This document shows, one piece after another, positions 1-64,000 of a stretch of 64,000 nt of DNA. Below the pieces are notes generated by a model, which saw only the letters and a list, made by a program, of their open reading frames with translations, made no database searches and was not told the DNA's origin. The stretch's first letter is position 1, and every line of letters starts with the position of its first letter. The position numbers were made by a program, and so were the translations under genes. The DNA is from Thermoanaerobaculia bacterium. Lineage in GTDB: Bacteria > Acidobacteriota > Thermoanaerobaculia > Multivoradales > UBA5704. The stretch is from the NCBI GenBank assembly GCA_044866775.1, contig JBIOUG010000174.1, positions 951 through 64,950 on the forward strand, given 5' to 3'.

Positions 1-2118
<2,118 letters not shown>

Positions 2119-2169
2119 GCTGAGCGGGAGATCGACGGCACGCTGGACCTGCATGTATCGGGAGACGCA

Positions 2170-2418
2170 ATGAGCCCACGAGACGCCCTGCATCGGCTGG
2201 TCGACGATCTACCGGAGAAGGAGCTTTCGGCAGCGGCTCGCTTGCTGGAAGCACTGCGGCACGCCGAGGAGCCGGTCACGCGCGCTCTGGCGCAAGCGCC
2301 GTTCGACGACGAGCCCGACGACGACTTCGATAACACCTTGACAGAAGCGCGGGCCGAAGCCGATGCAGGCGGCGGTGTCACGACCGAAGAGCTCTGGCGC
2401 AGGCTGAGCCGTTCTTGA
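2170..2418 (+). CDS. Putative type II antitoxin (small helical protein with acidic C-terminal half)
   Basis: 82-aa ORF whose stop overlaps the start of a RelE/ParE-like ORF by 4 nt (2415-2418). The size, acidic tail and position are typical of antitoxins. The family was not identified. Confidence 0.5.
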   Translation: MSPRDALHRLVDDLPEKELSAAARLLEALRHAEEPVTRALAQAPFDDEPDDDFDNTLTEARAEADAGGGVTTEELWRRLSRS

Positions 2419-2935
2419 CCCTGCAGGTCCGCTGGCAGTCGGCCGCCGAGCGTGATCTTTCGCGGCTCGACCGACCCACCCAAGATCGCGTCATCGCAGC
2501 AGTCGAGCGCTTCGCCGCAACGGGCGAAGGAGACGTCGTGCGCTTGCGCCACCCCGATCCTCCCGAGTGGCGACTGCGCGTCGGCCTCCGCGGCTATGCC
2601 CAGCGCTTCGAGCTGTTCGAGCAGATGCGCGAGCGCATGCAGAACGAGATCATCACGCACCTCTTCCGCTTCGAGCCGATCACCGAAGAACAGATGGACG
2701 AGCAGCGCCGCCGCCGCGAGGCCCCGTCGCCCCGGTGCGCTTGAAGTTCTCCGTCCCCGCCAGTCCCCCGGCAATCGCTGCGGCGCGCCCTCCTCCACCG
2801 TTTCCCGTACGCTGTCTACTTCGTCCTCAAGCAGAACCGGAGCGTCGTGGTGCTGATCGTCGTCCATCAACGCCGGCGCCCAGCGAATGGAAGAGGCGGG
2901 CACGCGCCGAGGCAAGCCGCGAAGGCCGCCGATAG
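2415..2935 (+). pseudogene. RelE/ParE-family toxin gene interrupted by a copied secA fragment (chimeric 109-aa ORF 2415..2744; C-terminal toxin remnant in another frame near 2800-2880)
   Basis: The N-terminal 57 aa (MTLQVRWQSAAERDLSRLD...DVVRLRHPDPPEWRLRVG) match the RelE/ParE pattern up to WRLRVG. The reading frame then continues into secA-derived sequence ([17 protein letters not shown]...). A toxin-like C-terminus (YAVYFVLKQNRSVVVLIVVHQRR) reappears about 220 nt later in a different frame. Confidence 0.55.
2581..2790 (+). repeat. Direct copy of secA 3' coding segment (source 1772..~2010)
   Basis: Manual alignment: 2581-2726 matches 1772-1947 at roughly 90+% identity, with an in-frame 30-nt deletion (secA 1798-1827, [10 protein letters not shown]). 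Weaker similarity continues to about 2770-2790. Confidence 0.85.
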
Positions 2936-2990
2936 AGAAAAGCGCGCGCGGAGCTGGGGGTATTTAGGGGCGGAGGTTGTGTCCGCCCGC

Positions 2991-3017
2991 GAGGGGGGCA
3001 GACAAGCTGCCCCCCTC
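2991..3017. terminator. Perfect 11-bp stem / 5-nt loop hairpin between the TA remnant and the convergent DUF1579-like gene
   Basis: gaggggggcag-acaag-ctgcccccctc. There is no U-tract, so the terminator function is inferred only from its position between convergent genes. Confidence 0.4.
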
Positions 3018-3049
3018 GATGAGCGGGGAGAAGGCGCTGGCGCGCCGGT

Positions 3050-3679
3050 CTACTTCTTCCGCGTGTAGACCAGCTCCATCGACTTGAATTCCTTGCCGTC
3101 GGGGCCCTTGTCGAAGGCCTCCATGACCTCCTTGTCGGCGCCCTCTTCGCGCGAGACCATGCGGGTCTCGCGGGTCTCGCCGGTCATCGGGTCGGTGTAG
3201 GTGCTCTTGAAGGTGCAGTTGCCCTTCTCGTCGCACTGGCCGGCGCTGAGCATGACGCCGGTCGTCATGCTGTCGTTCCAGGTGCCCCAGAACTCCTGCT
3301 TGACGTTGTCGTAGCCGGTCATGCCGTGACCTTCGAACGGCTGGCCCATCATCTCGCTCTTGACCGTCTCGGTGAGCACGCGGCCACCCAGCGCGGAGGT
3401 GCGCTCGACGGTGCCGGACACCTCGGTCGGCGGCGCGGATGGGTTCATCCCCATCCAGAACTTGCCGGTGAAGGTCCAGCTCCCGGCCTTCTTCGCCAGC
3501 CACTGGTGCTGCTTGCCGGGGGTGCCTGCCTTCTCCATCGCCGCCCACATCGCCTTCTCCTGCTCGGACATCTGAGGGGCCTGGCCCCCGGTCTCCTGCG
3601 CCGCGAGCGAACCACAGGCCGCCAAGCCGACGCTCAGGGCCACCGCCGCCGCCCTCGCCATCACACTCTTCATCTCCAT
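3050..3679 (-). CDS. Secreted/lipoprotein DUF1579-like protein
   Basis: The ATG at 3679 is preceded by aaggaga. It has a signal/lipobox-like N-terminus ([13 protein letters not shown]). The body ([10 protein letters not shown]...[25 protein letters not shown]) resembles the DUF1579 family as I remember it. Confidence 0.7.
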
Positions 3680-3778
3680 GGGACTCTCCTTTCTCGTACC
3701 GCGTCGATAGGCAGCCATCCTACCACTTACGCCGTCGTTACGCTAGACTCCAATCTGCTATCCTCTGCGCCCAATTCC

Positions 3779-5323
<1,545 letters not shown>

Positions 5324-5405
5324 GTTGATCGCGACCGTCGGAGCTGATCGGACGTTCGAGTGGCTGCCATCTTTACTGCGTTGATCCGATCTCCCTCACC
5401 CCTGG

Positions 5406-5429
5406 CCCCTCTCCCACATGGGAGAGGGG
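5406..5429. terminator. Perfect 10-bp stem hairpin between convergent guaB and the histidine kinase gene
   Basis: cccctctccc-acat-gggagagggg. It lies in the 157-bp convergent intergenic region. Confidence 0.45.
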
Positions 5430-5480
5430 GACGCCTGCCCCGCAGCAACCAGGACAGGCCTCTAGGCAAGACGGCCCATC

Positions 5481-8216
5481 TCAACTCGGCGGCCGGGCAC
5501 TCTCCCTGATCGCCGATTCGAGCGTCCGCATGTCCACCGGCTTCGTCAGGTGCCGCTCGAAGCCGGCTTCGAGGCTCTGCCGCACGTCGTCGTCCATGCC
5601 GTAGCCGGAGAGCGCGATGCCGCGCAGGCCGTAGCGGCCGGCCAGCTCGCGCATCAGGTCGCAGCCGTTGCCGTCCGGCAGGCCGAGGTCGCTCACCACC
5701 AGGTCGAAGGGCCCGCCGTTGGCGGGCTCCGCCGCTTCCGCCGCGGCGGCCTCGGACGCCGCCGCCTCCGCCGCGGCGAGGGCCTCCTCGACGCTCCCCG
5801 CCACCGTCACCTGATGGCCGGCGACGCGCAGCAGGTCGGCCATGGCATCGGCGGTGTCGGCATGGTCCTCGACCAGCAGCACGTGGAGCGGCCGGGAGAG
5901 GCGCGGTCCGCCCATGGTCTCCTCGCCGTCGAACGCCGGCACGCCGGCGGCGGCGCCCGCCGGCAGCCGCGCCGGCAGGCGCACCGTGAACGTGGCGCCG
6001 CGGCCCCTTCCCTCGCTCTCCGCGGTCAGCGTGCCGCCGTGCAGCTCGACGATGGCGCGGCTGATCGCCAGCCCCAGACCGAGGCCGCCGTAGCGGCGGG
6101 TGATCTTCTGCTGACCCTGCTCGAAGGCGTCGAAGATGCGCGGCAGCAGCTCCGGGTCGATGCCGATGCCGGTGTCGTCGACCTCGACCACCAGCCAGCG
6201 GTCGGGCGACCCCGTCTCGCCCTCGTTGCGCGAGCGGACGCGCACCACGCCGCCCTCGGGCGTGAACTTGACGGCGTTCTTGAGCAGGTTCCAGAAGACC
6301 TGCGACAACCGCGAGCCGTCCGCCCACACCCGGTGGTCGTCGGCGGTCAGCTCGGTCACCAGGCGCAGTCCCTTGTCCTCGGTCTCCGGCGTGCGGCAGG
6401 CCTCGACCGCGTGCGCCAGCAGCGGCAGGACGTCGGCCACCTCGCGGTGGAGGTTGAGCTTGCCGCGCTCGATGCGGGTCAGGTCGAGGAGGTCGTCGAT
6501 GAGCCGCGCCTCGAGCTCGGTGTTGCGGCGGACGGTGGCCAGGCGGTCGCGGGCGTCGGCCGGCAGGCGCCGGTCCTCCTCGAGCGCCGAGACCACGGCC
6601 AGAACAGGCGTCAGCGGCGTGCGCAGCTCGTGACTCAGGGTGGCGAGGAACTGGTCCTTGGCGGCGTTGGCCTGCTGCGTCGCCAGGTAGAGCCGGGCGT
6701 TCTGCACCGCGACGCCCGCCCGGCGCCCCAGCTCCTCGGCGAGGTCGAGGTCGCTCTCGTCGTAGGGCTTCGCGCCCGGTGAGGTGCGGCAGAAGGTGAG
6801 CGTGCCGAGCGGCCCTTCCGGCGTCGCCACCGGCACGGTGATCAGCGAATGGAACGCCAGGCTGGCGAGGAAGCGGTAGTGCTCGTCGCTCGCGGCGGCG
6901 TGGCGCAGCCACTGCCTGCTGACGACCGGCACCAGCTCCGCCCGCCCGGTGCGCAGCACGCGCGCCACCGGATGGTGGTCGGCGCCCGGCGCCGGCAGGA
7001 AGCGCCACATCTGCTCGAGCTCCTGCTGGCGGGCGGGGTCGCGGTGCGCCCAGGCGACGCGCTCGATCTCGCCGCTCTCGCCGGCGAGGTCGAAGAGGCA
7101 GAAGTCGGCGATCGTGTCGACGGCCAGCCGGGCGACGTTGCGCAGCGTCTCGTCGTAGTCGAGGCTGCCGGCGAGGAGCGTGCCGGCCTGGGCGAGGAAG
7201 TGGAGCGACCGCTCGGCGCGCTTGCGGTCGGTGACGTCGACGACCGTCCCCGCCATCCGCCGCGGCTGGCCGGCCGCCTGCGAGAACGAGCGGCCGGAGC
7301 CGGCGAGCCAGCGCACCGCGCCGTCCGGCCGCACGACGCGGAACTCGCGCTGCAGCTCGCCGCCGCGCGCCATCGCCGTGTCGAGGCTCTCACGCACGCC
7401 GTCGCGGTCGTCCGGATGGACGAGCCCGAGGAGCTGCGGCAGGGTGGCGGCCGCATCCTGCGGATCGACCCCGAGGAGCCTCCCCGCCTGCTCGGACCAG
7501 GCGAGGCGGCGCGCCGCGCCGTCCCAGCGCCAGGCGGCCGATCCCGATGCCTCGAGCGCCTGGTTGAGGACCGTCGTGGCATCGGCGAGCTGCCGGCGGC
7601 TGCGCCGGGTCAGCCAGAGCGCCAGCGGCAGCAGCCCGAACAGCAGCAGCCCGGCGCCGCCGCTGACGAACGCCACCGCCTGGCGGCCCGCGTCGGCGGT
7701 CTCCAGCCGCCGGCGCAGGGCGCCGCGCTCCTCCGCGCGCACCGCGTCGGCGAGGCTGCGGATGGCGGCCATCTCCTCCGCCGCGCGGCCGCTCAGCAGG
7801 ACCATGGTACGCGGCGCGAGGTGCTCCTGCCGCTGCCGGATCCCGCCCTCCAGCGCCCGCAGCCGGCGGCCGACGGCGCGCTCGAGGCGCGCGATCCGGC
7901 GCTGCTGCTCCCAGCTCTCCGAGGCGTTCTGGCGCAGGCGCCGGGCCGCCTCCCGGGTCGCGGTCGCGGCCGTGCGCGCGTGCCGCAGGTCCTCATCGGT
8001 GCCGTAGAGGAGGAAGCTCTGCTGCGCGTCCTCCGCGTCGCGCAGGTTGTAGAGCAGCCCGTCGAGCGCTCCCGTCACCTGCTCGTGCTGGGCCCAGGCC
8101 TCGATCCGGCTAGGGCTGACGGCTCCCACCAGCGCGCCGAGACCGAAGGCCGCGAGCGCCCCCAGCAGTGCCAGGAGGGGCCAGATGGACTGCCATTTCG
8201 CGCTCTGTACCGGCAT
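5481..8216 (-). CDS. Hybrid sensor histidine kinase (CHASE3-like sensor, PAS, GAF, HisKA, HATPase, receiver)
   Basis: N-terminal TM segment plus a CHASE3-like segment. H-box SHELRTPLT. ATPase motifs [20 protein letters not shown] and [12 protein letters not shown]-terminal receiver ([25 protein letters not shown]). Confidence 0.9.
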
Positions 8217-8328
8217 CCGAGACTACGTCCGAGCAAGCCGCATGACACACAAAGACCCGTGCCCCACCGGTCATGCAAAATCCCCACCAGTCGGGGGTCG
8301 GACGCCGCGCAGTCTAGGATGCCCCGCC

Positions 8329-9021
8329 ATGCAGACGCCGCCGTCCCCGCCGCTGGTCGAGCTACGCGCCCTGACGCGCACCTTCTACGAAGGCGGGCGC
8401 GAGCGGGTCGTGCTGCGCGAGGCCTCGGCGGCCATCCATAAGGGCGAGCTGGCGGTGGTGGTCGGCAAGAGCGGATCGGGGAAGTCGACGCTCCTCAACC
8501 TGGTCGCCGGGATCGACCTCCCCACCGCCGGCGATGTCGTGGTCGACGGTGTCACCTTGACGCGCCAGGGTGACCGGGAGCGCACGCTCTTCCGCCGCCG
8601 TCACGTCGGCTTCGTCTTCCAGTTCTTCAACCTGATCCCCACCCTGACCGTGGCGGAGAACCTCCTCCTGCCGCTCGAGCTCCAGGGCCGGGTCGCCCCG
8701 GAGCGCCGGCGCGCCGCCCTCGCGCTCCTCGACGAGGTGGGGCTTGCCGACCGCGCCGGCGCCTTCCCCGACCGGCTCTCGGGCGGCGAGCAGCAGCGGG
8801 TGGCCGTGGCGCGGGCGCTCGTGCACGACCCGCTGCTGGTCCTGGCCGACGAGCCGACCGGCAACCTCGACCTCGAGACCGGCCTCGCCGTCCTCCAGCT
8901 CCTCGACCGGCTGACGCGGCGAACAGGTAGGACGCTGCTCATGGCCACGCACAGCCCGGAGGTCGTGGGGATCGCGGACCGGGTGTTCCACATCGCCGAG
9001 GGGCGGCTGGTGGAAGGGTGA
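8329..9021 (+). CDS. ABC transporter ATP-binding protein (MacB/LolD-like)
   Basis: Walker [10 protein letters not shown], signature [15 protein letters not shown], Walker [14 protein letters not shown]. The start is taken at ATG 8329. Confidence 0.9.
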
Positions 9022-11585
9022 GCCATCTTCTCTGGCGCTCCGCGCTGCGCAACCTGCCTCGCCACCCGTGGCAGCTCGGGCTCTCGCTGCTCGGCGTGGC
9101 GCTGGGCGTCGCCGTGGTCGTGGCGATCGACCTCGCGAACGCCAGCGCCGTCCGCGCCTTGACGCTCTCGACCGAGGCTGTCGCCGGGCGGGCCACGCAT
9201 CAGGTCACGGGCGGCCCGCGTGGGCTACCGGACGATGTCTATCGGCGCCTCGTGCTCGCGGCAGGCGTTGACGCCGCGGCCCCGGTCGTCGAGGACTGGG
9301 TCACGGTGCTTCCACCAAGCTCCCAACCACCACACACCCTCCACCTCTTCGGCGTCGACCCCTTCGCCGAGGCCCCCTTCCGCGCCTACCTCTCCGCCGG
9401 CGGCGGCGCCGACCTGCGCGCCTTCCTCACCCGCCCGGGAGCCGCCGTCCTCACCGCCGAGCGGGCGGGCGAGCTGGCGCTCGCGCCGGGCGACGCCTTC
9501 ACCGTGCTCGCCGGCGGCCGCCCCCGCCGCCTCGAGCTGATCGGCGTCCTCGAGCCCGCCGATCCGACCGCCGCCCGCGCCCTCGCCAATCTGCTCCTGG
9601 TCGACGTCGCGACGGCGCAGGAGCTGCTGGGCCGCGTCGGGCGGCTCGACCGCATCGACCTCCGCCTCCCCGACGGCGCCGCGGGCGACGCCCTTCTCGC
9701 CCGCTTACGGCGCCTTCTGCCGCCGCCGGCGGAGGTCGCCCCGGCCGCGGCGCGGGCGGCGCGCACGGCGGCGATGACGCGCGCCTTCCGCGTCAACTTG
9801 ACCGCCCTCTCGCTCCTCGCACTCGTCTGCGGCGTCTTCCTGATCTACAACACGATCACCTTCGCGGTCGTCCAGCGGCGGACGCTGCTCGGCACCCTGC
9901 GCGCGCTCGGGGTGACGCGGCGCGAAGTCCTCGGGCTGGTGCTCGGCGAGGCGCTGCTGCTCGGCGCCGCCGGCACGGCCGCCGGGCTCGCCGCCGGCGT
10001 CGTGCTCGGCCAGGGGCTGGTGCGCCTGGTGACGCGCACCATCAACGACCTCTACTTCGTGCTCGAGGTGCGCGGCCTCGAGCTGCCGCCGTGGACGCTC
10101 GCCAAGGGAGCGGCGCTCGGACTCGCGGCGACGCTGCTCGCCGCTCTCGCCCCGGCGCGCGAGGCCGCCATGGCGCCGCCGCGCGCCGTCCTCACCCGCT
10201 CGTTCTTGGAGAGTGCCGCCCGCCGCGCGCTGCCGCGGGCCACCGCCGCCGGGCTGGCGCTGCTGGCGGCGGGGGCCGTCCTCCTCGCCGTTCCGGCGCC
10301 GCTCGCCGTCGCCTTCGTCGGCCTCCTGGCGCTGGTCCTCGGCGCCGCCCTCCTCGCTCCCGGCGTCACCGTCCTGCTGATGCGCGCCCTGCGCCGGCCC
10401 ATGGCCGCCGTCTTCGGCCCGCTCGGCCGGATGGCCGCCGGCGGCGTGGTGGCGACCTTGTCGCGCACCGGCGTCGCCGCGGCGGCGCTGGTCGTCGCCG
10501 TGGCCGTGGCGGTGGGCGTCGGGGCGATGATCGGCAGCTTCCGCTCGACCGTCGTGCGCTGGCTCGGGGCGCAGCTCACCGCCGACCTCTATGTCGCCGC
10601 CGCCGGCCGGCCGGGCACGCCGCTCGACCCGGCGCTCGCCGCCCGCGCCGCCGCTCTCCCCGGCGTCGAGCGGGTGGACGCCATCCGTCGCGCCGAGGTG
10701 GCCTCGGCGCTCGGACCGTTACGGGTGATGGCCGTCGATCTCGCGCCGGACGGGAGCCCGCCGCACGGGCCGTCGCGCCTGCGCACCGCCTTCGCGCTGC
10801 GCGCCGGGCGCGCGGGCGCGGCCTGGCCGCGCGTCGAGGCCGGGCAGGCGGTGCTGGTGTCCGAGCCCCTCGCCCGCCGCACCGGCCTCGGCGTCGGCTC
10901 GCGCCTCCGCCTTCGCACCGCAACGGGGCGACGCGACCTGCCGGTGGCCGGTGTCTTCTACGACTACGCCTACGAGGAGGGCGTGGTCCTCATGACGCTC
11001 GACCTCTACCGCCGGCTGTGGCGCGACCCGCTGCTCTCCGGCGTCTCGCTCCACCTGGCGCCGGCGGCGGACGCGGCGGCGGTCGAGCGCGCCCTGCGCC
11101 GCGCCGCCGGCCCCACGCTGCCGCTCGCCGTCACCCCGAACCGCGAGCTGCGCCGCCGCTCGCTCGAGATCTTCGACCGCACCTTCCGCATCACCGGCGT
11201 CCTCCGCCTCCTCGCCGGCCTGGTGGCCTTCATCGGCGTCCTCGCGGCCCTCATGGCTTTGCAGCTCGAGCGCCAGCGCGAGATCGCCGTGCTGCGCGCC
11301 AACGGCCTGACGCGCGGCCAGGTCTGGCAGCTCGTCACCTCCCAGACCGGCCTCCTCGGCCTCGCCGCCGGCCTCCTCTCGCTGCCCCTCGGCCTGGCGC
11401 TGGCGGCGATCATGGTCTACGTCATCAACCGCCGCTCCTTCGGCTGGACGATCGACCTCGACCTCACCGCCGCCCTCGTGGTCGAGCCGCTGGCGCTCGC
11501 CGTCGGCGCCGCCCTCCTCGCCGGCCTCTACCCGGCCTGGCGCATGGCCCGCGCGCTGCCGGCCGAGGCGCTGCGGGAGGAGTGA
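9018..11585 (+). CDS. ABC transporter permease, duplicated FtsX-like module (855 aa)
   Basis: GTGA start/stop overlap with the upstream ATPase gene. It has two blocks of FtsX-type TM helices separated by large extracytoplasmic domains. Confidence 0.85.
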
Positions 11586-11600
11586 GCGCGGGGCCGCGTT

Positions 11601-13421
11601 TCAGCGGTACGCGGCGGCCTGGATCCCGTACAGCTCGGCGTATTGCCCGCCCTCGGCCATGAGCTCGTCGTGGGTGCCGAACTCGACGAGGCGGGCGCCG
11701 TCGAGGACGACGATGAGGTCCGCCATGCGCACGGTGGAGAAACGGTGGGAGACGAGGATCGTGATGCGCCCATCCTCGCCGTCGTCGCCGCGGCGGGCGG
11801 CGGCGGCGTAGCGCTCGAACAGCGCGTGCTCGGTCTCGGCGTCCAGCGCCGCGGTGGGCTCGTCGAGCACCAGCAGCAGCGGGCGGTCGCGCATGAAGCC
11901 GCGCGCGAGGGCGAGCTTCTGCCACTGGCCGAACGACACCTCGACGCCCCCCGGCCAGGTGGGGCCGAGCTGCGTCTCGAGGCCCGACGCCAGGCCCGCG
12001 ACGACGTCGCCGGCGCCGGCGCGGTCGACGGCCGCGACCACGGCGGGCTCGTCGTCCAGCCGCGGCACGTCGCCGACCCCGACGGTCTGACGCGCCAGGA
12101 GCTCGAAGCGGAAGAAGTCCTGGAAGGCTCCGGCCAGACGCGCGCGCCAGGCGTCGGCGGGCATGCGGGCGAGCGGCGCGCCGTCGACGAGGATGGCGCC
12201 CGACGTCGGCTCGTACAGCTTGGCGAGCAGCTTCACCAGGGTCGTCTTGCCGGCGCCGTTCTCGCCGACCACGGCCACCACCGTGCCGGCGGGCAGCGCC
12301 AGCGAGACGTCGTCGAGGACCAGGCGCGAGGTGCCCGGGTAGGCGAAGGACACGTGCTCGAGGCAGATGCCCTGACGCAGGACCGGCGGCACCGGGAGAT
12401 CGGCCGCGGCGGCGACCGACGCCGCGTAGTCCTCGAGCCAGGCGAGGCGCCTGGAGCCGTCCATCCAGAAGCCGCGCAGGAAGCCGATCTCGCCGACGGT
12501 GGCGCCGACGTAGGACGACAGGCGCGACCCGGCGGCCAGCACGAGCAGCACGGCGCCCGGCGGCGCGGCGAGTCGCCACGCCACGAACACCACGGCGCCG
12601 ACGTAGGCGCCGCCGAACACGGCCCACGCCAGCGTGTACCAGGCGGCGGAGCCCCACCGCGCCGGCGCCACCAGCCCGTACCAGCGCTCCCACGCCGCAC
12701 GGCGCCGGCCTACCAGGCGATCGCCGATGCCGATGACCCGCACTTCCTTGCCCGGCGGCGCGGTGGTGGCGAGCGTGAACAGGTGCCGCGCCAGCCGGCT
12801 CGACTGGGCGCCGCGCTCCTGGGCCACGCGCTCGACCGCCGGCCGCCACGTCGAGGTGAGCACGGTGGGCAGGGCGAAGACCGCGAGCAGCACGAGCGCC
12901 GGGTGGATCGACATCAGCAGCGCCACCGTCACCCCGAGCCGCAGGATCCAGCCGCAGGTCGAGAACAGCGACATGTACATGTGGTCGAGCACGAACACCT
13001 GGTCGCGGAGCATGGCGAGCCGGTCGAGGTACTCGGGCCGCTCATGGTGGGCGATCGTCGCCACCGTCGCCTGGAGGCGGGCGACGTGCGCTTCGAGCGC
13101 GATCGTGACCTTGTCGCGGAAGCGCCGCTGCACCCGGGTGCTGACGGTGTTGAGGAACCACGTCCCGGCGGCCGAGACGCCCAGGCCGACGGCCGCCGCG
13201 CGCACCAGGCCGGGCGCGCCCTCGAGCAGGCCCTTGCCGAGCAGCGCCAGCCACAGCGCGAGCAGCGCATCCGGCAGCGCCGCGAGCTGCGACAGCGCGA
13301 AGGCGGCGACCATCAGCCGCGGTTCGTGGCGGAGGCCGAGCCTGCACAGGCGCCACATCGACGACAGCGCCGGCGGCAGGTCGTCGGCCTTCCGCGCCGC
13401 GTGCCTACGCGAGGACGTCAT
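11601..13421 (-). CDS. ABC exporter, fused TMD-NBD half transporter
   Basis: N-terminal six-TM-like region. Walker A GENGAGKTT, Q-loop/signature region SFGQWQKLALARGF, Walker B LLLVLDEPTAALD, H-loop ILVSHRFSTV. Confidence 0.9.
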   Translation of the reverse strand: MTSSRRHAARKADDLPPALSSMWRLCRLGLRHEPRLMVAAFALSQLAALPDALLALWLALLGKGLLEGAPGLVRAAAVGLGVSAAGTWFLNTVSTRVQRRFRDKVTIALEAHVARLQATVATIAHHERPEYLDRLAMLRDQVFVLDHMYMSLFSTCGWILRLGVTVALLMSIHPALVLLAVFALPTVLTSTWRPAVERVAQERGAQSSRLARHLFTLATTAPPGKEVRVIGIGDRLVGRRRAAWERWYGLVAPARWGSAAWYTLAWAVFGGAYVGAVVFVAWRLAAPPGAVLLVLAAGSRLSSYVGATVGEIGFLRGFWMDGSRRLAWLEDYAASVAAAADLPVPPVLRQGICLEHVSFAYPGTSRLVLDDVSLALPAGTVVAVVGENGAGKTTLVKLLAKLYEPTSGAILVDGAPLARMPADAWRARLAGAFQDFFRFELLARQTVGVGDVPRLDDEPAVVAAVDRAGAGDVVAGLASGLETQLGPTWPGGVEVSFGQWQKLALARGFMRDRPLLLVLDEPTAALDAETEHALFERYAAAARRGDDGEDGRITILVSHRFSTVRMADLIVVLDGARLVEFGTHDELMAEGGQYAELYGIQAAAYR

Positions 13422-15360
13422 AGACCGCGCCTTCCTCGTCCTCGGCGGCGCCGAAGCGCTGCGCCTGCAGGTCGAACATCGCCCGGTAGCGGCCCCGCCG
13501 CGCCATCAGCTCGCCGTGGGTGCCGTGCTCGACGACGCGCCCGTGCTCGAGCACGCAGATGCGGTCCGCATGGCGCACCGTCGAGAAGCGGTGGGAGATG
13601 AGGATCGTCGTGCATTGGCGGCCGGCGTGGCTAGGAGCCCGTCGCGCTGGTCGCGCGACGGACAGCGCTCCTAGCTCGATCGGATACGGCGCGAAAGCTT
13701 TCGCGCCTAGGATGCGGTCGAAGATCTCGGCCTCGCCGCGCACGTCGAGCTGGGCGGTGGGCTCGTCGAGCAGCACCACGCCGGCGCCGCGCTCGACGGC
13801 GCACAGCGCCCGGGCGAGAGCGACCCGCTGCCACTGCCCGCCGGAGAGATCGGTGCCCCCGTCGTAGCCGCGGGCGAGCACGGTGTCGAGGTCGGCCAGG
13901 CCCGCCGCGCCGGCCGCCGCGAGCGCGCCGCGCACGGCGTCGTCCGGCGCGCCCGCCGGAGCGACGTTGTCGCGCAGCGGCAGCTCGAAGCGGACGAAGT
14001 CCTGGAACACGGCGGCCAGGCGCGAGCGCCAGGCGCCGAGGTCGAGGTCGCGCAGGTCGACCCCGTCGACCTCGATGGCGCCGCCCTGCGGGTCGTAGAG
14101 GCGGCAGAGCAGCTTGGCGAGCGTCGTCTTGCCGGCGCCGTTCTGCCCGACGATGGCGAGCGACGACCCGGCGGGGATCGTGAGGTCGAAGCCCTCGAGC
14201 ACCGGCCGGCCGCCGGGGTAGGCGAAGGTGAGGTCGCGAAAGCGCACCTCGCGCGCCGGCAGGCCGGCCGCGGGACGGCGGCCTGGGAGCCCGTCGCGCT
14301 GGGCGCGCGACGGAAAGCGCTCCCCGGATCGATCAGAGCCCGGCGCGAATGCTTTCGCGCCTGGGGGCAGCGCGCCGGCGGTCGCCATCGCCGGCTCGAG
14401 GCGCAGGACGGCGGCCACCGGCGCCGCGGAGCCGTCGAGGGCCCAGTTGAGGCCGCCAAAGGCGATCATCGACGTGCCCACCGCGGCCTGGGCGAAGACG
14501 ACGGCCGCGGCGAGGCTCAGGCGGCCGCCCGCCGCGGCGCCGGCCAGCGACCAGAAGACGGCCAGGTTGGCGCCGAGCACGAGCAACAGGCTCCATAGCA
14601 GCGGCTTCTCGCGCAGCCGCGTCGCCTCGTACTGCAGCGCGTGCAGGCGCGTGCGGCGGTTGACGAAGCGCTCGATGGTCCAGCCGGCGAGGCCGAACAG
14701 GCGCAGCTCCTTGGCGGGCGGCGGGTCGACGGCGAGCCGGTACGCGTAGTCGGCGTCACGCTGCGCGGCGCGCACCTCGTCGGTGTTGCGGTCGTGCCAG
14801 ACCGCGCTCTCGCGCAGCAGCCAGTGAGTCGCCAACCAGGCGCCGGCGAGGGCGATCGGCGCCCACCAGGCCCAGGCGAAGAGCACGACGGCGCAGGCGA
14901 GACCGCCGATCATCTCGACCAGGCCGGAGGCGATGAAGTCCATCGAGATCGTCAGCGGCGGACCGGTCATGCCGAGGTCGAAGTCGCGCGCCACCGTCAG
15001 GTCGCCGGTGAGCTTCGGGTCCTCGAGATGACCCATGCCCGGCGGCCGTACGCAGGCCTCGGTCAGCCGGTCGTACAGCCAGGCGGCGGTGCGGTCGCCG
15101 AGGTTGGCGCTGATCGCCCGGTGGAGCGGGGAGAGGACCTGGAGGAGGACGAAGACGGCGCCGACGAGCGCCAGCGGGCCGGCCAGGCCGTCGCCGCGCT
15201 CGACGGCGCCGACGAGGGCACCCATGGCGAGGGCGAAGATCGCGGGCAGGACGCCGCGCAGGACCAGCGCCGCCCACCAGCCGAGGGCGAGGACGCGATC
15301 GGCCCGCGGCAGGACCGCGAAGAACTTCCACTCGTTGCGCGCGCGCAGGCGGTCGATCAT
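13405..15360 (-). CDS. ABC exporter, fused TMD-NBD half transporter (carries two in-frame repeat-element insertions)
   Basis: Walker A GQNGAGKTT, LSGGQWQRVALARAL, VVLLDEPTAQLD, ILISHRFSTV. It overlaps the downstream partner gene by 17 nt. It carries two 27-aa inserts containing GAKAFAP. Confidence 0.9.
   Translation of the reverse strand: MIDRLRARNEWKFFAVLPRADRVLALGWWAALVLRGVLPAIFALAMGALVGAVERGDGLAGPLALVGAVFVLLQVLSPLHRAISANLGDRTAAWLYDRLTEACVRPPGMGHLEDPKLTGDLTVARDFDLGMTGPPLTISMDFIASGLVEMIGGLACAVVLFAWAWWAPIALAGAWLATHWLLRESAVWHDRNTDEVRAAQRDADYAYRLAVDPPPAKELRLFGLAGWTIERFVNRRTRLHALQYEATRLREKPLLWSLLLVLGANLAVFWSLAGAAAGGRLSLAAAVVFAQAAVGTSMIAFGGLNWALDGSAAPVAAVLRLEPAMATAGALPPGAKAFAPGSDRSGERFPSRAQRDGLPGRRPAAGLPAREVRFRDLTFAYPGGRPVLEGFDLTIPAGSSLAIVGQNGAGKTTLAKLLCRLYDPQGGAIEVDGVDLRDLDLGAWRSRLAAVFQDFVRFELPLRDNVAPAGAPDDAVRGALAAAGAAGLADLDTVLARGYDGGTDLSGGQWQRVALARALCAVERGAGVVLLDEPTAQLDVRGEAEIFDRILGAKAFAPYPIELGALSVARPARRAPSHAGRQCTTILISHRFSTVRHADRICVLEHGRVVEHGTHGELMARRGRYRAMFDLQAQRFGAAEDEEGAVYDVLA
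13631..13710 (+). repeat. ~81-nt double-hairpin interspersed element, copy A (inside ABC exporter CDS, in frame)
   Basis: ctaggagcccgtcgcgctggtcgcgcgacggacagcgctcctag...ggcgcgaaagctttcgcgcctag. It encodes LGAKAFAPYPIELGALSVARPARRAPS between the Walker B region and the H-loop. The paralog 11601..13421 lacks this segment. Confidence 0.85.
14282..14364 (+). repeat. ~81-nt double-hairpin interspersed element, copy B (inside ABC exporter CDS, in frame)
   Basis: Same architecture as copy A, with point differences. It encodes GAKAFAPGSDRSGERFPSRAQRDGLPG in the TMD-NBD linker. Confidence 0.85.
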
Positions 15361-15367
15361 CGGTGCC

Positions 15368-15451
15368 CTAGGCGCGAAAAGCTTTTCGCGCCGTATCCAT
15401 ATGGATTCTAGGAGCGCTGTCCGTCCCGCGCCCAGCGGGACGGGCTCCTAG
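15368..15451 (-). repeat. ~81-nt double-hairpin interspersed element, copy C (intergenic, opposite orientation)
   Basis: Perfect palindrome ggcgcgaaaagcttttcgcgcc, followed by the long imperfect hairpin ggagcgctgtccgtcccgc-gccca-gcgggacgggctcc. It is bounded by ctag. Confidence 0.9.
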
Positions 15452-15531
15452 AGGCGCGAAAAGCCTTCGCGCCGTATCCGGTAGATTCCAGGAGCGCTGT
15501 CCGTCCCGCGAACAGCGGGACGGGCTCCTAG
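15452..15531 (-). repeat. ~81-nt double-hairpin interspersed element, copy D (intergenic, tandem to copy C)
   Basis: It immediately follows copy C, with the same two hairpins and a few substitutions. Confidence 0.9.
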
Positions 15532-15564
15532 GCTACCAGCGCTGAAAGGCGGCGGAGCAACGAG

Positions 15565-16866
15565 ATGAGGGCCCGGCGCGCGGCGATCGGCCTCGCCGCC
15601 CTGTTGCTGCTCGGCGCCGCCGGGTGGCTCCTGCTGCGCCGGCCGGCGCGGCCGCCGGTCGCGGCGCGGCTGTCGGTGGCGGGTGCGCTGGGCGGGCCGG
15701 CGGAGGCGGGGTTCGCGCGGGCGCTCGCGCCGCGCTCGTTCGCCTTTCCCGCCGACCACGGGCCGCACCCGGCGTTCCGCACCGAGTGGTGGTACTTCAC
15801 CGGCAACCTGGAGACCGAGGAGCCCGTCCCGCTCTTCGCGGGACGGACTGCGCTCCTCGGATCGATTGGATACGGCGCGAAAGCCTTCGCGCCTCGTCGG
15901 GGCGGGCGGCGGTTCGGGTACCAGCTCACCTTCTTCCGCAACGCCCTGGCGCCGCGGGCGGCGGCGCGCGCCTCGCGCTGGGCGGCGCGCCAGGTCTTCC
16001 TCGCGCACTTCGCGGTGACCGATCCGGGTGCCGGGCGCTTCCTCGCCTGCGAGCGCTTCCGCCGCGAGGCGCTGGGGCTGGCGGGCGCCCGCGCGGTTCC
16101 GTTTCGCGTCTGGCTGGATCGCTGGTCGGCGGCGTCGGCCGCACCGGCGGCGGCGGCCGTCGGTGACCAGACCTTCCCGCTGCGGCTGCGCGCCGCCGCC
16201 GAGGACGTCGCCCTCGATCTCACGCTCGCGAGCGGCAAGCCGCCGGTCCTCCAGGGCGAGCGCGGCCTCTCGCGCAAGGGGTCGGCCCCCGGGCAGGCCT
16301 CGTACTACTACTCCCTCACCCGCCTGCCCACCACCGGCCGGCTGCGCCTCGACGGCCGCACCTGGGCGGTGCGCGGCGCCTCGTGGATGGACCGCGAGTG
16401 GAGCACCAGCTCGCTCTCGCCGGGCCAGGTCGGGTGGGACTGGCTGGCGCTGCAGCTCGCCGACGGGCGCGAGCTGATGCTCTACCGGCTGCGCCTCCGC
16501 GGCGGCGGCGCGGATCCGGCGAGCGGCGGCGCCCTCGTGGCGCGCGACGGCACCGCCACGATCCTCGGGCTGGACGACGCCGCGGTCGAGGTCCTCGCCA
16601 CCTGGGAGAGCCCGGCCGGCGGCCGCTACCCGGCGCGCTGGCGGGTGCGGGTCCCGGCGGTCGGGCTGGACCTCGTCGTGCGGCCGCTGCTCGCCGATCA
16701 GGAGCATCGCGGTACCTTCCGCTACTGGGAAGGGGCGGTCGAGGCGGCCGGGACCTCACGCGGGACGCCGGCCGGCGGCCGCGGCTACGTCGAGCTGACG
16801 GGCTACGCCGACGGCGCGCCGGCGCCGGAGCGGCTCGGGGGTCGTCAAACAGCAAATTTCAGGTAG
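15565..16866 (+). CDS. AttH/CrtC-like (lipocalin-like hydratase family) protein, carries one in-frame repeat-element insertion
   Basis: N-terminal TM/signal segment. The family hallmark HPAFRTEWWYFTGNL ... FGYQLTFFR is interrupted by a 27-aa insert containing GAKAFAP. Confidence 0.75.
   Translation: MRARRAAIGLAALLLLGAAGWLLLRRPARPPVAARLSVAGALGGPAEAGFARALAPRSFAFPADHGPHPAFRTEWWYFTGNLETEEPVPLFAGRTALLGSIGYGAKAFAPRRGGRRFGYQLTFFRNALAPRAAARASRWAARQVFLAHFAVTDPGAGRFLACERFRREALGLAGARAVPFRVWLDRWSAASAAPAAAAVGDQTFPLRLRAAAEDVALDLTLASGKPPVLQGERGLSRKGSAPGQASYYYSLTRLPTTGRLRLDGRTWAVRGASWMDREWSTSSLSPGQVGWDWLALQLADGRELMLYRLRLRGGGADPASGGALVARDGTATILGLDDAAVEVLATWESPAGGRYPARWRVRVPAVGLDLVVRPLLADQEHRGTFRYWEGAVEAAGTSRGTPAGGRGYVELTGYADGAPAPERLGGRQTANFR
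15817..15896 (+). repeat. ~81-nt double-hairpin interspersed element, copy E (inside AttH-like CDS, in frame)
   Basis: gaggagcccgtcccgctcttcgcgggacggactgcgctcc...ggcgcgaaagccttcgcgcc. It encodes EEPVPLFAGRTALLGSIGYGAKAFAPR. Confidence 0.85.
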
Positions 16867-17071
16867 AGGAAAGGCTCGTTTCCGTGCGCCGGTGGCATGG
16901 ACGGAAACCTGTCCCGAGGCCTCCACCGCCGGGGCGAAGCGTTGTGGAGCCGGCCATGGCTCCGCGACCCGAACGACCGCCGGCCGAAGCCGGCGCTCGT
17001 AGAGTTCGGGTTCGCCCGGAAAGCGCATACAGTCTCCGTTCGAGAACCTGCACGCAAGGAGAGACGATTCG

Positions 17072-19069
<1,998 letters not shown>

Positions 19070-19074
19070 ACTTT

Positions 19075-19326
19075 ATGGAACCACGGGATGACGACGACGT
19101 GAACCGGCCCGGCTGGGTGGTGAGCGACGAGGGGAGCGCCGACAGCGCGCGTGACTTCGACCCGAAGCGGCCGGAGTGCGACGACGACGCGCCGGAGCCG
19201 CGCCGGGGGCCGGTGACGCACGGCACGCCTCTCGGGCCGGACGAGTACGCCCGGTTGAAGGAGAAGGCGAGGCGCGGGGGACCGGAAGACCGCGGCGGCC
19301 CCGCGCACCACGACCGCGAGCCATAG
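19075..19326 (+). CDS. Hypothetical small acidic protein (83 aa)
   Basis: The ATG lies 6 nt after the peptidase stop, and the sequence is non-repetitive (MEPRDDDDVNRPGWVVSDEG...). It has no recognisable motif. It is the in-frame tail of the spurious 16897..19326 ORF. Confidence 0.35.
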   Translation: MEPRDDDDVNRPGWVVSDEGSADSARDFDPKRPECDDDAPEPRRGPVTHGTPLGPDEYARLKEKARRGGPEDRGGPAHHDREP

Positions 19327-19349
19327 GATCTATTGGAACGGAGGGAGTC

Positions 19350-21116
19350 ATGGCGCAGCGCGCGAAGGCTTCGAGGGGAGGGCGGAAGACGACGGCGCGG
19401 AAGGGCGCGGCGGCGGCGGTCGCGCGGGCCCGCGGCGGCGCCAAGAGCGCGGCAGGCGCCCTCCGCGGCGCCGCCACCGGGCTCGCCGCCGAGGTCCTGG
19501 GCGACCTCCCGGGGCTGCAGAAGGTGCGGACCGTCCTCCGCGCCGGCAAGGCCGCGCTCGGCGCCGACTTCGATCCCGGGGCGATGGCGATGGCCGCCGC
19601 CGCCCTGGCCGGCCTCACCGAGTACGACCGCCCGCGCCCGGCGAAGACCCGCTTCCCGATCGACCTCGCCGCCTACGCCGCGCTCAAGGGCCAGGCGCCG
19701 GCGGCCCGGCGGCTGCGCGCGGCGCTCACCGCCACCGTCGCCGCCGACCGCGGCCGCAAGAAAGCCGGGACCGTCTCGGCGGCGGTGGTGGCCGGCGCCG
19801 TGGCGGCGCCGCTCGGCCCCGAGGTGGCGGCGGCTCCCGGCACCGTCGGCACCATCGCCGGCATCGCCGACACGCAGTGGTTCCCGCCCGACTGCACCCT
19901 CGCCGCCGGCCCGCAGCACGTCCTGGCGTCGGTCAACTCCTCGGTCGCCATCTTCCCCAAGACCGGCGGCAGCCCGGCGCTGCAGCGCACGCTGACCGCC
20001 TGGTTCTCGAACGTCATCTCGCAGGCCAAGATCTTCGATCCCAAGGCGCTCTACGACCAGCACGCCGGCCGCTGGGTGCTGGTGGCGGTGGCGCTGGGGA
20101 CGACCAGCAACACCTCGTTCTTCCTGCTCTCGGTGTCCAAGACCTCGGACCCGCTCGGCGAGTGGCGGAACTTCAAGCTCGACGCCACCAAGGACGGCAC
20201 GACGCAGACCCAGAACTGGGCCGACTACCCGGGGCTCGGCGTCGACGCGCAGGCGCTCTACCTGACCGCCAACATGTTCCGCTTCGACGGCGGCTTCCAG
20301 TACGCGAAGATCCGCATCATTCCCAAGGACGGCCCCTACTCGGGCGGCGCCGTCACCTTCCGCGACATCGTCAACCTGAAGAACGCCGAGGGCTCGACCG
20401 CCTTCACCCTCCAGCCCTGCCACACCTACGGCGCGCCGCAGGTGCAGTACTTCGTCAACTCGCTCTTCCCCTCGACCAGCGTCCCGACCCGCAATCTCCT
20501 CTCGCTCTGGTCGCTGACCAACCCGCTCGGCACGCCGGCGATCGCGCGGCGCAACATCGGCGTCACCAGCTACGGCCTGCCGCCCGACGCGACGCAGAAG
20601 GGCAGCTCGACGCTCGTCGACACCGGCGACGTGCGCGTGCTCAACGCCGTCTTCCGCGGTGGGTCGGTATGGTGCGCGCTGACCTCGCGCCACGACTGGG
20701 GGGACGGCAAGAACGTCGCCGTGGCGCACTGGTTCCAGATCAACCCGACCTCCGGCGCGAAGATCCAGGAAGGGTTCTTCGGCGTCACCGGCCGGCATTA
20801 CTACTACCCGGCCGTGATGCCCGACGGCAACGGCAACATGACGATGGTCTTCTCGCGCTCCGGCACGGCCGAGCACGTCAGCGCCCGCACCAGCGGCCGC
20901 CTGGCCGCCGATCCGCTGGGATCGCTGCAGGCGAGCGCCGACCTGCGCACCGGCGTCGCCCGCTACGTCCGCCTCGACGGCATGAGCCGCAACCGCTGGG
21001 GCGACTACGCCGGCATCGCCAACGACCCCACCGACAACCGCACGATCTGGTGCTACACCGGCTTCGCCGCGGCGGTCGACACCTGGGGGACGCACATCGG
21101 CGCGGCGCGGTTCTGA
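19350..21116 (+). CDS. Hypothetical protein: basic Ala-rich N-terminal ~180 aa plus beta-rich domain
   Basis: The ATG at 19350 is preceded by ggaacggaggga. The C-terminal ~400 aa have a globular, coding-like composition (WFPPDCTLAAGPQHVLASVN..., NRWGDYAGIANDP). The family was not recognised. Confidence 0.7.
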   Translation: MAQRAKASRGGRKTTARKGAAAAVARARGGAKSAAGALRGAATGLAAEVLGDLPGLQKVRTVLRAGKAALGADFDPGAMAMAAAALAGLTEYDRPRPAKTRFPIDLAAYAALKGQAPAARRLRAALTATVAADRGRKKAGTVSAAVVAGAVAAPLGPEVAAAPGTVGTIAGIADTQWFPPDCTLAAGPQHVLASVNSSVAIFPKTGGSPALQRTLTAWFSNVISQAKIFDPKALYDQHAGRWVLVAVALGTTSNTSFFLLSVSKTSDPLGEWRNFKLDATKDGTTQTQNWADYPGLGVDAQALYLTANMFRFDGGFQYAKIRIIPKDGPYSGGAVTFRDIVNLKNAEGSTAFTLQPCHTYGAPQVQYFVNSLFPSTSVPTRNLLSLWSLTNPLGTPAIARRNIGVTSYGLPPDATQKGSSTLVDTGDVRVLNAVFRGGSVWCALTSRHDWGDGKNVAVAHWFQINPTSGAKIQEGFFGVTGRHYYYPAVMPDGNGNMTMVFSRSGTAEHVSARTSGRLAADPLGSLQASADLRTGVARYVRLDGMSRNRWGDYAGIANDPTDNRTIWCYTGFAAAVDTWGTHIGAARF

Positions 21117-21169
21117 CGTACAGCCGGCAGCCGGCGCATTGCCCTTCCTGACCGAAGGACCTGCTCGCG

Positions 21170-21466
21170 AATCCGCCCGGTCGCTGGTAGAACCGGCCCC
21201 ATCCAAAAACGAACCAGCCCGATCCGAATGTGAACCAGCCCCAATCGGGACATAACCCGCCCGATCTGAATTCGAACCTGCCCGATTCAAATACGAACCT
21301 GCCCCAATCCAAGTGTGAACCCGCCTGATCCGAATACAAACCTGCCTGATCCAAATACGAACCAGTCCGATCCAAAGTCGAACCCGCCCAAACCGAATGC
21401 GAACCCGCCCGATTCAGATCAGAATCTGGCCGATTCAAGCCGGAACCGTCCGCTTCCGATCTCTAT
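21170..21466. repeat. Array of ~13-14 degenerate 21-bp (20-22) direct tandem repeats, consensus about GAACCnGCCCGATyCrAAtrc
   Basis: Units read directly, for example gaaccagcccgatccgaatgt, gaacctgcccgattcaaatac, gaacccgcctgatccgaataca, gaaccagtccgatccaaagtc, gaacccgcccaaaccgaatgc and gaacccgcccgattcagatca. The array is lower in GC than its surroundings. Confidence 0.85.
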
Positions 21467-21508
21467 CCGCCTGGTTCAGCTTTCGTTTGACCAGCTTCCG
21501 GTCGGACG

Positions 21509-21592
21509 CTAGCGATTCAGCAGCCCGAGCCGCAGCACCTTGGCGACGTGCAGCGCGCGGCGACCGGGCGCTGGGCGGTCCTGAGCGACAAC
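21509..21592. repeat. Decayed copy of the 3' end of the YdiJ-like oxidase gene (left direct repeat of the 4.3-kb island)
   Basis: The core agccgcagcaccttggcgacgtgcagcgcgcggcgaccgg (21528-21567) matches 25866-25905 with 2 mismatches in 40. The flanks are weaker. The minus-strand translation ...RRALHVAKVLRLGLLNR* compares with the gene end ...RRALHVAEVLRLALDG*. Confidence 0.8.
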
Positions 21593-21878
21593 GTTGCCCT
21601 GCGCCTCGGCGACTTCCCCCACCTCGCGTCCCTGCAGGCCGAGCTTGCGGCGCTGGTCGCCGAGGCCAAGCGCCTGCAGGCGCGGCAGAAGAGGCAGATC
21701 GGGGTGCTCCTCACCAAACGAACATCGCGCACGGATCGCGGCGCGCGGCCAGGAGATCAAGGAGCGCATCCAGGATCACCTGCGCGGCCACCTCGGCACC
21801 ACGAACAAGGAGCTGCTGCAGTTCGGCTTCAGGCCGCGGAGCGGCGGACCGCGCCGCAAGCGCCGCGCGCCGCGCTGA
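21548..21878 (+). pseudogene. Small conserved-hypothetical-like ORF, apparently frameshifted and 5'-truncated
   Basis: Frame 1 reads ...NVALRLGDFPHLASLQAELAALVAEAKRLQARQKRQIGVLLTKRT. Near 21715 the plausible continuation switches frame: EHRARIAARGQEIKERIQDHLRGHLGTTNKELLQFGFRPRSGGPRRKRRAPR*. The ORF's first codons lie inside the repeat 21509-21592. Confidence 0.35.
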
Positions 21879-22011
21879 GGAGCGCCGCCGGCAAGCCGCG
21901 GCACGTAGGGTCGCAGCCGGCACCAAGCACCCGCCCGCTTCCCCCGCGTGGGCCCGGGCCTTGCCCCGCGGCGCTGACCATGTCATCATTTGGTAAATCA
22001 CGGTCAATTCA

Positions 22012-25000
22012 ATGGGAACGACGACTGATCAGCCGTCGACGCACGTCGTCATCTCGGCCCCGAGCCAGTGGGGGCAGCAGGCCTGCGATCACCTCCTCCA
22101 TCGTGCAGTCGCTGATGGCGGCAGGGTAACCCTCATCGTCCCGCGCCGCGAGCGGAAACGCTTCGAGAGCTGGCCACCGACCATCCAGGAGTGGGAGGAC
22201 CAGCCGAGCCTCAAGGCGGTCCTCGAGCAGCGCCGCGCCTCGGGACGACCGATCGACTACGTCTACGACGATCAGTGCAACCACCTCGCCGCAGAATTGA
22301 TCTCGCAGCAGACTGCGCGCACGCATCTGACGGTGGGATACGTCACATCGAACGCCGACGAGCATTTCAACCACGCGGACTACCTCCTCCGCTTCTGTGA
22401 GCGGGTGCTGGTCGAGAAGCCGGTCTCACGGCTGTTCGACGAGATCCGTCCTGATGGCAAGTTTCCCCGCCTCGCCGCGAGCCTCCCGCCGGGGCGGTTC
22501 CTGGCGACCGCAGAGCACTTCCTGTTTCGGCCGGGAGTCACCAGGGCATGGCGGTCGGGTACCCTCCAGGGCTTTTTCGAGCGGCACCAGGAGTGTGATC
22601 TCCACTATGAGTTCCAGTTCGAGGAGCCGGAAGGCCGCGACGATCCCGCGCAGCGCCTCGGCGCCTACCAGGACGGGAGCATCCTCGACATCCTCGCCAC
22701 TCATGGTCTCGGGCCGGTGGCTTGCCTGCTGCTGCCGTTCGTCGCGGCGGCGCGAACCGATTTCTACACCGGCCTCGTGTGGCGACACGTTCGAAGCTGG
22801 CAGGCGAAGGACCCGCGTGGCGGGATGCTCAAGATCCCCGTGCTCGCCGAGACGGCGGCAGAGCTCCACGGCCGCCTGAGCCTGTCGCCGACACGCACGC
22901 TCCACCTCCACCTCCGCAGCGCCAAAGGGTGCCGCGAGCGCTTGCGTTTCTTCAGGTTCTACTGCCCCGCCGGGAAGTGTCGCAGTTGCTTACCAGGCGT
23001 GCGCGAGGACCGGGTGAGGGACCTCGCGGCTCGTCCTTCGCCGCAGGGGACGAGCGATCTTTTCGTCGCGGTGTCTCTGGGATCGGCCGGCTACACGGTT
23101 TTCGACTACAGCGACGCCACGAGTCTCGATCGCCTCTTCGTCGAGGTCGCTGGCGGGTATCTCTCGGACCGCCGAGGCAGCAGCGTCTCCGAGGCGGCGA
23201 ATGCGCAGGCCGCGATGCTCGACGCGCTCCTGCAGCCGGACTTCGGAGAGGAGGAGAAGCGACGCTTCGTGCCGGTCGAGACCGCCTGCCAGATCGTGCG
23301 CGCGGGCTTGCGGGCGCAGGGCGTCGCCTTCAACCGCGCGCGGGAGCCCTACTACGCCTGGGGCGAGGGACCGAAGTGGCCGAGCGAGCCGGCGAGCCAG
23401 ACGCGGAAGAGCAAGCTCGTACAGCTACACAGCCTGACGCCCGGTATCGACCAGCTCGCGGACGTCCTGCGGCTGCGGGGCGATCGGCGCAGACAGCGAC
23501 CCTACCACCGGGTCGTCACGGTGCTGGGCCCGGAAGGCGCGGGCAACAGCGACATCGCCCGCGCTTTGAGGGACTCAGAGCTCGCGGCCGAGAAGATCGA
23601 CATCCCGCGCGACGAGGATTGGGAGCAAGGCAGCTCGGCGGCGGCCGAGTCGCACCCGCCGAGCGGCTTCACGCTCGAGATGGTGCTGCGAAAGCTGGCG
23701 TCCAAGCTCCACCTCTCCCTGACGACCGCCCGCCGGCCGGCCGAAGAGCTGCCGGCGTATCTGCGGAAGGTCAGGCAGACGCTCACCGGCACGGATCTCC
23801 TCCTCTTCAACGGTGTGGACCGCCTGTCGGCCAATGACTGGCACGTGCTCGTGCGCATCCTCAACGAGCTTCCCGCCTCCTATCGGATGATCTTCGTCAC
23901 CAAGACCTGGGAGCGGGCGGGCGGCTTCGTCGTCCGCACCGAGGAGTTGATGAACTCGCTCCCCGGCCTGCTCGAAGGCACGCGGGCGTTACCCCTCGGG
24001 GATTACTTCCCCACTCCGGTCCCGGCCGGCGGCAGGCTCCGGAAGCAGTACGAGCGTCTATTCCGCGAGGAGGTCCTCCCGTTCAGCCGCGACAACCTCA
24101 CGGTACGCCAGCAGGTCGCCTCCTGGGTCTTCTACATGGCACTCCCTGCGGCGTTGAGAAAAGCGGGTCTGACGCTGCCCGCGAGCCACTGGTGGGATCT
24201 GCGGCCGTACCCCGCGCAACCTCAGTGGGACCTGGTGCGGGAGTTCATCCAGGACGAGATCGCCAGTCTGGACCTACCCAGCCCGCTGACGGCCAACCCC
24301 GAGGCGTTCCTGGATCGGGTCAGCCGCCTATGCCTCGCCATGGTGAGTGACGCCCAACGCCAGGCGGTTCGCAGCCTGGCGACTGTCTCGGGAGAGATTC
24401 CCAAGCGCCTGGTCGACGAGGTCTCGCCTGGATTGTTCGACGAGCTGCGCGCGCTGCGGCCGGCGCGGGCGCTGTTCGAGATCGTCACGGAGGACCGTGC
24501 GCTCCTCTTCCCGCGGGTGCGCAAAGCCGTGCTCGAAAGCGAACCCGAAGATCTCGACAAGCTGCGCACGGAGATCGAGCGGCGCCGCCTCCTCCTGTCG
24601 CTTCGCCGTCTCCGCCTCGCCGCCCCCGACCGGGCGGTGACACGCGCCCTCGGCGAACAGATGATCCGGCTCCTCTATGGCGCGTCGCTCGAGACCCTCA
24701 ACCTCGACGGAACTCCGTTCGAGTCGCTGTGCATGGAGCTGGTCGAAGAGCTAGAGACCTCAAGTGACCTGCACGGCGATCAAGCCGCCGGGTCTCTGAT
24801 CGAGCTGCTGACAGACGAAGCCACTCTCACCAGGACGAATCTCGGGCTTCTCGCACGAGCCCGATTGACGCGGCTCAAAGGGTGGCTGCTCCGGGGCGCC
24901 GCAGGGGTGGACCCGGCACAGTTGCAAAACGTGGCGAAGGTCCTCGATCACGCTTATGCGCTGGCGCAGCATTGCGTAGAGCGCAAGGACGGCCTCGAGC

Positions 25001-25935
25001 GAACGCCGGATCTGCGCCGTGCCGGCGCCGATCGGTGTCCGCTTCCCGGGGAGGTCGGTCGCGACGGGTCGAGCCCGAGCCTCGAGACGCTGGTGTTGAC
25101 GACCCAAGGTCGGGTGTTCGCTGGCATGGTGCAGAGCCGCTGGTGGCACCGCCTGCTCGGTCTCAAGACGACGCCCCACAGCAAGCCGCAGGATTGGGAG
25201 GCGTTCGTGACGCCGCGGCTCGAAGTCGGCACCGCCGGCCCCGGCGCCCTTAGAAGAACCCTTTGGGAGCTCTGCGAGGTCGGCATCGAGCAGCGAGGTC
25301 CGCGACCGCCCGAGCTGTCGCCGAAGGTTTTCGCCATCGCTCTACGCGCCCTCGCGCTCTATGTCGCGGGCCGCGAGACCGGGCCTGACCCGTTGCTCGC
25401 GGCGCGCCTCTGCCTGCGAGCGGCGAAAGAGAACGCGGGGAACGAGGACTGCCAAGCCCGCAACCTGATGGAGGCCGCTCTCTTCCTATCCGACGGAACC
25501 AAGCTCGCCGACGAATGGGACCTCGCCCCTGCAGGAACCAGCCTCACCAGAACGTACCTGGGCGACCGAGCGAAGGAGATCTTCGATCAGGAGCGTGATG
25601 TCCATCCCGGACTCGCCCCATATATCGACCTGCTCGATCTCATGGTCGAGTCAGGGTCCGCAGCGCAGCTCCTCGCCCATCGGAAAGAGCTCAAGCGTCT
25701 GGAGGCAGCGTTCGAGCGCACGGGTGATGGGTACTTCGGGCAGCTCGTTCATGACCTGAGAGCGGCGGCCAGCGGCTCGGCAAGACGATCCCGTCTTCCA
25801 GTCGGTTCTGGGATCACGGACCCGAAGCCAGAGGCGACCGCGAACGTCGTCAACCGTCCAGCGCCAGCCGCAGCACCTCGGCCACGTGCAGCGCGCGGCG
25901 ACCGGTCGCCTGGCGGATCTGCTCGCGGCAACTGA
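22012..25935 (+). CDS. 1307-aa multidomain protein: Gfo/Idh/MocA-like oxidoreductase-fold N-domain + STAND/NB-ARC-like NTPase with degenerate Walker A + long alpha-helical repeat C-terminal region
   Basis: The ATG at 22012 follows an AT-rich stretch. The EKP motif (RVLVEKPVSR, nt 22414-22422) sits in a Rossmann-like context. The P-loop-like VVTVLGPEGAGNSD (nt 23527-23550) has Asn where Lys is expected. The Walker-B-like DLLLFNGVD lies at nt 23794-23820. About 600 aa of helical sequence follow. Confidence 0.8.
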   Translation: MGTTTDQPSTHVVISAPSQWGQQACDHLLHRAVADGGRVTLIVPRRERKRFESWPPTIQEWEDQPSLKAVLEQRRASGRPIDYVYDDQCNHLAAELISQQTARTHLTVGYVTSNADEHFNHADYLLRFCERVLVEKPVSRLFDEIRPDGKFPRLAASLPPGRFLATAEHFLFRPGVTRAWRSGTLQGFFERHQECDLHYEFQFEEPEGRDDPAQRLGAYQDGSILDILATHGLGPVACLLLPFVAAARTDFYTGLVWRHVRSWQAKDPRGGMLKIPVLAETAAELHGRLSLSPTRTLHLHLRSAKGCRERLRFFRFYCPAGKCRSCLPGVREDRVRDLAARPSPQGTSDLFVAVSLGSAGYTVFDYSDATSLDRLFVEVAGGYLSDRRGSSVSEAANAQAAMLDALLQPDFGEEEKRRFVPVETACQIVRAGLRAQGVAFNRAREPYYAWGEGPKWPSEPASQTRKSKLVQLHSLTPGIDQLADVLRLRGDRRRQRPYHRVVTVLGPEGAGNSDIARALRDSELAAEKIDIPRDEDWEQGSSAAAESHPPSGFTLEMVLRKLASKLHLSLTTARRPAEELPAYLRKVRQTLTGTDLLLFNGVDRLSANDWHVLVRILNELPASYRMIFVTKTWERAGGFVVRTEELMNSLPGLLEGTRALPLGDYFPTPVPAGGRLRKQYERLFREEVLPFSRDNLTVRQQVASWVFYMALPAALRKAGLTLPASHWWDLRPYPAQPQWDLVREFIQDEIASLDLPSPLTANPEAFLDRVSRLCLAMVSDAQRQAVRSLATVSGEIPKRLVDEVSPGLFDELRALRPARALFEIVTEDRALLFPRVRKAVLESEPEDLDKLRTEIERRRLLLSLRRLRLAAPDRAVTRALGEQMIRLLYGASLETLNLDGTPFESLCMELVEELETSSDLHGDQAAGSLIELLTDEATLTRTNLGLLARARLTRLKGWLLRGAAGVDPAQLQNVAKVLDHAYALAQHCVERKDGLERTPDLRRAGADRCPLPGEVGRDGSSPSLETLVLTTQGRVFAGMVQSRWWHRLLGLKTTPHSKPQDWEAFVTPRLEVGTAGPGALRRTLWELCEVGIEQRGPRPPELSPKVFAIALRALALYVAGRETGPDPLLAARLCLRAAKENAGNEDCQARNLMEAALFLSDGTKLADEWDLAPAGTSLTRTYLGDRAKEIFDQERDVHPGLAPYIDLLDLMVESGSAAQLLAHRKELKRLEAAFERTGDGYFGQLVHDLRAAASGSARRSRLPVGSGITDPKPEATANVVNRPAPAAAPRPRAARGDRSPGGSARGN
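25850..25932. repeat. Right direct repeat of the island (functional 3' end of the YdiJ-like gene)
   Basis: Partner of 21509-21592, at an offset of 4338 nt. Confidence 0.8.
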
Positions 25936-28741
25936 AGCCGTCGGCGACGAGAAGGGTGTCCGCCGCGGCCGTCCGGACGGCCGGCAGGAGCACCCGCTCG
26001 CCGCAGCGCTGCGACACCTCGTAGCGCTCCCCCGCCTCGAAGCCGAAGGAGCCGGCCATGCCGCAGCAGCCGGCGTCGAGAACCTCGACGGCGAGGCCGA
26101 GGCGCGAGAGGACTTCCTCTTCGGTCTTCGTTCCCCCGAGGACCGCCTTCTGGTGGCAATGGCCGTGGACCACCGCCCGCCGCCGGTTGAGCGCGCCGCC
26201 GCCGCTTTCCCCGCCCTGATCGCGGGCGAGAAGATCAGGTAGGAGGAGGGTCTGCGCCGCCAGCCGCCGCGCGTCCTCGTCGCCGGCGAGGAGGTCGACC
26301 AGCTCGTCGCGGAAGACCGCGGCGCAGCTCGGCTCGAGGACGACGACTGGGGTGCCGGCGCGGACCTCGTCGCGTAGGGCTGCGACGACGCGCTCGAGCA
26401 GGCGCTTCGCCAGGCGGAGCATGCCGTAGTCGTAGAGCGGGCGGCCGCAGCAGAGGACCCGCGGCGGGACCGCGACCTCGTACCCGTGCGCCTCCAGCAC
26501 CTCCACCGCCGCCTGGCCGACCTCCGGGTGGAAGTGATTGGTGAACGTGTCCGGGAAGAGGAGCACGCGACGGCGGGCTGCCCTGCCTGTTCCTTTCTCC
26601 CCCCGCCCGGCCCACCACCCGCGGAACGTACGCCGCGCGAATTCCGGCGCCTCCCGCTCCGGCGCCACCCCCGCCGCCGCCTTCGCCACCGCCCGCAGCC
26701 CGCGCGCGTGGGTCAGGAAATTCGCCAGCCGCGGCGCCCGCGCCGCCGCCCTTGCCCACCAGTGGATCAGCCCGAAGGCGTACGCCGACCTGGGCCGCAG
26801 CCGCGGCCCCGCGTAGTAGTGGGCGAGAAACTCCGCCTTGTAGCTCGCCATGTCGACCCCGACCGGGCACTCGCTCTTGCACGCCTTGCAGGCCAGGCAG
26901 AGGTCCAGCGACTCCTTGACGTGACCGTCGCGCCAGCCGCCCGCCACCACCTCGCCCTGGAGCATCTCGAAGAGCATCCGCGCCCGCCCGCGCGTCGAGT
27001 GCAGCTCCTCGCCGGTCGCCATGTAGCTCGGGCACATGGTGCCGGCGTTGGTCTTGCGGCACTCCCCCACCCCGACGCAGCGCAGCGTGGTGCGGGCGAA
27101 GCTGCCGTCGTCGGCGGCGAAGGCGAAGTGGGTGGAGAGGCGCGGCGGCGCCCAGGAGGTGCCGAGGCGGAGGTTCTCGTCGAGGCGGTAGGGATCGACG
27201 AGCTTGCCCGGGTTCATCCGCCCCTCGGGGTCCCAGATCGCCTTGAACTCGCGGAACGCCCCGACCAGCTCGGGGCCGAACATCTTCCCCAGCAGCTCAC
27301 CGCGCGACTGGCCGTCGCCGTGCTCGCCCGACAGGGACCCGCCGTAGCGCAGCACCAGGTCGGCGGCTTCTTCGACGAAGGCGCGGAAGGTGCGGATGCC
27401 GCCGGCGGTCTCGAGGTCGAAGTCGATCCGGGTGTGGACGCACCCCTCGCCGAAGTGCCCGTAGAGCGTGCAGCCGTAGCCGAAGCGCTCGAGGAGCGCG
27501 CGCAGCTCGCGCAGGTAGCCGCCGAGGACGTTGGGATGGACGGCCGCGTCCTCCCACCCTTCCCAGGCGTCGGGAAAGCCGGGCACGCGCGCGGTGGCGC
27601 CGAGCGCCGCCTCGCGCACCTTCCAGACCGCCCGCGCCTCCTGCCGGTCGGTGAACAGCGTGCACGCCGGCCCGCCGCCCTCGCGGAGCGCCGCCGCCAG
27701 CCGCTCGGCGCGCTCCGCGGCCTCCTCGCGCGTCGCGCCGCCCATCTCGACCAGCAGCCACCCGCGGCCGTCGGGCAGGAGCTTGATGTTCTCCGGATGG
27801 AGCCGCTTCCGCTGCATCGCCTCGACCAGCACGTCGTCGATCCCCTCGAGCCCGATCGGACCGTGCTCGAGGACCGCCGGCACCGCGTCGGCGGCGGCGT
27901 AGACGTCCGGGTAGCCGAGGACCGCGAGGACGCGGTGCGGCGGGCTCGGCACCAGCCGCAGCAGCGCCTCGAGGACGGTGACGCAGGTCCCTTCGGAGCC
28001 CACCAGCGCCCGCGCCAGGTGGCAGCCGTTCTCGGGCAGCAGCGCCGGCAGGTTGTAGCCCGAGACGCAGCGCGGGATGTCGGGATAGCGGGTGCGGATC
28101 AGGTCGGCGTAGCGGTCGCGGAGCGCGCGCAGCGCGCCGTAGATCGCGCCGCGCCGCCCGCCGCCGGCGACGATCGCCGCCAGCTCCTCCTCGCTCGTCG
28201 CCCCGACCCGCAGCCGCGTGCCGTCGTAGGTCAGGACCTCCAGCTCCTCGACGTTGGCGTCGGTCTTCCCCGACATCAGCGAATGGACGCCGCACGAGTT
28301 GTTGCCGATCATGCCGCCGAGCGTGCAGTGGTTGTGGGTGGCCGGGTCGGGGCCGAAGGTGAGCTGGTGCCGCTCGGCGGCGTCGCGCAGGGTGTCGAGC
28401 ACCAGGCCGGGCTCGACGGCGGCGCGCCGCGCCTCCGGGTCGAGCGCCCGGATGGCGTGCAGGTGCTTGGTAAAGTCGAGGACGACCGCGACGTTGCAGC
28501 ACTGGCCGGCGAGGCTGGTGCCGCCGCCGCGCGACAAGACCGGTGCGCCGTGCTCGCGGCAGACGGCGACGGTCGCCTCGACGTCCGCGACGGTGCGCGG
28601 GACGACGACGCCGATCGGCACCTGACGGTAGTTGGAGGCGTCGGTCGCGTAGAGGGCGCGGCTGCCGGCGTCGAAGCGCACCTCGCCTTCGACGCGCCGC
28701 CGCAGCGCGGCGGCGAGCCCCGCCGCGAGCAGATCGGTCAA
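25850..28741 (-). CDS. FAD-binding oxidase fused to Fe-S/CCG-domain (YdiJ / GlcD-GlcF fusion-like, putative 2-hydroxyacid dehydrogenase)
   Basis: FAD-binding PCMH-type N-terminal half (SRGGGTSLAGQ). Ferredoxin-type CLACKACKSECP. CCG-type motifs CCGRPLY and CCGMAGSFG. The start is taken at TTG 28741, preceded by gaaggag; the ATG at 28819 is the alternative. Confidence 0.9.
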   Translation of the reverse strand: MTDLLAAGLAAALRRRVEGEVRFDAGSRALYATDASNYRQVPIGVVVPRTVADVEATVAVCREHGAPVLSRGGGTSLAGQCCNVAVVLDFTKHLHAIRALDPEARRAAVEPGLVLDTLRDAAERHQLTFGPDPATHNHCTLGGMIGNNSCGVHSLMSGKTDANVEELEVLTYDGTRLRVGATSEEELAAIVAGGGRRGAIYGALRALRDRYADLIRTRYPDIPRCVSGYNLPALLPENGCHLARALVGSEGTCVTVLEALLRLVPSPPHRVLAVLGYPDVYAAADAVPAVLEHGPIGLEGIDDVLVEAMQRKRLHPENIKLLPDGRGWLLVEMGGATREEAAERAERLAAALREGGGPACTLFTDRQEARAVWKVREAALGATARVPGFPDAWEGWEDAAVHPNVLGGYLRELRALLERFGYGCTLYGHFGEGCVHTRIDFDLETAGGIRTFRAFVEEAADLVLRYGGSLSGEHGDGQSRGELLGKMFGPELVGAFREFKAIWDPEGRMNPGKLVDPYRLDENLRLGTSWAPPRLSTHFAFAADDGSFARTTLRCVGVGECRKTNAGTMCPSYMATGEELHSTRGRARMLFEMLQGEVVAGGWRDGHVKESLDLCLACKACKSECPVGVDMASYKAEFLAHYYAGPRLRPRSAYAFGLIHWWARAAARAPRLANFLTHARGLRAVAKAAAGVAPEREAPEFARRTFRGWWAGRGEKGTGRAARRRVLLFPDTFTNHFHPEVGQAAVEVLEAHGYEVAVPPRVLCCGRPLYDYGMLRLAKRLLERVVAALRDEVRAGTPVVVLEPSCAAVFRDELVDLLAGDEDARRLAAQTLLLPDLLARDQGGESGGGALNRRRAVVHGHCHQKAVLGGTKTEEEVLSRLGLAVEVLDAGCCGMAGSFGFEAGERYEVSQRCGERVLLPAVRTAAADTLLVADGFSCREQIRQATGRRALHVAEVLRLALDG

Positions 28742-28800
28742 ACCAGCTCCTTCACCTCGTCGGCGAGCACGGTAGGCGCGATCTTGCCACGGTTCGGCTC
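28742..28800. repeat. Displaced copy of the last ~19 codons of the PoxB-like gene, abutting the YdiJ-like start codon
   Basis: By manual alignment, 55/59 nt are identical to 31433-31491. The minus-strand reading is ...EPNRGKIAPTVLADEVKELV*, with the stop TGA overlapping the TTG start of the oxidase gene (TTGA). Confidence 0.85.
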
Positions 28801-28900
28801 CGGCGCCCGCCACCCGCAAGTGGCACTCTACTTGCTGCTCTGTTCGAGCTGAAAGTTCGGCTCCTCGCGGCCGATCTCACCACACAAAGGAGGGAACACG

Positions 28901-30250
28901 ATGCGACCGCAGTTGAAGGCGTGGCCCTTCACACTCTTGGTCCTCGCGCTGCTCGGCGCTTGTCTGCCAGGGCCGAAGACGGTCAAGACGAACCCTGCCG
29001 TCGACGCCGAGCAGACGCGGATCGCCTACGACGCCCGCACCGAACACTACGCCCAGGAGCTGTTCGAGGAAGGCCGCGAGGTGTTTCGCTACGACAGCTT
29101 CGGCAGCGAGGACTTCTGGGGCGGGCAGCTCCGCCTGCACGAGGCGATCCTCGGTGAGAAGCAAGGCGGCGTCGGGCCCGGCCTGACGCCGAAGCAGGCG
29201 CTCGAGGCCGGGCTCAAGGTCGACGTCGGCAAGCTCCCCAAAATCCTGTCCGAGGCGATCCAGCAGACGGCCGTGAGCCTGGAGAACCCGGAGACCACCG
29301 TGGCGCTGCTGCGCGCCCACTCGGTCGTGGGGGTCAAGGGAGTCTTCGAAGGCGAGAAGATGGTGAGCATCGGGCTCACCTGCGCCTTCTGCCATTCGAC
29401 AGTCGACGACTCCTTCGCCAAGGGGATCGGCGCCCGACTGGACGGCTGGCCCAACCGCGACTTGAACGTCGGCGCGGTCGTCGCGCTCTCCCCGACCGTG
29501 AAGCCGTTCGCCGACCTGCTCGGCGTCAGCGAGGCCGACGTCCGGAAGGTGCTCCTGAGCTGGGGGCCCGGAAAGTACGACGCCGAGCTCAACCAAGACG
29601 GCAAGGCGTTCCGGCCGGACGGCAAGTCGGCGGCCACGGTCCTGCCCGCGGCCTTCGGGCTGGCCGGGGTCAACCTCCATACCTACACCGGATGGGGCTC
29701 GGTCACCCACTGGAACGCCTACGTCGCCAACACGCAGATGCACGGCAAGGGGACCTTCTTCGACCCGCGGCTCGACGACCGCAAGCAGTTCCCGGTCGCC
29801 GCCAAGGCGGGGCACGGCAACATCCGCAACACTCCCGACCTGGTGACGCCGAAGCTGGCGGCGCTGCACTACTACCAGCTCTCGCTCCCCGCCCCCGAGC
29901 CGCCGGCGGGCTCCTTCGACAAGGAGGCGGCAGGCCGGGGCAAACTCCTCTTCGAGGGCAAGGCGCAGTGCGCCACCTGCCACGTGCCGCCGCTCTTCGT
30001 CGAGCCCGGCTGGCCGATGCACACCGCCCAGGAGCTGGGGATCGACGACTTCCAGGCCAGTCGCTCGCCCGACAAGCGCTACCGCACGACACCGCTCCGC
30101 GGCCTCTTCGTGCGGGCGAAGGGAGGCTTCTACCACGACGGGCGCTTCGCGGACTACGCCGCGGTCGTGGACCATTACGACCGGCACCGCCGGCTGCGGC
30201 TCACCGCCGAGGAGAAGCGGGATCTCGTCGAGTTCCTGAAGTCGCTCTAG
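28901..30250 (+). CDS. Putative di-haem c-type cytochrome lipoprotein
   Basis: Lipoprotein-type signal peptide (LLGAC) and two CxxCH motifs (CAFCH, CATCH). The family was not resolved further. Confidence 0.7.
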   Translation: MRPQLKAWPFTLLVLALLGACLPGPKTVKTNPAVDAEQTRIAYDARTEHYAQELFEEGREVFRYDSFGSEDFWGGQLRLHEAILGEKQGGVGPGLTPKQALEAGLKVDVGKLPKILSEAIQQTAVSLENPETTVALLRAHSVVGVKGVFEGEKMVSIGLTCAFCHSTVDDSFAKGIGARLDGWPNRDLNVGAVVALSPTVKPFADLLGVSEADVRKVLLSWGPGKYDAELNQDGKAFRPDGKSAATVLPAAFGLAGVNLHTYTGWGSVTHWNAYVANTQMHGKGTFFDPRLDDRKQFPVAAKAGHGNIRNTPDLVTPKLAALHYYQLSLPAPEPPAGSFDKEAAGRGKLLFEGKAQCATCHVPPLFVEPGWPMHTAQELGIDDFQASRSPDKRYRTTPLRGLFVRAKGGFYHDGRFADYAAVVDHYDRHRRLRLTAEEKRDLVEFLKSL

Positions 30251-31407
30251 AAGACGACCGCGAACCGCTCCGCGTCCTGGCGCTTGAAGTCAATGCCCAG
30301 GCCGGGGCGGGAGAGGTCCGGCCGGAGCGCTCCGCTGCGCGGCGCGAGGGCGCCGTCGAAGAGCAGCCGCTCGATGCGCACATGGTCGTGGAACCACTCG
30401 ACGTGGACGGCCGGCGTCATCGCGCAGCAGGGGTGGGCGTGGATCGACGGCGCGGTGTGCGCCGAGAGCGGCAACGGCGCCGCGGCGCAGAGCGCGCCGA
30501 CGCGCAGGAACTCGGTGATGCCGGCGCAGCGCGTGGCGTCGGCTTGCAGCACGTCGACTGCGCCGGCGTCCAGCATGCGGCGGAAGTAGACGAGGTCGTA
30601 GCCGTACTCGCCGGCGGCGATCGCCATCCCGGCCGGCGCGCGGTCGCGGAGGTGGCGCAGCCCTTCGAGGTCGTCCGAGGAGACCGGCTCCTCGAACCAG
30701 GTGACGCCGCAGTCGGCGACGGTCTCGGCGAAGGCGAGCGCCTGCTTGCGGGTGTAGGCGCCGTTGGCGTCGACGAACAGCTCGGCGCCGGGCCCGATCG
30801 CCCGCCGTGCCGCGCGCACCCGCTCGGGGTCCGCCGCCGAATCGCGCCCGACCTTCATCTTGAGGCGAGAGATCCCGTCGGCTACCCAGGCGCCGAGCTG
30901 CTCCTGGAGCTGCGCGAGCGAGTACGAGGTGAAGCCGCCGCTGCCGTAGACCGGAATTTCGTCGCGCACCGCACCGAGGAGAGTGACGAGCGGCAGCCCG
31001 AGGAGCTTGGCCTTGAGGTCCCAGAGCGCGACGTCGACGGCGGCGATGGCGGTCGAGGCGATCCCCGGCCGCCCGAGGTTGCGCACCGCCGCCACCATCG
31101 CCTCCCAGGCCGCCGGCACCGCCATCGCGTCCACTCCCGCGACCACCGCCGCCAGCCGGTCGCGGACGAGCCGCGCGGTCGCCGTGGCGGCGTAGGTGAA
31201 GCCGAGGCCGCGCTCCCCCGCCGCCCGCACCTCGACCAGCACCAGGGTGGTCGAGTCCCACGCGAGAGTGCCGTCGGACTCGGGGAAGTCGGTCGGGACG
31301 GTGTAGGCGGCGACGTCGACCCGCTCGATCGGCGCCGCGGCACCTCGCCGCAGCGCCGCCGGTGAGAGCGGCTCCACGGCCGCCGCCGGCGGCGCGACCT
31401 CGCTCAT
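30247..31407 (-). CDS. Enolase-superfamily enzyme (mandelate racemase/muconate lactonizing enzyme-like)
   Basis: The N-terminal capping domain plus barrel motifs FVDANGAY, VTWFEEPV and AAGEYGY are typical of the MR/MLE family. Confidence 0.85.
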   Translation of the reverse strand: MSEVAPPAAAVEPLSPAALRRGAAAPIERVDVAAYTVPTDFPESDGTLAWDSTTLVLVEVRAAGERGLGFTYAATATARLVRDRLAAVVAGVDAMAVPAAWEAMVAAVRNLGRPGIASTAIAAVDVALWDLKAKLLGLPLVTLLGAVRDEIPVYGSGGFTSYSLAQLQEQLGAWVADGISRLKMKVGRDSAADPERVRAARRAIGPGAELFVDANGAYTRKQALAFAETVADCGVTWFEEPVSSDDLEGLRHLRDRAPAGMAIAAGEYGYDLVYFRRMLDAGAVDVLQADATRCAGITEFLRVGALCAAAPLPLSAHTAPSIHAHPCCAMTPAVHVEWFHDHVRIERLLFDGALAPRSGALRPDLSRPGLGIDFKRQDAERFAVVF

Positions 31408-31428
31408 CGGCGAGACTCCCAGCTCAAT

Positions 31429-33177
31429 CTACACCAGCTCCTTGACCTTGTCGGCGAGCACGGTGAGCGCGATCTTGCCACGGTTCGGCTCGCCCTTCGC
31501 CAGCGCCTCGGCGAGCTTCGCCGCCTGCTTGGCGGAGACCTTCGGCGGCTCGGGCGGCTCGAAGGGATCGACCACCGCCTCGACCAGCACCGGGCCCGGG
31601 GTCGCCAGGGCCTCGGCGAGGACGTCGCCGCAGGCCTGCGGGTCGTCGACCGAGAAGCCGCTGCCGCCGCAGGCGCGGGCGACGCCGGCGAAGTCGATCG
31701 GCTGCAGCTCGCAGCCGTACTCGGGATTGCCGAGGAAGACCATCTGCTCCCACTTGATCATGCCGAGCGTGTTGTTCTTGATCACCACCACCTTGATCGG
31801 CAGCTCGTACTTGACGGCGGTCGCGAACTCCGCCATCAGCATCGAGAAGGCGCCGTCGCCGACGAAGGCGACGCACTGCCGGCCGGGGTGCGCGATCTGG
31901 GCGGCGATCGTGTAGGGGACGCCGTTGCCCATCGAGGCGAGGGTGCCCGAGAGCGAGAACATCTGTCCGCGCCGGGCGCGGATCTGCCGCGCGAACCAGG
32001 TGGCGACGGTGCCCGAGTCGCAGGAGACGATGGCGTCGTCGGCCAGGAGCTTGCCGAGCTCCCAGGCCACGACCTGCGGCTTCATCGGCTTGCCCGGCCG
32101 CGTGCCGCGCTCCTCCATCAGCTTCCACCAGTCGGCCATCCGCTCCTGCGCCCTGGCGATGAAGCTGCGGTCCTCGTTGCGCACCAGGAGCGGCAGCAGC
32201 CGCTGCAGCGTCGCCTTGGCGTCGCCCACCAGCCCCACCTCGACCGGGTAGCGCAGGCCGATGCGCAGCGGGTCGACGTCGATCTGCGCTCCCCGCGCCT
32301 GCCCCGGCGCGGGCAGGAACTCCAGGTACGGGAAGGAGGAGCCGGCGATGAGCAGCGTGTCGCACTCCTCCATCGCCTCCTGCGACGGCCGGGTGCCGAG
32401 GAGGCCGATGCCGCCCGTCGTGTACGGGCTGTCATCCGGCACCGCCGCCTTGCCGAGGAGCGCCTTGACGATCGGCGCCCCGAGCCGCTCGGCGAGCTGC
32501 TCGAGCTCCTCGCCGGCGCCGAGCGCGCCGCGCCCGGCCAGGATGACGATCTTCCGGCCGCCGTTGAGCAGCTCGGCGGCGCGGTAGAGGTCCTCCTCGG
32601 GCGGCAGCGTCACGCGGCGGGCGAAGACGCCGGACTCTTTGCCGGCGGCGGCGCGCGGGGACGGCTCGCCGTCCTCCTGCTCCTGCAGGTCGACCGGGAA
32701 GTTGATGTGCGCGACGCCGCGGTAGGCGAGCGCCGCGCGGCAGGCCAGGTGCGCCACCTTCTCGACGTGCGAGACGCCCATGACGCGGGTGTTGTAGACC
32801 GCCACGTCCGCGAACACCCGGTCGAGGTCGACGTCCTGCTGCGCGAAGGTGTCGATGAGGTCGTGGTAGTGGTGGCCGGTGATGGCGAGCACCGGCTGGC
32901 CGTCGAGCTTGGCGTCGTAGAGGCCGTTGAGCAGATGGATGCCGCCCGGCCCCGAGGTGGCGAGACAGACGCCGAGCCTGCCCGTGTACTTGGCGTAGCC
33001 GCAGGCCATGAAGGCCGCCGCCTCCTCGTGCCGCACCTGCACGAAGCGGATCTCCTCCCGCCGCCGCCGCAGCGCCTCCATGATGCCGTTGATGCCGTCC
33101 CCGGGCAGCCCGAAGACGACCTCCACGCCCCAGCCGTGGATGGTGTCGATCAGGATGTCGGCCGCGGTCCGTCCCAT
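31429..33177 (-). CDS. Thiamine-diphosphate enzyme, pyruvate oxidase/pyruvate dehydrogenase (quinone)-like
   Basis: GLPGDGINGI and GPGGIHLLNGLYDA, plus the TPP-binding motif GDGAFSMLM...NN. The ATG at 33177 is preceded by aaaggaggcg. Confidence 0.9.
   Translation of the reverse strand: MGRTAADILIDTIHGWGVEVVFGLPGDGINGIMEALRRRREEIRFVQVRHEEAAAFMACGYAKYTGRLGVCLATSGPGGIHLLNGLYDAKLDGQPVLAITGHHYHDLIDTFAQQDVDLDRVFADVAVYNTRVMGVSHVEKVAHLACRAALAYRGVAHINFPVDLQEQEDGEPSPRAAAGKESGVFARRVTLPPEEDLYRAAELLNGGRKIVILAGRGALGAGEELEQLAERLGAPIVKALLGKAAVPDDSPYTTGGIGLLGTRPSQEAMEECDTLLIAGSSFPYLEFLPAPGQARGAQIDVDPLRIGLRYPVEVGLVGDAKATLQRLLPLLVRNEDRSFIARAQERMADWWKLMEERGTRPGKPMKPQVVAWELGKLLADDAIVSCDSGTVATWFARQIRARRGQMFSLSGTLASMGNGVPYTIAAQIAHPGRQCVAFVGDGAFSMLMAEFATAVKYELPIKVVVIKNNTLGMIKWEQMVFLGNPEYGCELQPIDFAGVARACGGSGFSVDDPQACGDVLAEALATPGPVLVEAVVDPFEPPEPPKVSAKQAAKLAEALAKGEPNRGKIALTVLADKVKELV
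31433..31491. repeat. Functional 3' end of the PoxB-like gene; partner of the repeat 28742-28800
   Basis: See 28742-28800. The offset is 2691 nt. Confidence 0.85.
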
Positions 33178-33284
33178 GCGCGCCTCCTTTCCACGCTCAG
33201 GGACGGGAACGGCTGCAAGGCGGGTGCCGCGAAATCTCCACGTCCGTCCGTCCATGCCCTCGGACAACGGGAAAGGAGGCAGTC

Positions 33285-33671
33285 ATGGCATGTGGAGGAC
33301 CTTTCGTAGGGCGGGCGGGCGAGACCTTTCGCTTCTGTCTCACGGACGGGGAGACGGTGTGCGCCGGGCAGCGGGTGGACACGGATACCACGACCCGCGC
33401 GACCATCGGCGGCCCGATCCGCTACACCGACCAGGAGCTGCGGCAGTGCGTCACGTGGCAGCTCGAGGAGGGGAAGCTGTACAGCCTCCTGCTCCTCTGC
33501 GTCCCGCCGGGCTCCACCATCAAGGCGCGGCTCACCGTCAGCGGTCAGACCTTCGAGGACGAGTGCACCGTGGGCGGCAGCGGCAGCGTGGGTCCCTGGC
33601 TCATCTTCGTCGCGTCGTCCGCGGCCGCGGACGACGCCGCGGCAGAGCCGGGTGAAGGAGGTGACGCGTGA
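33285..33671 (+). CDS. Hypothetical 128-aa Cys-containing protein
   Basis: Strong RBS gggaaaggagg before the ATG. The stop overlaps the GTG start of the next gene (GTGA). No motif was recognised. Confidence 0.6.
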   Translation: MACGGPFVGRAGETFRFCLTDGETVCAGQRVDTDTTTRATIGGPIRYTDQELRQCVTWQLEEGKLYSLLLLCVPPGSTIKARLTVSGQTFEDECTVGGSGSVGPWLIFVASSAAADDAAAEPGEGGDA

Positions 33672-35296
33672 GGACCGGCGCCAAGACGACGACTCCTCTC
33701 CTCGCCCTGCTGCTGTTGTCGGTAGCGCTCCCGGCGCTCGGCCAGGGCATCGCCCCGCCGGCGCCGCTGCCGGTGCCGGAGGCAACCGAGACCTTCTCGC
33801 AGTACCTGCAGCGCCTGACCAACCTCCGCGCCGGCGCCGCCGCCGACGCCGACGCCGTCGAGAAGGCGACGGCGAAGACGGTCGCCGCCAAGACCACGGC
33901 GACGGCGGCCCCCGAGGGCTTCGCCGGGCGCGTCAACGACTCCATCTCCGACTTCCTCCCCTTCTTCCAGTTCGCCGTCAACAGCGTCAGCACCAGCGAG
34001 GACGAGAAGTCGGTGATCCTGAAGCTCAAGCCGTTCGAGCTCGGCGGCTATGGTCCCGTCTCCGTGGCGGCCACGGCGACCGAGCCCGCCGTCTTCTCGC
34101 CCTTCGCGGAGACGATCCTCGAGCCGGCGCGCGAGGCCGAGGTGAAGCTCCTCCTCGCCGGCGTCGACGACTTCAGCGACGTGACCTGGACGGCCGAGTA
34201 CGGCTACACGCGCCCGGCAAGGAGCTGGGACGCCGATCGCAAGCTCTTCGGCCGCAAGACGGCGACCTACAAGCCGCTCATCCAGGAGCTGCTGGCGGCG
34301 GCTCTCAACGAGGTCTTCCCCGAGCAGGCGGCCGAGGCCAGCGCCTTCGCCGCTCTCGCCCCCGAGATCCTGGTGCTCGGCCAAAAGATCCGCCCCGACG
34401 TGCGGAGCATCACCTTCGGGGAGATCCGCGATCTGATCGCCCGCGAGCCGACCGTCGGGTTCACCGAAGAAGATCTGAAGGACAAGCTGAGCAAGGTCGC
34501 CGACCGCTCGCGGGCGCTCCAGGACAAGCTCAGCGCTCTCAACCTCGCCAAGCTCCCGAACCTCATCGACAACCAGCCGCAGCTCGTGCTGAAGGCGTCG
34601 TACCGCGACGCCGACGAGGTCGTCGGCCCGCGCGCGCAGGCGTACACCCTGACCTACGAGATGGGGACGCGCAACCTCAACGCCGTGCTCGGCCAGTATC
34701 GGGCGCTACGGGCCGGCGCGGGCCCGGCAGCGGCCGCCGCAGCGGCCGCCGGCGACCTCCGCCTGCGCGCCTTCACCCAGGTGACCGCGGACGAGGTCGG
34801 CGCCAGCGAGGACCGCTTCGTCTTCTCGCTCACCTACAAGGACACCGACCCCTACTCCTTCTCCCACGACTACACGGAGACGGTCACCGCCCCGGAGACG
34901 CCGCCGCTCGAGGTGTCGCGGACCGCGAGCCTCTCGCTGCCCGGCTCGACCGAATGGGTGGGGCGCCTCACCTGGACGCGCTACCTGCGCAGCCCGAAGC
35001 TGCGGAGCACGGACCTGCCGCACGCCGAGGGAACGCAGGGCCTCCTGGCATCGCTGCCGGCCGATCCGGAGGAGAAGCCGCGCCTGTCGTTCACCCTGGA
35101 GCACTGCCAGGCCTCGGGGAATTCGAAGCTCCAGGACCGCACCGTCGGCCGGCTGACGCTGACCCTCCCCTCGGCAGGCAACACGACGCTGCCGATCAGC
35201 ATCACCTACGCCGACAAGGCGGAGTTCCTGGGCCAGCAGGACAAGACCTTCGGCGCCCACATCGGGCTCTCCTACAAGGTCAAGGGCGGGGACTGA
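33668..35296 (+). CDS. Hypothetical secreted 542-aa protein
   Basis: Clear signal peptide (PLLALLLLSVALPALGQG), coding-like composition and a beta-rich C-terminus. The family was not recognised. Confidence 0.7.
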   Translation: MRTGAKTTTPLLALLLLSVALPALGQGIAPPAPLPVPEATETFSQYLQRLTNLRAGAAADADAVEKATAKTVAAKTTATAAPEGFAGRVNDSISDFLPFFQFAVNSVSTSEDEKSVILKLKPFELGGYGPVSVAATATEPAVFSPFAETILEPAREAEVKLLLAGVDDFSDVTWTAEYGYTRPARSWDADRKLFGRKTATYKPLIQELLAAALNEVFPEQAAEASAFAALAPEILVLGQKIRPDVRSITFGEIRDLIAREPTVGFTEEDLKDKLSKVADRSRALQDKLSALNLAKLPNLIDNQPQLVLKASYRDADEVVGPRAQAYTLTYEMGTRNLNAVLGQYRALRAGAGPAAAAAAAAGDLRLRAFTQVTADEVGASEDRFVFSLTYKDTDPYSFSHDYTETVTAPETPPLEVSRTASLSLPGSTEWVGRLTWTRYLRSPKLRSTDLPHAEGTQGLLASLPADPEEKPRLSFTLEHCQASGNSKLQDRTVGRLTLTLPSAGNTTLPISITYADKAEFLGQQDKTFGAHIGLSYKVKGGD

Positions 35297-35365
35297 TCAA
35301 GGCCCACGGGCCGACTGCGTAGACCGTTCATTGCGCGGAGTCGTCGCTGAAAGCGTGGCCATCTC

Positions 35366-35407
35366 GCGGACCCCGAGGCGCCTACAGGCAGGCGCTTCGG
35401 GGTCCGC
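35366..35407 (+). terminator. 17-bp stem hairpin downstream of the 33285-35296 operon
   Basis: gcggaccccgaggcgcc-tacaggca-ggcgcttcggggtccgc, with one G-U pair. It lies about 70 nt after the stop. There is no U-tract. Confidence 0.5.
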
Positions 35408-35512
35408 CTCAGCTCCCGACGTCACCAGCCGAACGGTTTCAGGGAGGACGGACCGGCTCGTGGCCGCGTATGCTTCGGCTTCCGGCGCGTCCCAGCCCGA
35501 AGGAGGGCCTGC

Positions 35513-37300
35513 ATGAACTTCCAGATCCGCGCCCGGCGAGCAGGCCTCCTGCTGCTCGCCGGGCTGCTGCTCACGCCCGGCGTTTTGCCGGCGGCGCCCG
35601 CCGCGCCCGGTCCAGCCGGACCAATCAAGCTCGTGGTCGTCGTCGCCGTCGACGGGCTCTCGTGGCCGCGGCTGGAGCGGTATCGGCCGTGGCTCGCGGC
35701 GGGCTTCGCGCGGCTGCTCGACGAAGGGCAGGTCGAGACCGCCTGCCACTACGGGCACCTCAACACCGAGACCGGGCCCGGCCACGCCTCGCTCGCGACC
35801 GGGGCGCCGCCGCGGGTGCACGGCGTGGTGGCGAACCGCTGGTTCGAGGCCAATCCGGACGGCTCCGGCGGGCTGGTCGCCGTCTATTGCACGGACCAGC
35901 AGCTCCCGCCGCACAGCAAGCCGCCGGCCAAGATCGCGGGGCCGGTCAAGCTGCGGGTGCCGACGCTCGGCGATCGGCTGGTCGAGGCGAGCCCGCGGTC
36001 ACGGGTGGTTTCGCTCTCCGGCAAGGACCGGAGCGCCATCTTCCTCGCCGGCCGGAACCCCGGGCACGTCGTCTACTGGTACGACCGCGACAGCGGCCGC
36101 TTCACCAGCTCCGCCGCCTACGACGCCTCCGGCGACGCCGGCCGCGCCGCCGCGGACCTGGTGCGCCAGTTCAACGCGTCGCGGGCCGGCTGGCAGCTCC
36201 TGGCGCGCTTCCGCACGACCTGGAGCCCGCTGCCGGAGCCGCCCGCGGGGCCGGACCTGCCGCGCCCGGCGTCCAACCTGGCGCGCTTCCAGATGCCGGA
36301 CCTCGGCATCGGCTTCGACCACGACCTGACCCGTGATCCGCGCGGCTACTTCAACGCCATCTATTTGAGCCCCTACCAGGACCAGCTCCTGACCGACCTC
36401 GCCCTCGCCGTTCTCGCCGAGCCGCGGCTGGCGCTCGGCGGGCGCGGCGTGCCGGACCTCCTCGCGCTCTCCTACTCGGCCCACGACGTCGTCTCGCACA
36501 ACTTCGGCAACGAGTCGGCCGAGGAGCTGGACGCGCTGCGCCGGGTCGACCGCGAGCTGGGGCGGCTGCTCACGCGGCTGGATGCGATCGCCGCCGCCGA
36601 GCCGCGCGGCCAGGTGGTCCTGGCGCTCTCGTCCGACCACGGCTTCGGCGCGCTCCCCGAGGTCGTACGACGCGAGAGCCAGAGCCGCACCGGCGGGCGC
36701 CTGCTCGCCCCGGACACCACCTCCGACAGCCTCACGAGCGCCTATCCCAACGTCCAGGAACGCTTGAACGGCGCCCTCGCCGAGGAGCTGTGCCTGGCCC
36801 CCGGCGCCCAGCCCATCTTCGGCATCGAGGGCTGGACCCTGTCCTACGACCCGCGCCCGATCCGCTCGCGGCCGGACTGCGCCGCGCCGGAGCGGCTGCT
36901 GACCTTCGCCGACGTCGACCGCGTGCTCGAGACGACCGTCCGGCGCCTCTTCGGCGCCGAGGTGAGCGGCGTGCTCCTCAACTCCCGGCGCGAGCAGTGG
37001 CCGGCCGGCGAGGCCGCCGTGCCGTTCGCGCAGAACGACTTCGACGCCGAGCGGTCGGGCAACGCCTTCCTCGTGCCGCGCGAGAACGTGCTGATGGCCT
37101 TCGACGCCGCCCGCGGCTCGGGGCACGGCTCGCACTTCGCGTACGACACGCACGTGCCCCTGATCTTCTGGGGCGGGCCGTTCCGGGCGGGCGAGCGGAC
37201 GACCGCCGCGGCGCCGTACGACCTCGCGCCGACCCTCGCCGACCTGCTCGGCATCACGCTGCCCGACGCCGCCGGCAGCTCGCGTCTGCCGGCGCCTTGA
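35513..37300 (+). CDS. Alkaline phosphatase-superfamily protein (nucleotide pyrophosphatase/phosphodiesterase-like), secreted
   Basis: Signal peptide, VVVAVDGLSW, TGPGHASLATGAPPRVHGVVANRWF and SSDHGF. Confidence 0.85.
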   Translation: MNFQIRARRAGLLLLAGLLLTPGVLPAAPAAPGPAGPIKLVVVVAVDGLSWPRLERYRPWLAAGFARLLDEGQVETACHYGHLNTETGPGHASLATGAPPRVHGVVANRWFEANPDGSGGLVAVYCTDQQLPPHSKPPAKIAGPVKLRVPTLGDRLVEASPRSRVVSLSGKDRSAIFLAGRNPGHVVYWYDRDSGRFTSSAAYDASGDAGRAAADLVRQFNASRAGWQLLARFRTTWSPLPEPPAGPDLPRPASNLARFQMPDLGIGFDHDLTRDPRGYFNAIYLSPYQDQLLTDLALAVLAEPRLALGGRGVPDLLALSYSAHDVVSHNFGNESAEELDALRRVDRELGRLLTRLDAIAAAEPRGQVVLALSSDHGFGALPEVVRRESQSRTGGRLLAPDTTSDSLTSAYPNVQERLNGALAEELCLAPGAQPIFGIEGWTLSYDPRPIRSRPDCAAPERLLTFADVDRVLETTVRRLFGAEVSGVLLNSRREQWPAGEAAVPFAQNDFDAERSGNAFLVPRENVLMAFDAARGSGHGSHFAYDTHVPLIFWGGPFRAGERTTAAAPYDLAPTLADLLGITLPDAAGSSRLPAP

Positions 37301-37327
37301 AGGCGGGGGCCTCGGGAGCCCCTCAGC

Positions 37328-37717
37328 CTACGATCCTGCGGGTCGACTCTGGACGGAGAGGATGTTGCCGTCCGGGTCCTTGAACCACGCGACCTGGAAG
37401 TCGCCCGCGGAGTGGACGTCGCCCTCGCGGGTGAGCCCCGGCATGTCGTCGTAGTGCTCGAAGGTCACGCCGTTGGCCTTCAGCTCCTTCACCGTCGCCT
37501 CGACGTCCGCGACCTCCCACAGCGCGGCGGTCCCCTGGTTGGTCCCCGCGAACTCCGAGCGATAGACGCAGAGGGTGCTGCCGTCGCTCCGATAGACCAC
37601 CGCCTCGCTGGACGCGTCGCCGACTCGTGCGAGCCCCAACGGCCCTTCGTAGAACTTCGTCGCCACCTCCAGGTCCTTGACCGGGAGCATCGGCTGTACG
37701 GGTGCGTCTCCTAACAT
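37328..37717 (-). CDS. VOC (glyoxalase/bleomycin-resistance/dioxygenase fold) family protein
   Basis: 129 aa, with VKDLEVATKFYEGPLGL ... AWFKDPDGNILSV, typical of VOC domains. Confidence 0.8.
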   Translation of the reverse strand: MLGDAPVQPMLPVKDLEVATKFYEGPLGLARVGDASSEAVVYRSDGSTLCVYRSEFAGTNQGTAALWEVADVEATVKELKANGVTFEHYDDMPGLTREGDVHSAGDFQVAWFKDPDGNILSVQSRPAGS

Positions 37718-37806
37718 TGCGCTCTCCTTTCCACGCCGGCCCAGGCAGAACAGGAGGCAAGGAACGGGCCAAGGTCGCTGGATACGCTAAACTGACCGCC
37801 TCCTCG

Positions 37807-38901
37807 ATGAACGACTCTCTCGACCTCTCGATCCTCGACGGGGGCAGCGAGCAGTTCGCGGTGCTCTACGCGCGCTGCGGCGGCGACATGGCGCTCGGGC
37901 GGCTGCCGTTCGGCGCCGAGCTGACGGACCTCGCGAGCTTCCGCGACCGCATCGAGCAGGCCGCCCGCGGCGTCGAGAGCCGCCCCAAGCCCGCCGACCT
38001 CGCCGACTACGGCCACCGGCTGTTCTCGTTCACCTTCCGCGACGACGACGTCAAGAAGGTCTACAACCTGCTGCCGCAGGGCAACGTCAGCATCCACATC
38101 ATGAGCAACCAGGCCGAGCTACAGAAGCTGCCCTGGGAGTTCCTGCAGGAGCCCGGGCAGAGCCGCGGGCCGCGCCGCAGCCGCTCGGTGGTGCGCATCG
38201 TGCCGACGGTCGGCAAGCCGCCGCCGCCGCCCCCGCGCTTGGGCGCGACGGTGCGCGTCCTCTTCGTCTCGGCGGCGCCCGCCGACCAGGAGCCCGTCGA
38301 CTTCCAGGTCGTCAAGGGGGCGATCGAGCGCGCCTTCCGCGCCAAGTGGCGGCCGGAGTGGTCGGAGCGGTTCACGATCGAGGCCGTGGACGGCGCGACG
38401 CGCGACAGCCTGCGCTCGGCGCTGGCGCGGCGCGACTACGACATCCTCCACTTCTCCGGTCACGGCGACGTCGACGCGCAAGGCCGGGGCCGCCTCCTGC
38501 TGGTCCACCGCAAGACCGGGAAGACCGACTTCCTCGATTCCGAGTCGGTCTGCAAGCTGCTCTGCGAGCGCGACCTGCGGCTGGTCATCCTGAGCGCCTG
38601 CGACACGGCCAAGGGGGACTTCCGCGACGACTTCGCCGTCGTCGCCCAGGCGCTCGTCCGCGGCGGCATGCCGGCGGTCATCGCCAACCAGATGCCGGTC
38701 AAGAACAAGTCGATCGCGCCCTTCGTCGGCGCCGTCTACGAGAGCCTGCTGGTGGACGGCGACATCGATCTCGCGGTCGCCGAAGGGCGCATCGCCCTCG
38801 ACCTCGAGGCCGCGGCCCAGGACCCCGACACCGCCGCCATCGAATGGGGTATCCCGACGCTCTACCGCCACTACCGGGCGGCGCAGCTCTTCACGCCATG
38901 A
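37807..38901 (+). CDS. CHAT-domain caspase-like protease (364 aa)
   Basis: LQKLPWEFL, the catalytic-dyad context ILHFSGHG (His219, nt 38461-38463) and LVILSACDTAKG (Cys265, nt 38599-38601). No signal peptide. The start is taken at ATG 37807. Confidence 0.85.
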   Translation: MNDSLDLSILDGGSEQFAVLYARCGGDMALGRLPFGAELTDLASFRDRIEQAARGVESRPKPADLADYGHRLFSFTFRDDDVKKVYNLLPQGNVSIHIMSNQAELQKLPWEFLQEPGQSRGPRRSRSVVRIVPTVGKPPPPPPRLGATVRVLFVSAAPADQEPVDFQVVKGAIERAFRAKWRPEWSERFTIEAVDGATRDSLRSALARRDYDILHFSGHGDVDAQGRGRLLLVHRKTGKTDFLDSESVCKLLCERDLRLVILSACDTAKGDFRDDFAVVAQALVRGGMPAVIANQMPVKNKSIAPFVGAVYESLLVDGDIDLAVAEGRIALDLEAAAQDPDTAAIEWGIPTLYRHYRAAQLFTP

Positions 38902-39827
38902 AGCTGCCGCCGTTCACGCTCGTCCACGACCCGCGCGCGCCGCGGGGGCCGGAGGGCCGGCGGCGGCTGATCGCAGACTCCGTGCGCGGCGTCGAACCCG
39001 ACCTCCGCGCCGATCTGCTCTCGATCAAGCCGGCGATGAGCAGCACGCTGCTCAAGAGCTTCGCCCTCGAAGCCGAGGCCCCGGCCCGCAAAGGGACGAC
39101 CTCCGCCCTGCGCACCGTCGTCGGCGAGCTCAAGCGCCAGCCGCGGGTGGTGACCGCCGGCATCTGGGACCTCGACTCGCAGGTGGGCGAGCTGCCGGCC
39201 GTCGTCGAGCGGCTCAACGCGGCGCAGCCGGTGTTCGCGTTCTTCGAGGTGCAGGCGGCGCTGCCGGTGGGCCTGGTCAGCCGCCCGCAGCGGGTCGTCG
39301 CCTGGGCCGCCGAGCGCTCCGCGGAGCCGCTCGCCGCCGACGCGGTCGAGGAGTTCGAGAACAACATCATCTTCACCGAGTTCGCCGGCCGCGCCGAGCG
39401 GATCCGCCGCGTCCTCGGGATCGACTACCTGATCGGGATCACGCCGAGCATGATCGCCTTCGAGGACGACGTCGAGATCCACTGGAACTACTTCACGGGC
39501 TTCGCGGGCAAGATCGCCCTGGCGTCGACCTACGGCATGTACGACTACGCCCGCCAGGCCCGCCGGCCGTTCGAGGCCGCGGTGGCCGGGATCGTCGTCG
39601 CGCAGCTCCTCGTCGCCCTCGACTATCCCGCCCTCGGCTTCCACCCGGAGGTCCGCGGCTGCCTCTTCGACTTCAACGAGGAGCGCGACACGATCGTGAG
39701 ATCCCTGCGCCGCGCCCGCATCGAGCCGGAATGCCTGGCGAAGATCCAGCCGCGCTACCGCGCCGCGGCCGAGGCCATGACCGCCGCGCTGCGCGCATAC
39801 GACGGACCGAGGAACGACCAGCCATGA
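38898..39827 (+). CDS. Hypothetical 309-aa protein, middle gene of the CHAT-lipase operon
   Basis: ATGA overlap with the CHAT gene stop and ATGA overlap with the lipase gene start. Coding-like composition. The C-terminal half loosely resembles the archaemetzincin layout but lacks HExxH (see findings). Confidence 0.75.
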   Translation: MKLPPFTLVHDPRAPRGPEGRRRLIADSVRGVEPDLRADLLSIKPAMSSTLLKSFALEAEAPARKGTTSALRTVVGELKRQPRVVTAGIWDLDSQVGELPAVVERLNAAQPVFAFFEVQAALPVGLVSRPQRVVAWAAERSAEPLAADAVEEFENNIIFTEFAGRAERIRRVLGIDYLIGITPSMIAFEDDVEIHWNYFTGFAGKIALASTYGMYDYARQARRPFEAAVAGIVVAQLLVALDYPALGFHPEVRGCLFDFNEERDTIVRSLRRARIEPECLAKIQPRYRAAAEAMTAALRAYDGPRNDQP

Positions 39828-41152
39828 AGCAACACGCGATCTTCCTCCCCGGCATCATGGGCTCGGAGCTCTACTTGGACGACGAGCTGATCTGGCCCGG
39901 CAGCGCCGCGAGCCTCGTCTTCCCCTACAAGAAGATGAAGGAGCTGCTGCGGCCCGACCTCGCGGTGGGCGGGCTGATCCGCAAGTTCTCGATCTCCGAG
40001 CAGTACGACGCCGTCATCCGGGACCTCGGCATCTTCGGCTTCCGCGAGAAGGGCGGGAGCCTGACGCTCCTGCCCTACGACTGGCGCAAGTCGAACGTCG
40101 AAGCGGCGGGCAGGCTCGCCGACGCGGTCGACGCGGTCGCGGTGAAGCACGACGACGCCGAGGTCCTGCTCATCGCCCACAGCATGGGCGGCCTGGTGAG
40201 CCGCTACTACCTCGAATCGGGGAAGTTCGCGGCCCGCCCCGGCTTCGCCGCGGTCCGCTGGCTGATCACCCTCGGCACGCCGCACCGGGGCGCGCCGCTG
40301 GCGCTGGCCGCCGGCGTCGGGCTCGAGAAGCGGCTCTTCCTCAACGCCGAGCAGGTGCACCGGCTGGTCAGCGATCCGCGCTACCCGTCGCTCTACGAGC
40401 TGCTGCCGCCGCCCGGCGAGCCGTTCGCCTGGGACGGCACCACGGGCTCGCGGCTCGCGCCGCTCGACGTCTACCACGCCGACGTCGCGGCGAAGCTCCA
40501 GCTCGTGCCGGCGAACCTCGACGCGGCGCGCGCCTTCCGCGGCGGCCTCGACCCGGCGCGGCGCCCGGCGGCGGTCCGCTACTTCTTCTTCGCCGGCACC
40601 CGCCAGGTCACGATCACCGCGGTCAGCCTCGATCTCAAGGCCGCGCAGCCGGTGACCAAGATCGAGACCGACGCCGCCGGCGACGGCACCGTGCCGATCT
40701 GGAGCGCGATGGCCAACGGGCTCCAGGTGCGGCCGGTCGGCGGCGAGCACGGCACGATCTACAAGAACGAGGACCTGCGGCGGACGCTCGGCATGCTGCT
40801 CGGCTACACCGGAACGCTGGCGGCGGTCGAGCGGATCGAGGTGGCGGTGCGCGACCGCGTCGTCGAGCCCGGCGCGGTGGTCCACGTCGCGCTCACCGTC
40901 GCCGCCGGGACGCAGAGCATCGAGGGCGAGATCCGCCTCGCGCGGGCGGAGCTCGACGACACCGGCGCGCTCACCGGCTACACGCCCGTCGAGCCCACCT
41001 ACCCGCTGCGCTACGAGGGCGTCACCACCGAGGGGATCAACGTCACCTTCGACGCCCCCGAGTACCCCGGGATCTACAAGGTCGCCTTCCACACCCCCGC
41101 CGGCAACCCGATCGGCGAGGACGACCTCTTCGTGCAGGAGCCCGAGGGCTAG
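39824..41152 (+). CDS. Alpha/beta-hydrolase lipase of LCAT/PGAP1-like type with ~100-aa beta-rich C-terminal extension (442 aa)
   Basis: FLPGIMGSELY, nucleophile elbow IAHSMGG (Ser120, nt 40181-40183), TLGTPHRGAP, AAGDGTVPIWS and GGEHGTIY (a Ser-Asp-His arrangement). No signal peptide. Confidence 0.85.
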   Translation: MKQHAIFLPGIMGSELYLDDELIWPGSAASLVFPYKKMKELLRPDLAVGGLIRKFSISEQYDAVIRDLGIFGFREKGGSLTLLPYDWRKSNVEAAGRLADAVDAVAVKHDDAEVLLIAHSMGGLVSRYYLESGKFAARPGFAAVRWLITLGTPHRGAPLALAAGVGLEKRLFLNAEQVHRLVSDPRYPSLYELLPPPGEPFAWDGTTGSRLAPLDVYHADVAAKLQLVPANLDAARAFRGGLDPARRPAAVRYFFFAGTRQVTITAVSLDLKAAQPVTKIETDAAGDGTVPIWSAMANGLQVRPVGGEHGTIYKNEDLRRTLGMLLGYTGTLAAVERIEVAVRDRVVEPGAVVHVALTVAAGTQSIEGEIRLARAELDDTGALTGYTPVEPTYPLRYEGVTTEGINVTFDAPEYPGIYKVAFHTPAGNPIGEDDLFVQEPEG

Positions 41153-41215
41153 GCCTGCCTTGACGTCGGCCCCTGACACCTCCTCTATCGCGAGATGGCA
41201 GTTCGGAGGTGTCCA

Positions 41216-42445
41216 ATGCGCATTGGAAACGCGAGGGGAGTCGCCGCGCGGGCGTCCCTGCTCGGGCTCGCGCTGCTCGCCGCCGCCACGGCGGCGGTGG
41301 CCACCGAGCCGGTGTCCGGTCAACGCTCGGCGGAGAGCGTGAGCGTGCCGGTCGGCAGCCTACAGGTCGCCATCGACGCCCGTACGGGCCGGCTGCGGCA
41401 GCCGACCCCGGAGGAAGCACGGGCGTTGGCGCGCGAGCTGGCGCGACTGTGCCGGCCCGGCATGCAGGGCACCATAGCCCCCACCGAGCACCCTGACGGC
41501 ACGATCGGGTTGACGGTGGGGAGCGAGCACACCAGCTTCTACGTCCTGCGCTTCGGGCCCGACGGCACGCTCGAGAGCGCCTGCGTGCAAGGCGCACACG
41601 CCGCCTCCGCGCCGGGCGTGACCGGAGACGTCGTCCGGGCGCTCGACCCGGCGGACGCCGCGGGCCCCACCACCTTCGACGCCTGTTCGCCGCTCACCGA
41701 CGCCGCGGCGGTGGCGGGCAAGATCGCCCTGGTGGACCGCGGGACCTGCATCGCTCCCGTCAAGACGAAGCACGCGCAGAATGCCGGGGTCGCGGCAGTC
41801 CTCTTCGCCGACAACGCCCCCGGCTCCCCGGCCGGATTCCTTGGCGGCGTCGATCCGACGATCACCATCGTCACGGCGCGGATCACGCAGGTGGACGGAA
41901 ACGCCATCAAGGCGGCGCTCGGCGGCGGCACGGTCAACGTCACCCTCGGCCTCGACATGACGCTGCGGGCCGGCACCGAGCGGGGCACCGGGCTGGTGCT
42001 CCTCAACGCGACCAATCCTCTCCAGCAGGGCACCTCGATCGTGCACTGGGACGGGGTCGCCTCTCCCAATCAGCTCATGGAGGCCGCGATCTTCGACGAC
42101 GTGAGCCACCTCGTCAGCGCGGCCGAGGACCTGACACTCGCCGAGATGACCGACATCGGCTGGTTCTCGGACGGCGACGGCGTGCCCGACGGGCGCGACA
42201 CCTGCCTTGGCTCGACGCCGACCGTAGTCATCGACACCTGCGACTCGGGCGTCGCCAACGACGTCTTCGCCGACGGCTGCACGATTTCCGATGCGGTCAA
42301 CGGCTGCGCGGTCGGAGCCAAGAACCGCGGCGCCTTCGTGAGCTGCGTCGCGCAGATCACCGACGGCTTCAAGAAGAGGGGCCTGCTCACCGGCAGCGAG
42401 AAGGGCTCGATCCAGAGCTGCGCGGCGCGCGCCGACATCCCATAG
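41216..42445 (+). CDS. Secreted PA (protease-associated) domain protein with TSP3-like Ca-binding motif and Cys-rich C-terminus
   Basis: Signal peptide, PA-domain core GKIALVDRGTCIAPVKTKHAQNAGVAAVLFADN, then DGDGVPDGRDTC. The start is taken at ATG 41216; the alternative is 41195. Confidence 0.75.
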   Translation: MRIGNARGVAARASLLGLALLAAATAAVATEPVSGQRSAESVSVPVGSLQVAIDARTGRLRQPTPEEARALARELARLCRPGMQGTIAPTEHPDGTIGLTVGSEHTSFYVLRFGPDGTLESACVQGAHAASAPGVTGDVVRALDPADAAGPTTFDACSPLTDAAAVAGKIALVDRGTCIAPVKTKHAQNAGVAAVLFADNAPGSPAGFLGGVDPTITIVTARITQVDGNAIKAALGGGTVNVTLGLDMTLRAGTERGTGLVLLNATNPLQQGTSIVHWDGVASPNQLMEAAIFDDVSHLVSAAEDLTLAEMTDIGWFSDGDGVPDGRDTCLGSTPTVVIDTCDSGVANDVFADGCTISDAVNGCAVGAKNRGAFVSCVAQITDGFKKRGLLTGSEKGSIQSCAARADIP

Positions 42446-42671
42446 GCCCGGGGGGGAAGGCTGCGGCCTTCTCCCTCTTGCCGGGCCGCCCGAGGGGACG
42501 CCGATGGCCGCCAGGAGCCACCGCATGCGCACCCCGTTGCTCGCCGCCGCCCTGCTCAGTCTCGCCCCCCCTCCCCACCCCCGCCGAAGCGCAGCCCTTC
42601 CTCCGGCGCGACGCCGTCGAACAGGCGGTGGCGCGCCTCACCGCGCATGGCGCGGGGGAGGTGTTCGGCTT

Positions 42672-42959
42672 TTAGCGGCGAAGCAGGAGCCCGAACGTTA
42701 CGGCGGTGCCGCGCCTCGCGCTCGCGTCGGCGCCGCGTAGCGTGATGTTGTCGCCGGGGATCGTCACGTCCTGGTCGCAGGTGCCGGTGAACTCGACGAC
42801 GAGCGGCCGTGGGTGCAAGCCGAGAGCTTGGTCTAGAGTCATTCCCTGAGCGCAGTCGACCTGCACCGTGTGCGGACCGTCGGCCAACGCGGCGCCTCCG
42901 GACAGCACGAGCAGCCCGAGTGACAACGACCGACCGAAGTTCATGACGCCTGATCTCAT
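42672..42959 (-). CDS. Hypothetical small secreted protein (95 aa)
   Basis: The ATG is preceded by aaggagg, and there is a signal peptide (LGLLVLSGGAALADG). Confidence 0.5.
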   Translation of the reverse strand: MRSGVMNFGRSLSLGLLVLSGGAALADGPHTVQVDCAQGMTLDQALGLHPRPLVVEFTGTCDQDVTIPGDNITLRGADASARRGTAVTFGLLLRR

Positions 42960-43040
42960 GGCTCCTCCTTTGTGATATTGAAGGAAGAGTATAATTGATT
43001 TGAGTTTAACTTAGCAAGGTATTGGCAAACCTCCGCCCCC
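42960..43040. promoter_or_regulatory. AT-rich divergent intergenic region (likely promoters for the small secreted-protein gene and the NRPS gene)
   Basis: This is the only strongly AT-rich 80 bp in this neighbourhood. It contains a perfect TATAAT at 42990-42995, about 45 nt upstream of the NRPS ATG. No convincing -35 element sits at canonical spacing. Confidence 0.35.
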
Positions 43041-46000
43041 ATGCACGAGACCGCCCGCCCGGCCGCGGCGATCGAGGACCGCTACCCGCTCGCCCCGCTC
43101 CAGCAGAGCATGCTGGAAGAGAGCCTCGCCCACGCCGCGGCGGGAGGCCGCGTCGGGCTGCTGCAGCTCATCTGGAACCTGAAGGAGCCGCTCGATCTCA
43201 CCGCCTTCGAGCGCGCCTGGGGGCGGGTCGCCGACCGCCACCCGATCCTGCGCACCCGCCTCGTCTGGAGCGGGCAGCTCGAGCCGTTCCAGGAGGTGGT
43301 CCGCGGCGCTCGGCCGCCCTTCGCGACCCGCGACTGGAGCAGTCTCGCGCCCGAGGAGCAGGAGCGGCGCCTCCAGGCGTTTCTCGTCGAGGACCGCGAG
43401 CAGGGGCTGGCGCTCGACCGGGCGCCGCTGCTACGGGTGACGGTGGCGCGCCTCGCGCCCGATCGCCACCGCGTCGTCCTGACGCTCCATCACACCACCT
43501 TCGACGGCCGCACCTTGCTCGCGCTGGTGCAGGAGGTCTTTGCCTTCTACGACGCCGGGCGCGCCGGCGGCGAGCCCGAGCTGCCGGCCCCGGGTCTCTA
43601 CCGCGCCTATGTCGAGTGGCTCGCCCGGCAAGACCGGCGGCGCGCCGCCGAGTTCTGGCGCGCGGCCCTCGCCGGCATCCACGAGCCGACGCCGCTCGGT
43701 ATGGACCGCCCGGTACCCGCCCGTGCCGGGCGCGCCGACGCCGCCGCGCCGGCGGTCTGGTTCTACCGCGACTTCCAGGTCTGGCTGAGCGAGGAGACGA
43801 CGAATGCGCTGCTCGGCCTCGCGCGCGAGCTCGACGTGACGCTCAACACGCTCTTGCTCGGCGCCTGGTCGCTCCTGCTGTCCGGCGCGAGCGGCCGGCG
43901 GGACGTCCTCTTCGGCGTGGTGCGCACTCACCGCGGCGCGCTGCCCAACGGCGCGGCGATTCTCGGGCCGGTGATGAACTCCGTTCCCTTCCGCGCCACC
44001 GTGGACCCCGAGCCGGACGTCGCCGGCTGGCTGCGCGGCCTGCGCGCCCACTGGCTGGCGATGCGCACCGGGGACTTCGCGAGCCCGGCGGAGATCCGCG
44101 ACTGGAGCGAGCTCGATCCGCGCGCCCCCTTCTTCGAGACGCTGGTGCTCTTCGAGACCCACGAGCTGACCGAGCGCTTGCGCCGGCTCGGGCCGGCATG
44201 GCAGAACCGCTCCTTCCGCTTCGTCCGCCAGTCGCGGGTGCCGCTCAGCATCTACGGTTACCTCGAGCGGCGGCTGGCCCTCAAGGTCATCTTCGATCCC
44301 GAACGCTTCGAGGACGCGACCATGCGCCGCCTCCTCGGTCACCTGCAGGCCGTCCTCGAGGCCATGCCGGCCGCCGCCGGACGGCGCCTGGCGGAGCTGC
44401 CGCTGCTCACTGCCGCCGAGCGCCATCAGCTCCTGGTCGAGTGGAACGACACGGCGGGCGCCGCCGGGGCGAGCCCTGTCCATCGCCGCTTCGAGGAGCA
44501 GGCGCGGCGGGCGCCCCAGGGCGTCGCCGCGGCCGATCCGGGCGGCGCCGTCACCTACGGCGCGCTCGACCGCAGCGCCAACCAGTTGGCCCGGCTGCTC
44601 GCGGCGCGCGGCGTGGGCCCCGGGACGATCGTCGGCGTGCTGCTCGAACGCTCGGTCCTGGAGGTGGAGGCCCTGCTCGCCGTGCTCAAAGCCGGAGGCG
44701 CTTACCTGCCGCTCGAGGGCTCGGCGCCCGAGCGGGTGGAGGCGATCCTCGAGGACGCGGGCGCCGGCCTGCTGTTGACGCTCTCGACACTCCTGCCGCC
44801 TCTGCGCTTCGCCGCCGCGCGCACGCTCTGCCTCGACCACGTCACGGCCGAGCTCCGCGCTCAGCCCGCCACGCCGCCGCCGGGCGAGACGCTGCCGGAG
44901 CAGCCGGCCTACGTCATCTACACCTCCGGCTCGACCGGCCGTCCCAAGGGCGTGGTCGTCCCACACCGCGGCCTGGCGAACCTCGTCGACTGGCACCTGG
45001 CGGCTTTCGGCGTCTCGCCGGCCGACCGGGCGAGCCGCCTTGCGGGGCTCGGCTTCGACGCCTCGGTCTGGGAGCTGTGGCCGAACTGGAGCGCCGGCAC
45101 CGCCGTGCTGCTGCCGCCGGAAGCGGTCCGCTCCGACCCCGAGGCGCTGCGCGACTGGCTGCTCGCCGAAGGGGTCACGGTCGCCTTCGCGCCGACGCCG
45201 ATGGCCGAGCGGCTGCTCGCGCTGCGCTGGCCGGCCGCCACGCCGCTGCGCCTCCTCCTCACCGGTGGCGACGCCCTGCACGGCCGCCCGCCGGCCGGCC
45301 TCCCCTTCCGCCTGGTCAACAACTACGGCCCGACCGAGAACAGCGTCGTCGCCACCTCGGGCGCCGTCATTCCGGAGGCTGCAGCAAGCGCCGAGAGCGG
45401 CCGCCCGCCCGCGATCGGCCGCCCGATCCGGAACGTGCGCGTCCAGCTCCTCGACCCGGACTTCCGGCCGGTGCCGATCGGCACGCGCGGCGAGCTGTGC
45501 ATCGCCGGCGCCGGCCTCGCGGACGGCTATCTCGGCCGTCCGGAGCTGACGGCGGCGAGCTTGGTCCCCGATCCCCACGGCGCGCCCGGCGCGCGCCTGT
45601 ACCGCACCGGCGACCTCGCCCGCTTCCTCCCGGACGGCGAGATCGAGTTCCTGGGCCGCCGCGACGCCCAGATCAAGCTCCGCGGTTTCCGCATCGAGCC
45701 CGGCGAGATCGAAGCGGCCCTCGGCCGCCATCCCGCCGTCCAGGCATGCGCGGTGGTGGCCCGCGCCGGCGAGCGAGCGGATGACAGGCAGCTCATCGCC
45801 TTCGCCGTAACCAGCCTCGCCAGCGCCGTTGCGGACGCCGAGCTGTCGGCCTTCCTGCGCGGCAAGCTCCCGCCCTACATGGTTCCGGCGCTCTACGTCC
45901 GGCTCGACGCCCTGCCCGTGAACGCCAGCGGCAAGGTGGACCGCAGGGTGCTCGAAGAGCGGGCGGCGGGCGACGACGACGGTGCGCGGGAGCACGTGCC

Positions 46001-46355
46001 ACCGGCCACCCCACTTGAGCGGCTGCTCGCCCAGATCTGGGAGGAGGGGCTGGGGCACGGGCCGGTCGGCCTACACGACGACTTCTTCGCCCTGGGCGCT
46101 CACTCCTTCCACGTCATGCAGGTCGCGGGGGCGCTCCGCGACCTCTTCGTCCGCGACGTCCCGGCGGACCTCGTCTTCCTCGCCTCGACGGTGGCGCGGC
46201 TGATCGACCAGCTCTTCCCGTCGTCCGAGGAGCGCGACGCGGCGGAGGCGATTGCGGTGCGGCTCCTCGACGAGAGCGACGGCGCGACCGGGCCACTCTC
46301 GGCAACCCCCGCGCGCGGCAGCGGCCGGGCGCGTTTCCAAGGCGAAGGTCCATGA
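43041..46355 (+). CDS. Single-module non-ribosomal peptide synthetase, C-A-T (no thioesterase/reductase)
   Basis: Condensation HHTTFDGRT. Adenylation AYVIYTSGSTGRPKGV, NNYGPTE, YRTGDLAR and GRRDAQIKLRGFRIEPGEIE. Carrier domain DDFFALGAHSF. Confidence 0.9.
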   Translation: MHETARPAAAIEDRYPLAPLQQSMLEESLAHAAAGGRVGLLQLIWNLKEPLDLTAFERAWGRVADRHPILRTRLVWSGQLEPFQEVVRGARPPFATRDWSSLAPEEQERRLQAFLVEDREQGLALDRAPLLRVTVARLAPDRHRVVLTLHHTTFDGRTLLALVQEVFAFYDAGRAGGEPELPAPGLYRAYVEWLARQDRRRAAEFWRAALAGIHEPTPLGMDRPVPARAGRADAAAPAVWFYRDFQVWLSEETTNALLGLARELDVTLNTLLLGAWSLLLSGASGRRDVLFGVVRTHRGALPNGAAILGPVMNSVPFRATVDPEPDVAGWLRGLRAHWLAMRTGDFASPAEIRDWSELDPRAPFFETLVLFETHELTERLRRLGPAWQNRSFRFVRQSRVPLSIYGYLERRLALKVIFDPERFEDATMRRLLGHLQAVLEAMPAAAGRRLAELPLLTAAERHQLLVEWNDTAGAAGASPVHRRFEEQARRAPQGVAAADPGGAVTYGALDRSANQLARLLAARGVGPGTIVGVLLERSVLEVEALLAVLKAGGAYLPLEGSAPERVEAILEDAGAGLLLTLSTLLPPLRFAAARTLCLDHVTAELRAQPATPPPGETLPEQPAYVIYTSGSTGRPKGVVVPHRGLANLVDWHLAAFGVSPADRASRLAGLGFDASVWELWPNWSAGTAVLLPPEAVRSDPEALRDWLLAEGVTVAFAPTPMAERLLALRWPAATPLRLLLTGGDALHGRPPAGLPFRLVNNYGPTENSVVATSGAVIPEAAASAESGRPPAIGRPIRNVRVQLLDPDFRPVPIGTRGELCIAGAGLADGYLGRPELTAASLVPDPHGAPGARLYRTGDLARFLPDGEIEFLGRRDAQIKLRGFRIEPGEIEAALGRHPAVQACAVVARAGERADDRQLIAFAVTSLASAVADAELSAFLRGKLPPYMVPALYVRLDALPVNASGKVDRRVLEERAAGDDDGAREHVPPATPLERLLAQIWEEGLGHGPVGLHDDFFALGAHSFHVMQVAGALRDLFVRDVPADLVFLASTVARLIDQLFPSSEERDAAEAIAVRLLDESDGATGPLSATPARGSGRARFQGEGP

Positions 46356-46661
46356 CTATCTGGCGAAAGCCTCGCGGCGCTGCCGCTGCCGATCGTCGTC
46401 GAGCAGATCGAGTTCTTCACCATCGGCGGCGGCATCCTCGCCGCCTCGCTCACCTTCGTCTTCACCGATTAGAACGGCCAGCCGACGGACGTCAACGGCG
46501 ACAACTACCTCGACACGGCCTCAAACGAGGTCTACTACAACGACACCTTCGGCGATCCGAACGACAACCGCCCTGCTCGCCTCGAGAGCCGGTGGGAACG
46601 TGGTACGATCCCGGCAACCGCTGGCCCACATCAACGACCGCTTCATCCGGTGGAGGTGCTC

Positions 46662-49634
46662 ATGCGCTCGGCCCTTCGCAGCATCTTCCTGATCGCCATG
46701 GCCTTGTGTGCAGCCGCGCTTGTCGCACAGTCAACGACGGGCACCCTCGTCGGCACCGTCACGTCCGACGCCAAACCGCTGCCGGGAGTCACGGTCACCG
46801 TCACGTCCCCCGCCCTGCAGGGGAGCCGAACGACCGTGACCGGCGACGCTGGCGGCTACCACTTTCCTGCCCTTCCTCCAGGAGACTACACGGTTACTTT
46901 CGATCTCGAGGGCATGCAGAGAGTCGACAAGCGCGCCGTCGTCAACCTCAGTCAGACGGCCCGTGCCGACGTCGAGATGACGCTCACCAGAGTGGCCGAA
47001 GCGATCACGGTCACGGCATCGGCGCCGCCGGCGGTCGAAACGACCGAGATCGCGGCGAGCTTCAATGCCGAGACCGTCAACCAGCTCCCCACCGGCCGGA
47101 CGATCGACGACATCGTGGCTCTCGCGCCGGGTGTGACGGAAGCGGGGCCGAACGACCAGATCACGATCTCGGGATCGATGTCCTTCGAGAGCCTCTTCCT
47201 GGTGAACGGCGTGGTGGTGAACGAGAACGTCCGCGGACAGCCGAACCCGCTCTACATCGAGGACGCGGTCCAGGAGACGGCGGTCCTCACCGGCGGGGTC
47301 TCGGCGGAGTTTGGCCGGTTCACCGGGGGCGTGGTCAGCACCGTGACCAAATCGGGAGGCAACGAGTTCTCCGGGTCGCTTCGCGATTCGTTCACCAACG
47401 ACGACTGGACGGAAAAGTCTGACTTCGTCGACCAGCTCGACCCCATCGACGATACCAACAGCGTCTATGAAGGAACCCTGGGCGGGCGTATCATCCGCGA
47501 CCGCCTCTGGTTTTTCGCGGCGGGGCGGTTGGAAGACCGCGAGACCGGCGCCCAGACTTTCGACACCAACATCCCCTACGACACCACGCGGGATGACCGC
47601 CGGATCGAGGGCAAGCTCACCGGGCAGATCACGCGCCAGCACACGCTCGTCGGGTCCTACATCGACAGCGACCTGGAGCGGCAAAACTTCGTCACCTCCG
47701 GCCGCGTCGTCGACCTGCGCAGCCTCTCTTTCCGCGACGACCTCCGGGAGCTCCGTTCCCTCCATTACAACGGCATCTTCACGGATCGCTTCCTCGTGGA
47801 GGGTCAATACAGTGAGATGGACCACGCGTTCGCCCTCGGGGCCAACACCCGCGACTTGATCGAGGGCACTTTGCTGCTCGACGCCAACACCGGCCGGCGG
47901 ATGTGGTCACCGACCTTCTGCGGCAGACCGTGTGGGTTCAAAGAGCGGAACAACGAGAGCTGGCTGGGAAAGGCCTCTTATTTCCTCAGCACTCGGGCGA
48001 CCGGCAACCACAGCCTCGTCGGGGGCTTCGAGGAGTTCCATCAGAAGCGCAACGAGAACAATTTTCAATCCGGCAGCGATCTTCGCATCCACGGCAACTT
48101 CATCTATTTCGGAGAGGACGTCTTCTTCGGCGTGGATCCAGACTCCAGCGAGATCGAGTGGGATCCGGTTCCCGCGTTGTCGAGGACTTCCGACTTCGCC
48201 ACGCGCTCGTGGTTTCTCAACGACAAATGGGATCTGAACGACCACTGGGGCTTCAACGTGGGAGTTCGCTACGACGAGTCGTTCGGCACCGATCAGGCCG
48301 GAAACAAGACTGTCGACGATAGCGCCTTCAGTCCGCGCCTGGCGGCACGCTACGACCTGCGCGGCGACGGCAAGCACCACTTCAGCGCCACCTATGGCCG
48401 CTATGTCTCCAAGGTCGATCAAGGACCTGCCGACAACACTGCCACCGCGGGCCGCTACGCCTCCTACTACTGGGATTACAAGGGCCCGGTGATCAACCCG
48501 AGCGGAACGCCGCGCGACCAGCTCCTCTCGGTCCCCGAGGTCATCCGGCAAGTCTTCGCCTGGTTCAATTCCACCGGCGGCACTTCGAATCGGGACCCGA
48601 ACCTTCTCAACAGCGCCCACATACCTGGAGTCACCCTGCGTTTCGACGGGCCGCTCGCGGCGCCGTTCATGGATGAATACACTCTGGGCTACGCCGTGGC
48701 CCTCGCGGATGGCGGCTATGTGCGCGCCGATTACATCGACCGGACCTGGGGAGATTTCTACGTCGTACGGCGGAACCTACAAACCGGAAGGGCGACGGAT
48801 CCGAACGGCGATCAGTTCGACCAAGGAGTGATCGAGAACAGCGACGCGAACCTGAGCCGCGACTACCGCGCGGTTCAGCTCCAGGGTCGCTACCGGCCCC
48901 TGAAACGGCTCTCGATCGGTGGCAATTACACCTGGTCAAGGTTGCGCGGCAACGTCGAGGGAGAGACCCCGAGCTTCGCCACGAGCCTGGACAACGACCC
49001 CTTCATCAATCGGCCCGAGTACCAAGATTTCGAACAGAACAACCCGGCCGGCGACCTCGGCCCGGACATGCGCCACCGCGCCAACGTCTGGGTGCAATAC
49101 GATCTGCCGACATGGGCGGGGCACTTCAATTTAACGCTGTTGGAGCGGTATCACTCGGCGCTGCCCTATTCAGCCATCGGCTCGATCGACGTGCGGCGAG
49201 GAACGTCGACGGGGCCTGCCAACGGCGTGGTGAACCCCGGCTACGTGACCACGCCTTCCTCGGTGACCTACTTCTTCAGCGACCGCGGCGCCTTCCGCCT
49301 CGACGACATCACCTCGACCGACCTGGGCGTGAACTGGTATTCGCCGCCGCTGCGCGGCGTGCGCCTCTTCATCGAGGGCGACATTCTGAATCTGTTCAAT
49401 GCACAGGGAGTGGAAGACCCGGACTTCGTAGACAAGACCGTGCTCACCCGCCGTCAGGCATCATGTCTCCAGACGGGCACGACCCAACGCTGTCTGCCCT
49501 TCAACCCGCTGGCCGGCGAAGTGCCTCAGGAGGGCGTACACTGGCAGAAGGGGCCCAACTTCGGGCTACCCACGGCGGCGGAGGCCTACCAGCTCCCCCG
49601 TACCTATCGCGTCTCCCTCGGTTTGAGGTTCTAA
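46662..49634 (+). CDS. TonB-dependent receptor-like outer-membrane protein with CarboxypepD_reg-like N-domain
   Basis: Signal peptide, GTLVGTVTSDAKPLPGVTVTVTSP...GGYHFPALPPGDYTV and a long beta-barrel region. The C-terminus ...YRVSLGLRF ends in an aromatic residue. Confidence 0.85.
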   Translation: MRSALRSIFLIAMALCAAALVAQSTTGTLVGTVTSDAKPLPGVTVTVTSPALQGSRTTVTGDAGGYHFPALPPGDYTVTFDLEGMQRVDKRAVVNLSQTARADVEMTLTRVAEAITVTASAPPAVETTEIAASFNAETVNQLPTGRTIDDIVALAPGVTEAGPNDQITISGSMSFESLFLVNGVVVNENVRGQPNPLYIEDAVQETAVLTGGVSAEFGRFTGGVVSTVTKSGGNEFSGSLRDSFTNDDWTEKSDFVDQLDPIDDTNSVYEGTLGGRIIRDRLWFFAAGRLEDRETGAQTFDTNIPYDTTRDDRRIEGKLTGQITRQHTLVGSYIDSDLERQNFVTSGRVVDLRSLSFRDDLRELRSLHYNGIFTDRFLVEGQYSEMDHAFALGANTRDLIEGTLLLDANTGRRMWSPTFCGRPCGFKERNNESWLGKASYFLSTRATGNHSLVGGFEEFHQKRNENNFQSGSDLRIHGNFIYFGEDVFFGVDPDSSEIEWDPVPALSRTSDFATRSWFLNDKWDLNDHWGFNVGVRYDESFGTDQAGNKTVDDSAFSPRLAARYDLRGDGKHHFSATYGRYVSKVDQGPADNTATAGRYASYYWDYKGPVINPSGTPRDQLLSVPEVIRQVFAWFNSTGGTSNRDPNLLNSAHIPGVTLRFDGPLAAPFMDEYTLGYAVALADGGYVRADYIDRTWGDFYVVRRNLQTGRATDPNGDQFDQGVIENSDANLSRDYRAVQLQGRYRPLKRLSIGGNYTWSRLRGNVEGETPSFATSLDNDPFINRPEYQDFEQNNPAGDLGPDMRHRANVWVQYDLPTWAGHFNLTLLERYHSALPYSAIGSIDVRRGTSTGPANGVVNPGYVTTPSSVTYFFSDRGAFRLDDITSTDLGVNWYSPPLRGVRLFIEGDILNLFNAQGVEDPDFVDKTVLTRRQASCLQTGTTQRCLPFNPLAGEVPQEGVHWQKGPNFGLPTAAEAYQLPRTYRVSLGLRF

Positions 49635-49637
49635 GCC

Positions 49638-51737
49638 TTACCGCGCCGCGCGCTGGCGCCAGCGCGCGGCGCCTTGGTGGTCCGCGAACGCCTCGAGGGT
49701 TTTCGCCGCCAGGAGAAACGCCCCGCGGTGCGGGTTGTTCCGCGCCATCTGCTCGATCAGCTCGTGCGCCTCCGCGCTCTTGCCCTGAATCATGAGGATC
49801 ACCGCCAGATTGGCATAGGCCTGCAGGTGCTGCGGGAAGCTCGCGATCTCACGCCGGAAGGCGGCGGCCGCCTCCTCCGGCCGATCGAGGCGCGCCAGCA
49901 GGTCGCCGCGTAGATAGTCCGCTCCCTGCAATCGCCGGACACCGAGCTCCCCCGCGCGTCGCTCCGCCTCTTGGACCCTCCGCAGCGCCGCATCGAGCTT
50001 CCCGGCGGTCCGCTCGACGTCGGCGAGTAACAACAACGTTGCCGGCTGCCTGTCGCCGCGCTGAAGGGCGGATTTCACGTGCTCCTCTGCGGCCTCGAAG
50101 CGCCGTTCTGCGAGCGCGATCCGGGCGAGGAGCTCGTTCGCTTCGCGGGGATTGGTGGTGAGAGCGAGGCGGGCATGGGCCGCGGCCGCAGCGGTCTCGC
50201 CGCGCTTGAGATGGGCGAAGCCCAGGGCGAGCGCGAGATCCGGCGAGAAGCGCTCGGCGTGAGCGATCGCTGACCGATAGGCCTCGATCGCTTCGTCGTA
50301 GCGGCCGGCTTCCACCAGGATCTCTCCTAGCTTCGACCACACATCCAGGAGCTTCGGATTCTCTTGCAGTAGGCTCCGCAACGCCGCGATCGCCTCATCC
50401 AACCGGCGCTCGTCCGCAAAGCGGAATGCCGCCTTGATGCGACCGAGGCTCTCGACCTCGTCGCGCGGGTTCGGCAGCGGCCCCGCCCCCCGCTCCCGCG
50501 GCGTTCCCACGTATCCCAGAGCGGCCAGCTTCTTGGCGTCCTCTGGGTCGATCTCGCCGATCGTCGCGGCCCTTGCGGGATAGGCCTGCATTTCCCGTCG
50601 CAGCCGTGACGCCGCTCGACGCTCGATCGTGATCAGATTCCTGGCTTCGCCGGGATCACGCTCCAGGTCGTAGAGCTCGGGACTGGGCGCTTCGATGTAT
50701 TGATAGCGGCCATCGATCAGCGACCGCAGCTCGCTCCAGCCGAGGTGAATGCGCGGATAGAGCGTCTCGGAGTAGATGGGACGAGCTTCGCCTCCGTCGT
50801 CGAACCACGAAGCCGGGTGCGAAGGCACGGCGATTCCGACCAGACTCAGCACTGTGCCGAAGAGATGCGCCAGAGGCGTGGGCCGGCTGATCGAATCGGC
50901 CCGGTGCGAGCCCGGCAGCTTGATCAGAAGCGGAACCCACAGCGCCTCGCGATACAGCAGAATCCCGTGCTGGTCTTCGCCGTGGTCCCACAAGCCCTCG
51001 CCGTGATCCGACGTGAAGATGATGATCGCGGGATCGTAGAGCTCAGAAGCCTTGAGCGACTGGACCAGCTCGCCGACGATGGCATCCGCAGCGGCGATTT
51101 CGCCATCGTAGGCAGCCGGGTAGCGGCTCTTGAACGGCTCGGGCGGCTCGTACGGGGCGTGCGGCTCGTAGAGATGGAAGAAGAAAAAGAAAGGCTGCTC
51201 GCGGTGCTGCAGAATCCATCCCAGCGCGTGCTTCAGCGTCTCGCCGCCCGAGCGCTGGTGCTCGCTCGTCGCGCCCGCCGTCGCGACCGCGATGGAGTCT
51301 TCGTAAAAATCGAAGCCGTCATCGACCCCGGTGTCGGAGCGCAGAACGTAGGACGACACCGCGGCGCCCGCGGCATAGCCCCGATCCCGCAGCTCCTCGG
51401 CGAGGGTTCTGAACCTTGCTCCTTCGAATCGATAGCCGATGTTGTTCCGCACCCCGTGTTCGGTGGGCAGCAGCCCGGTGAACATCGAGACGTGCGAAGG
51501 AAGCGTCATCGGGCAATGGCTGTAGACGCGCTCGAAAAGGACCGAGTCGCGCCGCAGCCCGTCGATGTTGGGTGTTTCGACTTGGCGGTAACCGTAGGCC
51601 GGAAGGTGGTCCGCGCGCAGGGTATCGACCGAGATGAGGATCACCGGCGCGCCCGGGAAGCGTTCCGGTGAGGCGTCGCGCCCGCAGGCAGTCGCCAAGA
51701 GCGCGGCCGCGATCACCGTGCCACGGAGGCTAATCAC
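49638..51737 (-). CDS. Sulfatase-like hydrolase/transferase fused to C-terminal TPR repeats, lipoprotein
   Basis: LATAC lipobox, ISVDTLRADHL, HCPMTLPSH and TSDHGE, followed by about 300 aa of TPR-like helices. Confidence 0.85.
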   Translation of the reverse strand: MISLRGTVIAAALLATACGRDASPERFPGAPVILISVDTLRADHLPAYGYRQVETPNIDGLRRDSVLFERVYSHCPMTLPSHVSMFTGLLPTEHGVRNNIGYRFEGARFRTLAEELRDRGYAAGAAVSSYVLRSDTGVDDGFDFYEDSIAVATAGATSEHQRSGGETLKHALGWILQHREQPFFFFFHLYEPHAPYEPPEPFKSRYPAAYDGEIAAADAIVGELVQSLKASELYDPAIIIFTSDHGEGLWDHGEDQHGILLYREALWVPLLIKLPGSHRADSISRPTPLAHLFGTVLSLVGIAVPSHPASWFDDGGEARPIYSETLYPRIHLGWSELRSLIDGRYQYIEAPSPELYDLERDPGEARNLITIERRAASRLRREMQAYPARAATIGEIDPEDAKKLAALGYVGTPRERGAGPLPNPRDEVESLGRIKAAFRFADERRLDEAIAALRSLLQENPKLLDVWSKLGEILVEAGRYDEAIEAYRSAIAHAERFSPDLALALGFAHLKRGETAAAAAHARLALTTNPREANELLARIALAERRFEAAEEHVKSALQRGDRQPATLLLLADVERTAGKLDAALRRVQEAERRAGELGVRRLQGADYLRGDLLARLDRPEEAAAAFRREIASFPQHLQAYANLAVILMIQGKSAEAHELIEQMARNNPHRGAFLLAAKTLEAFADHQGAARWRQRAAR

Positions 51738-51764
51738 TGGAGCGCCGCCGGCCTGGCCGCCGGC

Positions 51765-52853
51765 TCACGGCGTGGCGAGGATCACATCGGCGATGCGGTC
51801 CACCGTCGGTCCGAGGAAGTTGTCGTTCCGGTTGGTGAGCATGATGATCGTGAGCCGCTCGTCCGGGTATCGGGCCAGGTAGGTGCTGAACCCGATGGTC
51901 TCGCCGTAGTGCCAGATCTTGCGCGCCCCCCTGTGCGAAGCCACGTACCAGCCGTAGCCGTAGCCGTAGCCGCTGCCGGGCTGGTCCGATGTGGGCATGC
52001 CCGCCTGGAAGGCCATCGCCAGGGTCTTGGCCGGCAGGAGGCGCGCGCCGTGCAGAGCCTGGTCCCAGCGCCACAGGTCCTCGACCGACGAGTAGATGCC
52101 GCCGTCCCCCAGGACCGAGCTGGTGAGGCTCTGGTCGGTGCGCTCGAAACGGCCGTCCTTCTCGCTGTACCCGTAGGCCCGGCGCGCCACCTCGGAGATG
52201 CCCTTCTCGTAGGCCACGGTGCCGGCCATACCCAGTGGGTCGAAGACATTCTCCTTCAGGAACCGGGCGAACGACCGGCCGGAGACCTTCTCCACGATCA
52301 GGGCCAGCAGGGCGTAGCCCGTGTTGCTGTAGCGGAACTGGCTGCCCGGCGCAAAGTAGAGCTTGTCCTGCTTGCCAACCAGGTCGAGCACGTCCTTGTC
52401 CTTGACCGGCACGGTGGTGCTGGGCGGGATGAGGTCCTCGTAGTCGAGGAGCCCCGACGTGTGCCCGAGCAGGTGGCGCACCTTGACCCCGTATGCGGCC
52501 TTGGCGAAGCCGGAGAAGAAGCGGGTCAGTGGATCGTCGAGCGACAGCTCTCCTCGCTCGGCCAGGAGGAGCACGGCCATGGAGGTGAACTGCTTGGTGA
52601 CCGAGGCCAGCCGGAAGTTGGTGGCCGTGGTGATGGGCGTCTTTTCCTCGAGGTTGGCCAGGCCGAACGCCTTGCGGTAGAGGACCTTCCCGCTCTGCGC
52701 CACGAGCACGCTGGCGCCCGGCGCGCCGGCGCGGCCGTAGTCCTTCAGGATCGCGTCGAGCTGGGCAGGAACCGTGGAAGCAGCGGCGCCCGTCGCGAAG
52801 AGGAGGATTATGAAAACACCGGCAGCGCTGGAGTGATTTAGGCTGGAGGCGAC
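51765..52853 (-). CDS. Serine hydrolase, class C beta-lactamase/PBP-like family (start codon unresolved)
   Basis: SVTKQFT (SxxK) and YSNTGY (YxN). The ORF-track N-terminus (to 52979) runs through two tRNA genes and is not credible. 52853 is only the upper bound just downstream of tRNA-Cys. Confidence 0.8.
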   Translation of the reverse strand, partial: VASSLNHSSAAGVFIILLFATGAAASTVPAQLDAILKDYGRAGAPGASVLVAQSGKVLYRKAFGLANLEEKTPITTATNFRLASVTKQFTSMAVLLLAERGELSLDDPLTRFFSGFAKAAYGVKVRHLLGHTSGLLDYEDLIPPSTTVPVKDKDVLDLVGKQDKLYFAPGSQFRYSNTGYALLALIVEKVSGRSFARFLKENVFDPLGMAGTVAYEKGISEVARRAYGYSEKDGRFERTDQSLTSSVLGDGGIYSSVEDLWRWDQALHGARLLPAKTLAMAFQAGMPTSDQPGSGYGYGYGWYVASHRGARKIWHYGETIGFSTYLARYPDERLTIIMLTNRNDNFLGPTVDRIADVILATP

Positions 52854-52928
52854 GGGCGGATTCGAACCGCCGTATAAGGGTTTTGCAGACCCTCGCCTTA
52901 CCACTTGGCTACGTCGCCTGAAGGGAGT
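52854..52928 (-). tRNA. tRNA-Cys (GCA)
   Basis: Manual fold of ggcgacgtagccaagtggtaaggcgagggtCTGCAAAaccct...ggcggttcgaatccgcccgtcgcctcca: 7-bp acceptor, anticodon loop ctGCAaa, TPsiC loop ttcgaat, encoded CCA. Confidence 0.9.
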
Positions 52929-52944
52929 GAGATCTGGAGCGGGA

Positions 52945-53019
52945 AACGGGACTTGAACCCGCGACCCCAACCTTGGCAAGGTTGTGCTCTACCACTGAGC
53001 TATTCCCGCTCACTCGGGA
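52945..53019 (-). tRNA. tRNA-Gly (GCC)
   Basis: gcgggaatagctcagtggtagagcacaaccTTGCCAAggttggggtcgcgggttcaagtcccgtttcccgctcca. Canonical arms, anticodon GCC, encoded CCA. Confidence 0.9.
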
Positions 53020-53117
53020 GCGGGAAGGATACCGGCGCCCCCGGGGGCTGTCAAGGAAGCGGCGGAGGGCCGAGACAAGCTCCGCCCGTACAAGGGGTTG
53101 GAGAATCCCGACGATTC

Positions 53118-53510
53118 CTAGCCCTCGACGGAGAACGCGTCGCGGACCAGTGTGTATTCCCAGCCGGCGGCGGTCCACTCGAGCCCCAGGACGTCGAAGC
53201 GGCAGGCACCCGAGAGTCCCGAAAGCGCCAGGTGGAGGGAGGCCGCCCGCGCGAGCCGGCGGCGCTTTGCCGGGGTGACCGCCGCCAGCGCCGGGCCGAA
53301 GTCCTGGCGGCCGCGCGCCTTGATCTCGACGAAGCAGAGGATCGCGCCCTCGCGCGCCACGACGTCGATCTCGCCGCCCCGGTTCACCACGTTGCGTTCG
53401 AGGACGCGGTAGCCCTGGCGCTCCAGCCACTTCACGGCCGCCTCCTCGCCGGCCCTCCCCTTCCCCCGCGTGTGGGGCTGCCCGTGGAAGTCGCGAGACC
53501 CGATCGCCAT
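53118..53510 (-). CDS. YraN family (UPF0102) endonuclease-like protein
   Basis: GEEAAVKWLERQGYRVLERNVVNRGGEIDVVA...FVEIKAR is typical of the YraN family. Confidence 0.85.
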   Translation of the reverse strand: MAIGSRDFHGQPHTRGKGRAGEEAAVKWLERQGYRVLERNVVNRGGEIDVVAREGAILCFVEIKARGRQDFGPALAAVTPAKRRRLARAASLHLALSGLSGACRFDVLGLEWTAAGWEYTLVRDAFSVEG

Positions 53511-53560
53511 GCCGCTCCAGCCCCTCTCTCCACCCAGATCCTTTTCTTCTGTTGGCCTTC

Positions 53561-54996
<1,436 letters not shown>

Positions 54997-55000
<4 letters not shown>

Positions 55001-55566
55001 TGGCGGACCTGCGCCGTGCCGGCGACCCAGGTGACGCCGGCGAGCGGCGTGCCGTCGGGCGCCACGGCGCTCGGCGCGACGAAGGTGAAGCTGCCGCTGC
55101 CGGCGGCGCGGGCGGTGAACTGGAGCGTCAGCAGCGTCCCCGAGCCGCTCATGCCGGCGACGGCGCCGAGGCGCGTTAAACCGACGACCAGGTTCCCCGC
55201 CGGGTTCTCGACCGCCTGCAGCGAGGTGGTGAAGGCGCCGCCGGCCGAGAGCGCCGATCCCTGCGTGACGCCGTCGTAGCGCAGGACGGTCTCGGGATAG
55301 CGGAGGTCGAAGGACATGCCGTAGAGGTTCTGCACTGCGCTCGCGCGCAGCTCGAGGACGAGCACCGTCGTGCTGCCGCCGGCGCCGGTCGCGAGAGCGA
55401 CGCTGTTCTGCCCCGCGGTGCCGGACTGCGTGAAGGTGATGCCCGGCTGCGGCGGCGGTGGCGGCGGCTGAGTCGGCCCGCCGCCGCCCCCCCCGCCACC
55501 GCAGCCGGAGCCGGAGCCGAGGGCGATGCCGGCGACGGCGAGCAGCGACGCGAGGTGCCGTCTCAC
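54997..55566 (-). CDS. Lipoprotein with Gly/Pro-rich linker and cohesin-like beta domain
   Basis: GTG start at 55566 overlapping the def stop (GTGA). Lipobox LGSGSGC. LELRASAVQNLYGMSFDLRYPETVLRYDGV resembles cohesin-type domains. The longer 55806 start was rejected. Confidence 0.6.
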
Positions 55567-56081
55567 GCCACCACCTCGTGCGTCTCGGCGAGCTTGCGGA
55601 GCTGCCGCTTCACCCGCTCTTTGCGTAGGCCGCGCAGGCGGTCGACGAAGAGGATGCCGTCGAGGTGATCGACCTCGTGGCAGACGGCGCGCGCCAGCCA
55701 CTCCTCGGCCGCGAACTCGAGCGGCTGCCCCCGGAGGTCGAGCGCCCGCACCCGGATGCGCCGTGGCCGCTCCACCTTCTCGGTCAGTCCCGGCAGCGAG
55801 AGACACCCCTCGACCTCGACCTCGCTCCCCTCGGGCGCCAGCACCTCGGGGTTGACCAGGACCTTGAGCTCCTCGGGCTCCTTCCCCACCGACAGGTCGA
55901 CGACCGCGAGCCGCAGCGTCACGCCGACCTGCGGCGCCGCCAGCCCCACCCCCGGCGCGGCGTGCATAGTCTCCACCATGTCGCCGGCCAGACGCTGCAG
56001 CGCCGGGCCGAAGTCGGTCACCGGAGGGCAGAGCTGGCGCAAGACCGGGTCGGGATAGATGCGGATCGGCAGGATGGCCAT
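55563..56081 (-). CDS. def: Peptide deformylase
   Basis: EGCLSLPG and HEVDHLDG motifs. Confidence 0.95.
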   Translation of the reverse strand: MAILPIRIYPDPVLRQLCPPVTDFGPALQRLAGDMVETMHAAPGVGLAAPQVGVTLRLAVVDLSVGKEPEELKVLVNPEVLAPEGSEVEVEGCLSLPGLTEKVERPRRIRVRALDLRGQPLEFAAEEWLARAVCHEVDHLDGILFVDRLRGLRKERVKRQLRKLAETHEVVA

Positions 56082-56091
56082 GAATCGAGCG

Positions 56092-57012
56092 CTACCCGCC
56101 GCTCCTCAGCCGGCGCACCGCCACCCCCACGTCACGGTCGAGGTGCTGCTCGCGCAGCGCCTCGAGGAAGGCGCGCGGATCGGGGTTGCCGACCAGGTTC
56201 TGCTCCAGCCCCTCGCGGGTCAGCTTGAGGACGGTGGCCCCTTCGGCGACGCGGTAGGTCGCCGGCCAGGCGCCGTGCTCGAGCAGCGCGCCCTCGCCGA
56301 CGATGTCGCCGGAGGTGAAGCTGCGCACGTTGAGCGGCTTGTCTCCCTGGCCGTCGACCACGGCCTCGAGGACGCCGCGCACGATGAGCAGGAGCTGCGC
56401 CTCGCGGCTCCCCTCCTGCGCCACCGTCTCGCCCTCCTTGAGGCGCACCAGCTCCATCGTCGAGAGTAGGCGCTTGAGCTGCTCGGCCGAGAGGCGCTGC
56501 ACGAGGCGGCTGCCCGCGAGGTTGTGCCAGAGCCGCTGCAGCTCGACCGCCGAGGTCCCGGCCTGCTGGCCGCCGGCCTGGCGCAGCCCTTCGATCGCCA
56601 GCGCCCGCACCTGCTCCATGCTCTTCTCGCGCTGGTAGCGCTCGATCTTGAAACGGATCGAGGCGTCGAGCGGCGCCAGCTTCTGCGCCTTCGACAGCAG
56701 CGCGACACCCTTCTCGTAGAAGCCGTCCTGAGCGTACTCCTCGGCCACGAACGAGTACTCGTCGACCGCCTTGTCGTACTGCCTGAGCTGGGTGTAGACC
56801 TCGGCCAGCTTCAGGTGCGAGTGGAGGTCCTGCGGGTTGGTCTTGAGCTTCGCCCGCAGGCGCAGCTCCGCCTCCTCGTAACGCTCGAGGACGATCAGGT
56901 CGTCGATCGTGTACTCCTGCTGCGGCTGCTGCCCAGCCCCGCCGCCGCGGAACCAGCTCTTGAACGCCACGCTCAACGCCTCCCTCGGGAAGGGCCGCCC
57001 GGTGCGGCGCAT
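56092..57012 (-). CDS. TPR plus cyclic-nucleotide-binding-domain protein
   Basis: N-terminal TPR-like helices and a C-terminal cNMP-binding-like barrel (FTSGDIVGEGALL). The start is uncertain: ATG 57012 or GTG 56970. Confidence 0.7.
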   Translation of the reverse strand: MRRTGRPFPREALSVAFKSWFRGGGAGQQPQQEYTIDDLIVLERYEEAELRLRAKLKTNPQDLHSHLKLAEVYTQLRQYDKAVDEYSFVAEEYAQDGFYEKGVALLSKAQKLAPLDASIRFKIERYQREKSMEQVRALAIEGLRQAGGQQAGTSAVELQRLWHNLAGSRLVQRLSAEQLKRLLSTMELVRLKEGETVAQEGSREAQLLLIVRGVLEAVVDGQGDKPLNVRSFTSGDIVGEGALLEHGAWPATYRVAEGATVLKLTREGLEQNLVGNPDPRAFLEALREQHLDRDVGVAVRRLRSGG

Positions 57013-57221
57013 ACCCCGGCCCCCTGCGGCGCCGAGTGGACGCCGCCGACGTCTCTGGTGGACGCCGGGGCCGCCGCGGGGAGCGGCCATTATAGAGCCA
57101 AGTCGCCGCTAAAACTTGACGCGCCAAGCGTCTGGCGGCGCCGGCCGCCGCGCCGTCCCAGATGGCTCGGAAGTTGCTCTCCCGGGCCGGCGAGGTGTAC
57201 CGTCACCGACGGAGGTTCCCG

Positions 57222-59669
57222 ATGCGCACGCGTCCCCCCCGGTCGCTCCATGCCCTGCTGGTCGTGGCGGCGGCGCTCTGCCTCGCCGCGCCGGCGGCCG
57301 CCGATCACGACGACAGCTACGCCTACTTCCGGATCATCGAAGGGTCGGCGACGCTGACCCAGGCCGGCTCCGGCACGCAGGCCGCGGCCGAGATCAACCA
57401 GCCGCTGCTCGCCGGCGACCGCCTCTGGGTGCCGCGCAGCTCGCGGCTCGAGGTCGTGCTCTCCGACGGCAACCTGCTGCGGGTGGACGGCGACAGCGAG
57501 CTGCTCTTCGCGGGCCTCGCCGGCTCGCCCGAGAGCGACGACCGCGTCACCGTCGTGCGGCTCCTCGCAGGCGAGGTCCAGCTCGTGGTGCGCGACCGCG
57601 GCGGCGACCCGCCGCGGATCGACACGCCGAACGCCACCGTCTACGCCCAGGCCGAAGGCGTCTACCGCGTCGAGACGCAGACCGACGACTCGAGCCTGGT
57701 GGTGGTGCGGGAGGGCTACGCCGAGGTGGTGACCGAGCGCGGGTCAGTCGTGGTGCGCGACGACGAGGAGGCGTGGGTGCAGGGCGTGCGCGACGCCTAC
57801 GCCGAGGTGCAATCGGCGAGCGCGCGCGACGGCCTGGAGCGGTGGGCGGCGCGCCTCGACGACGAGGTGCGGGGCGACCGCTACGCCTACCTCGACGAGG
57901 ACCTGCGCTACGAAGGCTCGTCTCTCTCGCGCTACGGGAGCTGGGTCAACGTCGATCACTCCTGGGCCTGGCGGCCGCACGTCTCGATCGGCTGGCGGCC
58001 GTACTGGCAGGGCCGCTGGTCGCACACCCACCGCGGCGCGTTCTGGGTCTCCTACGAGCCGTGGGGATGGGTGCCCTACCACTACGGCACCTGGGACTAC
58101 CTCCCGAGCTACGGCTGGATCTGGTATCCCGGCCGCGCGTTCGCGCCGGCGTGGGTGTACTGGTACTGGGGGCCGAGCTATGTCGGCTGGTGCCCGGTGG
58201 GCTATTACACCCGCTGGTACGGTCACCACTACCCCGGCTTCCGCTTCGGCACCTACGGCTGGATCCACGGCGACTGGGGCCTGTACGGCCACTGGAACTT
58301 CGTGTCGCACGGCCACTTCGGCCGCCGCGACCTCCACCACTGGACCCGCAGCGGGCGCGACCTGCGCGACACCAGGCCGGGCGGCCCCGGCCGCGGCATC
58401 CTGACGACGGACACGCGCCAGCTCACGCCCGACGACTGGAGCGATCCGGGCCGCGCCCAGGAGGTGCTGGAGCGCCGGGTCGCGGTGCGCCGCAGCGACG
58501 GCGGCGGCCTGCCGGACGTGACGCCGTTCGTCGAGCGGCGCCAGGACCTGCCGCCGGAGGTGCGCACGCGCGTCGTCGCCGAGCGCCCGGAGGGGCCCGA
58601 CGGCAGCCCCTTGCGCCCGCTGACGCTCGGCCGCCCGCGTGATGACTCCGGCGAGCGCGGCGATGCCGGCCAGCGCCGGGTGATCTCGATCCAGCCGCGC
58701 GAGCCGCGCGGCGACGGCGAGGCCGGCGAAGGCTGGCGCGTGCGCGGCCGCACCGACAGCGGCGGCCCGCGCGTCGTCCCCTCTCGGCCCGACCGCACCG
58801 AGCCCGACGGCGACGCGAACGACGAAGGCTGGCGGGCCCGTGGCCGCTCCGACGACGACGACGGCGCCCACGCCATTCCCTCGCGCCCCAGCCGCCGCGA
58901 TCCGGACCCTGAGCCGCCGGCGGCCGACCGCGGCGACCAAGGGTCGAACGACCGCAGCGACGAGGGCCCGCGCGTGCGCGAGCGTGACGATCAGGGCGAC
59001 CGCGGCGACCAGGGCGACCGCGAGAGCGACGGCCCACGCGCTCTGCCGTCGCGCCCGAGCCAGCGCGACCCCGACCCTCCGTCCACCGACGGCGGCGACC
59101 AGGGCTGGCGCGTCCGCGGCCGCACCGACAGCGGCGCCGGCCCGCGCGTCCTCCCTTCGCGCCCCAGCCGCCCGCAGTCCGACGACGATGGCGACGACGC
59201 CTGGCGGGACCGCGGCCGCGGCAACAGCGGCATCCGCCCGGCCCCGCAAGTCGACCGCCGCCCGCCGGCCGACCGCTCGTACCGTTCGGTGACCCCGGAC
59301 CGCGGCAGCTCCGCCAACGACACGCCGCGACCGCGCTACCAAACCCAGCCGCGCTACGCGCCGCCGCCGTCGAGCGCCCCGCGCCCCGATCTCCGCCCGG
59401 CGCCCTCCCGCCCAACCTACTCGCGCCCGGAGGCCCGGCCCGCGCCGCCGCGCTCGACCTACCAGGCACCGCCGAGCGCACCCCGGCACGTCTCGCCGAG
59501 CCAGCCCCGCTACTCGCCGCCGTCGAGCTCCCCGCGGCAGATCTCGCCGCCGAGCCGCGGCTCCGGCTCCTCCGGCTCCTCCGGCCGCTCCGCCGCCCCC
59601 CGCTCCCGCTCCTCCGAGCGCTCCTCGCCACCACCCGAGCGCCGGAGCCGCGACCGCGGCGACGGCTAG
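57222..59669 (+). CDS. Secreted FecR-like domain protein with W/Y/G-rich repeat region and long low-complexity R/D/P/S C-terminus
   Basis: RBS ggagg plus ATG 57222, and a signal peptide. FecR-like segment (GDRLWVPRSSRLEVVLSDGNLLRVDGDSEL). WGWVPYHYGTWDYLPSYGWIWYPG region. Internal repeats GWRVRGRTDSG..PRV.PSRP. Confidence 0.7.
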   Translation: MRTRPPRSLHALLVVAAALCLAAPAAADHDDSYAYFRIIEGSATLTQAGSGTQAAAEINQPLLAGDRLWVPRSSRLEVVLSDGNLLRVDGDSELLFAGLAGSPESDDRVTVVRLLAGEVQLVVRDRGGDPPRIDTPNATVYAQAEGVYRVETQTDDSSLVVVREGYAEVVTERGSVVVRDDEEAWVQGVRDAYAEVQSASARDGLERWAARLDDEVRGDRYAYLDEDLRYEGSSLSRYGSWVNVDHSWAWRPHVSIGWRPYWQGRWSHTHRGAFWVSYEPWGWVPYHYGTWDYLPSYGWIWYPGRAFAPAWVYWYWGPSYVGWCPVGYYTRWYGHHYPGFRFGTYGWIHGDWGLYGHWNFVSHGHFGRRDLHHWTRSGRDLRDTRPGGPGRGILTTDTRQLTPDDWSDPGRAQEVLERRVAVRRSDGGGLPDVTPFVERRQDLPPEVRTRVVAERPEGPDGSPLRPLTLGRPRDDSGERGDAGQRRVISIQPREPRGDGEAGEGWRVRGRTDSGGPRVVPSRPDRTEPDGDANDEGWRARGRSDDDDGAHAIPSRPSRRDPDPEPPAADRGDQGSNDRSDEGPRVRERDDQGDRGDQGDRESDGPRALPSRPSQRDPDPPSTDGGDQGWRVRGRTDSGAGPRVLPSRPSRPQSDDDGDDAWRDRGRGNSGIRPAPQVDRRPPADRSYRSVTPDRGSSANDTPRPRYQTQPRYAPPPSSAPRPDLRPAPSRPTYSRPEARPAPPRSTYQAPPSAPRHVSPSQPRYSPPSSSPRQISPPSRGSGSSGSSGRSAAPRSRSSERSSPPPERRSRDRGDG

Positions 59670-59726
59670 CGGCGGCTGGGCGCAGCAAGGGGCCGCGAGA
59701 CCCCGTACAATCTCGCGGCCCCGCCC

Positions 59727-59981
59727 ATGCGCATCGAGATCCTCTTCCGCCTGTTGTTCATCTTCTATTGCGTCGAAGCCGGCCTGTTTCTCCTCCTCGC
59801 GCCGTGGAGCCCGCTCTGGGACCGCAACGTCCTGCTGATCCCCTTCGCCGCCCTGCGCGGCCTCGCCCTCCACCCAGCCAGCCGCGGCGCCGTGAGCGGC
59901 TTCGGCCTGATCCACCTCGTCTGGGGCGCCCACGACCTCGACGCCCTCTTGTCCCTGCGCCGGTCCCGTGGCCCCTCCTGA
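59727..59981 (+). CDS. Hypothetical small membrane protein (84 aa)
   Basis: Two hydrophobic helices (LLFIFYCVEAGLFLLLAPW; GFGLIHLVWGA). No motif was recognised. Confidence 0.45.
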   Translation: MRIEILFRLLFIFYCVEAGLFLLLAPWSPLWDRNVLLIPFAALRGLALHPASRGAVSGFGLIHLVWGAHDLDALLSLRRSRGPS

Positions 59982-60630
59982 GCCACGGCCCCACCGCCCC
60001 CGCCCCGGCTTCGCCCTCCTCGCCATCACCGACCGCCGCGCCTGGGGCGACGCCTGGGAGGAGGAGCTGCCGCGCTGGCTCCGCGCCCTCGGCGAAGCCG
60101 GCGTCGACGCCCTCCAGCTCCGCGAGAAGGACCTTCCCGACCGCGCCCTCTACGGCCTCGCCCGGCGCGCCCGCGCCGCGCTGCCGCCGCCGTGCCGCCT
60201 GCTGATCAACGGCCGCATCGACATCGCCCTCGCCACCGGCGCCGACGGCGCCCACCTGCCGGCCGACGGCGTGCCGCTCGCGCCGCTGCGGGCGCGCTTC
60301 GGCCCGGCGGTGCTCCTCGGCCGCTCGACGCACCGCGTCGAGGAGGTCGCGGCGGCGCGGCGCGAGGGCGCCGACTACGCGCTCTTCGGCCCGGTCTGGG
60401 AGACTCCCGGAAAGGGCGAGCCGCGCGGGCTCGAGGAGCTGCGGCGCGCGGCGGCGCTCGGGCTGCCCGTCTACGCGCTCGGAGGCATTACACTAGAGCG
60501 ACTCGCGGCGGTGGCGGAGGCGGGCGCGGCCGGGGCGGCCGGGATCCGGCTCTTCCTGCAGCCGGCGGCGCTGGCCGCGGTCGTCGCGGCCGGCCGGCGC
60601 CTCTTCCCGGCGCGCCAGGAGGAAGCTTGA
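59968..60630 (+). CDS. thiE: Thiamine-phosphate synthase
   Basis: LQLREKDL, INGRIDIALATGADGAHL, FGPVWETPGK and YALGGI. The GTG start is uncertain. Confidence 0.85.
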   Translation: MAPPEPRPHRPRPGFALLAITDRRAWGDAWEEELPRWLRALGEAGVDALQLREKDLPDRALYGLARRARAALPPPCRLLINGRIDIALATGADGAHLPADGVPLAPLRARFGPAVLLGRSTHRVEEVAAARREGADYALFGPVWETPGKGEPRGLEELRRAAALGLPVYALGGITLERLAAVAEAGAAGAAGIRLFLQPAALAAVVAAGRRLFPARQEEA

Positions 60631-61163
60631 ACGGACAGACGTTGACCGGCAGCGCCACCGCGGCCGCCGCCGCGCTCTCCGGCACGGACAAGTTCCGCTA
60701 CCTGCTGGTGTCGCTGGTGGTGCTGGTCGCCGACCAGTGGACCAAGTGGCTGGTCGAGCTGCACCTGCCCCACCACACCGCCCACCCCATCGTGCCGGGC
60801 TTCGTCAACCTCACCCACATCCGCAACAACGGCGTCGCCTTCGGCCTCTTCGCGCGCGACGGCGGCGGCAATCCCTGGCTGCTGACGATCCTGGGCATCG
60901 TGGCGCTCGCCGCCGTGCTCGCCTACTTCTGGCTCGCCTCCTCGCGCGACCGCCTGCTGCTCGTGGCGCTGGCGCTCGTCGTCGGCGGCGCCCTCGGCAA
61001 CCTCATCGACCGCGTGGCGAGCGGCGCGGTCACCGATTTCATCGACGTCTACGTCCGCAACCACCACTGGCCGGCCTTCAACGTCGCCGACAGCGCGATC
61101 TCCGTCGGCATCGTGCTCATGGCCTTCGACAGCCTGCGGAGCGGGCGCAAGCCGAAGCCCTGA
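60627..61163 (+). CDS. lspA: Lipoprotein signal peptidase (signal peptidase II)
   Basis: DQWTKW, NNGVAFG, GNLIDR and FNVADSAI. The TTG start overlaps the thiE stop (TTGA). A later start is possible. Confidence 0.9.
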   Translation: MNGQTLTGSATAAAAALSGTDKFRYLLVSLVVLVADQWTKWLVELHLPHHTAHPIVPGFVNLTHIRNNGVAFGLFARDGGGNPWLLTILGIVALAAVLAYFWLASSRDRLLLVALALVVGGALGNLIDRVASGAVTDFIDVYVRNHHWPAFNVADSAISVGIVLMAFDSLRSGRKPKP

Positions 61164-62129
61164 CCGGCGAAGGGGGCCTGCCCCCCGCCTCGACCTTCTC
61201 CTGGGCCGTCCCCGACGAGGCCGCCGGCGAGCGTCTGGACCGCCACCTCGCCGCGCGCCTCGAGCGCCCGCGCAACCAGGTGCAGCGCTGGATCGAGAGC
61301 GGCCTGGTGCGCCTCAACGGCGCGCCGGCCAAGCCGTCGTCGCCGGTGGCCGCCGGCGACCGTGTCGAGTGCGCGCCGCCGCCGCCCGCCGACGACCGGA
61401 TCGTCCCCGAGCCGGCCCCCCTCCACATCCTGCACGAGGACCCGTACCTGATCGTCCTCGACAAGCCCCCCGGCCTCACCGTCCACCCCGGCGCCGGCCG
61501 CCCCACCGGCACTCTCGCCCACCACCTCCTCGCCCGCTATCCCGAGATGGCCGGCGTCGGCGGCCGCGGCCGCCCCGGCATCGTCCACCGCCTCGACAAG
61601 GACACGAGCGGCGTCCTGGTCGTCGCCCGCACTCCCGCCGCCTACGAGCGCCTCGCCCGCGCCTTCGCCGAGCGCGAAGTCGACAAGCGCTACCTCGCCA
61701 TCGTCTACGGCACGCCGTCCCCCCCCGCCGGCCGCATCGAGGCACCCATCGGCCGCCACCCGACGCGCCGCAAGGAGATGACCGTCCACCGCCGCGGCCG
61801 CCCCGCCGCCACCGCCTACCGCACCCTCGCCGCCGCCTCCGGCATCGCCCTTCTCGAGCTCCGCCTGGAAACCGGCCGCACCCACCAGATCCGCGTCCAC
61901 CTCAAATCCCTCGGCCACCCGCTCGTCGGCGATCCGACCTACGGCGAGGCGCGCTGGAACGCCCTCCCACCCCCCATCCGCCCACCCCTTCAGCACTTCC
62001 CCCGCCCCGCCCTCCACGCTTGGCGCCTCGCCTTCGCCCACCCGATCACCGGCGCGCCTCTCGCCTTCGAGGCTCCAGTCCCCGACGACCTACGCGACCT
62101 TTGGCAGGAGGTGAGCGGACTGGCCTTGC

Positions 62130-62146
<17 letters not shown>
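61160..62146 (+). CDS. RluA/RluD-family 23S rRNA pseudouridine synthase (start codon unresolved)
   Basis: S4-like N-terminus ([12 protein letters not shown]...VRLNG), [14 protein letters not shown] and GRTHQIRVH. There is no ATG/GTG/TTG in frame between the lspA end and the S4 domain; 61160 is a CTG. Confidence 0.8.
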
Positions 62147-63239
<1,093 letters not shown>

Positions 63240-63240
63240 G

Positions 63241-63663
63241 TTATGACCCTTCCCCCTCGGCGTGCCCGTCGTCGACCTGCGGGCTCATCTCGACCTGGCC
63301 CTTGAAGAACGCGCCCTCGGCGATGACGATCCGCGGCGCCGCGATGTCGCCCTCGACCGCGCCCGAGGGGAGCAGCTCCACCCGCTCGGCCGCCTCGACC
63401 CGGCCGGTCACGCGGCCGCCCACCCGCACGGTGCGGCCGCGCACCGGACCGACCACCTCGCCCTCGGCGCCGACGACGACCGTGGCGTCGACCCGCACCT
63501 CGCCCTCCACCCGGCCGTCGATCAGCAGCTCGGTCGTCCCCGAGAGCTCGCCGCGCACGAGCGACCCGGGCGCGATGCGGGTGGCCCGTGCCCGCTCGCC
63601 CGCGGCGCCGCCCGCCGCCTCGGCGGCGCCGGACGACGTGCGGCTATCTGGGCGCCGGAACAT
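63241..63663 (-). CDS. Bactofilin family cytoskeletal protein
   Basis: Repetitive beta-helix pattern (G.V.G.V....V.V...G.V.G.I) with a disordered N-terminus. Confidence 0.85.
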
Positions 63664-63682
63664 CGAATGGGTGGCGGTGTGA

Positions 63683-63758
63683 TGGAGCGGGCAACGGGAC
63701 TCGAACCCGCGACATCAAGCTTGGGAAGCTTGCACTCTACCAGCTGAGTTATGCCCGC
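63683..63758 (-). tRNA. tRNA-Gly (CCC)
   Basis: gcgggcataactcagctggtagagtgcaagcTTCCCAAgcttgatgtcgcgggttcgagtcccgttgcccgctcca. Canonical arms, anticodon CCC, encoded CCA. Confidence 0.9.
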
Positions 63759-63837
63759 TCGAAGATCTCAAGCCGACCGAATGTAGCGGAGGGCGGCAAG
63801 GCGGTCAAGGGGCGCGAGGCCGCGCTATACTCCGCGC

Positions 63838-64000
63838 ATGCAAGGTCCCGGTAAGTCGCGGGACGGCGTCGAGCGCCTCGACGGCCTCTACTTCTTTCCC
63901 GACCGCCGGGTCACCGCCGACGATCTGCGCCACATCCTCACCCAGGGCACCGTCGACCAGCGCGCCTGGGCCGTGTCGCACCTTCTGCGCTACGCCCAGT
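63838..64000 (+). CDS. Hypothetical protein, 5' fragment running off the window
   Basis: An ATG at 63838 opens a frame (MQGPGKSRDGVERLDGLYFFPDRRVTADDLRHIL...) to the window end. It is not in the ORF track because it is short. Confidence 0.3.
   Translation, partial: MQGPGKSRDGVERLDGLYFFPDRRVTADDLRHILTQGTVDQRAWAVSHLLRYAQ

Follow-up and report, generated by a model that had tools for sequence, protein, structure and literature searches.

A two-hairpin palindromic repeat with in-frame genic copies in Thermoanaerobaculia-type Acidobacteriota

Five copies of a 78–86-nt element lie within 2.3 kb (13630–15897) of the 64,000-nt stretch of Thermoanaerobaculia DNA analysed here (the window), and none elsewhere in it. 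Its best explanation, to which we assign a probability of roughly 75%, is a small non-autonomous, structure-defined mobile repeat of Thermoanaerobaculia-type Acidobacteriota which works like a Rickettsia palindromic element (RPE) or an intragenic REP and whose coding copies are filtered by selection. The element is defined by its structure rather than by long terminal inverted repeats, and it lands mostly between genes. Intragenic copies are kept only if their net length is a multiple of three, if TAG, TGA and TAA are mutated or out of frame, and if the 26–27 added residues fall into a tolerant loop or linker. The window holds three such in-frame survivors in two genes under purifying selection.

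The positions of the copies and of the genes concerned are listed in Table 1. Searching the window with the hairpin-1 pattern returned exactly five matches (13634–13671 +, 14286–14323 +, 15411–15448 −, 15491–15528 −, 15819–15856 +), where shuffled sequences gave an expectation of 0.00. The hairpin-2 palindrome was matched three times over 20 nt (0.02 expected) and is present in the intergenic copies C and D as 21–22-nt versions. A covariance model built from 25 copies found no sixth copy in the 64 kb (best other match, E = 0.26); copy D is not a separate cmsearch entry because it overlaps the higher-scoring copy C. Single-strand folding, proposed as a check with the original prediction, gave the same two-hairpin structure in all five copies (−28 to −33 kcal/mol; z-scores −3.9 to −6.9). 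The predicted cluster of five copies in 2.3 kb was thus recovered, and the predicted placement of every copy relative to the genes was correct. The window copies are 79–87% identical to each other and up to 91–92% identical to copies in other genomes; five copies only this similar within 2.3 kb would not be predicted by simple random transposition.

Table 1. Copies of the element and associated genes in the 64,000-nt window.
Feature	Position	Strand	Evidence	Context
Copy A	13630..13711	+	pattern match; covariance model 96.4 bits; fold z-score −5.3	in ABC exporter gene (gene on opposite strand)
Copy B	14282..14365	+	pattern match; covariance model 99.2 bits	TMD-NBD linker of ABC exporter
Copy C	15367..15452	−	pattern match; covariance model 91.9 bits; fold z-score −6.9	intergenic, tandem with D
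Copy D	15449..15532	−	pattern match with 0 mismatches; fold	intergenic, tandem with C, 80-nt period
Copy E	15815..15897	+	pattern match; covariance model 97.7 bits; fold z-score −6.8	CrtC/AttH-like gene, same strand
ABC exporter (fused TMD-NBD, 651 aa)	13405..15360	−	dN/dS vs L021 = 0.24	host of copies A and B
CrtC/AttH-like lipocalin protein (‘predicted secreted hydrolase’, 433 aa)	15565..16866	+	dN/dS vs L021 = 0.27	host of copy E
Paralogous ABC exporter partner gene	11601..13421	−	no element copy	internal control

Each unit consists of an 18-bp bulged hairpin (hairpin 1), a spacer, and a second hairpin formed by an 8-bp perfect palindrome. Hairpin 1 reads nCTAGGAGC-CCGTCsCGC-loop-GCGsGACGG-(5-nt bulge)-GCTCCTAGn, the spacer of 12–15 nt reads ATTGATyGGAGCC or ...GGATAC, and the palindrome of hairpin 2 reads GGCGCGAA-loop-TTCGCGCC. 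Apart from a common GGAGCCCG(G/T)CGCG start, the sequences of the two hairpins are unrelated, and the element has a G+C content of ~70%. CTAG occurs at three places of the unit (left end, after hairpin 1, right end), is the boundary tetranucleotide in 17–19 of 25 copies (GTAG being found at locus L008 only) and, where it terminates one unit of a tandem array, is common to the next. While the order of hairpin, spacer and palindrome was as originally described, CTAG is not the mere boundary that it had been taken for, since the left CTAG, with one further base, belongs to the hairpin-1 stem as its outer part. Pairing of the four bases to the left of GGAGC with the element interior is seen in 24, 23, 24 and 19 of 27 copies, which fits a stem belonging to the element or a guide-type pairing. 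The element ends share at most GCTAGG/CCTAGC, a terminal inverted repeat of ≤6 nt, and each end is a hairpin of its own.

Covarying positions support hairpin 1: pair 15/27 occurs as CG (16 copies) or GC (nine), pair 4/43 as AU (19) or GC (four), and pair 1/46 as GC (nine), CG (eight) or UA (two). In hairpin 1, 98.3% of cells are paired, compared with 30–55% in slid controls, and the observed covariation was reached by none of 500 shuffles. Subfamilies with a G or C stem and a TAC or GCCC spacer are common to several genomes. In copy E the left TAG is changed to GAG, which removes the stop, and the internal CTA to CTC, which is synonymous and re-establishes the base pair. Such compensating changes keep the pairing in coding copies and may point to a function for the host and not to selfishness alone.

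Alignment of orthologues and DNA gave a net insertion of 78 nt or 26 codons for copy A (13631–13708) and for copy B, and of 81 nt or 27 codons for copy E, whereas the CTAG-to-CTAG lengths are 80, 82 and 81 nt. The 27 codons that had been proposed for every coding copy therefore hold for copy E, and copies A and B add 26 each. The inserts are translated as LGAKAFAPYPIELGALSVARPARRAPS (A), PGAKAFAPGSDRSGERFPSRAQRDGLPG (B) and EEPVPLFAGRTALLGSIGYGAKAFAP (E), and the palindrome reads GAKAFAP in both orientations, as predicted. In canonical intergenic copies with a CTAAC loop each of the six frames contains a stop; in the coding copies the relevant stop triplets are gone. By alignment to the P-gp NBD, copy A falls behind the helix that follows the D-loop and ahead of the H-loop strand, at a position where orthologues read ILAAS/T-R(Q/H)CT. 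Copy E lies between EWWYFTGNL and GYQLTFFR of its host protein. The predicted location of the inserts in surface loops or linkers is supported by sequence alignment to P-gp/MsbA NBDs, the AlphaFold model being too poor to contribute. Walker A, the signature motif, Walker B and the H-loop of the ABC exporter are all intact, and from their dN/dS ratios (Table 1) both host genes are judged to be still functional and under purifying selection. The paralogous exporter gene lacks the insert, in agreement with the original prediction.

All three coding copies are, by comparison with orthologues, to be regarded as secondary insertions, and here too the earlier proposal was borne out. Among the best 120 matches to the ABC exporter, 118 are neither the window's own protein nor P0002, and most of these have 597–603 aa (versus 651 aa). 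Fifteen of the 118 were aligned, and both window inserts are absent from all of them; apart from the window's own protein, P0002 (87% identity) is the only match among the best 120 with element copies. The 27-aa segment is likewise absent from 16 of 16 aligned AttH orthologues, and in the window protein the Pfam CrtC domain is broken after profile position ~12 but is continuous in a relative. The refuting condition set with the original prediction, the same segment in orthologues of unrelated lineages, was thus negative in these alignments. That the 26–27-aa segments are ancestral, or the repeats an assembly artefact, is refuted by these alignments and by the 78- and 81-nt gaps in the contig described below, and has a negligible chance of being right. 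Nothing specific speaks for this reading; the segment that P0013 and P0102 carry at the corresponding linker position (LRQGFGPSASSGPSRAESRDGEPG) is distantly similar, but these proteins are among the most distant of the aligned set (80–81% identity in A1), and their DNA gives no covariance-model score. An artefact is further opposed by the independent assembly of the element in GenBank MAGs, JGI metagenomes and the window.

Filled and empty sites were compared using L021, a ~95%-identical syntenic metagenome contig. L021 is empty at sites A (78-nt gap) and E (81-nt gap), has two tandem in-frame copies at site B (78-nt period) where the window has one, carries one hybrid copy at the intergenic site versus two in the window (80-nt gap), and contains a partial copy at 4372–4430 that is absent from the window. 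By this alignment the element has been recently gained or lost. At site A the empty allele reads GGCGGCG|AGGAT and the filled allele GGCGTGG[CTAGG...GCGCCT]AGGAT. TA and CTAG are both missing from the two empty sites, the sequences left of the two comparable insertions are unlike each other without a conserved tetranucleotide target, and a clean target-site duplication or a conserved target is not seen in either filled/empty pair, the coding junctions having extra substitutions and site E being ambiguous. The common CTAG or TA at tandem junctions and the identical variant flanks at some copies (CTGG/CTGG, CCAG/CCAG) would fit target duplication.

These junctions bear on the view that the unit does not transpose at all and has spread only locally, by replication slippage, hairpin template switching or gene conversion, the cluster being a by-product of a lineage-specific rearrangement of the exporter pair and AttH. 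The tandem copy-number changes have periods of 78–80 nt, at the right junction of site A an AGG(A) microhomology matches the beginning of the next unit, and no target-site duplication was seen in the filled/empty pairs and no transposase among the window ORFs scanned. Moreover, relatives (L027, L029) have the AttH gene directly after a MacB permease, the exporter pair is confined to the window/L021 lineage, and copies C and D lie at its edge. Purely local processes cannot, however, explain the occurrence of the unit at about 20 unrelated loci in other genomes, and the window copies are no closer to each other than to copies elsewhere. We therefore consider this view highly improbable.

The about 20 loci, all with different flanks, comprise eight in three Acidobacteriota/Thermoanaerobaculia MAGs and 12 contigs in soil metagenomes. 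As the same unit recurs at unrelated loci of three or more further MAGs and of three soil metagenome data sets, its original description as an interspersed element holds. Most copies are intergenic and often tandem, with arrays at 6 or 7 of the about 20 loci. At L006 an in-frame copy lies inside a fused MFS-spermidine-synthase protein, between its domains, and at L005 an in-frame copy forms a C-terminal tail. Among about 30 copies, the four internal intragenic sites all keep the frame and contain no stop, yet the majority of copies lie between genes, which argues for survivorship and not for an element designed for in-frame insertion. A complete 5.46-Mb chromosome gave four exact-pattern matches, a count that would miss diverged copies, and 83 kb of syntenic DNA from relatives contained no copies. 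Copy number thus looks low, unlike that of classical REPs or RPEs.

It is also conceivable, if unlikely, that the element is a host-beneficial structured motif (an operator, an RNA stability or translation element, or a stop plus Shine-Dalgarno coupling module), spread and kept for its function. On that view the cluster at the divergent ABC/AttH promoter would have a regulatory role, and the hairpin would be the reason why coding copies persist. Hairpin 2 forms a perfect operator-type palindrome of 20–22 nt; copies C and D fill 163 of the 204 nt between the divergent genes, with 7 nt between the right end of copy C and the start codon of the ABC exporter (GCGCCTAGGGCACCG-ATG); and the clustering, with five copies in 2.3 of 64 kb, is extreme. 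Both hairpin-1 strands start with TAGGAG, a stop codon plus Shine-Dalgarno-like motif, at L004 and L008 the left stem contains the stop codon of the upstream gene, and a ribosome-binding site and ATG follow the right end at L011 and L018. The compensating changes that keep the stem paired in coding copies, including a synonymous one, belong here as well, although recognition of the hairpin by a transposase would lead one to expect covariation just as much. A Shine-Dalgarno sequence inside an 18-bp stem would, however, be poorly accessible, no sigma-70-like promoter or intrinsic terminator was found in or around copies C and D, and no Rfam family matched. Presence differs at five sites between ~95%-identical genomes, which fits a dispensable element, and the host genes and flanks in other genomes are unrelated.

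Under the preferred reading of a mobile repeat, the element, having no coding capacity of its own, would be copied or moved in trans. An enzyme encoded by the host or by an IS may recognise the hairpins, the most natural candidate being of the single-strand-DNA type (IS200/IS605-RAYT), and arrays may expand and contract by recombination or slippage. The inserted peptides presumably have no function of their own. A Pfam scan of 13 large ORFs of the window revealed no transposase, TnpA or TnpB genes were not seen near element copies, and at no locus do the two hairpins flank a gene. Rfam holds no match of any kind and no match to the sequence was found in the literature searched, so that the family appears undescribed, as first suspected; it would be a new family of a known kind, in-frame palindromic repeats being already known from Rickettsia and other bacteria.

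The parallel with RPEs that had been drawn holds in the sense of ‘works like’, not as family membership. As summarised in PMC10969869 and PMC3733652, RPE-1 to RPE-10 (Ogata et al. 2000) are short palindromic repeats found in frame inside unrelated genes, ~100–150 bp long and AT-rich, of obligate intracellular Alphaproteobacteria, with nearly half of the copies of some families inside ORFs. The likeness extends to the lack of own coding capacity, a peptide at tolerated positions, functional host genes and additional intergenic copies, and no dedicated transposase is known for RPEs. Insertion in frame with the host ORF preserved is seen in copies A, B and E, at L006 and in L021. The present element differs in its length (78–86 nt), in its ~70% G+C, in belonging to free-living soil Acidobacteriota and in being mostly intergenic, often tandem and apparently low-copy. 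Composition and consensus suggest no sequence resemblance, and membership by sequence is very unlikely.

RAYT tyrosine transposases mobilise REPs and BIMEs, among which are intragenic GTAG- and CGTC-tagged REPs (Di Nocera et al. 2013, PMC3733652). Like REPs and BIMEs, the element has G+C-rich imperfect hairpins recognised as structure, composite units in clusters or arrays, occasional in-frame genic copies, no evident target duplication and, in hairpin 1, a CGTC...GACG core. REPs, however, measure 20–40 nt and usually number hundreds per genome, while the element has ~80 nt, two different hairpins and the few chromosomal matches given above. REPs are tagged by a 5' GTAG, or by CGTC followed by an 8–9-bp stem starting with A/T pairs; the tetranucleotide here is CTAG. 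Neither this boundary nor the ~80-nt two-hairpin unit fits a GTAG-type REP, a 20–40-nt imperfect palindrome with a conserved GT(A/G)G tetranucleotide at its 5' end. REPs of this type number tens to hundreds per genome and come with a RAYT gene that the repeats flank. CGTC-type REPs have a CGTC tag at the end, an 8–9-bp stem with two A/T pairs first, a 4–5-nt loop and a short CCA-like tail (PMC3733652). The element does not fit this type either: CGTC is paired with GACG inside a 9-bp all-G/C inner stem, with neither A/T first pairs nor a CCA tail.

MITEs are defined by terminal inverted repeats matching those of an IS and by target duplication, of TA (Correia, IS630-type) or of CTAG/YTAR (IS5-type). 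The ≤6 nt shared by the element ends fall short of the ~10 bp or more of a classical IS-derived MITE, and the two empty sites differ in lacking TA and CTAG. MITE-like are its non-autonomy, a length below 300 bp, stable folds, strain-level presence/absence and occasional translation in host proteins. In-frame MITE fusions include Coxiella QMITE1 (PMC5896051), and also ERIC, Anabaena MITEs and Correia elements.

From PATEs derived from IS200/IS605, which insert 3' of a fixed tetra- or pentanucleotide, the element differs in that its hairpins are mutually unrelated and no conserved tetranucleotide stands left of the two comparable insertions. It resembles them in its subterminal hairpins at both ends and in lacking terminal inverted repeats and an evident target duplication, and its flank-to-interior pairing is reminiscent of the guide/cleavage-site pairing of IS608.

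The original prediction of five copies of one repeat unit was upheld by direct reading of positions 13300–16300 and by repeat and pattern searches. The pattern for hairpin 1, the long bulged GGAGC...GCTCC stem, gave five matches in the window against 0.00 expected from shuffles, and the 20-nt palindrome of hairpin 2 gave three against 0.02; in the intergenic copies C and D the palindrome is present in 21–22-nt versions. No sixth copy was found in the 64 kb with a covariance model built from 25 copies, the best other match having E = 0.26. When folded as single strands, all five copies adopt the same structure (−28 to −33 kcal/mol; z-scores −3.9 to −6.9), in which hairpin 1 (18 bp, with a loop and a 3′-side bulge of 5 nt each) is separated by a spacer of 12–15 nt from a perfect hairpin 2 of 8–9 bp. 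The canonical unit contains three CTAGs, one at its left end, one immediately 3′ of hairpin 1 and one at its right end, and the start of the second module resembles that of the first (GGAGCCCGtCGCG for the second as against GGAGCCCGgCGCG).

Table. Copies of the repeat element and neighbouring genes (window positions)
Feature	Position	Strand	Remarks
Copy A	13630–13711	+	repeat and pattern searches
Copy B	14282–14365	+	repeat and pattern searches
Copy C	15367–15452	-	repeat and pattern searches
Copy D	15449–15532	-	repeat and pattern searches
Copy E	15815–15897	+	repeat and pattern searches
ABC exporter, fused TMD-NBD	13405–15360	-	hosts copies A and B; NBD motifs all intact
Paralogous exporter partner	11601–13421	-	without any copy; covariance model finds none
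CrtC/AttH-type lipocalin protein	15565–16866	+	hosts copy E

Copies A and B are translated from the strand opposite to the element and copy E from the element's own strand; in all three the palindrome is read as GAKAFAP, as had been foreseen for either orientation, and the expected absence of the element from the paralogous exporter gene held as well. The inserts were placed in the exporter by sequence alignment to solved NBDs. Copy A lies in the short loop between the post-D-loop helix and the H-loop β-strand (equivalent in P-gp: ...ALDKAR-GRTTIVVAHR), and copy B in the TMD-NBD linker. An AlphaFold2 model from a 17-sequence alignment (mean pLDDT 43.9) was unusable beyond showing both inserts as coil.

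For comparison with homologues, the window's own protein and P0002, the exporter encoded on the syntenic contig L021, were set aside from the 120 best matches. Most of the remaining 118 are 597–603 aa long. P0002 has 651 aa like the window protein, with 87% identity, and is the only one among these homologues with copies of the element. At site A the orthologues read ILAA(S/T)R(Q/H)CT where the window protein has 29 residues, and at the linker site they have ~4 residues against 30. Copies A and B thus add 26 codons each in this alignment, so that the 27 codons proposed for every coding copy apply to copy E (27 residues) only. In the AttH-like protein the 27 residues are missing from 16 of 16 aligned orthologues, whose sequence at this point is NLE-AA-GGRRFGYQ. 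The Pfam CrtC domain, uninterrupted in a relative, begins in the window protein at profile position 13, after the insert. Since the segments are missing from the aligned orthologues of both proteins, P0002 apart, copies A, B and E are secondary insertions, as predicted. In annotation, such elements lengthen proteins and break Pfam domains, and genes called in MAGs can thereby gain spurious extensions at the N or C terminus.

Other inserts were seen in the exporter alignment. Two distant orthologues, P0013 and P0102, carry a different insert of ~28 aa, LRQGFGPSASSGPSRAESRDGEPGSDPP (L022, 1457–1582), which matches copy B in linker position, orientation and frame. At the DNA level a CCGTCCC...GGGACGG hairpin and a GCCGAAGCCTTGGC palindrome are present, but there is no covariance-model score; the insert represents a relative that has diverged from the element, or else an old copy in decay. 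Common descent with copy B is disfavoured, the proteins being among the most distant in the alignment and the DNA failing the covariance model; more probably, a related element inserted independently into a linker that is permissive. P0066, P0093, P0047, P0019, P0053, P0055 and P0014 have further short lineage-specific inserts (alignment columns 101–116 and 396–475), for example AAPPAFAASKTNVGAQ in the same linker and SSTVGQGALSIVEGR or LSTVAQG in a TMD loop. These may represent additional in-frame repeat families in Acidobacteriota.

L021, an 11.5-kb JGI contig that is ~95% identical to the window in the exporter gene, provided filled and empty sites. The pairwise DNA alignment shows that L021 lacks the element at site A (78-nt gap) and at site E (81-nt net gap). 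The linker site holds two tandem in-frame copies with a 78-nt period in L021 vs one in the window, and the intergenic region one copy vs two (80-nt gap). A partial copy comprising the 3′ half lies between two genes of L021 (4372–4430) and is absent from the window. Gain, loss and copy-number change of the element are therefore recent. In L014 (~250–290) the 5′ arm of hairpin 1 is followed, with nothing in between, by the 3′ arm of hairpin 2; partial and internally deleted copies in L014 and L021 show that the elements decay by internal deletion. As near-identical strains differ at five sites in ~6 kb, metagenome reads could capture exact insertion or excision junctions, and these could help identify the mobilising enzyme.

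Comparison of the window with L021 shows purifying selection on both host genes (dN/dS 0.24 and 0.27). Copy A lies in the catalytic core, a conserved part of the ABC ATPase, and the exporter, still under such selection, is a natural test of the insertion tolerance of this fold.

Six-frame translation showed stops in most frames of canonical intergenic copies and in all six frames of the CTAAC-loop subfamily, the sources being the three CTAGs, the TGA of ATTGAT and the TAA of the loop. GAKAFAP is the sole reading of the palindrome that is closed by neither flanking CTAG in either orientation, and because no other frame is left unclosed, every coding copy (A, B, E, both L021 copies, L006 and L005) uses it. 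The relevant stops are lost in coding copies; GGG or TGG has replaced the internal TAG in B, L021 and L006, where the left flank has changed to CTGG. Net insertion lengths of 78, 78 and 81 nt differ from the CTAG-to-CTAG lengths of 80, 82 and 81 nt, so that the frame results from variable junctions or spacers and not from a fixed unit length. About 17 of 24 sites are intergenic, though the genomes are mostly coding. Together, these observations bear the mark of purifying selection on a promiscuous element and not of an element built for in-frame insertion. In L006 a fused protein of >1,100 aa has an in-frame copy between its MFS domain and its spermidine-synthase domain, and in L005 one forms the C-terminal tail of a PMT_2 glycosyltransferase-like protein; the L001 copy possibly forms an N-terminus.

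One scan of GTDB representative genomes returned eight loci, all in MAGs of Acidobacteriota/Thermoanaerobaculia: four in OY969474.1 (a complete 5.46-Mb chromosome), three in SMAG_U1604 and one in SMAG_U13816. In JGI metagenomes a single scan gave 13 matches on 12 contigs, to which the covariance model added tandem partners. The flanks are unrelated, hence the sites in other genomes are independent. Of ~20 loci, 6 or 7 have tandem arrays. Hairpin 1 stands alone in L012 and, immediately 5′ of the secA start codon, in two related MAGs (L003 and L007). The best AttH matches with a named source are from Thermoanaerobaculia, one of them from SMAG_U1604 at 71% identity, so that the organism of the window very probably belongs to this class. 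No match was obtained in the viral contigs scanned or in a plasmid collection, and there is no evidence for carriage of the element by phages or plasmids. The three encoded peptides, concatenated into an 81-aa query, gave no match in a word-indexed search of 5.8 billion proteins, and an exhaustive phmmer search of 1.84 billion representatives with the 30-aa copy-B peptide gave 0 matches. Neither result bears on the frequency of in-frame copies, both queries being too short and the cluster representatives probably lacking the insert.

No copies were present in 83 kb of syntenic DNA from relatives. Density elsewhere is accordingly low and the five-copy cluster exceptional; if placement were uniform, five copies would share 2.3 kb of the 64 kb with an estimated probability of ~1e-5. 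The window copies are 79–87% identical to one another and no closer than to copies in other genomes, so that the cluster is not a very recent burst of local duplication; an origin of the cluster by local duplication was rejected, the five copies not being each other's closest relatives. Relatives L027 (5753–9526) and L029 (5388–11155) have the genes for histidine kinase, MacB ATPase, MacB permease, AttH and S9 peptidase in this order. In the window (11601–15360) and L021 two exporter genes lie between MacB permease and AttH on the opposite strand. Only the window/L021 lineage has this exporter pair, in which A and B lie and whose edge is occupied by C and D. The element cluster thus falls on a synteny breakpoint and on a lineage-specific insertion or rearrangement of ~3.9 kb. 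No sigma-70-like promoter or intrinsic terminator was found around copies C and D.

Pfam searches revealed no transposase among 13 large ORFs of the window, and a clean target duplication is absent from both filled/empty pairs (sites A and E). The empty allele of site A is GGCGGCG/AGGAT and the filled allele GGCGTGG[CTAGG...GCGCCT]AGGAT, while the comparison is ambiguous at site E. An IS630- or IS5-type MITE was rejected because TA and CTAG models fit neither empty site cleanly. CTAG or TA is shared at tandem junctions and some copies have identical variant flanks, which would fit TA or CTAG duplication; the covariation of flank and interior described below would fit an element-borne stem or IS608-like guide pairing.

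Standard pairs occupy 98.3% of the cells in the 25-copy alignment, against 30–55% in slid controls. Both-sided changes occur at five pairs and none of 500 shuffles reached the observed covariation score. Hairpin-1 columns were largely fixed by the search pattern, which makes their invariance uninformative, and the informative columns are the unconstrained ones: pair 15/27 (C-G in 16 copies, G-C in 9), pair 4/43 (A-U in 19, G-C in 4), pairs 3/44 and 2/45, and pair 1/46 (G-C in 9, C-G in 8, U-A in 2). Four bases of the left flank beyond GGAGC pair with the interior in 24, 23, 24 and 19 of 27 copies, and further out pairing drops to the ~40% background; the left CTAG and one further base are therefore probably part of the stem. 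In copy E the change of the left TAG to GAG removes an in-frame stop, and a synonymous change of the paired internal CTA to CTC restores the base pair. In copies B and L006, CTGG pairs with CCAG, and in L004 a stop codon within the stem is compensated on the opposite arm.

Compensating changes of this kind could mean that the hairpins are selected even inside coding sequence. We consider it improbable that they reflect function and not recent insertion or subfamily descent. If they did, intragenic copies may remain active substrates of a structure-reading, guide-pairing single-strand-DNA transposition system, or they may act as mRNA structures that tune translation at domain boundaries, namely the TMD-NBD linker, the pre-H-loop position and the start of the lipocalin domain. 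The five-copy cluster, at the edge of a lineage-specific gene insertion, would then mark elements promoting local genome rearrangement.

Ends of the element also overlap gene signals. In L004 (4410–4499) the TAA stop of the upstream gene lies within the left stem (GTAAGGAGC) and the other arm compensates with CTTAC; in L008 (1542–1631) the TAG of the left CTAG ends the upstream ORF. The right end of copy C is 7 nt from the exporter ATG (15360–15375) and is a possible source of its Shine-Dalgarno sequence; hairpin 1 starts with TAGGAG on either strand.

In-frame insertion into many genes is established for RPEs of Rickettsia (PMC10969869), intragenic GTAG- and CGTC-tagged REPs occur in several species, the CGTC REPs without known transposase (PMC3733652), and Coxiella QMITEs form in-frame fusions (PMC5896051). 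The window element lacks defining features of GTAG REPs, of CGTC REPs and of classical MITEs, and host and composition make an RPE very unlikely. No Rfam family was matched at E ≤ 1, and we found no published description of the sequence, nor of such repeats in Acidobacteriota. The original prediction was essentially right, and the finding is real and well supported: the element appears to be a new family, while the phenomenon of in-frame palindromic repeats in genes is already established. It extends in-frame palindromic ‘selfish DNA in genes’, best known from reduced genomes of intracellular bacteria such as Rickettsia and Coxiella, to soil Acidobacteriota that are free-living and G+C-rich and belong to a phylum with hardly described repeats. 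Three points deserve most attention: the compensatory changes that preserve hairpins in ORFs, the clustering at a rearrangement edge and the mobilisation mechanism.

Elsewhere in the window, a single-module NRPS (C-A-T, 1104 aa; 43041–46355), a 1307-aa ORF with no Pfam match (22012–25935) and two short direct repeats between distant genes (28742–28800/31433–31491, 59 nt, 93% identity; 21521–21583/25859–25921, 63 nt, 86% identity) are unrelated to the element. A 125-nt direct repeat (94% identity) occupies 1823–1947, in the 3′ part of a secA-like ORF (1–2118), and 2602–2726; the second copy, 779 nt downstream, lies outside this ORF and is thus a duplicated secA fragment.

Follow-up and report, generated by a model that had tools for sequence, protein, structure and literature searches.

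The closest described counterpart of the locus reported here is homology-facilitated illegitimate recombination (de Vries & Wackernagel 2002; Prudhomme et al. 2002; Meier & Wackernagel 2003), by which the orphan modules and displaced effector 3' ends of T6SS and Rhs loci have been proposed to arise (PMC5361080). A second counterpart is the integration of e14 and phage 21 into the E. coli icd gene, which leaves part of the gene behind as the pseudogene fragment icdC (Hill et al. 1989; PMC13626634). Our locus, from an uncultivated soil bacterium, captures the states before and after a gene addition at base resolution, and is an insertion scar of an ordinary kind, here accompanied by the empty site in a close relative.

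The locus lies in a window of 64,000 nucleotides (64 kb) of contig JBIOUG010000174.1 from a Thermoanaerobaculia bacterium, and the coordinates of its parts are collected in Table 1. An earlier note on this DNA, made from its letters, had interpreted the region as the scar of an element that integrated into the 3' end of an oxidase gene while carrying a replacement end. Our analysis upholds the insertion into the oxidase 3' end, the displaced native end, the substitute tail, and the empty site, but it does not bear out a discrete, self-integrating element.

Table 1. Features of the insertion locus and of the neighboring second insert (window coordinates).
Feature	Position	Strand	Basis
Array of about 12 copies of a 21-bp repeat (GAACCNGCCCGATCCRAAT)	21190..21447		TRF
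Displaced native oxidase 3' end (relic)	21509..21567	-	43/47 identical to 25859-25905
Pseudogene of small basic protein	21566..21878	+	Three-frame translation; alignments to P0166 and L093
Left junction zone	21568..21583		Resembles antisense oxidase end (11/16) and 5' part of small gene
Cargo gene, 1307 codons	22012..25935	+	G6PD-like fold, STAND-type NTPase, helical repeats
Substitute oxidase tail (Asp-Gly-stop) from inserted DNA	25850..25858	-	Relative's alignment ends at 25859
YdiJ-like FAD/Fe-S oxidase gene, 963 aa	25850..28741	-	Pfam; collection's gene call is 963 aa
Functional copy of repeated segment, within live oxidase gene	25859..25921	-	Alignment to distal copy
Displaced native 3' end of TPP-enzyme gene (second relic)	28742..28800	-	55/59 identical to 31433-31491
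Second insert: secreted-protein gene and MR/MLE gene, preceded by substitute TPP end	28801..31432		Pfam, NCBIfam

The insert is flanked by a direct repeat in which 54 of 63 positions are identical between 21521-21583 and 25859-25921, and the same orientation and spacing of 4338 nt that had been noted earlier were recovered in the alignment, as was the core of 38 identities in 40 (21528-21567); the longest identical run is 22 nt (21546-21567). When the window was compared with itself by BLAST, the check that the earlier note had asked for, this pair scored 69.4 bits, whereas in 20 codon-block shuffles the best non-self match had a median of about 41 bits and never exceeded 58.4 bits, which rules out a chance origin. 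The possibility of an assembly chimera, raised at the same time, is likewise ruled out by an independent Logan contig (run X1) that covers 18609-26078 across both junctions with zero differences and even depth. The copy had been described as about 84 nt long (21509-21592) and as including the gene's stop codon. It does exist and does carry a stop, but true homology extends over only about 59 nt (21509-21567), since the sequence from about 21566 onward belongs to the small gene and not to the oxidase, and the two stop codons are not homologous: read on the minus strand, the distal copy ends in PGRRALHVAKVLRLGLLNR and a stop at 21509-21511, the live oxidase in TGRRALHVAEVLRLALDG and its own stop.

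The state before the addition can be seen in a close relative present in other public runs (X4), whose flanking genes are 95.6 to 97.7% identical to those of the window. Its contig of 2013 nt aligns successively to 19803-21114 and 21257-21440, continues with 81 unmatched nt, and then aligns to 25859-26172, so that the array is followed by the oxidase 3' end with no island between them, just as an empty site was predicted to look; the array is present there in diverged form, and X4 read depth is near zero across 21408-25815. A more distant relative, L084, which also holds the nearest oxidase homologue (75% identical), has the same empty-site order in more diverged form, with an analogous array in the same position. 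These comparisons show that the ancestral order was the 646-aa gene (19176-21116, plus strand), the 21-bp array, and the convergent oxidase gene, and that about 4.3 kb (roughly 21568-25858) of foreign codon usage is extra in this genome. The array, with 9 pattern matches against 0.08 expected, belongs to the native sequence that separated the 646-aa gene from the end of the oxidase gene before the insertion. No empty-site joint was seen within the source sample (X1 and X2), and a genome-collection scan with the oxidase returned relatives of at most 68% identity and no empty site from them.

The same relative tells us which of the two copies is the native end. The relic consists of the stop, the last three codons, and a repeated segment of 47 nt (21521-21567); its stop, CTA on the strand shown, precedes the repeat by 12 nt, as in the relative's intact gene, and array position 21440 lies 80 nt from the repeat start here and 81 nt in the relative. 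The relative's stop codon and register are kept, so the distal copy is the displaced native end. Over the shared 47 nt the oxidase copies differ at four sites, and at each of them the relic stands alone against the functional copy and the relative; the functional copy departs from the relative at two sites, both private to the relative. These 47 nt of the functional copy look like native sequence, and the substituted part is only two codons and the stop. Agreement at every informative site counts against the import model proposed below, which would then need a homologous crossover at the extreme end of the gene, or else mismatch repair back to the recipient's letters. Beyond the right junction, between 25858 and 25859, the relative reads LAL-PTR-stop, and the live gene here ends in ALDG-stop, in keeping with the usual tail of the oxidase family, AL(R)(D/E)G.

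The body of the oxidase gene (TTG start at 28739-28741; Pfam domains FAD_binding_4, FAD-oxidase_C, Fer4, and CCG) gave no clear donor tract in profiles of nearest relative, GC3, and divergence. Along almost the whole protein, the nearest relative is one and the same; GC3 drops after codon 650, with similar, weaker drops in relatives; and the 9% divergence of the last 860 nt falls largely in one hypervariable patch (26570-26642).

Between the copies lie only a frameshifted small ORF and the 1307-codon ORF, in agreement with the earlier description. The small gene, truncated by the insert's left end, has lost its start and about its first 10 codons and carries a +1 frameshift near 21716; it is 57% identical to the intact P0166 (135 aa) over 97% of the length, and by nucleotide alignment the gene is intact in L093. 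That locus was also used for the codon-by-codon comparison of the left junction zone, which we read as a stretch of coincidental resemblance where an illegitimate joint formed. As had been observed, no stop closes the large ORF ahead of the right junction, and it therefore reads on for 58 codons (25759-25932) that its homologues do not share, its last 86 nt (25850-25935, stop included) being antisense to the oxidase; the family-conserved part ends at 25758, and homologues end 6 to 17 residues past a YFxQLxxDM motif. Its GC3 is 1038/1251, or 0.83, against 0.935 to 0.98 in six neighboring genes.

The cargo gene represents a protein family that is very rare, with only 32 clusters among 1.84 billion representatives, and that combines domains in a way not reported before, which makes it worth biochemical study. 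For residues 1-460, the AF2 model (pLDDT 87) has a Foldseek match to G6PD (E 2e-16, TM 0.58), with VLVEKP present and AEHFLFRPG at the position of the substrate motif, while the module is without the GxxGxxA fingerprint and has no sequence-level match to G6PD. For the model of the C-terminal part (pLDDT 83), the best Foldseek matches are MalT, Cdc6/Orc1, and plant NB-ARC proteins (E 6e-4 to 5e-3), with TM-scores that are low because the query is multidomain; the C-terminal half is all-helical. The earlier label of STAND-like is consistent with this predicted fold and its helical repeats, but a canonical Walker A is absent: the motif reads GPEGAGNSD, in which an Asn that is nearly invariant in the family replaces the Lys of GxxxxGK[ST]. 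A Walker B-like motif, LLLFNGVDRL, is present. The Pfam AAA_22 score of 19.4 bits stays under the cutoff of 27, and no Pfam match lies above its cutoff; neither PHROGs nor NCBIfam matched the protein, and PADLOC had no match at E<=0.1 for it or for two homologues. The protein could serve as a sensor or regulator that works as a nucleotide switch, with an N-terminal module that resembles a sugar-phosphate dehydrogenase. To our knowledge, no described system has a STAND-type protein with a G6PD-fold N-terminal module. Six homologue loci have no conserved neighbor and none shows the oxidase convergent with the cargo gene; the region upstream of the gene is not common to them, and no flanking repeats surround the homologues at L081 and L082.

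A second scar of the same design lies at the neighboring TPP-enzyme gene. The stop of the displaced TPP-enzyme end (28738-28740) overlaps the oxidase start codon, and in the close relative the TPP gene has this same stop, TGA, and runs straight into the oxidase start, the relative's contig passing from 28727 to 31433 and skipping 28728-31432 (2705 nt). The DNA added here holds a gene for a secreted protein of no assigned family with a MauG-like C-terminal part (28901-30250, plus strand) and an MR/MLE enolase-family gene (30247-31407, minus strand). The substitute TPP end (segment 31433-31491; last Val codon ending at 31432, TAG stop at 31429-31431) keeps the protein length and differs in the stop codon and in silent changes. 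In other genomes the MR/MLE gene usually follows the TPP gene, and this scar preserves normal synteny for one of its genes, which fits recombinational import from a related genome better than it fits an element.

Similar scars occur elsewhere. In the related contig L092, the last 55 codons of the homologue of the 646-aa gene are duplicated around an S8 peptidase gene, with no recombinase; an AGC/TCC switch at a serine codon and conservative changes set the two copies apart, and up to its stop the gene shares 98.7% identity with L089, whose downstream region differs. A looser case is the secA duplicate of the window (1823-1999 and 2602-2773), whose distal copy falls short of the stop; the ORFs in that insert had seemed toxin-antitoxin-like, a candidate that found no Pfam support. 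A further repeat, 52935/63683, proved to be simply two tRNA-Gly genes.

Our results lead us to propose, with moderate confidence, that linear DNA from another, related genome was added by recombination and not by an element's own integrase, and homology-anchored illegitimate recombination is our best reading, ahead of a self-integrating element. The incoming fragment would have begun with the 3' end of the donor's oxidase gene, followed by the G6PD-fold/STAND gene in convergent orientation and then by a portion of the small gene. Pairing of this oxidase end with the resident oxidase gene would have provided the homologous anchor, and at its opposite end the fragment would have been joined by illegitimate recombination where the two sequences happen to resemble each other over a short stretch, 47 to 60 nt upstream of the resident stop. 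The oxidase gene would thereby have been repaired, with a short stretch duplicated and its native end displaced and now decaying. Consistent with an illegitimate joint, 21568-21583 sits in a patch of 11 matches in 16 and about 10 first codons of the small gene are removed. As for the homologous joint, each substitute tail is of the type of the gene that it now ends (oxidase or TPP enzyme) and the TPP insert is syntenic, while the donor locus was not found. A point against this reading is the spacing of the joints: two or three of them fall 47 to 165 nt before a stop codon, a regularity not expected of random illegitimate joining unless long duplications do not persist and short ones escape notice.

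A possible but doubtful alternative is that the insert is a remnant, or a cis-mobilizable cassette, of an integrative element whose tyrosine-type recombinase is encoded elsewhere or lost. The repeat of 47 to 60 nt would then be attL/attR, and attP would carry an oxidase-like end, as with e14 or phage 21 at icd. Such an element would account for the direct repeats with their identical core of 22 nt, the substitute and displaced gene ends, the clean empty site, and the foreign composition, and the e14/icd/icdC layout is its textbook parallel (PMC13626634). We nevertheless find a self-integrating element unsupported, because recombinase and transposase Pfam matches are absent from all of about 45 ORFs (which extends to the whole 64 kb what had been claimed for the island), because the left island end cuts a gene, and because the target is not reused, a duplicated oxidase end being present at 0 of 81 oxidase loci from other genomes. 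No tRNA lies at the insertion site, and promoter/terminator and Rfam scans gave nothing at the junctions. A crossover in the identical core also predicts that the 25 nt on the tail side of the relic are native, whereas they differ from the relative at four sites where the functional copy does not, which later decay could explain. The scars at the TPP enzyme, at the 646-aa gene, and loosely at secA would, moreover, each need their own site specificity, and the TPP insert starts with the usual neighbor of that gene in normal synteny.

It is unlikely that the duplication is one of the target site, made when unrelated DNA was captured by end joining at a staggered break, or at a replication template switch, within the final 60 nt of the oxidase gene, such that the copies were initially identical and the new stop codon fortuitous. 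The functional copy does match the relative wherever the relic differs, the differences between the copies are evenly spread over codon positions 1, 2, and 3 (5/5/5), as expected if one copy decays, both island ends are arbitrary breakpoints, and no recombinase would be necessary; counts of synonymous and nonsynonymous differences have no power to tell the models apart. Against this, the Asp-Gly-stop tail fits the family's usual tail and not random sequence, the TPP insert would need to have completed the final codon with its last base, followed at once by a stop, and to have brought the gene's normal neighbor by chance, and the L092 copies look like two functional alleles.

We consider it quite unlikely, too, that this acidobacterial-type lineage has a dedicated, unrecognized route that adds single-gene cassettes at gene 3' ends, with a cargo that could encode a new NLR-like sensor with a G6PD-fold enzyme or ligand-binding N module and an inactive-looking P-loop. 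This idea arises because recombinase-free scars with substitute ends are found at the oxidase, the TPP enzyme, and the 646-aa gene, together with the looser secA duplicate. The reverse polarity, with an old island that the relatives have since lost through recombination of its flanking repeats and no recent insertion in this lineage, is very improbable: such a deletion would regenerate the relative's structure exactly (gene body, repeat, native tail), and a 1388-nt internal deletion in the cargo gene is already seen in an X2 contig, but independent losses would be required in the close relative and in L084, the cargo GC3 is still far from that of the genome, and the insertion event is only moved further back, not replaced.

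Our findings suggest that this lineage routinely gains genes by additive recombination that leaves short 3'-end duplications. They also bear on annotation. Relics of this kind inflate ORF calls, as the listed oxidase ORF includes 26 codons of the TPP relic and the 58-codon extension of the cargo ORF is a false tail, and gene-end relics are open to misreading as attachment sites.

Set beside the systems described above, the locus resembles e14 at icd in that the 3' end of an enzyme gene received an insert that supplies a new end, the original end persists as a fragment on the far side, and loss of the insert would restore the original gene. It differs in that e14 has its own integrase and excises upon SOS induction, while no recombinase was found in the 64 kb here, and in that our insert has a truncated gene at one end and replaces two codons and a stop only. 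The cargo protein resembles bacterial STAND/NLR-like NTPases (MalT, Avs, NB-ARC type) in its central P-loop NTPase, helical arm, long C-terminal helical repeats, and N-terminal accessory domain, as well as in being encoded by solitary genes of patchy distribution that are sometimes beside toxin-antitoxin genes, but unlike them its family has Asn in place of the Walker A lysine in almost all members examined. As in the T6SS and Rhs cases, the old 3' end has been pushed downstream and kept as an orphan fragment, with no need for a recombinase, but the displaced ends here are the ordinary ends of housekeeping-type enzyme genes and not variable toxin domains. The duplications here span only 47 to 165 nt, and the process is read from sequence; what it shares with homology-facilitated illegitimate recombination is foreign DNA beside a conserved gene, with, as we propose, one homologous and one illegitimate joint.

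The 3' end of the YdiJ-like oxidase gene stands twice in the window, once in the functional gene and once as a stub about 4.3 kb away, and the island between the two copies is probably imported DNA and not an element. The copies are identical at 54 of 63 positions at a spacing of 4338 nt, including the 38/40 core reported in the earlier note and a run of 22 identical nt, and a self-comparison of the window recovered the pair at 69.4 bits, above the maximum of 58.4 bits for a non-self match in 20 shuffles, so the repeat is real. As had been read from the sequence, the distal copy includes a stop codon (its minus strand runs ..GRRALHVAKVLRLGLLNR to the stop at 21509-21511, the oxidase C-terminus being ..GRRALHVAEVLRLALDG and stop), and the large gene of the island has no stop ahead of the oxidase gene, which it overlaps by 86 nt. 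An assembly artefact, a possibility that had been raised, is rejected, since a Logan contig of X1, a public run of the source sample, covers both junctions (18609-26078) with zero differences and at even depth.

The host stretch is a chromosomal, high-G+C soil-metagenome contig (secA, IMP dehydrogenase, cysS, def, thiE, and alanine dehydrogenase are present in the window) whose native genes have a third-position G+C (GC3) of 0.94 to 0.98, and the best named relatives for the oxidase and its neighbors are Thermoanaerobaculia (Acidobacteriota) MAGs, at 73 to 82% protein identity, a level that allows no more than a tentative placement at class rank. The oxidase ORF called mechanically starts at a TTG at 28819 (989 aa); 26 of its codons (28742-28819) are a relic of the upstream TPP-enzyme gene in another context, and the true start is the TTG at 28739-28741, giving 963 aa. 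A three-gene block of lower GC3 (0.82 to 0.88), with which no integrase was seen, may be an old tRNA-side island.

Features of the window and their coordinates
Feature	Coordinates	Strand	Content
secA 3' piece and its repeat	1823-1999, 2602-2773		177-nt piece; repeat 780 nt downstream, 87.5% identical
Repeat family of ~80 nt	13631-13711, 14273-14362, 15370-15531, 15808-15895	both	inside and near a pair of paralogous ABC-transporter genes; 83-89% identical
646-aa gene	19176-21116	plus	convergent neighbor across the array
21-bp repeat array	21190-21447		
Oxidase-end repeat, distal and functional copies	21521-21583, 25859-25921		
Large gene	22012-25935	plus	1307 codons
Oxidase gene	25850-28741	minus	FAD_binding_4, FAD-oxidase_C, 4Fe-4S, and CCG domains
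Hypervariable patch in oxidase gene	26570-26642		~22 differences and several indels in its 73 nt versus close relative; flanks differ by ~4.5%
TPP-enzyme end, stub and live copies	28742-28800, 31433-31491		last 20 codons, 55/59 identical
Second insert	28801-31432		MR/MLE-family gene and secreted gene with MauG-like C-terminal part, between TPP-end copies
Block of lower GC3	46470-52990		TonB-dependent receptor, sulfatase-TPR protein, beta-lactamase-family protein; ends at tRNA-Cys and tRNA-Gly (52844-53009)

An island-free allele, which the earlier note had proposed to seek in related genomes, was found both in organism A, a close relative represented by runs X4-X7, and in L084, a contig of a more distant one. 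In organism A the S9 peptidase, 646-aa, and TPP-enzyme genes are 95.6 to 97.7% identical to the window, contig depth is nearly nil across 21408-25815, and one 2013-nt contig runs from 19803-21114 (646-aa gene) through 21257-21440 (array) and 81 unmatched bases into 25859-26172 (oxidase gene). Because the distal copy begins at 21521 in the window, with 80 bases between it and position 21440, it occupies the exact place of the relative's oxidase gene end. The order in L084 (oxidase 75% and 646-aa protein 79% identical) is oxidase, an array with a 21/42-nt period, and the convergent 646-aa gene, and the island is absent. The 30 bases before 25859 in organism A read, on the gene strand, ..CTG CCG ACT CGG TAG (..L-PTR-stop), and the distal copy has CTG CTG AAT CGC TAG, with 12 of 15 bases as in organism A and with the same stop codon and stop-to-repeat distance. 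The empty-site order in both relatives and the matching stop and register show that the stub (21509-21567) is the original oxidase gene end and that ~21568-25858 is extra DNA.

At the live end, the functional copy finishes with CTG GAC GGT TGA, the alignment of organism A stops exactly at 25859, and the new sequence is limited to the final two codons and the stop. The usual C-terminal motif of the oxidase family is '..AL(R)(D/E)G', where some members stop exactly, and the PTR or LNR tail of the relative and the stub is an unusual one. The substitute Asp-Gly-stop tail therefore most likely derives from another oxidase allele, which agrees with the earlier proposal that the insert carried a replacement 3' end and counts against a plain target-site duplication. 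The two copies differ at four positions in the 47 nt common to both, and organism A sides with the functional copy at all four, so that the stub has decayed and the functional repeat copy looks native.

The left 300 nt of the island are a dead copy of a gene for a small basic protein, 57% identical to P0166 (135 aa, encoded in contig L093), the sole homologue found; the copy is without its start and about the first ten codons and has a +1 frameshift near 21716. The switch from oxidase-derived to small-gene sequence falls within 21568-21583, where the two are alike at 11 of 16 positions, which judged from the sequence is the characteristic mark of illegitimate joining at microhomology. The window, L093 (1423-1683), and L084 (5534-5952) all have arrays with a period of 21/42 nt and a related unit (GAACyCGyCCCG..); in L093 the intact small gene follows directly downstream of the array, and in the window the oxidase stub alone stands between the array and the dead small gene.

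A second scar was found at the TPP-enzyme gene, whose last codons are repeated over 59 nt just ahead of the oxidase start, the TGA stop of this stub overlapping the oxidase start codon. In organism A the TPP gene is joined straight to the oxidase gene and has the same TGA stop. At the live TPP end the protein length is unchanged, the stop is TAG, and the last Val codon is GTG (GTC in organism A); a second Val codon apparently also differs, at a site very close to where the aligned piece of contig stops. Downstream lies the MR/MLE gene, an order that many genomes share, among them the Thermoanaerobaculia MAG L083. With its restored TPP end and syntenic MR/MLE gene, the insert has the look of an unbroken stretch from a related genome that starts within that genome's TPP gene. 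In L084, the nearest oxidase relative, two TPP-gene fragments (1133-1266 and about 2457-2500) flank an unrelated 328-aa gene upstream of the oxidase gene, so that the TPP/oxidase boundary was hit by insertions more than once.

Other gene ends are duplicated as well. The secA duplicate, unlike the other cases, ends short of the secA stop codon; between its copies are two short ORFs with no match in Pfam, one of them fused in frame to the duplicated SecA fragment. In contig L092 the last 55 codons of a homologue of the 646-aa gene are duplicated (223-387 and 2736-2901, 91%), with an S8 peptidase gene and an 88-aa ORF between the copies. The differences between these copies are an AGC/TCC switch at a serine and conservative replacements, as would be expected of two live alleles. 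L092 and the comparison contig L089 are 98.7% identical as far as the stop codon and wholly different beyond. For the oxidase, TPP, and L092 genes, the match of the functional gene to its comparison genome (organism A for the first two, L089 for L092) ends at, or a few codons from, the stop codon. No recombinase was found with the secA, L092, L084, or TPP duplicates.

Of all our findings, the cargo protein is the most original. Its gene has a GC3 of 0.83 and belongs to a family of 24 proteins in a word-indexed search (closest 56% identical), the N-terminal domain being matched by only 32 clusters among 1.84 billion representatives, and PADLOC, PHROGs, and NCBIfam gave no match. Homologues terminate 6 to 17 residues past a conserved YFxQLxxDM motif, which in the window ends at 25758 and is followed by 58 more codons; this tail is evidently read-through outside the conserved protein. 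Residues 1-460 have a fold, predicted at high confidence (pLDDT 87), that matches glucose-6-phosphate dehydrogenases (Foldseek E 2e-16, TM 0.58), the resemblance at sequence level being the EKP motif only. The remainder (pLDDT 83) resembles MalT, Cdc6/Orc1, and plant NB-ARC modules (E 6e-4 to 5e-3) and then runs on into helical repeats. Its Walker A motif is GPEGAGNSD, and Asn replaces the expected lysine in almost all family members. Homologues are solitary genes in varied contexts, and toxin-antitoxin genes adjoin the two closest. Two distant ones (L087 5052-10041 and L088 6001-11835) directly adjoin 6-phosphogluconate-dehydrogenase-like genes, with transaldolase-PGI and aldose epimerase genes also nearby in L087, neighbors that are suggestive in view of the G6PD-like fold. 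A low-depth contig of X2, also from the source sample, joins 22668 to 24057, a 1388-nt out-of-frame deletion in the large gene; some cells may carry such a broken copy, or the junction, at depth 3, could be an artefact.

We give roughly even chances to an origin of the island by homology-anchored illegitimate recombination, in which one end of incoming DNA would pair with a resident homologue and the other would be joined at microhomology, slightly upstream. This would account for the repeats, the substitute ends, the cut gene, the native-looking repeat, the several scarred genes, and the TPP synteny; against it, a donor arrangement was not found, and the oxidase gene shows no clear donor tract. 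A self-contained integrative element would also give rise to repeats, a substitute end, and an empty site, but we consider it unlikely, as a gene is cut at the island end, 81 other genomes show no reuse of the oxidase end, alike scars lie at several different genes, the TPP insert is in normal synteny, and no recombinase gene lies anywhere in the 64 kb, as the earlier note had already said of the island. The earlier note read the scar correctly in most respects, as an insertion with a replacement 3' end, although what it called an element is probably imported DNA. Still less probable is a target-site duplication with end joining, which would explain why the functional repeat copy looks native and would not account for the family-typical tail, the exactly restored end of the TPP protein, or the syntenic neighbor. 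Loss of the island in the relatives, instead of gain in the lineage of the window, seems to us very improbable.

Compared with known systems, the island resembles the e14/icd type (PMC13626634) in its repeats, substitute end, and empty site, and differs in the recombinase, which was not found in the 64 kb. For T6SS and Rhs loci, homology-anchored illegitimate recombination has been put forward to explain displaced 3' ends (PMC5361080, which cites de Vries & Wackernagel 2002, Prudhomme et al. 2002, and Meier & Wackernagel 2003). The event is of a known kind, and it is unusually well documented here because both alleles are available.
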